Positions 1 through 32,000 are shown, counted from the first letter of the stretch. The stretch is DNA of 32,000 nt from Pseudidiomarina andamanensis (GCF_009734345.1 NZ_CP032551.1:1590001-1622000), one strand, 5' to 3'. Numbers and translations: made by a program. The notes: generated by a model from the letters alone, not told the origin.

Positions 1-2005
1 TTAATCGACCATAGGCATCTTGGGTTGTGACAATGGTTTCACCCGCATTATCGTAGCTATCGCCAACAACACCTTGTACTCTAGAGATAGTATCTTGCCA
101 CTGATAACTTACGCCAAACTTCCAGTTTTCGGCAAACATCGGGCGATAAGTTAAAGCTGCACGGAATAGATTCTCTGGCGTGTAGTCTTCAACGGTGGCA
201 TCGCCATCAAGCTCAAATGCTGTCGCCGCAATACTACCTTGTAAACCGGTCGCAATTTCACCAGATAGCTCCACCTCAAAACCGCTACTAGTTACCCCAT
301 CCGCAGCGCGATAGACAGTTTCTGGCGCATTGGTGTTTGGATTCGTAACGGTGCCATCTCCTACGGCTAAATTCTTCTGGGTCACGTCGAAATAGGCTGC
401 CGAGAACAAAGCACCACCGTTGAACAATTCCGCTTTAATACCAATCTCTGCTGTTTCACCCGTCAACGGTGGTAGACGATTGAAATCACGGTCACGTAAG
501 TTCTGTGCTTGGAACGTTTCGGTATATGACGCATACACTGTTGTTGCTTCGTTTAGGTTGTGAGTTAAACCAAAGTACGGAATAAATTCAGCGTCATCGC
601 GTGATTGATCCACGCCATAGCCAATACCATCGGTTTTAAATTCATTGTAACGACCACCCAACAACAATTTGGTGTCGATACCTAAACTGAAGCGCGCCTG
701 GGCGTATAGCGCTTTTTGGGTGTTGTCGATTTCACTGCCAGCCAAGCCATCAGTGAACTCAGGAAATGGTGTGTTACCGTCCCAATCTTCTAACGCAGGC
801 ATTGCTGGAAAACCATTACCAGTATGGAAGTCATACAATGACGTATCGATATAGTCTAAACGCGCGTAGTTGGCACCAAAAACGACCTGATGGTCTAAAC
901 CACCCAGTTCAAAATTACCTGAAACATAAGCATCTAAGGTGTCTTGTTGGTCATCCAGATCATACTCGCTAGCATAGCCCACAAGACCCAAACCAGTCTC
1001 CGGGTCTAACCCCACTGAAGGGTCTGGCAGATAGGTATAAAACAAGAAGCTGTCTTCATCAGTACGAACTCGGTTATAGGCGACGCGCAAGGTCCACGCT
1101 TGGTTCAATGCCGACTCAATATCGATAAAACTGCGACTTTCTTTTACGGTCCAATTTGACCAGTCTGCAGCAATGTTGACCGAACGATCAAAGTCAGTCG
1201 GGGTGCCATCACCATAATGCAGAGTGACCGCGCCCCACATATTTCCGTCGGTATCGCTGCGATGTTCACTATGACCGAGAGTAATCAATGTGTTGCTGGT
1301 TGGTGCATAATCAATGACACCATAAACAACCTGCGAGCTATTTTCGTAGCGATCAAGATACGATTCGCTGTTGTCATTCACAACAACCAACCGGCCTCGT
1401 AACGAATCCGTTAACGCACCAGAAAAATCACCTTCAATGCGTTTACCTGACCATGAACTTAGCGTTGCTGAAATGCTATTTTGAGATTCAGAGGTAGGTC
1501 GCTTGCGCACCAAGTTAACGGTTGCCGAAGGGCTACCAACACCGGTCATGATGCCATTTGCGCCATGCACAACCTCTACCCGCTCATACACAGCTGAGTC
1601 TATACGTCCATGGGTATTGCTATTAATTAACGGGAGACCTAATCCATCAATCTGAAAGTTATTGACTTCAAAGCCACGCGACGTGTAGTAAATTCGGTCG
1701 GTTTCAACTTGTTCAACATTAATCGTGGCAGAAGTTTCGAGAATTTTATTGATGTCGTTGAGGGCAAAATCACGAATTTTCTCTTGAGTGATCACAGTGA
1801 CCGTTTGCGGTGTTTCTTTCACGCTAATATCTAACTTCGAAGCCGATTGCTGATCGCTAGCGAGGTAACCACTTTGTTGCTCACCGCGAATCTCTAACCG
1901 TTCGATCGCTTCTGTGGTTTGCGGCTCAAGCGAGCTTGCGAAGGCTGACGGCATTCCCGCCAAAATGAGAGCTGAAGTTACTGCAGACAACTTGATCACG
2001 TCCAT
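1..2005 (-). CDS. TonB-dependent siderophore receptor (FhuE/PupA-like); C-terminus runs off the left edge
   Basis: Absent from the ORF track because no stop lies in the window. My manual reverse-strand translation from the ATG at 2005-2003 stays open to base 1 (about 668 codons). Signal peptide MDVIKLSAVTSALILAGMPSAFA. Plug-domain motifs ETPQTVTVITQEKIRD, YYTSRGFEVNNFQIDG and YERVEVVHGANGIMTGVGSPSATVNLVRKRP, followed by Gly/Tyr/Asp-rich barrel sequence. Confidence 0.85.
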   Translation of the reverse strand, partial: MDVIKLSAVTSALILAGMPSAFASSLEPQTTEAIERLEIRGEQQSGYLASDQQSASKLDISVKETPQTVTVITQEKIRDFALNDINKILETSATINVEQVETDRIYYTSRGFEVNNFQIDGLGLPLINSNTHGRIDSAVYERVEVVHGANGIMTGVGSPSATVNLVRKRPTSESQNSISATLSSWSGKRIEGDFSGALTDSLRGRLVVVNDNSESYLDRYENSSQVVYGVIDYAPTSNTLITLGHSEHRSDTDGNMWGAVTLHYGDGTPTDFDRSVNIAADWSNWTVKESRSFIDIESALNQAWTLRVAYNRVRTDEDSFLFYTYLPDPSVGLDPETGLGLVGYASEYDLDDQQDTLDAYVSGNFELGGLDHQVVFGANYARLDYIDTSLYDFHTGNGFPAMPALEDWDGNTPFPEFTDGLAGSEIDNTQKALYAQARFSLGIDTKLLLGGRYNEFKTDGIGYGVDQSRDDAEFIPYFGLTHNLNEATTVYASYTETFQAQNLRDRDFNRLPPLTGETAEIGIKAELFNGGALFSAAYFDVTQKNLAVGDGTVTNPNTNAPETVYRAADGVTSSGFEVELSGEIATGLQGSIAATAFELDGDATVEDYTPENLFRAALTYRPMFAENWKFGVSYQWQDTISRVQGVVGDSYDNAGETIVTTQDAYGRL

Positions 2006-2052
2006 ACCCCTATCAATATATGAAGAACAAATAGGGGAGCGATCCTAATGCA

Positions 2053-2074
2053 AATAGGAATGATTCGCAATAGC
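2053..2074 (-). promoter_or_regulatory. Weak Fur-box-like AT-rich element upstream of the siderophore receptor
   Basis: On the reverse strand it reads GCTATTGCGAATCATTCCT. This matches about 12 of 19 positions of the GATAATGATAATCATTATC consensus, including the AATCATT core. It lies 48-69 nt upstream of the receptor ATG. Confidence 0.3.
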
Positions 2075-2088
2075 GTTTTTAATTTTTA

Positions 2089-2964
2089 TTAGTTTGTCAG
2101 ATAACGAACATGGCCAATGAAGCTTCGCGCCACAGGACCAAGCGTTTCGGCGTCACGGAAATTCAAGTAAAAATTCGTGGTGCGAGTGCCGCCACGGGTA
2201 AGTTGAATAGGCACTAATAAGCCATATTGCAAGGCATTCGCAATGGCACGACGCGGCAGCCACGCAAAGCCTAGGTTTTTCTGTATCAACTCAATAGAAG
2301 TTGCTAAATGGCTCACCGTCCAGCGCTGTTCCGAGCCAAGCCAGCCAATATCCGTTTTCTTCTCAATGCCTGAGTCACGCAACACAATTTGCCGATAATG
2401 TTTCAGATCTTCAGGCGAGACATTTTTCTTCTGCGAAAGGGGATGTTCTGCACCGCAAACCGCCATAAACTCCAACTGACATAAATCTTCGCTAAGCTCG
2501 TTGGCCAAGGTAAATGGCGATAAGGCAATTTCAGCCGTCCCTTTATTTAGGAGCTCATTGGCGCCAGTTAAAATGGTTTCAATCACTTCTAAATGCACAA
2601 TTGGATATTCATTCGAGACTTCCGCGAGTGCTTGGTACAAAACGTCTTTCGGAAAGGCTTCATCGACAGCTATCGCTAGCTTTGACTCAACACCTTGCTT
2701 AAGATTTTGGGCAACGTTTTCAAGTCGTTCAGTTTCAGCGAGTAAGTAATTAATACGCCGAAGGAGCTGCTGGCCGGCATGAGTAACAAAGGTTTTGCGC
2801 CCCTGCACCTCAATGAGTTGCACGCCCAACTGCTCCTCCAATTTATTCACCGCATGGTGCACCGTCGATTGGCTTTTGTGTACGTGGTCGGCGGCCTGTT
2901 GAAAGCCACCAAAATCTGCCACTGCTTTAAACATTCGCCATTGTTCGATGGTTGAACGCGCCAT
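2089..2964 (-). CDS. LysR-family transcriptional regulator
   Basis: 291-aa ORF. N-terminal wHTH FQQAADHVHKSQSTVHHAVNKLEEQLGVQL plus a LysR substrate-binding-type C-terminal half. GGAG lies 9 nt upstream of the ATG, and the gene starts 18 nt after doxX, so it is probably co-transcribed. Confidence 0.9.
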   Translation of the reverse strand: MARSTIEQWRMFKAVADFGGFQQAADHVHKSQSTVHHAVNKLEEQLGVQLIEVQGRKTFVTHAGQQLLRRINYLLAETERLENVAQNLKQGVESKLAIAVDEAFPKDVLYQALAEVSNEYPIVHLEVIETILTGANELLNKGTAEIALSPFTLANELSEDLCQLEFMAVCGAEHPLSQKKNVSPEDLKHYRQIVLRDSGIEKKTDIGWLGSEQRWTVSHLATSIELIQKNLGFAWLPRRAIANALQYGLLVPIQLTRGGTRTTNFYLNFRDAETLGPVARSFIGHVRYLTN

Positions 2965-2982
2965 GCGTAATTCTCCGTATTG

Positions 2983-3429
2983 TTATTTTGCGAGCTTTTG
3001 CTGCAACCAGCTATCAACCGATACTTTACCTGCGCCCATAAATACTAAAGCCACGCTGACCGCAAGTAACGATAATCCGAACTCATAGCCGTTGTTACTC
3101 ATAAAGAGACCGTTGCCGATATGAACAGCAAATATTGCCACTAACATTGCAATGCTTAAAACCGCACCGGCTGGGCGAACTAAAAAGCCAACAATTAACG
3201 CTAAACCACCGAAGAATTCGGCGGCACCAGCCAAAAATGCCATCAATACGCCTGGGGCTAATCCGATACTTTCCATCCAGCCACCGGTTCCCTCTAGCCC
3301 ATAACCGCCGAACCAACCGAACAGTTTTTGCGCACCGTGAGCCATAAAAATGATGCCGACAGGGATACGTAATATAAGTGCACCCCAACCTGCGTCAGTC
3401 GTGGTTAGTTTTTTGAAAAGCTCTTTCAT
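2983..3429 (-). CDS. DoxX-family integral membrane protein
   Basis: 148-aa ORF with four hydrophobic segments. N-terminal pattern LILRIPVGIIFMAHGAQKLFGWFGGYGLEGT is typical of DoxX. Confidence 0.85.
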   Translation of the reverse strand: MKELFKKLTTTDAGWGALILRIPVGIIFMAHGAQKLFGWFGGYGLEGTGGWMESIGLAPGVLMAFLAGAAEFFGGLALIVGFLVRPAGAVLSIAMLVAIFAVHIGNGLFMSNNGYEFGLSLLAVSVALVFMGAGKVSVDSWLQQKLAK

Positions 3430-3571
3430 GTTGTCATCTCCAATGAATTAAGGGTCGTAACGACCACTACCAAATGTCGTTGGAGATACTATAGCTCAGA
3501 ATAATATCTTATAAAAATGGATAAAAATAGATATTAAGCTCGATTTAATCGAATCATTTCAGTGCCGCGCT

Positions 3572-5503
3572 TCATTCTTTTAACGAGAGTTCTTCCATGA
3601 CAGTTCTATTTCCACCACGACGCTTCGCTAAATAGAGCTGGGTGTCAGCTGTTCGAATGACATCGCTCGCTAATTGCCCAGATTTAATTGGGGCGACACC
3701 AAAGCTAATTGAGAGTGCGCCAATTCCTGAAGCGCTGTAGTTGTGTTCAATACCAAGATGCGCGATGCCGCTACGCAGGTTATCAATATAATTTGGCTGT
3801 GCGGCGAGAATTCGTTGCGGTAAAATAATTGCCAATTCTTCCCCGCCATATCTATACACACTATTTTGCTCACAGGCATTCATTAAATATTGTGCGATTT
3901 TTTGTAGCGCTTGATCACCTGCTTCGTGGCCATAATTATCGTTATATGCCTTGAAACTATCTAGATCTCCTAAAACCAATATCGACGGCTCGCTGTCAGA
4001 TTGTAGCGCCTGAGCTAAATCACGATCGAAAGCTCGACGATTAAGTAAACCCGTTAAGCCATCCATATTTGCCAGCGCTTCAAGCATTTTATTTGCTCGC
4101 GCAAGCTCGCGAGTACGCTGGTTTACTTTTTCTTCGAGCTGCTCTTGCGCCTTAATAAAGCGCTTCGCCATGGTCACAAAGGCATTCAGAGCATAGCGCA
4201 CTTCACCCTTTAATTTACCTTTTAAAGTATTGCCCGCAAGAACGTCTTTATAGTTACGGGCATCCATCATTGAGGCCACATAGGCCATTTCCGTGAGTGG
4301 TTTACTCACGTCGCGTCGAACCAGTAAATACACAACCATCAACACCAGTAATACCAGCGCAACACCGCCAACGATAAGCCGTACAGGTAAAACAGCGGCC
4401 TCGCGTTGAATATTCAGTTTTGGATAAATGGTGACATACCACCAGTTCGGATTATCGATGCGTTGGAACGTGACCACATGGTCCTCGAAAAAATCATCTA
4501 ACGTCGACGTGTTTGCGCTGAGTTCTCCACTTAAAATTTTCGCGTTAATACTTAAAAATGCTGGATCTGGATAAGTCTCAGGGGTCAGCAACGCTTGCTC
4601 TTGAACGAGATCAAACGCGATATTTGTTGCGGAGATTAACTGCCCCTGGCTATTCAGAACGAAATGCTCGGCATCTGGGCGTTGCCGCTGCGTAAGGTCA
4701 GCGAGTAATTGGCTGATGCCCACATCGAAACTAGCATTTGCGAGATGCTTTCCGGCATAGTCGATCGGCCGCTGATAAGTAATGGTCCAATAGCCTGCGG
4801 TAATATCGTAGTACAAGCCGGTCCAATTCGGTTTGCGCTCAGGGTTTTCACTCTGCAAGGTTGATTTCACGACCGAGTAATTAGTAATCACGAGGTCTTT
4901 GTCTGCGAGTAGTCCCCAGGGTTGATCTGGAGAGTACAGCATTAATATATTTTCGGGCATGGAAAAATGCGTATTAGTGACAACATGCTGCCAAGCAGGA
5001 CCTAACTCGTTGAGAATACTTAGAGCAACCGTTGACCGTAACTTTAACTCGGGTGTTATCGGGTTTGGGCGAGGCCCAACGAACGCTGACAAATACTCAA
5101 AGCGCGTGTTATCGATAGTTGTACCGCTGTGAAACGTGACTGGCAACCGCAGTACACCTGGTGATGTTTCTTCATACCACGCATCAAACGCATCAACCGC
5201 CTGCTGATAACGCCGCGAATTGGTGTCGTTATAAAACTCATAGCGCTGAACAAATCGCTCCGCCAGCACATCACCAAATGCTTCAATACGCTCAAAAAAC
5301 CGTTGATTACGTTCTATTTTTTGTGCAACGTCGCGGTTTAAATCGCTAATAAACTGATGCTTTGCGTTTTGGTAAACAACATAGAACGTCACAATCGAAC
5401 CGAAAATGACCAGACCAATCGCCCACGCACTAACACGAAGAAGGAGTCGTGTCGTTAAACGCTCAGTTGCATGTAACCTTCTGTCATTGCGGCGACGTTC
5501 CAT
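3572..5503 (-). CDS. Sensor diguanylate cyclase: TM, about 325-aa periplasmic (Cache-like?) domain, TM, coiled coil, GGDEF domain with a GGEEL signature
   Basis: 643-aa ORF with TM helices near residues 20-44 and 370-395. C-terminal GGDEF-domain motifs DGLTGLLNRRAF, DLDSFKAYNDNYGH and YRYGGEELAIILP (motif at 3833-3847). Confidence 0.85.
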   Translation of the reverse strand: MERRRNDRRLHATERLTTRLLLRVSAWAIGLVIFGSIVTFYVVYQNAKHQFISDLNRDVAQKIERNQRFFERIEAFGDVLAERFVQRYEFYNDTNSRRYQQAVDAFDAWYEETSPGVLRLPVTFHSGTTIDNTRFEYLSAFVGPRPNPITPELKLRSTVALSILNELGPAWQHVVTNTHFSMPENILMLYSPDQPWGLLADKDLVITNYSVVKSTLQSENPERKPNWTGLYYDITAGYWTITYQRPIDYAGKHLANASFDVGISQLLADLTQRQRPDAEHFVLNSQGQLISATNIAFDLVQEQALLTPETYPDPAFLSINAKILSGELSANTSTLDDFFEDHVVTFQRIDNPNWWYVTIYPKLNIQREAAVLPVRLIVGGVALVLLVLMVVYLLVRRDVSKPLTEMAYVASMMDARNYKDVLAGNTLKGKLKGEVRYALNAFVTMAKRFIKAQEQLEEKVNQRTRELARANKMLEALANMDGLTGLLNRRAFDRDLAQALQSDSEPSILVLGDLDSFKAYNDNYGHEAGDQALQKIAQYLMNACEQNSVYRYGGEELAIILPQRILAAQPNYIDNLRSGIAHLGIEHNYSASGIGALSISFGVAPIKSGQLASDVIRTADTQLYLAKRRGGNRTVMEELSLKE

Positions 5504-5549
5504 GGTAAATCTCTCTGGCTTTTTTCTTAGTTTAGATAATTATTGGCAC

Positions 5550-5578
5550 AAAAAAAGGGAGCAATCAGCTCCCTTTTT
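5550..5578. terminator. Bidirectional intrinsic terminator downstream of katG
   Basis: AAAAAAA-GGGAGC-aatca-GCTCCC-TTTTT. A GC-rich 6-bp stem (extendable to 11 bp through the A/T runs) lies 14 nt past the katG stop. Confidence 0.7.
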
Positions 5579-5591
5579 AACTTTTTCTTAA

Positions 5592-7841
<2,250 letters not shown>

Positions 7842-7848
7842 TCAGATT

Positions 7849-7867
7849 GACTATAGTAGAAATAGTC
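7849..7867. promoter_or_regulatory. Dyad GACTAT-N7-ATAGTC in the katG promoter region (possible OxyR- or PerR-type operator)
   Basis: Perfect 6-bp arms, extendable to ATTGACTAT/ATAGTCGAT with one mismatch, 41-59 nt upstream of the katG ATG. It contains a CTAT-N7-ATAG unit like OxyR half-sites. Confidence 0.3.
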
Positions 7868-7897
7868 GATTCTGCGAGGGAGTTACAAATAGGAAAA

Positions 7898-7916
7898 TTC
7901 GATTAGATCAATCGAA
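7898..7916 (-). terminator. Weak hairpin downstream of the cytochrome c gene
   Basis: TTCGATT-agatc-AATCGAA forms a 7-bp AT-rich stem. On the minus strand it is followed by TTTT. Confidence 0.3.
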
Positions 7917-7944
7917 AGTGCTGTTTTGCCAGTAAAAACGTGGT

Positions 7945-8361
7945 TCAACCACCATATTTGAGGTAAGCCATGAGCGCGTCACGGTCTTCTTGTTTTGGTA
8001 AGCCAGTGAACGGCATGCACATGTCTTTGACCATTTTTTGTGGATTTTCTAACCACTCGTAAAGCGTCGACTCTGTCCAAACAATATCATGTTGCTTCGT
8101 GGTTTCAGGAAACGTGTAACCTTCAATTGTCGCAATTTCACGATTGAATATATTGGCTAAATGAGGGCCGAAGAATTGGCTCTTGTTCGGATCCATGCTG
8201 TGGCATGCAGAACATTTGTATTTGAAAACTTTGGCACCTTTTGCAATGACGGCAGGGTCGTTTGGAATGGTTGAAGTTTGTGTTGACGATTGAGCTTGCG
8301 GCCCAATTGATTCGCAACCCAACAACAGAATCAACGGCAATATCCCAATCAACCTTTTCAC
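7945..8361 (-). CDS. Class I (mitochondrial/c2-type) cytochrome c, lipoprotein-anchored
   Basis: 138-aa ORF with a GTG start. Lipobox LILLLGC. Haem motif CSACH inside GAKVFKYKCSACHS. Downstream blocks GPHLANIF...GY.F, LYEWLENPQKMV and MPFTGL...EDRDALMAYLK are typical of cytochrome c. GAGG SD lies 7 nt upstream. Confidence 0.85.
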   Translation of the reverse strand: MKRLIGILPLILLLGCESIGPQAQSSTQTSTIPNDPAVIAKGAKVFKYKCSACHSMDPNKSQFFGPHLANIFNREIATIEGYTFPETTKQHDIVWTESTLYEWLENPQKMVKDMCMPFTGLPKQEDRDALMAYLKYGG

Positions 8362-8370
8362 AAAATACCT

Positions 8371-9141
8371 CTACTTCGTACGAATATAACGACTCAGATG
8401 ATACGCGCTCATATGAACTTCGTCATCTCGGAGTTGCTGCCGACCATTGGCCAAATAATTCGGGATGACTTGAGGGTTCAATACCGCTATTTCGGCCGAG
8501 CGACCTAAATCCGTTGTTTTCACATACCACCCAGGAAAAACCACGATACCTTTTACCGGCAGCCGCTTACCGGTGCTTTCAAAAAGTAATTTATGTAGCC
8601 ATGCGCTTGCGGCTTTAACTTGGGTAATAGCGTCTGATTGCAATGGCTTACCGCCACGCAATATTTGTTTGCCATTGTAAAATAATACCGACTTGGAATT
8701 GCTCGATTTCGACATAGTTTTCGTTTCAATCACGAACACACCAGAGCGGTGAATCACGACATGATCGAGGTTAAAGTTTTCACCTTCAATATCGTGAAAT
8801 ACTTGCGCACCATCCAAACGAAGCCGCTCAAGAAATTGACCTACCGCTTTTTCGCCGTCGCGGCCGAGTTTGATTTTATTTGTTTCTTTAAAGGCTTTTG
8901 CAAGACGAACGCCAAAGAAAATCGCTGCAACACCACAAATAACAGAAATTGTGACTGCGTCAGGCTTTGCATCACTAAGTGCATATATCCACGAAAAGGT
9001 AACTGCCAGAAAAAGGATAATTAAAACCATAAAATTGAAAATTACGCCGTCTAAAGCGACATCGATTAGACGCCGATCAAGTGATTCACCAGGATTTCTC
9101 AGGGGCTTATCTTTGAGGGGTGAAATTTTCTGACTTTTCAT
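8371..9141 (-). CDS. Membrane-anchored NERD (nuclease-related) domain protein
   Basis: 256-aa ORF with two N-terminal TM segments. NERD-type core GRDGEKAVGQFLERL...GAQVFHDI...NLDHVVIHRSGVFVIETKT. Its TAG stop overlaps the SD of the cytochrome c gene. Confidence 0.8.
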   Translation of the reverse strand: MKSQKISPLKDKPLRNPGESLDRRLIDVALDGVIFNFMVLIILFLAVTFSWIYALSDAKPDAVTISVICGVAAIFFGVRLAKAFKETNKIKLGRDGEKAVGQFLERLRLDGAQVFHDIEGENFNLDHVVIHRSGVFVIETKTMSKSSNSKSVLFYNGKQILRGGKPLQSDAITQVKAASAWLHKLLFESTGKRLPVKGIVVFPGWYVKTTDLGRSAEIAVLNPQVIPNYLANGRQQLRDDEVHMSAYHLSRYIRTK

Positions 9142-9317
9142 GGCTACTCCTTAGCGCTTCTTTCACTATTTAATAGCGTGAACAAAATTAAATGTCCATT
9201 AATCTACAAAAATGGCGGGCTGTATCAACTTGTTAGGTCGCCAATTTGATGGAAATTTCCTAAACTACGTCACAGTTACTTTACGAAACAACAGTTCGAC
9301 TGAAAAGAGACTCCCAC

Positions 9318-9947
9318 ATGCCACTACACGTGATCAAACACCCGCTGATTCAGCACAAACTTGGTTTAATGCGCGAAGCAGATATTTCAACCAAGAGCTT
9401 TCGTGAATTAGCCAATGAACTTGGTAGCTTACTGACTTATGAAGCGACGAAAGACTTCGAATTAGAACCACATACGATTAACGGCTGGAGTGGCGAATCG
9501 ATTGAAGTTGAAAAACTCAAGGGCAAAAAAGTCACAGTGGTACCTATCTTGCGTGCGGGAATTGGCATGCTGGATGGCGTACTCGATTTAATTCCCAGCG
9601 CAAAGGTGAGTGTCGTTGGCTTATATCGCAATGAAGAAACCTTAAAGCCGGTGCCCTATTTCCAAAAGTTGGTAAAAGACATCGACCAACGCACAGCTTT
9701 GGTGATTGACCCAATGTTAGCAACGGGCGGCACGATGGTGGCGACACTCGATATGTTGAAACAACATGGCTGCAAAGATGCGCGAGTTTTAGTGCTCGTT
9801 GCTGCGCCAGAAGGTGTGGATAAAGTTCTCGAAGCGCATCCAGATATCCACATTTATACCGCTGCACTTGATTCACATTTAAATGAACACGGCTATATTG
9901 TTCCTGGCTTGGGCGATGCCGGCGATAAGATATTCGGCACCCGATAA
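9318..9947 (+). CDS. upp: Uracil phosphoribosyltransferase
   Basis: 209-aa [27 protein letters not shown]-binding loop [12 protein letters not shown] and C-terminal [16 protein letters not shown] are canonical Upp blocks. Confidence 0.95.
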
Positions 9948-9962
9948 ATTGTTTAACTTTTG

Positions 9963-10006
9963 TTGACGTTTGCCGAAAAAAAATACTATAAAAGGGCAAA
10001 CGTCAA
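9963..10006 (+). other. Perfect 12-bp inverted repeat between upp and the 10020 operon; candidate upp terminator hairpin and/or operator overlapping promoter-like hexamers
   Basis: TTGACGTTTGCC (9963-9974) and GGCAAACGTCAA (9995-10006) with a 20-nt A-rich spacer. The left arm contains TTGACG, and TATAAA lies 18 nt downstream (9987-9992). There is no T-run after the stem. Confidence 0.45.
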
Positions 10007-10019
10007 AAAAAGTTAAGCT

Positions 10020-11642
10020 ATGAAAACAACAAAAATACTTGGCTCATTGAGCCTCATCAGCCTTTCTGCTTTATTCTCGCCTTCAAGTTATAGTTCCGAT
10101 GTATTGGTTTCAGCCGATTTTAATGTCGGGCAAGGCTTTAATTATTTGGTTAACGGCACCTGCTATGTGGTGACACCGAAACACGTCATGGGCGACGCCA
10201 CTACTGCGAATATTATGCTACCAACTCGGCAGTACTTCACCGCAGACTTAGCACATGTATTTGATGTCGACATGGCAGTTCTTGAATCGAACATTCCTGA
10301 GGCGCAATGTAATCGAAATACATTTTTACAGGTCAGCGATTTAAAGAAGCTCTTGGAAGTTTATCAAACAGGTGTTCTCAAAACGCGTTTGGCTGATGGC
10401 AGTGTATTGCAATCGAAAATCGTGATTAATACCGTAGATGAAACAGAGTACCTAGCGATAAAACCCGAACGTGCAGACGAGCCATTCAAGCAGGGTTATA
10501 GCGGCAGCATTTTGTTTGTGGCAGAACAGGCTGCGGGTGTATTACTTGAAGTGGATGATGAAGGCGGTGTGGTTTATCGGGCAGATGCACTGACAGGTAT
10601 GCTGGATGAACATTTTGGTGTTAACGACGAGCCTGAGGCAACAGAAACAGCGACTACTGAAGAGACAAACGCAGATGATTCAGCGGTAACCACGAATTCG
10701 CATTTGACAGGTCGGTTAGCGAAAAACCAAATTAAAGATCATGAAGTGAAAATGCTGGAAAATAGTCCGGTCGAGTTTGTATTGAAGGCTACTGAAGGCA
10801 ATCAGATGCAATTCTCAATCCTGATTATGGATCGTCGTGAAAATAAGCTTCTCGATTACAAATTTTATAGTACTAACGACTATAACTTTGCGTTTACACC
10901 ACCTAAGTCAGATACATATATTGTTCGACTTTTAGGGGTAAGTTCATTTGGTGAATTCGATATTAAGCTTAATGATTTTGCATTCGATGCAGAGCTTCGT
11001 GGCGACGGTAATAGTTTTCAGATACCGACCACAATAACGCCAAAAGTTGCGAAGGATTCCATAGCCGAATATAGATTTAATGGTGAAACTAACAGTCCCA
11101 TAGAGATGTTGTTTAATGAGGTTAACGGGCAACAGTTTAGATATGCTGCGCATATATTGAATAGCGCCGATGAAGTGCTCCGAGAATATGAGTTTTACTC
11201 TACAAATAGTTACGCCTATGCATTCACGCCGCCAACAAACGACGAATATACTTTGAGACTTTTTGGCACTCGTCATTACGGTACAACCAATATCGGCATT
11301 ACGCAGTGGGTAACTGATGCTGAACTCAAGGGTGCGCAGAACGTTGTCGTTGCCGGTGAAATGATGACCGGAAAACTTGCATATAACGCAGTTGCAGAAT
11401 ATCGAATGATGATGAAAGCAAACGCACCGATCGACTTCAAATTTGAACCGAACTCAGGCGATATGAGATATCGTCTCGAGATTTTTGATGAAACCGGTGA
11501 AAGAAAATACAGCGATGAGTTTTATACAAATAACGAATATCGTATTGTGTTTACCCCATTATCTTCCGACGTACACCTTATTCGTTTAACCGGAATAAAA
11601 AGTCATGGTAACTACACCATTAAGTTGTTTGACTATGATTAA
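10020..11642 (+). CDS. Secreted chymotrypsin-fold (Trypsin_2-like) serine peptidase with an acidic linker and three 110-aa PPC-like repeats
   Basis: 540-aa ORF with signal-like N-terminus MKTTKILGSLSLISLSALFS. Ordered triad contexts: CYVVTPKHV (His55, 10182-10184), DVDMAVLE (Asp84, 10269-10271) and GYSGSILF (Ser161, 10500-10502). Thr/Glu/Asp-rich linker, then three repeats. Confidence 0.7.
   Translation: MKTTKILGSLSLISLSALFSPSSYSSDVLVSADFNVGQGFNYLVNGTCYVVTPKHVMGDATTANIMLPTRQYFTADLAHVFDVDMAVLESNIPEAQCNRNTFLQVSDLKKLLEVYQTGVLKTRLADGSVLQSKIVINTVDETEYLAIKPERADEPFKQGYSGSILFVAEQAAGVLLEVDDEGGVVYRADALTGMLDEHFGVNDEPEATETATTEETNADDSAVTTNSHLTGRLAKNQIKDHEVKMLENSPVEFVLKATEGNQMQFSILIMDRRENKLLDYKFYSTNDYNFAFTPPKSDTYIVRLLGVSSFGEFDIKLNDFAFDAELRGDGNSFQIPTTITPKVAKDSIAEYRFNGETNSPIEMLFNEVNGQQFRYAAHILNSADEVLREYEFYSTNSYAYAFTPPTNDEYTLRLFGTRHYGTTNIGITQWVTDAELKGAQNVVVAGEMMTGKLAYNAVAEYRMMMKANAPIDFKFEPNSGDMRYRLEIFDETGERKYSDEFYTNNEYRIVFTPLSSDVHLIRLTGIKSHGNYTIKLFDYD
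10707..11639 (+). repeat. Three tandem protein-level repeats with an exact 110-aa period (starting at residues 230, 340 and 450) inside the 10020 gene
   Basis: Aligned anchors: TGRLAKNQIKDH / TPKVAKDSIAEY / TGKLAYNAVAEY; NSPVEF / NSPIEM / NAPIDF; FYSTNDYNFAFTPP / FYSTNSYAYAFTPP / FYTNNEYRIVFTPL; YIVRLLG / YTLRLFG / HLIRLTG. The nucleotide sequences are strongly diverged. Confidence 0.75.
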
Positions 11643-12309
11643 ACGTCTAGCTGCGGTTGCTGTACTTGTTGCTAGCTTGGGTTTGGCGCAAGCGAATCAG
11701 GTGAGTGAGTTTACCGAGTCATATAGCGAAACGGTGAAGGTGTCTGGGCAATTTTTGAAAGGGTTACAGTTCACCGATGTGGATTATGCCGTTGCGCCTC
11801 ACCTTTACTTTCCAAGTGTTTATCAGGGGCCGGTTTGTATTTATGTCAGTAGCGCAGATGGTCGATACAAATCGCAATATCAATATACCTTGACTGAACC
11901 CACGGAAGGATTAGTCAGTATTGAGTTCCCCACACAGTATATTAATGAACTAGAAGAGTTTTCGCCTGGCGAATTAGGCTTGCTCGCAAACGCACAACAA
12001 GATTGTTCATCATTAAACGGTAACTATTTAGTGGGTTCTTGGGGAATGCCAAAATCCATGACGAATATCGCCGTATTTCTTCGTAGTAATGCTCGTCGGG
12101 ATGTAGCAACCATTTTTGGTCGTGATGATGGCGAAAATAAGACCGCACCCATCACGGTAAAATGCCAAGATCTACGAAGTAATTATCGCGTTTCTTACGA
12201 CAAAGAATGCGTGTTACAGGGTGTTAATACCAATCAGATGACACGAGTGGTTATTAAACGTCGAAACTTACGCGCAATGCCAGATGAAGTGGTTGAGTTA
12301 TTTCAATGA
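11635..12309 (+). CDS. Hypothetical secreted protein with four cysteines
   Basis: The ORF track starts at 11605. I prefer the in-frame ATG at 11635, which gives a canonical Sec signal MIKRLAAVAVLVASLGLAQA-NQ and overlaps the upstream stop (ATGATTAA). I recognise no family. Confidence 0.65.
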   Translation: MIKRLAAVAVLVASLGLAQANQVSEFTESYSETVKVSGQFLKGLQFTDVDYAVAPHLYFPSVYQGPVCIYVSSADGRYKSQYQYTLTEPTEGLVSIEFPTQYINELEEFSPGELGLLANAQQDCSSLNGNYLVGSWGMPKSMTNIAVFLRSNARRDVATIFGRDDGENKTAPITVKCQDLRSNYRVSYDKECVLQGVNTNQMTRVVIKRRNLRAMPDEVVELFQ

Positions 12310-13250
12310 AACCACTCAATTTCAAAACATTATTCCGTAAAACCGCAAAATTTTTATTCGGAATTTTTCTCACTAACGAAGATTTACCTTATTCCGCAAC
12401 TGAGTTTCGTGACCGTATCGCGCAAAGCTCACTGCGTTGGCTATTGCATATTTTAGTGGGATTATTTTGGCTGCTATTAGCCTACATTGTTTTCATTTCT
12501 CTTCGGTTTATCAGTACCCCCGATACGCTCTACAACGTTACAGCACGTTCCGAAATTATTGCCATTGATTCATTCCAAAATAGTGCATTTGTTCCGTGGC
12601 AACTTGAAGGCGTTACACGTTATGCACAATGTGGCAGCGAAACGTCTCTTGTATCTGGACAACTTCAAGTAGCACAGGATACGTCGGTGTATATTGAGCG
12701 AATTGGGACGGATTCTGTGTGGATAACCTTAAGCTCAGCAACGCTAGCACCCGTAGGCTTTATACAAACTCGTAACGAGCGTATTGAATTAAGTGATTGT
12801 GAAGCTTTTGAGTTACAGGCTTCGGCAAACAACAGTTATACGCTGCCTATAGATGGCGTCATGACCATTGGCGGTGAAGTAAAAGAAGCATCAGCGCGTG
12901 AGCCTATACTGCATCGAGGTTCTGTCGCAATTTCTGATAAAGGCGCTTGGTCGGGTCAATATTATCAAACCGAGCCATATGCACTTGAATTAGGCGATAA
13001 GTTTTTTATTCAGAACCCGTCTATTCAAAGCTCTGGATTTATTTATGTTGATGATTCGCCGGGTATGCAGATTACATTCAATGGAAAAGGCGACGCCGGT
13101 GTTATTCAACGCTATAAATCTGAAGATATTATTCTAAAGAATAGTATTTGGACGAAATTAGCCCACGACGAGAGTTTGTTGTTTCTCTGGCTATTTCTCG
13201 TTGCTGCCTTTTCGCTCCTGAAATTTGTTATTCGGGTGAATATTGAATAG
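12306..13250 (+). CDS. Hypothetical membrane protein: N-proximal TM, about 230-aa extracytoplasmic beta-rich domain, C-terminal TM
   Basis: 314-aa ORF with an ATGA overlap onto the upstream gene. TM segments WLLHILVGLFWLLLAYIVFISL and LLFLWLFLVAAFSLLKFVI. Two Cys in the central domain. I recognise no family. Confidence 0.7.
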   Translation: MKPLNFKTLFRKTAKFLFGIFLTNEDLPYSATEFRDRIAQSSLRWLLHILVGLFWLLLAYIVFISLRFISTPDTLYNVTARSEIIAIDSFQNSAFVPWQLEGVTRYAQCGSETSLVSGQLQVAQDTSVYIERIGTDSVWITLSSATLAPVGFIQTRNERIELSDCEAFELQASANNSYTLPIDGVMTIGGEVKEASAREPILHRGSVAISDKGAWSGQYYQTEPYALELGDKFFIQNPSIQSSGFIYVDDSPGMQITFNGKGDAGVIQRYKSEDIILKNSIWTKLAHDESLLFLWLFLVAAFSLLKFVIRVNIE

Positions 13251-13254
13251 CCAC

Positions 13255-14298
13255 TCAAGGCATACCAAGTACTTGATCTCGCCCTCCGTGTTTAGCGCGA
13301 TATAAATTTTCGTCAGCGCTAAGTAGTAACTGATCGATGGTATCGGTGCCATTGTTTGTATACGTTGCCGTGCCGATACTTACCGTGATGTGAATATTAT
13401 TTTCGATAGCTTCAGCGCGCACATTTTCAATAATTCTCTGGCCTAATTGCATCGCTTGTTGTTGATTGGTATTCGGGCAAATAACTAAAAATTCTTCACC
13501 GCCCCAACGGCCTAAAGAATCCGTTTCACGAATTGTGTCGCGTAGCACATCACAAAGTTTGATCAGAACTTTGTCTCCGATGAGATGACCATACTTGTCA
13601 TTCACGTCTTTAAAATGGTCGACGTCGAGAAGCAACACGGATACCGGTTGATTAGCCCGATTAGCCTGAGAAATTACCGCGCTTAAGGTGTTATCTAAAT
13701 GTAATCGGTTAAATACTTTTGTGAGAGGATCCGTAATCGCGGTTTTTTGTAATTGGTCGTAGGCTTCTTGACGTGAGTTTTCATAAAAACGAAATAGAAA
13801 TACCTGTGCGGTGGCTACTTCAATAAAATTAAATAGCGCTCCTAAGCTCAAATTAGCAGTGACTTGCTGATTAATGAGTTGATACATGTACCAACTACAA
13901 TATCCTAATATTATGGCGCTTACCCAAGAGCCATCACGCCGCCCTAATAAAAAGAACGCGAAAGGCGGTAAAATAGTTACCCACATTAATGAGTAATTAC
14001 GTCCTTCAGCGAGATGAACAAACGCTAATAAAATGGTGGCAATCGCAATTATGACGGCCCAACTGGCAACTTTGAAATTTCCGCCCTTGTTCACAAACCA
14101 GAGAATAGATACCGCGAGGGTAAGGCCAAGATAATCGAAGAATGCAATTTCGGGGGCATCAAATAACGTGATGTTGAGCGTGCCAATAATTCCGAAATAG
14201 GCAATCATAATCAGCAAAATGCTGTAAATCAGCGAGACTTGTTTGTAGCGCGGATCGGCTGCATCAATATCGGGATGGTATTTGCGCCAAAATTTCAT
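13255..14298 (-). CDS. Diguanylate cyclase with a polytopic N-terminal membrane domain; GGEEF active site and RxxD I-site
   Basis: 347-aa ORF with about 5-6 TM segments. Motifs DPLTKVFNRLHLD, DVDHFKDVNDKYGH, RETD-SLGRW-GGEEF (GGEEF at 13489-13503) and LYRAKHGGRD. Confidence 0.9.
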   Translation of the reverse strand: MKFWRKYHPDIDAADPRYKQVSLIYSILLIMIAYFGIIGTLNITLFDAPEIAFFDYLGLTLAVSILWFVNKGGNFKVASWAVIIAIATILLAFVHLAEGRNYSLMWVTILPPFAFFLLGRRDGSWVSAIILGYCSWYMYQLINQQVTANLSLGALFNFIEVATAQVFLFRFYENSRQEAYDQLQKTAITDPLTKVFNRLHLDNTLSAVISQANRANQPVSVLLLDVDHFKDVNDKYGHLIGDKVLIKLCDVLRDTIRETDSLGRWGGEEFLVICPNTNQQQAMQLGQRIIENVRAEAIENNIHITVSIGTATYTNNGTDTIDQLLLSADENLYRAKHGGRDQVLGMP

Positions 14299-14433
14299 AA
14301 CGTCACTTTACATTGTTATTTTGAATATCCTAGCTGTGTTTTTAACGAATTGGAATTAACTTTGTGAATGACTAGCCGAAAGTCTTAATCCGTGATTTCA
14401 TGGTGGCAATACCGCATATATTTTAGGTGCACA

Positions 14434-15234
14434 ATGAACGAAACTAACCAAGTCAAATTGCTAAGAAGTGCCATTATTTTGGGCATCACATTATTAGTTT
14501 GTGGGCACATTGTGCTTGGCGTGACGTTTGCTAGTGACAGTATTGGCCACCAAGGATTTATTTTAGGCGCAGCGCTTAGTGCATTCGGCGTTGTTCTCTC
14601 ATTACCAACTAAAATTTATTTAACGCTATTACTGATGGAACACGAAGAGAAAACCAACCCCAATTTCACGCGTTCTGCCGACGGTCAGGCACGTCGTGGT
14701 ATTTCTGTTGCGCATATTCGAACAGCAACCGAAGAAGACGCCGCGCGCCTTTCAGAAATCGCTCGACAAACCTTCGTCGATACCTTCGCGGCGGATAATA
14801 CCGAAGAGAACATGCAGATGCACTGCGACACGACTTATAGTGAAGCGTTGCAACTGGCGGAAATTCAAGATCCGAATCGATTAACACTGTTGGCAACACA
14901 CGAATGGAACATTGTCGGATTTGTGCAGTTGCGCTGGGGCAATACGCCGGAATGCGTTCAAGCTAAATCAGCTGGCGAACTGCAGCGTTTGTATGTCGAC
15001 AAAGACTGGCATGGTAAAGGTATCGCACAAGATTTAATGCAGGCGGCTATTGATGCCATGCTGCGCAAAGGTAACGACGTGATGTGGCTGGGCGTGTGGG
15101 AGCATAACCCGCGCGCCATTGCGTTTTATAAAAAGACTGGATTTATCGAGGTTGGCTCACATGTGTTCCCGCTGGGAAATGACCCACAGCGGGATATTAT
15201 TATGATGAAACCGTTGGCCGACGCTACCGAATAA
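14434..15234 (+). CDS. GNAT-family N-acetyltransferase with an N-terminal two-TM extension
   Basis: The ORF track starts at GTG 14392. ATG 14434 has AGGTG 5-6 nt upstream. GNAT core LQRLYVDKDWHGKGIAQDLM and NPRAIAFYKKTGF. The N-terminal roughly 70 aa are hydrophobic. An internal start at MEHEEK cannot be excluded. Confidence 0.75.
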   Translation: MNETNQVKLLRSAIILGITLLVCGHIVLGVTFASDSIGHQGFILGAALSAFGVVLSLPTKIYLTLLLMEHEEKTNPNFTRSADGQARRGISVAHIRTATEEDAARLSEIARQTFVDTFAADNTEENMQMHCDTTYSEALQLAEIQDPNRLTLLATHEWNIVGFVQLRWGNTPECVQAKSAGELQRLYVDKDWHGKGIAQDLMQAAIDAMLRKGNDVMWLGVWEHNPRAIAFYKKTGFIEVGSHVFPLGNDPQRDIIMMKPLADATE

Positions 15235-16420
15235 TTGGTGACAGTACCTTAGCGTCACCATCAATTTCCGTCATCAGGTCAAGTTCGAGCAACTTCGCCA
15301 TAAACGGATAAATATGAATGTTGCTGAAGCGCTTAATTTGCGTACCCTGCTGAATCGCAGGACCTGCTGCTACGAATAAACCGTCCATATCACGGCTTGA
15401 ATGGAAACCGTGGGTGCCGCCATCTTTGCGCTGTTCCTCCGGACGCGTGGTGAAGGTTGCTGGTGCCTGAGTGCCTAGCACAATGGCTGGCTTACGCGGT
15501 CCATCAGATACGCCAAGTTGCGCTAAGGTCTGTTCAGACTCAATGACAAAGTTACCTTGTTTCTGCTGCAAGCGCTGTTCCAGCTGCTGAATTTGCTCCG
15601 ACGATGTGTCTTCTTTCGGGTAAATCATCAATCGTGTCGATGCGTTGACGACCTCAAATAGTTCTTCATTAATTTCTAGTTCATTCACATCAATCATGTC
15701 TTTCGCGGTAATTTGCGACATGCCGTGATCAGACACCAAAATTAGGTTTACAGGAACATCGGTTTCGTCCTGAATACGTTGCCACAGTTCGCCGACAAGT
15801 TCATCGACATGCTTCACAGCTTTTGCCACTTGATGTGACTCTGGGCCAAAACGGTGCCCCATGGTATCGACAATCGAAAAATAACCGGTAACCAAACGCG
15901 GACGTGCCACCTCAGGTAACTTCAACCACTCAACCATTTGGTTTATGCGCTGACGATTCGGTGCCGGCGTGCTGTAGTTGAAATAGTAGCTTGGTGTACG
16001 ACCATTGATGCGCGCTTCCGATTCTGGCCAGAAAAATGTGGCCGCTTTAACGCCCTGAAATTCAGCAAGGTTCCAAATCGGCAACGTGGTCAGCCAAGTG
16101 CTGTCTTTCACACCATCGCCCATTTTGTAGCGCTGCTGACGCTCAGTATCGTAGAAGTTGTTATCAACAATGCCGTGATTCGATGGGTACTGACCGGTCA
16201 CAATTGAAATATGGTTCGGGAAAGTCTTTGACGGATAAACCGGAATCAAGCCCTCACTGCGAACACCCTGCTCAGCAATTTTGGCAATGTTTGGCGCGCC
16301 ATGCAGCTCAATATAATCGTGGCGAAAACCGTCAATTGAAATCAACACCACGGTCTGCTCTTCCGCCGCCTGCACCTGCAAACAGGCCAGCGCCAGCAGC
16401 ATCCCAACCACATGTTTCAT
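15224..16420 (-). CDS. Secreted nucleotide pyrophosphatase/phosphodiesterase (NPP, alkaline-phosphatase superfamily)
   Basis: 398-aa ORF with signal peptide MKHVVGMLLALACLQVQA. Motifs ISIDGFRHDY, nucleophile context SKTFPNHISIVTG, and VSDHGM. Confidence 0.85.
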   Translation of the reverse strand: MKHVVGMLLALACLQVQAAEEQTVVLISIDGFRHDYIELHGAPNIAKIAEQGVRSEGLIPVYPSKTFPNHISIVTGQYPSNHGIVDNNFYDTERQQRYKMGDGVKDSTWLTTLPIWNLAEFQGVKAATFFWPESEARINGRTPSYYFNYSTPAPNRQRINQMVEWLKLPEVARPRLVTGYFSIVDTMGHRFGPESHQVAKAVKHVDELVGELWQRIQDETDVPVNLILVSDHGMSQITAKDMIDVNELEINEELFEVVNASTRLMIYPKEDTSSEQIQQLEQRLQQKQGNFVIESEQTLAQLGVSDGPRKPAIVLGTQAPATFTTRPEEQRKDGGTHGFHSSRDMDGLFVAAGPAIQQGTQIKRFSNIHIYPFMAKLLELDLMTEIDGDAKVLSPIIR

Positions 16421-16490
16421 CTATCTTTCTCGATTAGTTAATAATGCCGCAAAGTTTACCACAGCTTTATGACATTGGTGTGTAGGAGGT

Positions 16491-16516
16491 GGGGTGCAGT
16501 CCAAGGACTGCACCCC
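16491..16516 (-). terminator. GC-rich hairpin immediately downstream of dabA
   Basis: GGGGTGCAGTCC-aa-GGACTGCACCCC, a perfect 12-bp palindrome ending 2 nt from the dabA stop. No U-run follows, so its terminator function is inferred. Confidence 0.5.
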
Positions 16517-16518
16517 AC

Positions 16519-18936
16519 TTAATGCTTATAACGGCGAGGGGTTTCGCCGGGCTCGGGGAGTTGGAATATATAGAGCCAGTCATTGCCAACAAGCTGTTGA
16601 AGTATTTCATGCTCGGCGACAATCGCAGCGATGCGCTCCATTGGGGCATCAATGTACACGCTCAGGCGCAGTGGCTCGTGACGATATTGCTGGCCGTCGT
16701 GAATCGATTGCCAGGCGAGGCCGATACGTAAGTCACCACCATTACCTTCAAACACACCCAAGCGGCCGCCCACCACGTTGTGCAGGGTTTTATTGCCGCT
16801 GCCGAAACGCTGATTATCCACCGTCGAGCCGAAATACTGCAGATTAATCCAATTCGTCACAATCATTGGCGCCGTCATAATTTGCGTAAGCACAGCACCG
16901 TCGGCATCTTGCTCAGGGTGATAATCATGCAAGAAGCTCCGCCCTGCTAAACAGAGCCCGCGGGTACGCTCACGCGGCGCAATCACAAATGCCGCATTAT
17001 TGGTTAAGCCCCACTCTGGGCGAGTCTGCGACCAGTCATAAGCGCGACGAACAAACGCTGAACGACGTTTATCAAGGCTCGCCTCGACAAGCTCCAAACC
17101 TAAAGTTGGTGCTCGCTCTAGTCGTGCTGCATCACTGGCGCGCGCCAAGTGCAGCTCAACTTGTGCCAACTGCGATTGCCAACTGGCCGGCACCGCATTA
17201 GCTTCATACAAGGTCACATCTTCTGTGGTGGTATTGTGCAAAGCTGCCATAAAATAGGTGGTTTTTGGAATGATAATGCCACGCTCGACCAAGCCGCGAC
17301 GAATCTCTTTATGATTCAACAACTGTGCTAATGCGCGGGCGTTCACTTCGCCGGTTTGGCCACAACACGCGCCACAATCCAAACCTGCCCGCTGCGGATT
17401 ATTCTGGCTAGTACTGCCGTGCCCTACCAACAAAACCAATGGTGCAAAACCTGATGTCAGGCCCATACCCGTCAACACGCCAGCAGCAAGATCCACACGC
17501 GCTGGCAGAACTTCGGCATCCACGCTCAAAGTCGGGCGTAACGAACAGCTGTCGTCTTCCGAAAGTCCGAGATTATCAATGCCGTTATTATCTGCTTTAA
17601 AGAAGCTCGCCTTCAGTAACTTACCTAAGTACCCCATGCCCAGCGTTTCCACCAAGCTAAATGACGAAGCTGGTACATTACTAAACGGCCACAAACTGGC
17701 TTTTTCTTGTAATTTCACGCGACGAATCGTTGCTAGCTCGACATCTTTCGAAGCATCACCGCTGCTATCGGTCACATTCAAACTCGGTGCCAACAAGCCC
17801 GGCAACTGCGCACGAGTGCTCTGTGTACCCAACGGGGTATAATCAATTGGCAGCCCGAAGAACCCAGCAAAACCGCCAGTGCGAATACCGTCAGATTGCG
17901 CTTCAAAGTGACGGCGAAACACTTCTGAGCGCACATCAATACAGAAATATGCTTGTACTTCTGGCGTATCGGAAGCATTCAACGGCTTCTGCATCAACAC
18001 CTGCGCCAGCTGTTCCTGATAAGCCATTTCATGCGCGCGCTGCCACACCAGCAATTTGCTGCGTGACAAGGAATCATAATCACCGATTTTGTCCCACAGT
18101 GCGCGCCAACGCACCCAAACGCTGTCGTCTTCGCGACCGCCACTGTCAACCAACCATTCCCAGCTTGCGCGAATCGCCAGTAACTCCATCAACGAGGTAT
18201 CGGTTTCGCCGCGCAAGTTCGCTTGCCACGCGCGATACGAGCAGGCTGCCGCCCACCCACTCACACGCATGAGAACGGTTTCCAGCCATAAATCCCATTG
18301 TTCTGGTGGGATATTTAACGACTGCAGAACCTGCGTGAGTTGCTCAATCGGGTCGCTGTGCATGGCATCAGCACGCGCAATCAAATCATCGCTATGCATT
18401 AATACGCGAACGCTACGGTCATGGCGAATTTCATTCAACCAGCTTGCATATAGCGGTGAATCTTTATGTGGGTGCCACGCCGCTTGATATTCATCAAAAT
18501 AAGCCGCGCAAAATTGCGAGACTTGAAACGTCACCGTCTCATGCCAGCCTGGCTCATGACTTAAGTCGCGGGTTTTATCGTAGCAATCACTCAAAAGCGG
18601 TAGCGCCAGCGGTTTATAATTTTTGCCGCCTACAAAGCTGACCAAATGAGTCATCGAATGCTCAGAGCTCAGTTCATCCATGGCTTGTTGCAAATGCGAT
18701 TCTTGAATCACGCCATCTTGCCAAAGCTGCGCGTAGTAGTCGTTACGCATTGAAAGCGGTGATGCAGCCGTAAGCTCAAGTAACTTGGCTGCTTTAGAAA
18801 ACGGTTGATGCGACCGCCCCCAATATGGGTTCACCGCAATCATTTGATCTAACGGCCACGCCGGAGCAATATGCGCGCATGCCGCTGCAATAGCTGTTTC
18901 TACTTGGGCTCGTAAATCGTTTTGCACCTGACTCAT
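16519..18936 (-). CDS. dabA: DabA (DUF2309/MpsB-type) subunit of a DAB inorganic-carbon pump
   Basis: 805-aa ORF. Beta-carbonic-anhydrase-like ligand motifs FCIDVRSE (Cys332 at 17941-17943, Asp334, Arg336) and VGHGSTSQNNPQRAGLDCGACCGQ (His506 at 17419-17421, Cys521 at 17374-17376). ATGA overlap with the upstream NuoL-like gene. Confidence 0.85.
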   Translation of the reverse strand: MSQVQNDLRAQVETAIAAACAHIAPAWPLDQMIAVNPYWGRSHQPFSKAAKLLELTAASPLSMRNDYYAQLWQDGVIQESHLQQAMDELSSEHSMTHLVSFVGGKNYKPLALPLLSDCYDKTRDLSHEPGWHETVTFQVSQFCAAYFDEYQAAWHPHKDSPLYASWLNEIRHDRSVRVLMHSDDLIARADAMHSDPIEQLTQVLQSLNIPPEQWDLWLETVLMRVSGWAAACSYRAWQANLRGETDTSLMELLAIRASWEWLVDSGGREDDSVWVRWRALWDKIGDYDSLSRSKLLVWQRAHEMAYQEQLAQVLMQKPLNASDTPEVQAYFCIDVRSEVFRRHFEAQSDGIRTGGFAGFFGLPIDYTPLGTQSTRAQLPGLLAPSLNVTDSSGDASKDVELATIRRVKLQEKASLWPFSNVPASSFSLVETLGMGYLGKLLKASFFKADNNGIDNLGLSEDDSCSLRPTLSVDAEVLPARVDLAAGVLTGMGLTSGFAPLVLLVGHGSTSQNNPQRAGLDCGACCGQTGEVNARALAQLLNHKEIRRGLVERGIIIPKTTYFMAALHNTTTEDVTLYEANAVPASWQSQLAQVELHLARASDAARLERAPTLGLELVEASLDKRRSAFVRRAYDWSQTRPEWGLTNNAAFVIAPRERTRGLCLAGRSFLHDYHPEQDADGAVLTQIMTAPMIVTNWINLQYFGSTVDNQRFGSGNKTLHNVVGGRLGVFEGNGGDLRIGLAWQSIHDGQQYRHEPLRLSVYIDAPMERIAAIVAEHEILQQLVGNDWLYIFQLPEPGETPRRYKH

Positions 18937-20450
18937 GAAATTATCTCCTTCGAAGCATCCGTTTGAGCCGGCGGCAATGGCCAGATCTTAAAGGTTATCA
19001 AGGTAAAACGTTCATCGAGGTAAAAACCGTTGTAGGCCCATGGGTATAAACGACGCGACCATTTGTGCTGCGGATACAATTGAACCAAGAGTTGTAAACC
19101 AAACAACGCCACAAACACGAAGGCCACCCAAACAACTAACGCAATGTGTGTATCGCCCTGACTTGGTACCGCGGCGGCAAATAGTAAATGCCAAATAAAA
19201 TACAGCTGGGTCAACATGAACACACGCAGTAAACCGAGTCGGAAAAGCTTCGCCGTCATATCGCGCTGCGGCCACAGGAGTGGCGCAAAACCAATGGTGA
19301 GAATAATCAGCGCCACCCAACTCACGTGAAACTGCGGTAGCACCCACTGCCACACCACAAACGACACGCCAATGACTGCGGCGCTAAACAATGGGCTTAA
19401 TACATACAAATTTTTACGCGTCACACTATAAGCCGGGTCCAACAAACGTTGTAGCCGAGCCTGTTCAACAGCCTCACCGGCGCTCAAGAACGCGTAGGCC
19501 TTGTAAAGCGAATGAGCCACCAAATGCAACAGCGCCAGCTCATATAAGCCCAGGCCAATTTCCATAAGCATAAAGCCCATCTGCGCGCAGGTAGACCAAG
19601 CCAACCGTACCTTAATACTGATTCGAGTCAGCATGACTAAAGCTGCAAGCGCCGCTGATAAGCTCCCCACAACCACCAACAAAGCTTGGGCAATGTCGCT
19701 TTGCGCCAGCATCGGTGCCATGCGCAATAACACAAATCCAGACAAGTTAACGACACCGGCATGTAGCAACGCTGAAATCGGTGTTGGCGCCTCCATGACT
19801 TGAATGAGCCAACCGTGCAATGGTAACTGCGCGGTTTTCAAAATTGCCGCCAGCGCGACCAGCACAATTGTCAGTTCAAGCCAAATAGACAGCTCGGAAA
19901 ACTCGGTAACATGCGTATTAATCTCCGCAAGATTCAGCGAGCCAACGTCGATATAAGTGAACGTGACCGCCATTAACAACAACACGTCAGCAAGGCGGCT
20001 AATAATGAATTTCTTGTGTGAGACAATTTGCGCAGCGCGACGCTGATGATAGAACAACAGTAACTTATGCAGCCCCACACTCGTCAACGACCAGCCAAGC
20101 AACATCAATAGTAAGTGGTCACTAACAACAATCAAGCCGACGTTGGCCAGGGTGAATAACGTGAACTGAATAAACATGATTTGGTTGGGCTCACCCTGCA
20201 AATAGTGCTTCGCAAAGCGTGTAACCACCCAACCCAAAATGGCAACAAGAACAATCACGACCAGCCCGACCCGATCAGCCGGTGCGGCACTAAACGCTGA
20301 AAAGAGCACTAACATCACTGCGCACAACAATGCGCTTAGTGAGGTGAGCTTGGCAACTTGCCATAGCATTCGTGGCGGCGCGACCAAGCTAGCGAGCCAG
20401 CCAATCAACCAAACAGCGGCAAAGGGCCATGTTTCAAGCATGTGATTCAT
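18933..20450 (-). CDS. dabB: DabB (MpsA/NuoL-like proton-conducting membrane transporter) subunit
   Basis: 505-aa polytopic ORF (about 12-13 TM) with an NADH dehydrogenase subunit 5/Mrp antiporter-like core: LLHAGVVNLSGFVLLR, MGFMLMEIGLG and HLVAHSLYKAYAFL. Stop TGA overlaps the dabA ATG. Confidence 0.85.
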   Translation of the reverse strand: MNHMLETWPFAAVWLIGWLASLVAPPRMLWQVAKLTSLSALLCAVMLVLFSAFSAAPADRVGLVVIVLVAILGWVVTRFAKHYLQGEPNQIMFIQFTLFTLANVGLIVVSDHLLLMLLGWSLTSVGLHKLLLFYHQRRAAQIVSHKKFIISRLADVLLLMAVTFTYIDVGSLNLAEINTHVTEFSELSIWLELTIVLVALAAILKTAQLPLHGWLIQVMEAPTPISALLHAGVVNLSGFVLLRMAPMLAQSDIAQALLVVVGSLSAALAALVMLTRISIKVRLAWSTCAQMGFMLMEIGLGLYELALLHLVAHSLYKAYAFLSAGEAVEQARLQRLLDPAYSVTRKNLYVLSPLFSAAVIGVSFVVWQWVLPQFHVSWVALIILTIGFAPLLWPQRDMTAKLFRLGLLRVFMLTQLYFIWHLLFAAAVPSQGDTHIALVVWVAFVFVALFGLQLLVQLYPQHKWSRRLYPWAYNGFYLDERFTLITFKIWPLPPAQTDASKEIIS

Positions 20451-20586
20451 CCATATGACGTAACTATTGTTATGTTAGTGTGCATGTTGCCAAAAAGCAT
20501 ACCTTCAGTAAAATAGATATAAAATATACAACCGTTCTGTTTTTACGAACATTTTACCGAGCAAACACCATTGAGGTGCTCCGACC

Positions 20587-21456
20587 ATGCGTGAACTCAA
20601 CTTTCATCACCTATTTTATTTTTGGACGGTCGCCAAAGAAGGCCACTTAACCCGCGCCGCACAGCAACTGCATGTATCGCAATCGGCCCTCTCATCACAA
20701 ATTAAGCAATTGGAAGAACGCCTTGGCCAAGATTTGTTTGTGCGCGAAGGTCGTAGCCTCAAACTCACCGAATTCGGGCATGTGGTGCTCAACTATGCCG
20801 AGCGGATTTTCAATTTAAGCCAAGAAATGATGTCGATGGTCGAGCGCGGTGATACGCACGTGGTTCAAACTTTTCGGGTTGGCGCCGTTGCAACGCTTTC
20901 TCGTAACTTCCAAGAGAATTTCTTACGCCCGATTTTGGGTAATCCGAACATTCAACTAACGTTACTTTCAGCAAGTCTTGAACAGTTGCTTGAGCAATTG
21001 AGTATGCATAAGCTCGATTTAATCCTCTCCAACCGAGCGGTTGCGTCAGATTTTCATTTACCGATTCGCTGCCAGTGCGTCGCCCAACAAAGTGTCAGCC
21101 TGATTGGGCCCAACAGTGACGCATTAAAGGATAGAGAGTTTCCGCGTGATTTAGACAAAGTACCGGTGTTGGTACCTGGCGTAAGTAGTGATATTCGCAC
21201 CCAATTTGACATGTATTGTGAAGAAAACAACCTGCAAATTACACCCTATGCCGAAGTCGACGACATGGCGATGTTGCGTGTGATGTCGCGGAGTATTCAA
21301 GGCGTGACCGTAGTTCCTGAAGTTGTCGTGCAGGACGAACTGCGCGCCGGTGTACTAAAAAAATACTGCATGCTCGAAGGCGTGGTCGAAAAATTTTATG
21401 CCATCACCGCCAAACGCGAGTTTGAATCGACCTTGCTCAGCACGTTACTGAGTTAA
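20587..21456 (+). CDS. LysR-family regulator of the NhaR-like subtype, divergent from dabBA
   Basis: 289-aa ORF. The N-terminus NFHHLFYFWTVAKEGHLTRAAQQLHVSQSALSSQIKQLEERLG and the blocks LSQEM and LLEQLSMHKLDLILS parallel my recollection of E. coli NhaR (NYNHLYYFWHV..., LSQEM, LLEQLSQHKLDMIIS). Confidence 0.85.
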   Translation: MRELNFHHLFYFWTVAKEGHLTRAAQQLHVSQSALSSQIKQLEERLGQDLFVREGRSLKLTEFGHVVLNYAERIFNLSQEMMSMVERGDTHVVQTFRVGAVATLSRNFQENFLRPILGNPNIQLTLLSASLEQLLEQLSMHKLDLILSNRAVASDFHLPIRCQCVAQQSVSLIGPNSDALKDREFPRDLDKVPVLVPGVSSDIRTQFDMYCEENNLQITPYAEVDDMAMLRVMSRSIQGVTVVPEVVVQDELRAGVLKKYCMLEGVVEKFYAITAKREFESTLLSTLLS

Positions 21457-21458
21457 AC

Positions 21459-21494
21459 ATGTCGCACCTGCTAATTTGCTAGCAAGTGCGACAT
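21459..21494. terminator. Hairpin between the convergent LysR and S9 peptidase genes
   Basis: ATGTCGCAC-c-TGCTA-atttgc-TAGCA-a-GTGCGACAT, a 9+5 bp interrupted stem. There are no flanking U-runs. Confidence 0.5.
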
Positions 21495-21507
21495 CATCAA
21501 CACGCAT

Positions 21508-23448
21508 TTATTCAACTAAATAAGTATTTAAGAAATTCAAATACGCTTCTTGTGCTTCAATGCGATTCGCTTTCACGCTAAATCCGTGGCCTTCGTCATC
21601 AAATAAAACATACTCAACGGGCACTTTGTTCGCTCGGATCGCTGCCACCATTTCATCGCTTTCGACCTGCAGTACGCGCGGATCATTGGCACCTTGCACC
21701 ACTAATACTGGCACTTTGATATTATCCGCGTGGAACAGCGGCGAAATACGGCGTAGACGTTCGCCGTCAACAGCTGGGTCGCCGAGCTCGTCATACAATG
21801 ACTGACGGAAGCTCTCCCACCATGGTGGGATACTTTCAAGTGTACGCACCCAGTTAGTGACACCGAATATATTGATGCCAGCATCAAATTCGTTGGTGAA
21901 TGCCAGTGCTGCCATCGTTAAGTAACCACCATAACTACCGCCCATTACAGCGATACGTTGCGGATCAACCCACTCTAATGTCTGCAAGTATTTCTTCGCG
22001 TAGACAATGTCTTGTAAATCATCTTCGCCATGGCGCTGGTCATCAAGATGGAAGAACGTTTTACCATAACCGGATGAGCCGCGATTATTCACACCAAACA
22101 TCGCATAGCCATGATTGACAAGGTGCTGCACCATCGCGCTATAGCCTTGGCGCGTTTGTCCGCCTGGGCCACCGTGAATAAAGATAACCGCCGGCACTCT
22201 GTTCTCAGCACTGGCTTGATGTGGCTTATACAGCAACCCTGGAACCGTTAGCTCGTCAAAGCTTTGAAAGCGTTCCACGGTACTTTGCACAAGGTGCTCC
22301 GGTTGCATCCCTTCGGCGAGTGTGTTGGTGAGCTGCACGACATTATCACTTCCGACTTGCCAAAACATCAGATTGGACGGTGATACATCAGAATTCACAT
22401 AGAATACTAATGTTTGCTCGTCGTCAGAAAAATTCACACCGCGCAAATCACCGGGAGGATGCTCAGGTAACATGACCTCTTCCCCCGTCGCAGTATCGAT
22501 AATACTGAGTTCGGTGCGCGCATCCGCATTCACACCAACGACTTGGTACTTGCCGGAATCGGAGAAATACAGGAACGACACATCCCAATCGGCAGCAAAG
22601 TGCTCGCTGTGTTCCTCGGAGGCGATATCGTACGCCCAAGCTTGATAAAACTCGCCGTGACCGTCGGTGCCGTAAATGAGTTGGTTACTATCGTGCGTGA
22701 ACGTGTAGGCATTATGCTGAATATTACCATCTGTTGGTGTGATCAATTTCGGCTCAACGTTCTCGGCTTCCAAATCCACCAGAAATAAATCTGAATCGGC
22801 ATTCGAATTAGTGCGGCTTAATGCTAAATACCGCCCGTTCGGGCTAATCGCATCGACATTAAAGCCCGTATTATTTTCAAATACCATCGTGCGGCTGTAA
22901 TCCTCAGTGCTGTATTGATACACATCGAAGTACCGATTATCACGCTCGTTCGTCATCACATAAAAATGCATGTCGTCTTCGTGCCAGCCACCCACCATAG
23001 CTTTTAGGTTCTCGCCCGGGGTTAAATCTTGTGTGGTACCGTCTTCTAAACGCACATATACATGGTTGAGCTCATTACCGCCTTGGTCAGCGGTATACAG
23101 CATACGCCCGTCTTTCGGGAACCAACTCACACCCATCATGGCATCGGTAGTTGAATTGGTCAGTTGCGTCGGTTCGCTACCATCAAGCGGATAACTGTAT
23201 ACATTAAAGATGCCGCTTTTATCGCTGGTCACCAGCACCGCCGTGCCATCGTGGTTAATCGACGAACCAAAGATGGTCTCGGTGTTAAAAAATGTCTCAG
23301 CGCTATAGGTTGGCACCTCCGGCGTTGCCGCCACTTGTTGTGTGGCTTCGGCGTCGGAAGCAAGCGAAGTCGGCTCCGGTGCCGGCTTACTGCAAGCAAC
23401 CAATAACACGCTTGCAGCTAAAGTCGAGAAGAGCATTGAAGTACGCAT
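21508..23448 (-). CDS. S9-family serine peptidase (prolyl oligopeptidase/dipeptidyl aminopeptidase type), lipoprotein
   Basis: 646-aa ORF with lipobox LLVAC. N-terminal beta-propeller-like region. C-terminal alpha/beta hydrolase with nucleophile elbow GGSYGGY, plus QGANDPRV and DEGHGF. Confidence 0.9.
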   Translation of the reverse strand: MRTSMLFSTLAASVLLVACSKPAPEPTSLASDAEATQQVAATPEVPTYSAETFFNTETIFGSSINHDGTAVLVTSDKSGIFNVYSYPLDGSEPTQLTNSTTDAMMGVSWFPKDGRMLYTADQGGNELNHVYVRLEDGTTQDLTPGENLKAMVGGWHEDDMHFYVMTNERDNRYFDVYQYSTEDYSRTMVFENNTGFNVDAISPNGRYLALSRTNSNADSDLFLVDLEAENVEPKLITPTDGNIQHNAYTFTHDSNQLIYGTDGHGEFYQAWAYDIASEEHSEHFAADWDVSFLYFSDSGKYQVVGVNADARTELSIIDTATGEEVMLPEHPPGDLRGVNFSDDEQTLVFYVNSDVSPSNLMFWQVGSDNVVQLTNTLAEGMQPEHLVQSTVERFQSFDELTVPGLLYKPHQASAENRVPAVIFIHGGPGGQTRQGYSAMVQHLVNHGYAMFGVNNRGSSGYGKTFFHLDDQRHGEDDLQDIVYAKKYLQTLEWVDPQRIAVMGGSYGGYLTMAALAFTNEFDAGINIFGVTNWVRTLESIPPWWESFRQSLYDELGDPAVDGERLRRISPLFHADNIKVPVLVVQGANDPRVLQVESDEMVAAIRANKVPVEYVLFDDEGHGFSVKANRIEAQEAYLNFLNTYLVE

Positions 23449-23558
23449 GAGTGTTTCCTTGTTGTATTATCCTACTAGTGAGGTCGTTACTGCTTCAATG
23501 AAGTTTCAAAAGTGTAGACCAAATTCACCAAGCAACAAGTTCATGCAGTAGGAGCCTT

Positions 23559-24359
23559 ATGATGAAACACATCCTATACATTGCGCACGGCGGCGGACCA
23601 ATGCCGTTGCTGGGTGACAAAAGTCACGACGATATGGTGACGAAGCTACGCGAAGCTGCCGCACAAATGCCGAAACCGAAGGCCATTTTAGTCATCAGTG
23701 CCCATTGGGAAACGGACATACCGCACGTGACAACCGCCACGAAGCCGGAACTCATTTACGATTACTACGGTTTTCCTCCCGAATCCTACACGATAGAATA
23801 CCCCGCTCCCGGTGAACCGGCGTTAGCCGAGCAAGTATTGGGAGCAATTACTACGGCCGGAATTGAGGCGCAAGGTGATGCGCAGCGTGGCTTTGATCAT
23901 GGTTTGTTTGTGCCATTGAAACTCATGTATCCAGACGCCGACATTCCATGCGTGCAGTTGTCATTAATGAATCATTTAAATGCCGACACCCATATTAAAC
24001 TTGGGCAAGCGTTGCAGGCACTCGACTACGACAACCTATTGATTCTTGGCTCTGGCTTCTCGTTTCATAATATGCGCGCATTTTTCGCACCGAATCATGC
24101 TGAAGCAGATAGCCAAAATGCGGCGTTTCAAGCATGGCTCGAACTTGTTTGTAGTGACCCAGAAATAGACGAGAAACAGCGGCAACACATGTTGGCAAAT
24201 TGGCAGGAAGCACCGCATGCACGGTTTTGTCATCCGCGTGAAGAGCACTTACTGCCGTTACACGTTTGTTACGGCGCAGCAGGCCGCGCATGCGATCGAG
24301 CCACCACGGTATACGCGTTGAATAAAGAATCACGTATGTTCTATTGGCAAATGAATTAA
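23559..24359 (+). CDS. ygiD: Class III extradiol dioxygenase, YgiD/4,5-DOPA dioxygenase family
   Basis: 266-aa ORF. Blocks [72 protein letters not shown] and EEHLLPLHV match my memory of YgiD. Confidence 0.85.
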
Positions 24360-24370
24360 GGTACAAAATT

Positions 24371-24649
24371 ATGGCGCGCGCGCACGCTTTACACATCTTG
24401 GTAAAAACCCGCGAAGAGGCGGAAGAGTTAAAGAAACAGCTGGCGGCTGGCAAGAAGTTTGGCGACCTTGCACGTCAGCACTCACTTTGCCCATCGGGCA
24501 AGAAGGGTGGCGATCTCGGTGAGTTCGGCCGCGGCCAGATGGTGCCGGCATTCGATAAAGTGGTATTTGGCAAGCCAACGCTCGAAGTTCACGGACCGGT
24601 AAAAACCAAATTCGGCTGGCATTTAATAAAAACTTTGTCGCGAAATTAA
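24371..24649 (+). CDS. ppiC: Parvulin-type peptidyl-prolyl cis-trans isomerase C
   Basis: 92 aa from ATG 24371 (the ORF track begins at 24344 inside ygiD). [37 protein letters not shown] and FGWHLIK are nearly identical to E. coli PpiC blocks. Confidence 0.9.
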
Positions 24650-24654
24650 GCTAT

Positions 24655-24686
24655 TTTTGGCGAAAATTAGTCGAATTTCGCCAAAA
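24655..24686. terminator. Hairpin between convergent ppiC and the 24667 gene
   Basis: TTTTGGCGAAA (24655-24665) and TTTCGCCAAAA (24676-24686) form an 11-bp stem with a 10-nt loop. The right arm overlaps the last codons of the minus-strand gene. Confidence 0.45.
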
Positions 24687-25176
24687 GCTCCTCAATATCA
24701 TCGAGATCATCTTCAACGTTTTCTTTCACTAAACGATAGAATTCATCGGCTGCGTCCGCAATCGCTTCACAAACACGTGCGACCGTTTTTGCTCCGAGCT
24801 TCTGGTTATCTTCTTCAAGTGGCAACGCATAAACAAATAACACTTCACCTTCGGAGTCGACTGAGAAACTGCTGAACTTCACTTTGTTGTTGACGAGGTT
24901 GGCAATTTCAAGCAGCTGTGTTTGAAAAATCGGTCGATACTCGCCCGCTTCATTAAAATATAACTGCTCGACAAAAAACGGGGCTTGGACAAAATAAGCA
25001 ATACGCCCCTCTTCGGCTAAACACACTTGAACTGCAATCCCGAAATTACCTTCATCATCAAAATAGTTTTGCGTAGCAACACCAACAAGCACGCGGTCGT
25101 CAGTATCGGGCGGCACTTGAAATGCGATACCCTGCGTGTCCAGTTCATCAATCAATTCCGCAATCGTCGTTGCCAT
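24667..25176 (-). CDS. Hypothetical acidic cytoplasmic protein (possibly a YbjN/chaperone-like fold)
   Basis: 169-aa ORF, strongly Asp/Glu-rich with no TM. AAGGAAG SD. It starts 18 nt after the MerR gene stop on the same strand. The family assignment is a guess. Confidence 0.6.
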   Translation of the reverse strand: MATTIAELIDELDTQGIAFQVPPDTDDRVLVGVATQNYFDDEGNFGIAVQVCLAEEGRIAYFVQAPFFVEQLYFNEAGEYRPIFQTQLLEIANLVNNKVKFSSFSVDSEGEVLFVYALPLEEDNQKLGAKTVARVCEAIADAADEFYRLVKENVEDDLDDIEELLAKFD

Positions 25177-25194
25177 TATTTATCTTCCTTGTTT

Positions 25195-25563
25195 CTATTC
25201 AGACACTGTATTGCAGGCTTCATTTTGCAAATAATGTTGCAAGTCGGCGAGGCCAGCGTCTCGCTGTTTGAGCTGTTCGAGTTGCTTCGCAATTTCGGCT
25301 CGTTTGCTGTCAATTGCCCGAAGAATCACTTTGGCGGGCAATCCTCTTTTAATATTCTCACCATCACACATCTGTTTTAATTCAGTCAACGTAAAGCCAA
25401 ATTGTTGAGCAATTTTTATTTGCTTTACGGTTTCGACGTATGTGGTGTCGTAAACGCGATAATTACCACGACGTTGCGCGGGCGGTAACAACCCAATGCT
25501 CTCATAGAGGCGAATTGTCGTCGGCGTTACCGCTGTGAGTTTGCAAAATTCACCAATGTACAT
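25195..25563 (-). CDS. MerR-family transcriptional regulator
   Basis: 122-aa ORF. N-terminal HTH MYIGEFCKLTAVTPTTIRLYESIGLL...R..NYRVY, then a coiled-coil dimerisation helix. Confidence 0.9.
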   Translation of the reverse strand: MYIGEFCKLTAVTPTTIRLYESIGLLPPAQRRGNYRVYDTTYVETVKQIKIAQQFGFTLTELKQMCDGENIKRGLPAKVILRAIDSKRAEIAKQLEQLKQRDAGLADLQHYLQNEACNTVSE

Positions 25564-25972
25564 GCAGCCTCCGCAAGGTTACTGTTTGTTTAATATACCC
25601 GACCAGCTGCACAATGCCCCACGCTAATTCAGGAACCATGAAAAACACCAGCAAATCAGTCGCGCCGTTTAACCAAGCATAAAGCATTGCGATAAAAAAC
25701 AGTACTCTGGCGATGCTATCAAGTAAGCCGTAGAGTGGGTCCGGTTTCATAAACCGTATAATCGACCAAATAGTGACAACGCTTCCCACAAAATGAACAA
25801 ACAATAAATGTAGCGGCTGGAAATCCGGGAAGGCGCCAGCCAAGTTCTGCGCAACGTGCAAACTTTGCAGCGTATTCAACACCCAAACGGCGACGCCTGG
25901 AATTGCAAATAACGATGTTGCGAGAATATCGTAAATTGCGCTTGCTCGAATGATCTTAAAATACGTGTTCAT
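25550..25972 (-). CDS. Hypothetical four-TM membrane protein
   Basis: 140-aa ORF with four hydrophobic segments and an AGGA SD. The 3' end overlaps the MerR start by 14 nt. Confidence 0.65.
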   Translation of the reverse strand: MNTYFKIIRASAIYDILATSLFAIPGVAVWVLNTLQSLHVAQNLAGAFPDFQPLHLLFVHFVGSVVTIWSIIRFMKPDPLYGLLDSIARVLFFIAMLYAWLNGATDLLVFFMVPELAWGIVQLVGYIKQTVTLRRLHVHW

Positions 25973-26017
25973 GTTATTGTTCCTATATCGTTTTTATAGA
26001 AACGACATGCTAAACCT

Positions 26018-26031
26018 TGCCCCTATGGGCA
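26018..26031. promoter_or_regulatory. Short dyad TGCCC-ctat-GGGCA in the divergent promoter region
   Basis: 5-bp perfect arms sit between the membrane-protein/MerR operon start (25972) and the VOC gene start (26054). This is a candidate MerR operator. Confidence 0.25.
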
Positions 26032-26053
26032 GAGTCAAACGGAATCGGACAAT

Positions 26054-26495
26054 ATGAAAATTAAATTACTGTTGGCACTGATTTGCCTTGTTTCTTTTGG
26101 TGCAGTGGCAGGCGAACGTGAGAAAGTACTTGGCTTCGGCGGCGTGTTTTTCAAAGCAGAAGATCCGAAAGCTTTAGCGCTTTGGTATGAAGAACACCTC
26201 GGTGTAAAACAAACGCCAACGACTTATGAAGAAATGCCTTGGGTGCAAACTGGTGGTAGCACGGTATTTGGGGTTTTTAATAACAAAACCAAGTATTTCG
26301 GAGCAGATGACCAACAGTTTATGTTCAATTTTCGCGTTGGCGACTTAGATGCGATGGTTCAGCAACTCCGCGAAGCTGGTATCGAGGTTGAAGTTGACCC
26401 AGAAACTCTACCCGAATGGTCGCTTCGCACGATTGGCAGATCCTGAAGGCAACCCAATTCAATTATGGCAAGAGATGACGCCAGTTACCGATTAA
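26054..26495 (+). pseudogene. Secreted VOC/glyoxalase-family protein, reading frame broken near 26403
   Basis: The track ORF ends at 26446 with ...VDPETLPEWSLRTIGRS*. The +1 frame reads KLYPNGRFARLADPEGNPIQLWQEMTPVTD* (stop 26493-26495), which is the conserved VOC C-terminus. 26054-26495 is 442 nt, not a multiple of 3. The shift maps to the AAA run at 26403-26405. Confidence 0.65.
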
Positions 26496-26506
26496 CTGGC
26501 GGCTCG

Positions 26507-26752
26507 TTATTTAGAAATGTCCTGCTCATCACCCCATTCTTCGCCGAGGTATTTAAAGCGCGGCACTTCTAAACCATCAACGCTGACCGACTGCAAGAAC
26601 ATGTCATAGGGGCGTACCCACAAGCCTTGCTCGTCGCCATAAAGCGGCCGGTACAACACCATCCATTCTTCGGTTTCAGAATGGCGCACCGTATCGACTA
26701 CCTCGTACATCGGGCCTTTGTAGTGCTGATATTTACCTGGGGTAATTTTCAT
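26507..26752 (-). CDS. DUF1653 domain protein
   Basis: 81-aa [45 protein letters not shown] matches the DUF1653 pattern. ATGA overlap with yaiI. Confidence 0.8.
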
Positions 26753-27198
26753 CTCGAACTCCTCGCCAGAATTTTATCGAGCTCATTCGCGAAGGTCATA
26801 CGATCGCGTTGGTGTAACGGTGGTGGGCCGCCTGTGTGCTCGCCGCTACTGCGCAACGTATCCATGAAATCGCGCATGTTTAAGCGGCTACCGATGTTCT
26901 CTTTTGTGAACAACTCGCCACGCGGGCTCAGTGCTTGGCCATGCTTTTTAATCACATCGGCCGCTAACGGAATATCGGCCGTAATCACCAAGTCACCCGC
27001 TTCACAAATTTCAGCGATGTAATTGTCGGCAACGTCAAAACCTGACTCAACTTGCTTGGTTTTTATCCATTTTGATGGTGGTACGCGCAAAGGTTGATTC
27101 GCCACCAAAATTAATTCAAGCTGTTTCCGCTCAGCAGCGCGATACAAAATGTCTTTAATAACCGCTGGGCAAGCGTCCGCATCAACGTATATTTTCAT
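26749..27198 (-). CDS. yaiI: UPF0178 protein YaiI/YqxD family
   Basis: 149-aa [27 protein letters not shown]...[12 protein letters not shown]...GFDVADNYI...[14 protein letters not shown]...[16 protein letters not shown] closely parallels E. coli YaiI. Confidence 0.9.
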
Positions 27199-27261
27199 GT
27201 GTCTTTGTGTGTTTTAATGATTTTCATAAACCATAGATTAGCATTAAGCTAAACGCATCAC

Positions 27262-27846
27262 CTAACGCGCAACAACGTTCAAAGCGATATCGTCTGGAGC
27301 GACAAGCAACGGTGTTAACGCCTCGACTTGGCTATTTAGCCAAAATTCGACTTCATTCGGGCGAATGAGCAACGGCATGCGATGGTGATACGCTGCGCAT
27401 TGTTCGGTTGGCGCTGTCGTTAGTGTGACCAGCTGTGCGCGCGAGTCGACATGGGGGAAATAAATGCCAGCCATATACAATGGCTGACCGTTCGCTTCGC
27501 TAAATAAGTACTTGGTTTTGCGCGTTTGCCCTTCTTGCTGTTGCCATTCATACCAGCCACTACACGGCACCACACAACGATGCTGCTTAAACGCCAATTG
27601 AAAGGTGCGTTTGGTTGCAACCGTCTCGGCCTGTGCGTTAATGAGAATTCGGTTTGCCCAACTCGGTTGAATACCCCACTCCATGCTGAGCTGATGCAAC
27701 AAATCGTGACGCTGGGTTGTGGTGATCACTTCCACCTGCTGGGTAGGTCGCAAATCTTGATTGGTTGGCGCATGAAATTTCAGACCGAGCTGTTCAGTTA
27801 CCAGCTGGCATAAAGGGTCAGTGACAACATTGAGCCTTCCACACAT
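27262..27846 (-). CDS. SOS response-associated peptidase (SRAP/YedK family, abasic-site DNA-protein crosslinking)
   Basis: 194-aa ORF starting MCGR (catalytic Cys2). Also INAQAETVATKRTF, CVVPCSGWYEW and HHRMPLLI. Confidence 0.9.
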   Translation of the reverse strand: MCGRLNVVTDPLCQLVTEQLGLKFHAPTNQDLRPTQQVEVITTTQRHDLLHQLSMEWGIQPSWANRILINAQAETVATKRTFQLAFKQHRCVVPCSGWYEWQQQEGQTRKTKYLFSEANGQPLYMAGIYFPHVDSRAQLVTLTTAPTEQCAAYHHRMPLLIRPNEVEFWLNSQVEALTPLLVAPDDIALNVVAR

Positions 27847-27874
27847 AGAAGCCTCCGTTTCAAATGAACGAAAA

Positions 27875-27914
27875 AGCCGTTCAGTTGCGCCAAAATTGAT
27901 ACAACTGAACGGCT
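27875..27914. terminator. Bidirectional intrinsic terminator downstream of the DUF885 gene
   Basis: AAAA-AGCCGTTCAGTTG-(14 nt)-CAACTGAACGGCT-gTTTT, a 13-bp perfect stem. Confidence 0.65.
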
Positions 27915-27960
27915 GTTTTGATTGCGAAACTAGGAACTAATACCTTTTACGAAAGTAATA

Positions 27961-29838
27961 TTAGCTGGTGTTCTTAGTCTCGCGAATGTAGTCATCCACA
28001 AACTGCTCAAGAATATTGAGCGGTAAAGGACCATTCGCCAAAATCACATCATGGAATTCACGAATATCGAAATCTTCGCCGAGCTCAGTTTTTGCTTTCT
28101 CGCGCAGCTCAAGAATCTTCAACATACCGATTTTGTAAGCCGTTGCTTGGCTTGGCATCACAATATGACGCTCAACCATTTTACGCGCGTCAGCTTCAGC
28201 GTTTGGCGTATTGGTAACATAAAAATCGATGGCTTCTTCACGGGTCCATTTCTTCGCATGAATACCAGTATCAACGACCAAACGAACCGCGCGCCATAGC
28301 TCCATCGCTAAACGGCCAAAATCTGAGTATGGGTCTTTGTAAAAGCCATATTCTTTTGGCAATAACTCGGTGTACAAGCCCCAGCCTTCGCTGTACGCGG
28401 TGTAACGACCGAACTTACGGAACGACGGAATGCCCTCAAGCTCTTGCTGAATTGCAATTTGCATGTGGTGGCCAGGAATACCTTCGTGGTAGGCCAGTGC
28501 TTCCATTTGGTAGGTTGGCATTGACGCCATGTCGTACAAGTTTGCGTAGTAAACGCCTGGACGTGTGCCATCCATGGACGGTTGCTGATAAAACGCTTTA
28601 CCGGCTGATTTCTCACGGAACGGTTCAACTGCTTTGACAATCATGTCGGCTTTTGGCTTGGTGATAAACAACTCATCCAAAAACTCACGCATCGTATCGA
28701 TAAGCGCCGTCGCTTCTTCTAAGTAACGCTGACGACCTTCTTCGGTATCAGGGTAGATAAAGTCTTGGTTATTACGCATGTGTACAAAGAACTCTTGCAG
28801 CGTACCTTCAAACCCGACTTTCTCCATAATCACACGCATTTCGTTGTGAATGCGCTCTACTTCGCTTAGACCAATTTGATGAATTTCTTCAGCGGTTAAG
28901 TCCGTGGTTGTCGTACGTTTTAATGCGTTGTTGTAGAACGCTTCACCATCAGGGAATTTCCACGCACCATCTTTGGTATCAGCTTGTGCGGCGATGTCTT
29001 CAACCGTCGCAATCAAACTTTCATAAGCTGGTTTCACCGATTCCACCAGCGCTTTTTCAGCTGCGCTGGTTAGCTCTTGATATTGGCTTTCTTCAATATC
29101 AAGGTTACCTACTTTCTTGGTGAAATCTTCGAGCAACACGCTTGGCTCACCGTCTTCAAATGGTGCGCCTGAAATAATATTCTGGCTGTCGCTGATCACG
29201 TACGGATACACAAACTTTGGCGCAATAATTCCTTTTTCAGCGCGCAAACGAAGGTTCTCTTCAAGTTGCTCAAACAATGCTGGTAAGCCGTTCAAACGCG
29301 CAATGTAGTCTTGGGCATCGTCCACTTCTTGAATGCGGTGCTGGTTGATTAGCATCGACACCACGCTTGAGTGCATGCCGAACATTTGATTCACAGGGTA
29401 GTTGTAATGACGCCATTTGTAGTCCGCAATATCTTCTTCTAAGCCCTGCTTCATCAGCATCAAACTGATTTTGGTTTGCTCGTCGAGCTTCGTTTCGTCA
29501 ATTGCATTCACTTTCGCAAGTTGTTCTTTTTTCAGCGCGAGCTCTTCTTCAGACGCCTGCTCAGAAATGTCATCCCACTTATCTTGGTCTTGCTTAATAC
29601 CCAAGTACGACTGGTACATTGGGCTGCGCATAACATTTTCCATGAAAATGTCTTCGAACAGCTTGTTGGCTTTTTCAGATTCGGCTTGAATTTCCGCTTC
29701 GGTCACCGCAGCGGTGTTTGCCGCTTGGGTTTCTGCTACAGGCGCTGTTGCTTCAGGTTTCTGCGCATCAGAACATGCCGCTGCGCTTAGCGCCAGCGTC
29801 ACCGCTAAGGCTAAGTGCTTCATTTTTAAATCAGACAT
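27961..29838 (-). CDS. DUF885-family lipoprotein (metallopeptidase-like)
   Basis: 625-aa ORF with lipobox LSAAAC. Conserved DUF885-type block EALAYHEGIPGHHMQ and YSEGWGLY. Confidence 0.85.
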   Translation of the reverse strand: MSDLKMKHLALAVTLALSAAACSDAQKPEATAPVAETQAANTAAVTEAEIQAESEKANKLFEDIFMENVMRSPMYQSYLGIKQDQDKWDDISEQASEEELALKKEQLAKVNAIDETKLDEQTKISLMLMKQGLEEDIADYKWRHYNYPVNQMFGMHSSVVSMLINQHRIQEVDDAQDYIARLNGLPALFEQLEENLRLRAEKGIIAPKFVYPYVISDSQNIISGAPFEDGEPSVLLEDFTKKVGNLDIEESQYQELTSAAEKALVESVKPAYESLIATVEDIAAQADTKDGAWKFPDGEAFYNNALKRTTTTDLTAEEIHQIGLSEVERIHNEMRVIMEKVGFEGTLQEFFVHMRNNQDFIYPDTEEGRQRYLEEATALIDTMREFLDELFITKPKADMIVKAVEPFREKSAGKAFYQQPSMDGTRPGVYYANLYDMASMPTYQMEALAYHEGIPGHHMQIAIQQELEGIPSFRKFGRYTAYSEGWGLYTELLPKEYGFYKDPYSDFGRLAMELWRAVRLVVDTGIHAKKWTREEAIDFYVTNTPNAEADARKMVERHIVMPSQATAYKIGMLKILELREKAKTELGEDFDIREFHDVILANGPLPLNILEQFVDDYIRETKNTS

Positions 29839-29947
29839 CGGTTGTCTCCTTATTGTTATATTGGCCTTAGCTTAGCACCATACTGACTAGGCGGTCTATT
29901 TACGCGCCAGCGCTTGGGGTGAATCGCCGCCACTCTGCGGCAAGGTG

Positions 29948-30664
29948 TTAACAGCCGCTGGAACTTGATGTTGAAGCGGTTGTTGCAGCGAGCATCGCGG
30001 GTAACATGACGGCAACCATTACCGCGGCTTGCACCGCATCAATCACATCTTGCGTTAGAGCGCCGAGTTCTTCGCCCTTAGCAATTTGTTCAATGCGCTT
30101 TTTGTGGGTTTTCAGCTCTTCTTTACTAAAAACATCTTTGAGTAGGTAGGCACTTTTCGCGAGCGCCACCATCAGCGCTACGCGTGGGTCAATTTCTAAT
30201 GGCTTATCCAGCACCAACCGGCGCATCTCGTGACGTAAATGACGTTCGGGTTCAGGGTTCACTTCGGGATAGATTTTCTGGGTAAAAATCCACAGCACTT
30301 TCTTTTCATCGCTTTTGATAATGCCATCAGCCACCAATTGCTCAGCAACTTTGTGCTTCAATTTGGAAATGTTGGCGATGGACATAACCCAGTTTTTCAG
30401 GGTATCCGGACGCTTCTTGTCTGCAATTTTCTGCAGCACTTCATCCATAACTTGGTCACCCGTTGGCGAAGCATCAAGCACCTCAATTTTGTCTTTATTG
30501 TCAGCGTTCACCTGAATACGTTTGGCTAACAACAACTCAGCCAGCACGGCCGCCGCCACTGTGTACTCAATGTACCAACCTTCTGACGTACCCTTTTCGT
30601 CGTGCAAGGACAGCAGCACAAGGCCTTCGTAGAGTTTTACTTGAAGTTCGTTAGTGTGATGCAT
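29948..30664 (-). CDS. GPP34/GOLPH3-like family protein
   Basis: 238-aa ORF. Pattern LYEGLVLLSLHDEKGT...AAAVLAELLLAKRI...LDASPTGDQVMDEVLQKI...NWV...LVADGII...IDPRVALMVALAKSAYLL matches the GPP34 (PF05719-type) layout. Hydrophobic and Ser-rich tail ending SSSSGC. Confidence 0.7.
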   Translation of the reverse strand: MHHTNELQVKLYEGLVLLSLHDEKGTSEGWYIEYTVAAAVLAELLLAKRIQVNADNKDKIEVLDASPTGDQVMDEVLQKIADKKRPDTLKNWVMSIANISKLKHKVAEQLVADGIIKSDEKKVLWIFTQKIYPEVNPEPERHLRHEMRRLVLDKPLEIDPRVALMVALAKSAYLLKDVFSKEELKTHKKRIEQIAKGEELGALTQDVIDAVQAAVMVAVMLPAMLAATTASTSSSSGC

Positions 30665-30835
30665 GCGTCACCTTTTTATTGATGTTGTTTTAACCATCAT
30701 AGGGAGGTTGGTGCGAATGCTCAATTTTAGTGTGTAAGTTTTTGTATCAACGAGAGCGAAGTGAATGAATCACTATTATTCGGCTCACACAATGAGCCGA
30801 AAACTGAAGTGAATCGGCTCATTGCTTCGTTCACG

Positions 30836-31270
30836 TTACATCCGATAACCATGATGGTTTGCTAGGTCAGCAAACACTTTGGTCAATCCTGACCAGAAAG
30901 ATGAATGCGAGCTATTTTCAGTTTTTGGCTCAGTGACGCACTCTCGGCATAACACCACATCAGAATGACCAGGCACCCGCAAACGAACTGGTAATTCACA
31001 ATCGCGTGCGGCACTCATTCCGAATTGACGACTGAACAAACCGCCATTGCGTTCCAATGCTGAAAGTAAACGCTTACTTAATGGCAAACATGATGCTGGT
31101 CGGCTAGCAACATTCGCTACCGACGATGAGTAAACCGCTAAGCGCGAATCATCGGCTAATTCGAACTCAGCACAGGCTGCGCTTTGTGACACCAACGGCA
31201 AACGAAGTTGGTCTTGAATATAGTGGATGCTTTCAGATAACTGACGAACAATAAGTGAATAGGTTTTCAT
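30836..31270 (-). CDS. Hypothetical protein with a CxxC motif
   Basis: The track gives a GTG start at 31279. ATG at 31270 has GGAG 8 nt upstream (144 aa). Five Cys including CRECV. I recognise no family. Divergent from a LysR gene. Confidence 0.5.
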   Translation of the reverse strand: MKTYSLIVRQLSESIHYIQDQLRLPLVSQSAACAEFELADDSRLAVYSSSVANVASRPASCLPLSKRLLSALERNGGLFSRQFGMSAARDCELPVRLRVPGHSDVVLCRECVTEPKTENSSHSSFWSGLTKVFADLANHHGYRM

Positions 31271-31400
31271 GGCTGACACTCCAAAACGTTAGGTTGTATT
31301 CGATGTAAGGAGTATACTGTTTCCAAAATAAATGATTAGATAGCAGAAATTAAATTCGTTGTTTCTTTTAGGAAACAATAGATAGTTAAAGGGACTTCTC

Positions 31401-32000
31401 ATGCTGAACCGCTTAGCCGATATGGCCATTTACGCCACCGTAGTTGAGCAACAATCGTTTACTGCCGCAGCTGAGCGCCTTGGCATTTCCAAAGGTGCTG
31501 TGAGTAAAGCGATTAAGAAACTTGAGCAGGAGCTGAATTTAAGACTCTTGCAACGCACCACACGAACCATGGCAGTGACTATTGAAGGCCGCGCGTTTTA
31601 CGAATACTGCCGTGAAATGATGAGCCAGGTTGAAGCCGCCGAGCAGCACTTGGGAAGCTTCCGCAATACACCAAGCGGCTTAATTCGCATCACCGCGCCG
31701 GTAACCTTTGGCAGTGTACAAATCGCCCCATTAATTCCTGAGCTCCTTCAGCAATACCCTGATATCAACATCGACCTATTGCTTGACGACAAACGCGTCG
31801 ATCTCGTCACACAACAGGTGGATATTGCGATTCGCTGTGGTCGACTGGAGAGCTCTTCGTTGATTGCCAAGCGTTTAAATGACTTACCGTTGGTGGTGGT
31901 CGCTACGCCAGAATTTTTAGAAAAGCATGGCGCGCCAGCACACCCGCAAGAACTAACAAACTTTCCCTGTTTGAGTCACAGCTCGCATGTGGTGGATAGG
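31401..32000 (+). CDS. LysR-family transcriptional regulator; 3' end beyond the window
   Basis: Manual translation from ATG 31401 gives MLNRLADMAIYATVVEQQSFTAAAERLGISKGAVSKAIKKLEQELNLRLLQRTTR...IRITAPVTFG..., which stays open to base 32000. Absent from the track because there is no stop in the window. Confidence 0.9.
   Translation, partial: MLNRLADMAIYATVVEQQSFTAAAERLGISKGAVSKAIKKLEQELNLRLLQRTTRTMAVTIEGRAFYEYCREMMSQVEAAEQHLGSFRNTPSGLIRITAPVTFGSVQIAPLIPELLQQYPDINIDLLLDDKRVDLVTQQVDIAIRCGRLESSSLIAKRLNDLPLVVVATPEFLEKHGAPAHPQELTNFPCLSHSSHVVDR

Follow-up and report, generated by a model that had tools for sequence, protein, structure and literature searches.

What kind of apparatus is encoded by three overlapping genes whose products all appear to be exported or membrane-embedded, when two of them belong to no named family? 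This is the question raised by genes A, B and C, which lie on one strand of a 32,000-nucleotide stretch of Pseudidiomarina andamanensis DNA (hereafter the window; Table 1). Read base by base, A and B overlap in ATGATTAA at 11635-11642, which holds the ATG of B (11635-11637) and the TAA of A (11640-11642), and B and C overlap in ATGA at 12306-12309; both junctions are where the preliminary description had placed them, and they suggest, as it had proposed, that the three proteins are co-expressed stoichiometrically. Judging from the sequence, B most likely begins at 11635, since the orthologue P0024 starts at the equivalent Met and a signal peptide follows directly after it. Both hexamers of the promoter-like site ahead of A are invariant across five Pseudidiomarina loci, and the site is absent from the list of a consensus scanner because the rule of that scanner demands a T at the last -10 position. 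A 27-nt inverted repeat in the same upp-A spacer was considered as an operator and dropped, as it is not conserved in more distant Pseudidiomarina. The GC content of the locus is below that of its flanks. All three genes are under purifying selection (dN/dS 0.01-0.10 vs P. marina), and are thus real coding genes. Positive selection is not supported, with dN/dS at or below 0.10 and dS near saturation; in amino-acid terms the A repeats and B evolve 4-9 times faster than C, a contrast that is rough because of the same near-saturation.

Table 1. Features of the A-B-C locus and its surroundings, in window coordinates
Feature	Position	Strand	Description and basis
Promoter-like site	9963-9992	+	TTGACG - 18 nt - TATAAA in the 72-nt upp-A spacer; read from sequence, putative function
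Gene A	10020-11642	+	ORF, 540 aa; PDZ-less S1 (Trypsin_2/HtrA-like) serine protease, predicted secreted, with three Ig-like repeats
A, signal peptide	10020-10094	+	Predicted Sec signal, residues 1-25, cleavage at about SYS/SD; n-h-c layout by eye
A, protease domain	10098-10619	+	Residues 27-200; His55, Asp84, Ser161; Cys48/Cys97 pair
A, linker	10620-10700	+	Residues 201-227; acidic, Thr/Glu-rich; poorly conserved alignment block
A, repeats	10701-11639	+	Three tandem PPC/PKD-like beta-sandwich repeats, residues 228-326, 327-436 and 437-540; variable, faster-evolving arm
Gene B	11605/11635-12309	+	ORF; predicted secreted protein of ~200 aa, tandem beta-sandwiches predicted, four conserved Cys, nameless family
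Gene C	12306-13250	+	ORF, 314 aa; predicted two-pass inner-membrane protein, nameless family
Diguanylate cyclase gene	13255-14298	-	MASE6-GGDEF, convergent, outside the module; Pfam GGDEF 4.6e-47, MASE6 1.1e-11; GGEEF and RETD I-site

The preliminary description had called the operon one with no recognisable family, and for A this needs correcting. The A of the window scores 17.2 bits against Trypsin_2 (PF13365; E 0.009, cut-off 27.6), and its orthologues P0015 (28.9) and P0016 (28.0) pass the gathering score; in addition, a profile of A matches DegP, DegQ and DegS in the PDB, weakly (E ~1e-4) and over the N-terminal barrel only, with the His and Asp regions aligned. The catalytic triad sits at the residues already proposed, in the contexts TPKHV (His55), DVDMAVLE (Asp84) and GYSGS (Ser161), and it is invariant, along with the only two cysteines of A, in 10 homologues with identity down to 32%. 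It is also kept in the distant A domains of other phyla, in nine other loci or fusions, with the single exception of a degenerate fused copy that is accompanied by an intact paralogue. The order of His, Asp and Ser and their contexts (TnaHV, DlAll, GxSGs) are those of HtrA/DegP (MEROPS S1C) and Trypsin_2. However, beyond the weakness of the match, A differs from HtrA in having no PDZ domain, either in A itself (Pfam and NCBIfam scans) or in any orthologue (Pfam scan), and Ig-like, pentapeptide or FGE-sulfatase arms are found instead. From its sequence we class A as a remote S1 protease (Trypsin_2, HtrA-like) that lacks PDZ and carries PPC/PKD-like repeats.

Its signal peptide, recognised earlier, is backed by the orthologues, which carry A-x-A followed by S/A-D-V at the predicted cleavage site. 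The acidic linker and the three repeats are likewise present as described, the repeats being ~105 aa long and 31-36% identical in pairs (BLASTP E 6e-17 to 8e-26). Alone, the repeats of the window give no significant Pfam match for PPC (PF04151) or PKD (PF00801); those of orthologues pass the thresholds for PPC (P0009, 34.2 against 25.9; P0015, 38.2), PKD (P0015, 43.3 against 23.5) and Y_Y_Y (P0016, 41.5 against 26.6). This arm is the changeable part of A: the region after the protease domain consists of Ig-like repeats, pentapeptide repeats, FGE-sulfatase or TIG depending on the locus, and dN is 0.163 for the repeats vs 0.036 for the protease domain, again a rough contrast with dS near saturation.

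B and C are a different matter, and here the earlier failure to place them stands. Neither matched a family in Pfam, NCBIfam, PADLOC or PHROGs above sub-threshold noise, whilst 77 members of the C family gave only scattered single-member matches against Pfam (best E 0.0019), with no family common to two members, and the C profile found nothing below E 0.08 among PDB sequences. The AF2 models, though confident (B: pLDDT 79, pTM 0.77; C: pLDDT 81), fared no better in Foldseek, where neither B and C against the PDB nor C against BFVD gave a match at E <= 0.001 (TM <= 0.25). For B, the PDB search returned weak tandem Ig/FnIII-like matches only (TM <= 0.25), RseB not among them; for C, a run of leukocidin matches was discarded (TM <= 0.13). 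Comparison with hhalign gave no relationship between B and C, or between B and A. What had been read of their architecture is confirmed: B has four Cys, all conserved, C has two, and C carries a hydrophobic helix near each end (~47-69 and ~291-311, from hydropathy) flanking a beta-rich domain of ~220 aa in the model. This helix-domain-helix layout is kept across the C family, and the cytoplasmic part of C is shorter than 30 residues in most homologues. Signal peptides and membrane topology of all three proteins were judged by eye and hydropathy; together with the conserved Cys pairs, which fit an oxidising compartment, they suggest that A, B and C function outside the cytoplasm.

Do the three genes belong together elsewhere? 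HMM searches recover the three, adjacent and co-oriented, in each of the 15 independent loci that are not truncated, where the Pseudidiomarina chromosomal site (window, L003, L004, L006, L007) was taken together, L002, L005, L009, L010, L012, L013, L014/15, L016, L017, L019, L020, L021 and L025 were the other loci counted, and three truncated loci that break at contig ends were left out. Homologues thus stay adjacent across genomes, a point on which the first reading of the locus had been made to depend: neighbouring A, B and C genes occur in Idiomarinaceae, Thalassotalea, Vibrio, Pseudoalteromonas, a Nitrospirae MAG and metagenomic contigs. The trio is far more widespread than the preliminary description could tell: the C profile gathers 370 clusters at 50% identity (E <= 1e-3), and a B gene was detected in every locus examined (E 1e-21 to 1e-106). 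Gene order is A-B-C, B-C-A, or B plus a C~A fusion, with junctions that overlap or nearly abut (gaps are mostly 16 nt or less, the wider ones being 42 nt in L014 and 50 nt in L017). As the trio recurs in every untruncated locus examined, its clustering is far beyond chance. Among the 150 best matches of the C profile, all eight long proteins are C~A fusions in which the A protease domain comes after a third transmembrane helix, a layout by which the protease and the C beta domain would share one side of the membrane. These natural fusions lend weight to the initial guess, in which a protease goes with a partner and an anchor in the membrane. Because distant bacteria have this trio too, in other gene orders or as fusions, we count it as a real cell-envelope machine, and as one previously unstudied, full-text searching having found no published description of it.

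The fusions also bear on a rival explanation, namely that A is an ordinary degradative protease secreted by a marine heterotroph, with B and C dedicated to its folding, to its anchoring or to self-protection. Secreted degradative proteases typically carry PPC domains, and the PPC-domain proteases secreted by marine bacteria are released enzymes, usually subtilisins or metalloproteases. A has a predicted Sec signal, its hosts include marine Alteromonadales and Vibrionales, and it shares with the marine enzymes the C-terminal PPC/PKD-like beta-sandwich repeats after the peptidase domain, at PPC and PKD scores that pass threshold in orthologues. Yet the protease domain of A is HtrA-like, its sequence being closest to HtrA-type quality-control enzymes and not to secreted trypsins; the arm is replaced elsewhere by pentapeptide or FGE-sulfatase domains; and the trio is rare, not general in the host genera. 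The C~A fusions of some lineages tie the protease to an inner-membrane protein with two or three transmembrane helices, which is incompatible with the release of A into the medium. We consider an enzyme of this degradative kind improbable.

It is very probable, in our view, that the three proteins make up a single functional module outside the cytoplasm. How might such a module work? We posit that C spans the inner membrane twice, its two ends facing the cytoplasm and its beta-rich domain the periplasm, and that A, exported by Sec as a predicted catalytically competent PDZ-less HtrA-like serine protease, may do its work on the periplasmic face of that membrane, docked to C. The part of A that follows the protease domain, and that is exchanged between loci, would be a ligand- or substrate-binding arm, made here of three Ig-like PPC repeats and elsewhere of pentapeptide repeats, FGE-sulfatase or TIG. 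B, as an exported and probably disulphide-bonded beta-sandwich protein, could be an obligatory third subunit, whether as substrate, shield or adaptor. Perhaps a periplasmic cue, once bound by the variable arm, licenses the cleavage of B or C, so that the membrane protein changes state. Taken whole, with its docking, its arm, its role for B and its cue-licensed cleavage, this picture of three subunits in one extracytoplasmic proteolytic machine is the one towards which we lean, if with modest confidence.

Such a machine would be reminiscent of the sigma-E pathway of E. coli, where DegS provides a protease and a sensor domain, RseA the membrane substrate, and RseB a periplasmic shield. The parts are alike: an inner-membrane-associated S1 protease with a sensing domain, to which the A profile aligns around His and Asp as it does to DegP and DegQ, a membrane protein that has a domain in the periplasm, and a beta-rich periplasmic partner exported by Sec. 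However, A differs from DegS in lacking a PDZ domain, and the folds of B and C match no PDB chain, not even RseA or RseB. C has two transmembrane helices and little or no cytoplasmic domain, and hence nothing to hold a sigma factor; no cytoplasmic anti-sigma domain was detected in it by Pfam or NCBIfam, and no rpoE-like or other sigma gene was seen in the window or in the other loci examined. With most C homologues almost devoid of a cytoplasmic domain, an output like that of RseA is hard to picture. The SpoIVB-SpoIVFA/BofA checkpoint of Bacillus sporulation offers another precedent, in which an exported serine protease switches a membrane complex by cleaving its extracytoplasmic domain, but that protease belongs to family S55, has other partners, is sporulation-specific and has no homology to A, B or C.

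Could the neighbourhood point to a function instead? The stop codon of C (TAG, 13248-13250) is separated by 4 nt from that of the minus-strand cyclase gene (13255-13257), the spacing given in the preliminary description, which had gone on to suggest a matrix-processing unit. In its c-di-GMP-linked form, this idea would have A, B and C process matrix or biofilm together with the adjacent diguanylate cyclase. The convergent MASE6-GGDEF gene keeps its place in four Pseudidiomarina genomes, an unrelated PAS-GGDEF gene follows C in Thalassotalea, and Pseudoalteromonas has an EAL gene at a distance of 3.6 kb. Nevertheless, the Pseudidiomarina and Thalassotalea proteins have only the catalytic domain in common, GGDEF genes are frequent here (two in the 32-kb window), and neighbours of GGDEF or EAL type are missing from I. 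aminovorans, Enterovibrio, V. tubiashii, the plasmid p09022A and the metagenomic loci. No conserved GGDEF, EAL or PilZ linkage of the module emerged from the comparison of loci, and we rejected such a link as a module feature; as cyclase adjacency is limited to Pseudidiomarina and, with a different protein, Thalassotalea, the matrix or c-di-GMP idea is without comparative support and seems to us very improbable.

Other neighbours invite a different thought, that the trio is an envelope-located anti-phage or inter-bacterial conflict system, which we judge unlikely. Roughly half of the independent loci have defence-type or mobile genes no more than a few kb away. In Thalassotalea these are an McrBC-like PDC-M26A gene, an MkoB-like gene and a helicase, and in Pseudoalteromonas they are NERD, DEAD-helicase, HNH and methyltransferase genes. 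The 31-kb Vibrio plasmid p09022A carries two recombinases together with HNH, PLD and SinI restriction enzyme genes, and in the window a NERD gene lies upstream of A, at 0.9 kb. EAD11, BrxR and Cas_NE0113 genes, and transposases, are further neighbours of this type. Distribution is patchy, with 6 loci carrying the motifs used in a scan of 185,579 species genomes (a narrower C alignment, which reaches close relatives only), and the module was found on 3 of 72,556 plasmids. In I. aminovorans the locus differs from the Pseudidiomarina site, and the lower GC content of the locus relative to its flanks points the same way. Conversely, A, B and C have no match in PADLOC-DB v2 at E <= 1, three of the loci (L016, L017 and L025) sit among housekeeping genes, average dN/dS is well below 1, and homologues were absent from 50,697 phage genomes (INPHARED) and, with the motifs used, from IMG/VR.

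The nearest relatives of this idea are the trypsin-centred conflict systems described by Kaur, Burroughs, Iyer and Aravind, in which trypsin is found with Trypco1/2, EADs, FGS and pentapeptide repeats, and which are cytoplasmic and built around NTPases such as MoxR-vWA, STAND and GTPases (PMC7159879, PMC8195603). Pentapeptide and FGE-sulfatase arms are domains used as sensors or effectors in such predicted systems (PMC7159879), and both sets combine trypsin-like peptidases with FGS, pentapeptide repeats and adjoining small partner proteins of unknown fold, the EAD11 gene near one A-B-C locus being a further likeness. In contrast, A, B and C are all predicted to be exported or to lie in the membrane, and no conserved NTPase accompanies them: Pfam detected no Trypco1/Trypco2 or NTPase family in B, C or the 77 C-family members, and no conserved MoxR-vWA or STAND neighbour was present in the loci. 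Were the trio nonetheless devoted to conflict, the arm of A might recognise an invader molecule in the periplasm and trigger proteolysis of B or C, by which entry is blocked or the membrane permeabilised, a sequence of events that we can offer only tentatively. It is equally doubtful, though conceivable, that A-B-C represents a class of immune or conflict system, resident in the envelope, that has not been recognised before, in which a periplasmic sensor-protease with swappable recognition domains would act on the B and C families at the inner membrane and stop the invader before or during genome entry, wholly outside the cytoplasm and with neither NTPase nor nuclease. No defence system so far characterised is known to us that consists solely of such periplasmic components.

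To conclude, the B and C families have hundreds of members across phyla, with no name, domain model or detectable structural relative. What ties them to a recognisable protease are the strongest signals that a comparison of loci can give: the genes invariably co-occur, their order is shuffled, and some of them are fused. If the ligand-gated periplasmic protease switch that we favour is true, it would be a new design in bacterial envelope surveillance; if the trio defends against phage, it would open a class of periplasm-acting immunity. Even the conservative outcome would bring domain definitions for B and C, and would relieve genome annotations of several hundred 'hypothetical proteins'.

The preliminary description had placed three coupled genes at this locus, and base-by-base reading bears this out: the ORFs of A (a putatively secreted protease with repeats), B (a putatively secreted Cys protein) and C (a membrane protein with two TM helices) lie where it put them, and both junctions overlap, the ATG of B with the TAA of A in ATGATTAA (11635-11642), and B with C through ATGA (12306-12309). 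The same reading recovers the reported 4 nt between the end of the operon and the stop of a convergent diguanylate cyclase gene. We consider the start listed for B likely, because one orthologue begins at the equivalent Met and the predicted signal peptide comes after that Met. With dN/dS values of 0.01-0.10 against Pseudidiomarina marina, A, B and C are real coding genes. Across the upp-A spacer and a promoter-like TTGACG-18-TATAAA (9963-9992) runs an imperfect 27-nt inverted repeat whose arms, 20 nt apart, are 89% complementary; the promoter-like hexamers are kept in five Pseudidiomarina, the repeat arms are not kept in the two more distant ones, and the repeat could be the upp terminator or an operator.

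Features of the window and of compared loci (L numbers)
Feature	Position	Strand	Remark
GGDEF protein gene	window 3572-5503	-	
NERD gene, N-terminal TM region	window 8371-9141	-	81% identity to P. marina protein
27-nt inverted repeat	window 9948-10021		
Gene A	window 10020-11642	+	ORF, 540 aa
Gene B	window, ends 12309; longest ORF from 11605, probable start 11635	+	ORF
Gene C	window 12306-13250	+	ORF; TAG at 13248-13250
MASE6-GGDEF cyclase gene	window 13255-14298	-	stop at 13255-13257
DabA-like and Proton_antipo_M-family genes	window 16519-20450	-	
Four genes upstream of A-A-B-C	L002 (Thalassotalea marina) 1-7348		
Six-gene run with the trio	L005 (Idiomarina aminovorans) 2069-14422		
C~A~pentapeptide fusion and A paralogue	L014 3742-9577		
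Cas_NE0113-family gene	L018 (Logan contig) 1671-2810		directly after B-C
B-C-A between two serine-recombinase genes	L020 (p09022A) 5538-10604		

The statement that A belongs to no recognisable family has to be revised. A alone gives only sub-threshold Trypsin_2 and Ig-like matches in Pfam and NCBIfam; its orthologues score above the Pfam gathering cut-offs of Trypsin_2, PPC, PKD and Y_Y_Y. The triad residues first proposed, His55, Asp84 and Ser161, are found at those positions and do not vary among ten aligned homologues, some as distant as 32% identity; the same holds for the motif G159-x-S161-G-S and for a Cys pair, Cys48/Cys97. A profile of these ten matches the structures of DegP, DegQ and DegS at E close to 1e-4, and the match lines up the regions around His and Asp. 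The sequence also has the acidic Thr/Glu linker and the three repeats, at 31-36% pairwise identity (E 6e-17 to 8e-26). On the strength of the invariant triad and motif, the profile match and the orthologue scores, A is, judged from its sequence, an HtrA-like S1 protease, though a distant one, that lacks a PDZ domain and carries three PPC/PKD-like repeats.

B and C, on the other hand, stay outside named families, as had been proposed: neither has a match in Pfam, NCBIfam, PADLOC or PHROGs, and Foldseek searches with the AF2 models, both of which are confident (pLDDT 79 and pTM 0.77 for B, pLDDT 81 for C), gave no related structure in the PDB for B or C and none among viral proteins for C. TM-scores peak at 0.25 for B (to tandem Ig/FnIII-like receptors) and at 0.13-0.14 for C, and profile-profile comparison relates B neither to C nor to the A repeats. 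The four Cys of B, the two Cys of C and the hydrophobic helix near either end of C, with a beta-rich domain between, are as initially described. This TM, beta domain, TM layout recurs in nearly all members found by an exhaustive search with a C profile, which returned 370 cluster representatives at E <= 1e-3, 190 of them at <= 1e-10; a Pfam scan of 77 C-family members revealed no family common to even two.

The A-B-C module is rare and patchy in distribution. Word-indexed searches reached only Idiomarinaceae and a few outliers, in which synteny was already visible; the order is A-A-B-C in Thalassotalea marina and A-B-C, overlaps preserved, on a JGI contig, and Enterovibrio coralii has B-C at the end of a contig. 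We then took contigs of diverse C-family members, plus three hits on plasmids or chromids, and scanned every ORF with HMMs of B, C and the protease domain of A alone. The question raised at first, whether the homologues stay together across genomes, is answered in the affirmative: all three are present, adjacent and co-oriented in every one of the 15 untruncated independent loci, and at most loci the junctions overlap or sit within a few bases. The order is A-B-C at the Pseudidiomarina chromosomal locus (window, L003, L004, L006, L007), in I. aminovorans (L005), at L002, L010 and L016, and on Vibrio tubiashii plasmid pFP31; it is B-C-A at L012 and L013, on Vibrio plasmid p09022A and on a Pseudoalteromonas chromid. 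At L009, L014/15, L017 (a Nitrospirae MAG) and L025, B is followed by a single polypeptide, C~A, in which C is fused to the A protease domain. Shuffled gene order, taken together with fusion, classically marks proteins that act as a single complex. Within the 150 top-scoring C matches, every long protein (eight in all) is a C~A fusion, with a third TM helix and then the protease domain, an order that would put the protease on the side of the membrane where the C beta domain lies. These fusions contradict the idea of a common degradative protease that is secreted and served by helpers, which we regard as improbable. The triad is preserved in distant A protease domains, with the sole exception of a degenerate copy at L014 and L015: there a C~A~pentapeptide fusion carries Ser/Gly/Ile instead of His/Asp/Ser, and the A-pentapeptide paralogue encoded separately after it has its triad intact, which makes the two a pair of pseudo-protease and protease.

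Compared across loci, whatever follows the protease domain in A is interchangeable. This arm consists of Ig-like repeats in the window and other gammaproteobacteria, and of pentapeptide repeats or an FGE-sulfatase elsewhere; short forms (348-351 aa) have no recognisable C-terminal domain, and in the Nitrospirae locus the fusion is followed by a separate 613-aa TIG-domain protein that does not match the A profile. Within Pseudidiomarina, dN reaches 0.163 in the repeats and 0.078 in B, against 0.036 in the protease domain and 0.018 in C, contrasts that are indicative only, dS being near saturation; genes on either side, katG and upp among them, keep 96-99% protein identity.

The best-supported reading is a membrane-docked periplasmic protease complex. 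C would be the membrane platform or the target; A would be an active protease held on C through a putative docking interface, with a swappable binding arm; and B would be an obligatory exported third subunit that serves as substrate, shield or adaptor. Co-occurrence, fusion, the conserved triad and the variability of the arm are shown by the comparison, whereas export, docking and the identity of the cleaved protein are inferred. DegS/RseA/RseB offers the nearest working analogy, yet the only defining feature in common is the protease fold: A lacks a PDZ domain, C lacks an anti-sigma domain, the loci have no linked sigma gene, and the B model does not show the RseB fold.

The neighbouring cyclase has a MASE6 membrane sensor domain, GGEEF and an RxxD I-site, and adjoins C in four Pseudidiomarina genomes. 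Synteny contradicts the reading of the module as a c-di-GMP-linked matrix unit, which we hold to be very improbable: in I. aminovorans the trio sits at a different locus, inside a run of six genes (178-1045 aa) without Pfam or PADLOC match, and outside Pseudidiomarina a GGDEF neighbour occurs in Thalassotalea only, sharing just the catalytic domain with the window cyclase. Since adjacency is so limited, the Thalassotalea protein so unlike, and GGDEF genes common in the window (two in 32 kb), a c-di-GMP link is, as far as gene neighbourhoods tell, not a property of the module. Elsewhere in the window, a DabA-like gene (PF10070, E 3e-255) adjoins a Proton_antipo_M-family gene, a pair that looks like a DabAB-type inorganic-carbon pump.

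Perhaps the module is instead a periplasmic immune or conflict system, which we think unlikely, if a more serious contender. Defence-type or mobile genes surround about half of the loci; housekeeping genes surround others. Directly upstream of the Thalassotalea A-A-B-C lie genes for an AAA_11/12 helicase, an MkoB-like protein, a McrBC-like, PDC-M26A-like AAA_5 ATPase and a DUF2357 protein, a block that looks like a defence island. The 31-kb plasmid p09022A of Vibrio sp. 09022 carries HNH, SinI restriction endonuclease and PLD (phospholipase D) genes, and given this cargo and the two recombinases bracketing B-C-A, the module there may be a mobile cassette. The Pseudoalteromonas locus (L021) has NERD, DEAD-helicase, HNH and methyltransferase genes, NERD flanking B-C-A; in the window, a NERD gene lies 0.9 kb upstream of A and evolves much faster (dN/dS 0.40, 81% identity to P. 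marina) than katG, cytochrome c and upp (96-99%). EAD11, BrxR and Cas_NE0113 genes occur near single loci, and transposases near some. GC is 0.41-0.44 at window 8000-14300, covering NERD, upp, A-B-C and the cyclase, versus 0.46-0.52 in the flanks. Catalogued trypsin-centred conflict systems are cytoplasmic and NTPase-based, with Trypco partners (PMC7159879, PMC8195603), and a full-text literature search including those catalogues found no description of the trio.

To conclude, two of the three families, B and C, are new, and the module, undescribed as far as the searched libraries show, is of a known kind, in which an extracytoplasmic protease has one partner in the membrane and another in the periplasm.

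Follow-up and report, generated by a model that had tools for sequence, protein, structure and literature searches.

The closest known systems to the locus analysed here include the DAB and MpsAB systems, which couple a NuoL/MrpA-like membrane subunit (DabB, MpsA) to a DUF2309 protein (DabA, MpsB). DAB2 of H. neapolitanus (PDB 9RD0, 9RD8, 9RD9) consists of DabA2 and DabB2 and serves a chemolithoautotrophic CO2-concentrating mechanism. Its function is abolished by mutation of DabA2 C351, D353, H524 and C539 (2018 DAB discovery preprint) and also of R355, E444, DabB proton-path residues and DabB2 H260 (published structural work). DAB1, as described from Thermocrinis albus and H. neapolitanus (DabABC), depends on the membrane protein DabC as a third subunit and carries the motif NNPYESALDCGACGG in strictly conserved form. 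Energy-dependent accumulation of inorganic carbon has been shown for DAB homologues by their ability to let E. coli without carbonic anhydrase grow in air.

The family is also found in heterotrophs. S. aureus MpsAB and B. subtilis NdhF-MpsB(YbcC) combine the same two Pfam families, membrane subunit first; they supply bicarbonate to carboxylases, a role proven genetically in both species, and are exchangeable with carbonic anhydrase. The 2018 preprint discussed DABs in RuBisCO-less heterotrophs and proposed that they feed bicarbonate to biotin carboxylases, and several DAB-bearing heterotrophs carry carbonic anhydrases too (S. aureus MpsAB literature). A 2026 B. subtilis study describes regulation of the ndhF-mpsB system as still to be explored. 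The association with a regulator gene has been known since 2017, when operons of a nuoL homologue and ybcC with a reverse-oriented LysR gene (COG0583) at the 5' end were grouped as COGNAT 'clade A' (Klimchuk et al. 2017, PMC5700660). That study, which appeared before a function had been assigned, suggested an ion pump working outwards and powered by an exergonic reaction of unknown nature; its sections on these operons refer neither to an operator nor to a likeness of the regulator to NhaR. In the literature, we found no description of the operator or of the regulator's signal.

We analysed a 32-kb stretch of the Pseudidiomarina andamanensis genome (the window) for which a preliminary description, made from the sequence alone, had proposed a two-gene DAB/MpsAB-type inorganic carbon pump in a heterotrophic context.

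Results

Both reading frames of the pair lie on the minus strand exactly where they had been placed (Table 1); public records hold the 505-residue as well as the 502-residue version of DabB. Direct reading of the sequence verified the ATGA in which the dabB stop and the dabA start overlap. This overlap implies translational coupling of the two genes; a Shine-Dalgarno sequence precedes it, and the 4-nt overlap (-4), present in 45 related loci, is the commonest dabB-dabA junction. The hairpin directly 3' of dabA has a folding energy of -27.1 kcal/mol (z = -5.2), and none of 200 shuffled sequences folded as well. It is not followed by a U-tract, which is why it was not reported by our scan for intrinsic terminators, the results of which were no better in the window than in shuffled sequence. 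The hairpin is likely to be the 3' end of the operon transcript or a stabiliser of it. We rejected co-transcription with the downstream phosphodiesterase gene, which is kept beside dabA in Pseudidiomarina only and is separated from it by this strong hairpin.

Table 1. Features of the lysR-dabB-dabA locus, numbered from the first nucleotide of the window.
Feature	Position	Strand	Remarks
GC-rich hairpin	16489-16518	minus	13-bp stem, directly 3' of dabA stop; folding compared with shuffles
dabA (mpsB-type, DUF2309/YbcC)	16519-18936	minus	805 aa; predicted cytoplasmic subunit with beta-carbonic-anhydrase-like zinc site and membrane-inserting finger
ATGA overlap, dabB stop/dabA start	18933-18936	minus	read from sequence
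Shine-Dalgarno AAGGAG	18945-18950	minus	8 nt upstream of dabA ATG
dabB (mpsA-type), NuoL/MrpA-homologous membrane subunit	18933-20450	minus	505 aa, or 502 aa from ATG at 20441
Promoter-like site for dabB, TTGGCA-16 nt-AACAAT	20466-20493	minus	9/12 consensus positions; statistically like chance
Promoter-like TTGCCA-16-TAAAAT, towards lysR	20487-20514	plus	no excess of such matches there over shuffled sequence
Second conserved spacer element ATATCTATTTTACTGA	20505-20520		family consensus tATaTATTTTacAaAA; 56 spacers aligned on dyad
Putative LysR operator, dyad GTTCGTAAAAACAGAAC	20534-20550		GTTC-N9-GAAC, contains T-N11-A; spacer conservation
lysR, NhaR-like LysR-type regulator	20587-21456	plus	289 aa; HTH_1 + LysR_substrate; divergent from dabB

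Profile searches agreed with the suggested family assignments. PF10070 matches DabA with 849.8 bits over profile positions 1-747 of 747, and PF00361 matches DabB with 138 bits. Chain A of 9RD0 (H. neapolitanus DabA2) can be aligned to DabA residues 11-805 with E = 1.6e-183. The zinc-site residues Cys332, Asp334, Arg336, His506 and Cys521 had been numbered correctly, and the HMMER alignment to 9rd0_A establishes their homology to the DabA2 site, pairing them with C351, D353, R355, H524 and C539. All of them are invariant in 81 DabA sequences, as are S337, A357, E430, H567 and L644. E430 is the membrane-finger Glu, equivalent to DabA2 E444, and L644 puts a Leu at the bicarbonate-binding Gln position. 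The lid (355-GFAGFFG-361; family form G(I/F)AGFFG) and the link (634-DWSQTRPEWGL-644; DWxxxRPEWGL) are both present.

DabB has 12 strongly hydrophobic segments and matches NF006029 with 549.5 bits (cutoff 380). Its best solved relative is DabB2 (9rd0_B), which is matched by DabB residues 61-492 with E = 5.3e-68 and 234 bits; NuoL chains reached E ~1e-38 and about 137 bits in the PDB search, some 100 bits below DabB2. The conserved residues of DabB include H230, K205, D155, R152 and H309/H313/K317. H230 and H309/H313/K317 are invariant in 73 DabB sequences, in which K205 (K/R) and D155 (D/E) vary conservatively only. The proposed proton path is thus represented by its complete set of residues: H230 (H260 in H. 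neapolitanus), K205 (K235 in H. neapolitanus), H309/H313/K317 of TM11, and the DabA finger residue E430. The position of NuoL E144 is occupied by Ser in DabB and by an acidic residue in no family member, matching the 'open-state' adaptation of DAB2. Aligned to DAB2, the P. andamanensis pair has a counterpart for every loss-of-function residue, and nothing in the sequence contradicts the predicted molecular function. The gene structure, family and residue matches are not attributable to chance.

When all ORFs of 81 loci were clustered, no third conserved membrane gene (DabC/MpsC) emerged, and the window has no room for one. A hidden third subunit was discarded: only DabA, DabB and LysR recur in the 81 loci, the other recurrent clusters being shadow ORFs inside them. 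The DabA motif reads NNPQRAGLDCGACCG, with substitutions at the YESA positions of NNP....LDCGAC.G that correspond to the DabA2-type variant (NNPxxxxLDCGACxG in both proteins); the locus lacks both the DabC gene and the NNPYESALDCGACGG motif of DAB1. Because there is no DabC, and the YESA positions are substituted, the pair is on sequence grounds a DAB2-type heterodimer. It shares with DAB2 the two-subunit composition, identical zinc ligands, the Asp-Arg dyad, the Leu-for-Gln replacement, the finger Glu and the DabB proton-path residues, but differs in having Glu (E572) in place of DabA2 D590, Ser in place of DabB2 I151, and a shorter DabB N-terminus (505 aa, compared with 551 aa in DabB2). Catalytic chemistry, the lid motif, DWxxxRPEWGL and the His/His/Lys of DabB TM11 are common to DAB1 as well. 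A soluble ORF of ~95 aa, belonging to no Pfam family, is found 3' of dabA in 19 loci and is missing from the window.

The two-gene architecture given in the preliminary description holds for dabB-dabA, but leaves out a conserved divergent LysR gene and an operator. According to tblastn coordinates, a divergent lysR copy occurs in 58 of 66 related loci, which span several phyla, and in 55 of these 58 the LysR protein shows stronger conservation than DabA and DabB do. The best explanation is a three-gene module in which lysR diverges from dabB-dabA. The arrangement is identical to that of COGNAT clade A as described in PMC5700660, with ybcC downstream of the nuoL homologue and LysR reversed at the 5' end. 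No LysR is among the genes that the published figure legend names for the H. neapolitanus DAB2 context, and the Firmicute operons, which resemble the P. andamanensis pair in family and gene order, carry mpsC or a downstream canC instead. The closest curated relative of the regulator is NhaR, in E. coli the Na+-responsive LysR-type activator of nhaA. NhaR (NF008284) is the best NCBIfam match of the P. andamanensis protein over its full length, including the effector domain (182 bits), and of 10/10 orthologues from several phyla (114-174 bits), yet all 11 proteins score under the cutoff of 219, and the gene partner is dabBA rather than nhaA. The profile scores thus point to an NhaR-like protein, not to an NhaR equivalog.

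The spacer between lysR and dabB contains the only match to GTTC-N9-GAAC in the window. Of 62 lysR-dabB spacers, 38 have this dyad and 56 its relaxed form, TTC-N9-GAA; the spacers, which add up to 12 kb, contain 38 of the 50 dyad sites counted in the 983 kb of loci. HTH_1 and LysR_substrate domains in a divergent gene, with a T-N11-A dyad between the two transcription units, are together what is expected of a LysR divergent operon. To judge by this conservation, the putative operator and its LysR add a testable component to the DAB module. The second conserved element overlaps the -10-like TAAAAT that reads towards lysR. A sigma-70 promoter scan gave matches no better than in shuffled sequence, and the promoter-like sites in Table 1 are given as positions only. 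The site for dabB is downstream of the operator, a position that fits LysR-type activation.

The relatives are mostly marine heterotrophs. As stated in the preliminary description, the window is without carboxysome, RuBisCO and carbonic anhydrase genes: none of these families was matched by the ORFs of at least 120 aa or the two end-cut genes of the 32-kb window. Its assignment of the pair to a two-gene DAB/MpsAB system in a heterotroph is likewise consistent with the family matches, the 9RD0 alignment, the conservation across 81 sequences and the source organism. The DABs of B. anthracis and V. cholerae are reportedly functional, a finding attributed to Desmarais (2019). Describing the heterotrophic role as less studied was an overstatement, given the genetic evidence for bicarbonate supply in S. 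aureus and B. subtilis. In UniProt, exactly these P. andamanensis proteins bear the name 'Probable inorganic carbon transporter subunit DabA/DabB'. The P. andamanensis DAB is thus an ordinary, already catalogued copy, and its interpretation is supported but not new.

Discussion

We estimate a probability of roughly 85% that lysR and the divergent dabB-dabA genes are a module for a DAB2-type vectorial carbonic anhydrase in the heterotroph P. andamanensis. Homology is our guide to complex formation, zinc binding, reaction direction, coupling ion, physiological role and the regulator's signal, and the mechanism would be as follows. DabB and DabA would form a two-subunit vectorial carbonic anhydrase, in which CO2, diffusing in or derived from catabolism, would be hydrated at a buried Cys2-His zinc site (C332/H506/C521) assisted by the D334-R336 dyad. 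The reverse reaction would be disfavoured by the mobile GFAGFFG lid and by L644, a Leu at the position where a Gln usually binds bicarbonate. Gating would be driven by inward cation flow, most likely of H+, via DabB K205, H230 and H309/H313/K317 and the DabA finger residue E430. With cation-driven gating and a disfavoured reverse reaction, cytoplasmic bicarbonate would accumulate above equilibrium. In this heterotrophic setting, with no RuBisCO gene in the 32-kb window and in contrast to the autotrophic one of DAB2, the bicarbonate would presumably be used by acetyl-CoA carboxylase, carbamoyl-phosphate synthetase and anaplerotic carboxylases. The NhaR-like LysR probably binds the GTTC-N9-GAAC dyad, and would in this way activate dabBA and autoregulate lysR.

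The coupling ion could be Na+ rather than H+, with the pair acting as a Na+/bicarbonate cotransporter or as a Na+-driven vectorial carbonic anhydrase. S. aureus MpsAB has been proposed to be Na+-coupled, as a sodium-bicarbonate cotransporter, and rescues Na+-transporter-deficient E. coli; P. andamanensis is a marine bacterium, and NhaR, the closest curated family of the linked regulator, responds to Na+. However, DAB2, the closest solved relative, needed no Na+ and failed to rescue a delta-nhaAB strain, and the P. andamanensis pair keeps all His, Lys and Glu residues of the proposed proton path. Both structures also speak against the Na+ reading: the site of CO2 hydration is buried in them, and no route across the membrane is seen for bicarbonate. 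We therefore regard Na+ coupling as unlikely; sequence alone cannot decide between Na+ and H+, because no published residue signature separates the two in the DAB/MpsAB family.

A related idea, also improbable in our estimation, is that LysR, GTTC-N9-GAAC and dabBA constitute a dedicated, horizontally mobile regulon, mainly of heterotrophs, with a cation or pH cue (Na+, bicarbonate or alkalinity), not a Calvin-cycle metabolite, as the regulator's effector. If this were true, the DABs of marine heterotrophs would be switched on for Na+/pH homeostasis or for recapture of metabolic CO2. The system might then also be Na+-coupled in the P. andamanensis clade, which would bear on the dispute between H+ (DAB2) and Na+ (MpsAB) coupling. 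If the regulator did sense Na+, bicarbonate or pH, it would be easier to understand why a CO2 trap that costs energy is retained by heterotrophs in place of a simple carbonic anhydrase.

Less probable again is a main role in pH or ion homeostasis, or in generating membrane potential, instead of carbon supply; in an alkaline and saline habitat, for example, the pair could buffer the cytoplasm or make it more acidic. The original description of Mps was of a system that generates membrane potential, the DAB of a haloalkaliphilic Halomonas has been suggested to act on intracellular pH, CO2 hydration frees a proton in the cytoplasm, and the regulator resembles NhaR. Against this, strains lacking the system had, in all cases tested, a growth defect that CO2 or bicarbonate can remedy and that plain carbonic anhydrase can complement, and the B. 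subtilis ndhF-mpsB promoter did not respond significantly to pH.

The weakest proposal, that the 505-aa protein is a true complex I NuoL and the 805-aa protein an unrelated neighbour, has a negligible chance of being right and is already refuted: the NuoL name is carried by public records and the title of NF006029 ('NADH-quinone oxidoreductase subunit L'), but DabB scores far under the cutoffs of true NuoL models (NF005141, 192 vs 556; TIGR01974, 186 vs 407), is closer to DabB2 than to NuoL among solved structures by the margin given above, has no other nuo genes nearby in profile searches of the window ORFs, is translationally coupled to dabA in a pairing kept in 77 of 81 loci, and is called DabB by UniProt. 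The NCBI name 'NADH-quinone oxidoreductase subunit L' for DabB is a systematic misnomer.

As a discovery the locus carries little weight, family, mechanism, presence in heterotrophs and protein name all being public. Its practical value is that of a clean DAB2-type example from a marine heterotroph with a small genome (2.41 Mb), and of a testable operator/regulator pair for a system whose regulation, according to the 2026 B. subtilis study, still awaits exploration.

Searching the window for Rfam families and tRNAs gave no matches. The GC content of dabA (0.521) and the GC3 of dabB (0.581) are each about 2.3 sd over the window mean. Recent horizontal transfer was considered from this base composition and rejected; the PDE, S9 and LigB genes on the flanks, whose synteny is kept in P. 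marina and P. tainanensis, show a similar rise.

Identity of the two subunits

The 805- and 505-residue proteins that the preliminary description had taken for DabA and DabB belong to these families. The larger matches PF10070 with 849.8 bits over profile positions 1-747 of 747, and the smaller matches PF00361 with 138 bits. DabB also scores 549.5 bits against NCBIfam model NF006029 (cutoff 380), as opposed to 192 and 186 bits against genuine NuoL models, the cutoffs of which are 556 and 407. The best solved relative of both subunits is the cryo-EM structure of Halothiobacillus neapolitanus DAB2 (9RD0): DabA aligns with DabA2 over residues 11-805 (E = 1.6e-183), and DabB with DabB2 (E = 5.3e-68), the best NuoL chain trailing by about 100 bits. 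NF006029, the 'equivalog' model that fits DabB best, bears the title 'NADH-quinone oxidoreductase subunit L', so that in RefSeq the DabB proteins go under the name of a complex I subunit, whereas UniProt lists the same sequence as DabB. With the NuoL models below their cutoffs and DabB2 closer, the NCBI name is a misnomer, and a systematic one.

Desmarais et al. (Nat Microbiol, 2019) reportedly found the DABs of B. anthracis and V. cholerae to be functional. DabA homologues in genomes lacking RuBisCO had already been noted in the discovery preprint. Public records of Pseudidiomarina andamanensis already hold the exact window sequences, which UniProt names 'Probable inorganic carbon transporter subunit DabA/DabB'. 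The preliminary description was thus correct and well read, but concerned a known system.

Gene organisation and subtype

Both open reading frames (ORFs) have exactly the coordinates and sizes first proposed, and the ATGA overlap is real: the dabB stop and dabA start codons share positions 18936-18933. Such a 4-nt overlap is the commonest dabB/dabA junction (n = 45 related loci), and AAGGAG lies 8 nt 5' of the dabA ATG. The dabB start is ambiguous (20439-20450, minus strand), the 505-residue record starting from the ATG at 20450 and a 502-residue record from the ATG at 20441. In the window no strong Shine-Dalgarno sequence precedes either start, whereas most other genera have GGAGG before dabB. 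The dabA stop codon is followed directly by a GC-rich hairpin with a perfect 13-bp stem (-27.1 kcal/mol, z = -5.2), which the terminator scan missed because no U-tract follows it; this hairpin probably marks the end of the operon.

DAB1 complexes require a third membrane subunit, DabC. When all ORFs of at least 70 residues from 81 related loci were clustered, three genes recurred: DabA in 81 loci, DabB in 77 and a LysR regulator in 65. No further conserved gene was found among these clusters, the remaining recurrent ones being shadow ORFs inside the DabA, DabB and LysR genes. In the window, the 98 nt that follow dabA and the 136 nt that precede dabB are too short for another gene. The system is therefore of the two-subunit DAB2 type. 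Immediately 3' of dabA, 19 loci from the Halioglobus/Saccharospirillum/Alcanivorax group have a soluble ORF of ~95 residues without a Pfam family, which neither the window nor the other Pseudidiomarina loci contain.

Coordinates of features in the window and, where a related locus (L number) is named, in that locus
Feature	Position	Strand	Remark
dabA	16519-18936	minus	805-aa ORF
dabB	18933-20450	minus	505-aa ORF
Hairpin 3' of dabA	16489-16518	minus	
Second conserved spacer element	20505-20520		consensus tATaTATTTTacAaAA, follows dyad
GTTC-N9-GAAC dyad, putative operator	20534-20550		sole copy in 32-kb window
NhaR-like LysR-type regulator gene	20587-21456	plus	divergent from dabB, 136-nt spacer
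Further LysR-family regulator	2089-2964	minus	
Further LysR-family regulator	31386-32000	plus	
NERD-domain gene	8371-9141		
Three packed ORFs	10020-13250	plus	
ORF of ~95 aa 3' of dabA	L009 8489-8776	plus	also L020 8476-8766, L026 8492-8794

Predicted catalytic and coupling residues

Alignment confirmed the homology of the zinc-site residues proposed for DabA: Cys332, Asp334, Arg336, His506 and Cys521 correspond to Cys351, Asp353, Arg355, His524 and Cys539 of 9rd0_A, which form the zinc-binding set and Asp-Arg dyad of DabA2. Rescue of carbonic-anhydrase-free E. coli is lost or weakened when these DabA2 residues are replaced by alanine. We also looked for the features defined by two 2026 structural studies, all of which are present in the window proteins, and assessed conservation in alignments of 81 DabA and 73 DabB sequences from related loci. 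DabA has Leu644 at the position of DabA2 Leu658, which replaces the bicarbonate-stabilising Gln of ordinary β-carbonic anhydrases, as well as a lid motif (355-GFAGFFG-361), a link motif (634-DWSQTRPEWGL-644) and Glu430, the counterpart of Glu444 in the membrane finger. In the motif 512-NNPQRAGLDCGACCG-526 the YESA positions are substituted, as in the DabA2-type variant. Compared with DabA2, the named positions differ conservatively only (e.g., Glu572 here for Asp590).

In DabB, His230 is the counterpart of the essential His260, Lys205/Asp155 of the Lys235/Asp185 ion pair, and His309/His313/Lys317 of the His/His/Lys group in TM11. The listed DabA residues are invariant in the 81 sequences, as are DabB His230 and the TM11 group in the 73, and the ion pair varies conservatively (Lys in 63 and Arg in nine at position 205; Glu in 41 and Asp in 32 at position 155). 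The position of NuoL Glu144 (Ile151 in DabB2) is Ser in window DabB and acidic in none of the 73 sequences, which agrees with the reported 'open-state' adaptation.

Proposed mechanism and role

By homology with DAB2 and DAB1, we consider the following mechanism most likely. The two proteins would form a complex in which CO2 passes through a hydrophobic channel to the buried DabA site, presumably occupied by zinc, and is hydrated there. Rebinding of bicarbonate would be disfavoured by the Leu at the Gln position and by the mobile lid. Inward proton flow via DabB and the DabA finger would drive the conformational cycle, and it is proposed that bicarbonate thereby accumulates in the cytoplasm. 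Coupling to Na+, as proposed for S. aureus MpsAB, is compatible with the sequence and is hinted at by the marine habitat of the host and by the resemblance of the regulator to NhaR. DAB2, however, does not depend on Na+, and the proton path is completely conserved in the window proteins.

In a heterotroph, the bicarbonate produced would serve bicarbonate-dependent carboxylases. This role of DABs was proposed in 2018 in the discovery preprint, and has been demonstrated genetically for S. aureus MpsAB and B. subtilis NdhF-MpsB. In S. aureus the pump is the sole source of bicarbonate; in V. cholerae and B. subtilis its role is redundant or conditional. The phenotypes known from S. aureus and B. 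subtilis do not support pH or ion homeostasis as the main function, an idea put forward for the DAB of a Halomonas.

The divergent LysR-type regulator and its putative operator

The preliminary description had overlooked a LysR gene divergent from dabB. Among the 66 related loci whose upstream sequence was long enough, 58 have this gene in the divergent arrangement, three have it elsewhere or oriented differently, and five are without it. In 55 of the 58 loci the regulator resembles its window counterpart more than DabA or DabB resemble theirs (median identities 63%, 52% and 51%, respectively). The best curated match of the window regulator is NhaR, over the full length but with 182 bits where the cutoff is 219, and the same holds for ten orthologues from different phyla, which score 114-174 bits and so all stay below this cutoff. 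The DAB-linked LysR therefore belongs to a separate NhaR-related subfamily. A CbbR-like identity was rejected, the score being only 57 bits. Two further LysR-family genes make the DAB-linked one of at least three in the 32 kb; NhaR similarity was assessed for the DAB-linked gene only.

The spacers between lysR and dabB commonly share a dyad, GTTC-N9-GAAC, that contains the T-N11-A LysR box (38/62); the relaxed form TTC-N9-GAA occurs in 56 of the 62. There are 50 GTTC-N9-GAAC sites in 983 kb of locus sequence, of which 38 fall within 12 kb of spacers, and the median distance from dyad centre to dabB start is 104 nt. The lysR-dabB spacer of the window contains promoter-like hexamers for both directions, though at no higher frequency than shuffled sequence. 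The dyad is 36-48 nt from the lysR start codon in three Pseudidiomarina loci (window 20534-20586; L002 and L003), compared with 5-7 nt in most other genera, which implies a putative insertion of about 30 nt in the Pseudidiomarina lysR leader.

The divergent LysR gene was recorded in 2017 as 'clade A' by COGNAT (PMC5700660), and a B. subtilis study described DAB regulation as unexplored. Our literature search found no account of the NhaR-like nature, operator or signal of the DAB-linked regulator. The regulator and its putative operator are a modest, testable addition to the known DAB system.

Relatives and genomic neighbourhood

The closest DabA sequences are those of P. marina (94% identical) and P. 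tainanensis (91%), with syntenic flanking genes in both. Identity next falls to ~54% in a broad, mostly marine gammaproteobacterial set (Oceanospirillum, Halioglobus, Vibrio ruber, Idiomarina xiamenensis, Saccharospirillum, Alcanivorax, Marinobacter, Kangiella) and is 40-47% in Burkholderiales, Gemmatimonadales, Myxococcota and Acidobacteria. Some genomes have two DAB loci, namely Saccharospirillum impatiens (L021 and L075) and one Gemmatimonadales MAG (L052 and L053). In S. impatiens, the DabA copy 52% identical to that of the window has a divergent LysR, and the 41% copy is without one.

As first described, no carbonic anhydrase, RuBisCO or carboxysome genes were found within the 32-kb window. 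The other genes have ordinary heterotroph functions (catalase-peroxidase, two diguanylate cyclases, upp, S9 peptidase, DUF885, a TonB-dependent receptor and several regulators). Between upp and a MASE6-GGDEF gene lie three tightly packed, partly overlapping ORFs of 540, 234 and 314 residues, for which Pfam, NCBIfam and PADLOC gave no hits. Their GC content is the lowest in the window (0.41-0.43, mean 0.46; GC3 0.35-0.39, mean 0.455), and the three possibly represent an acquired island of unknown function.
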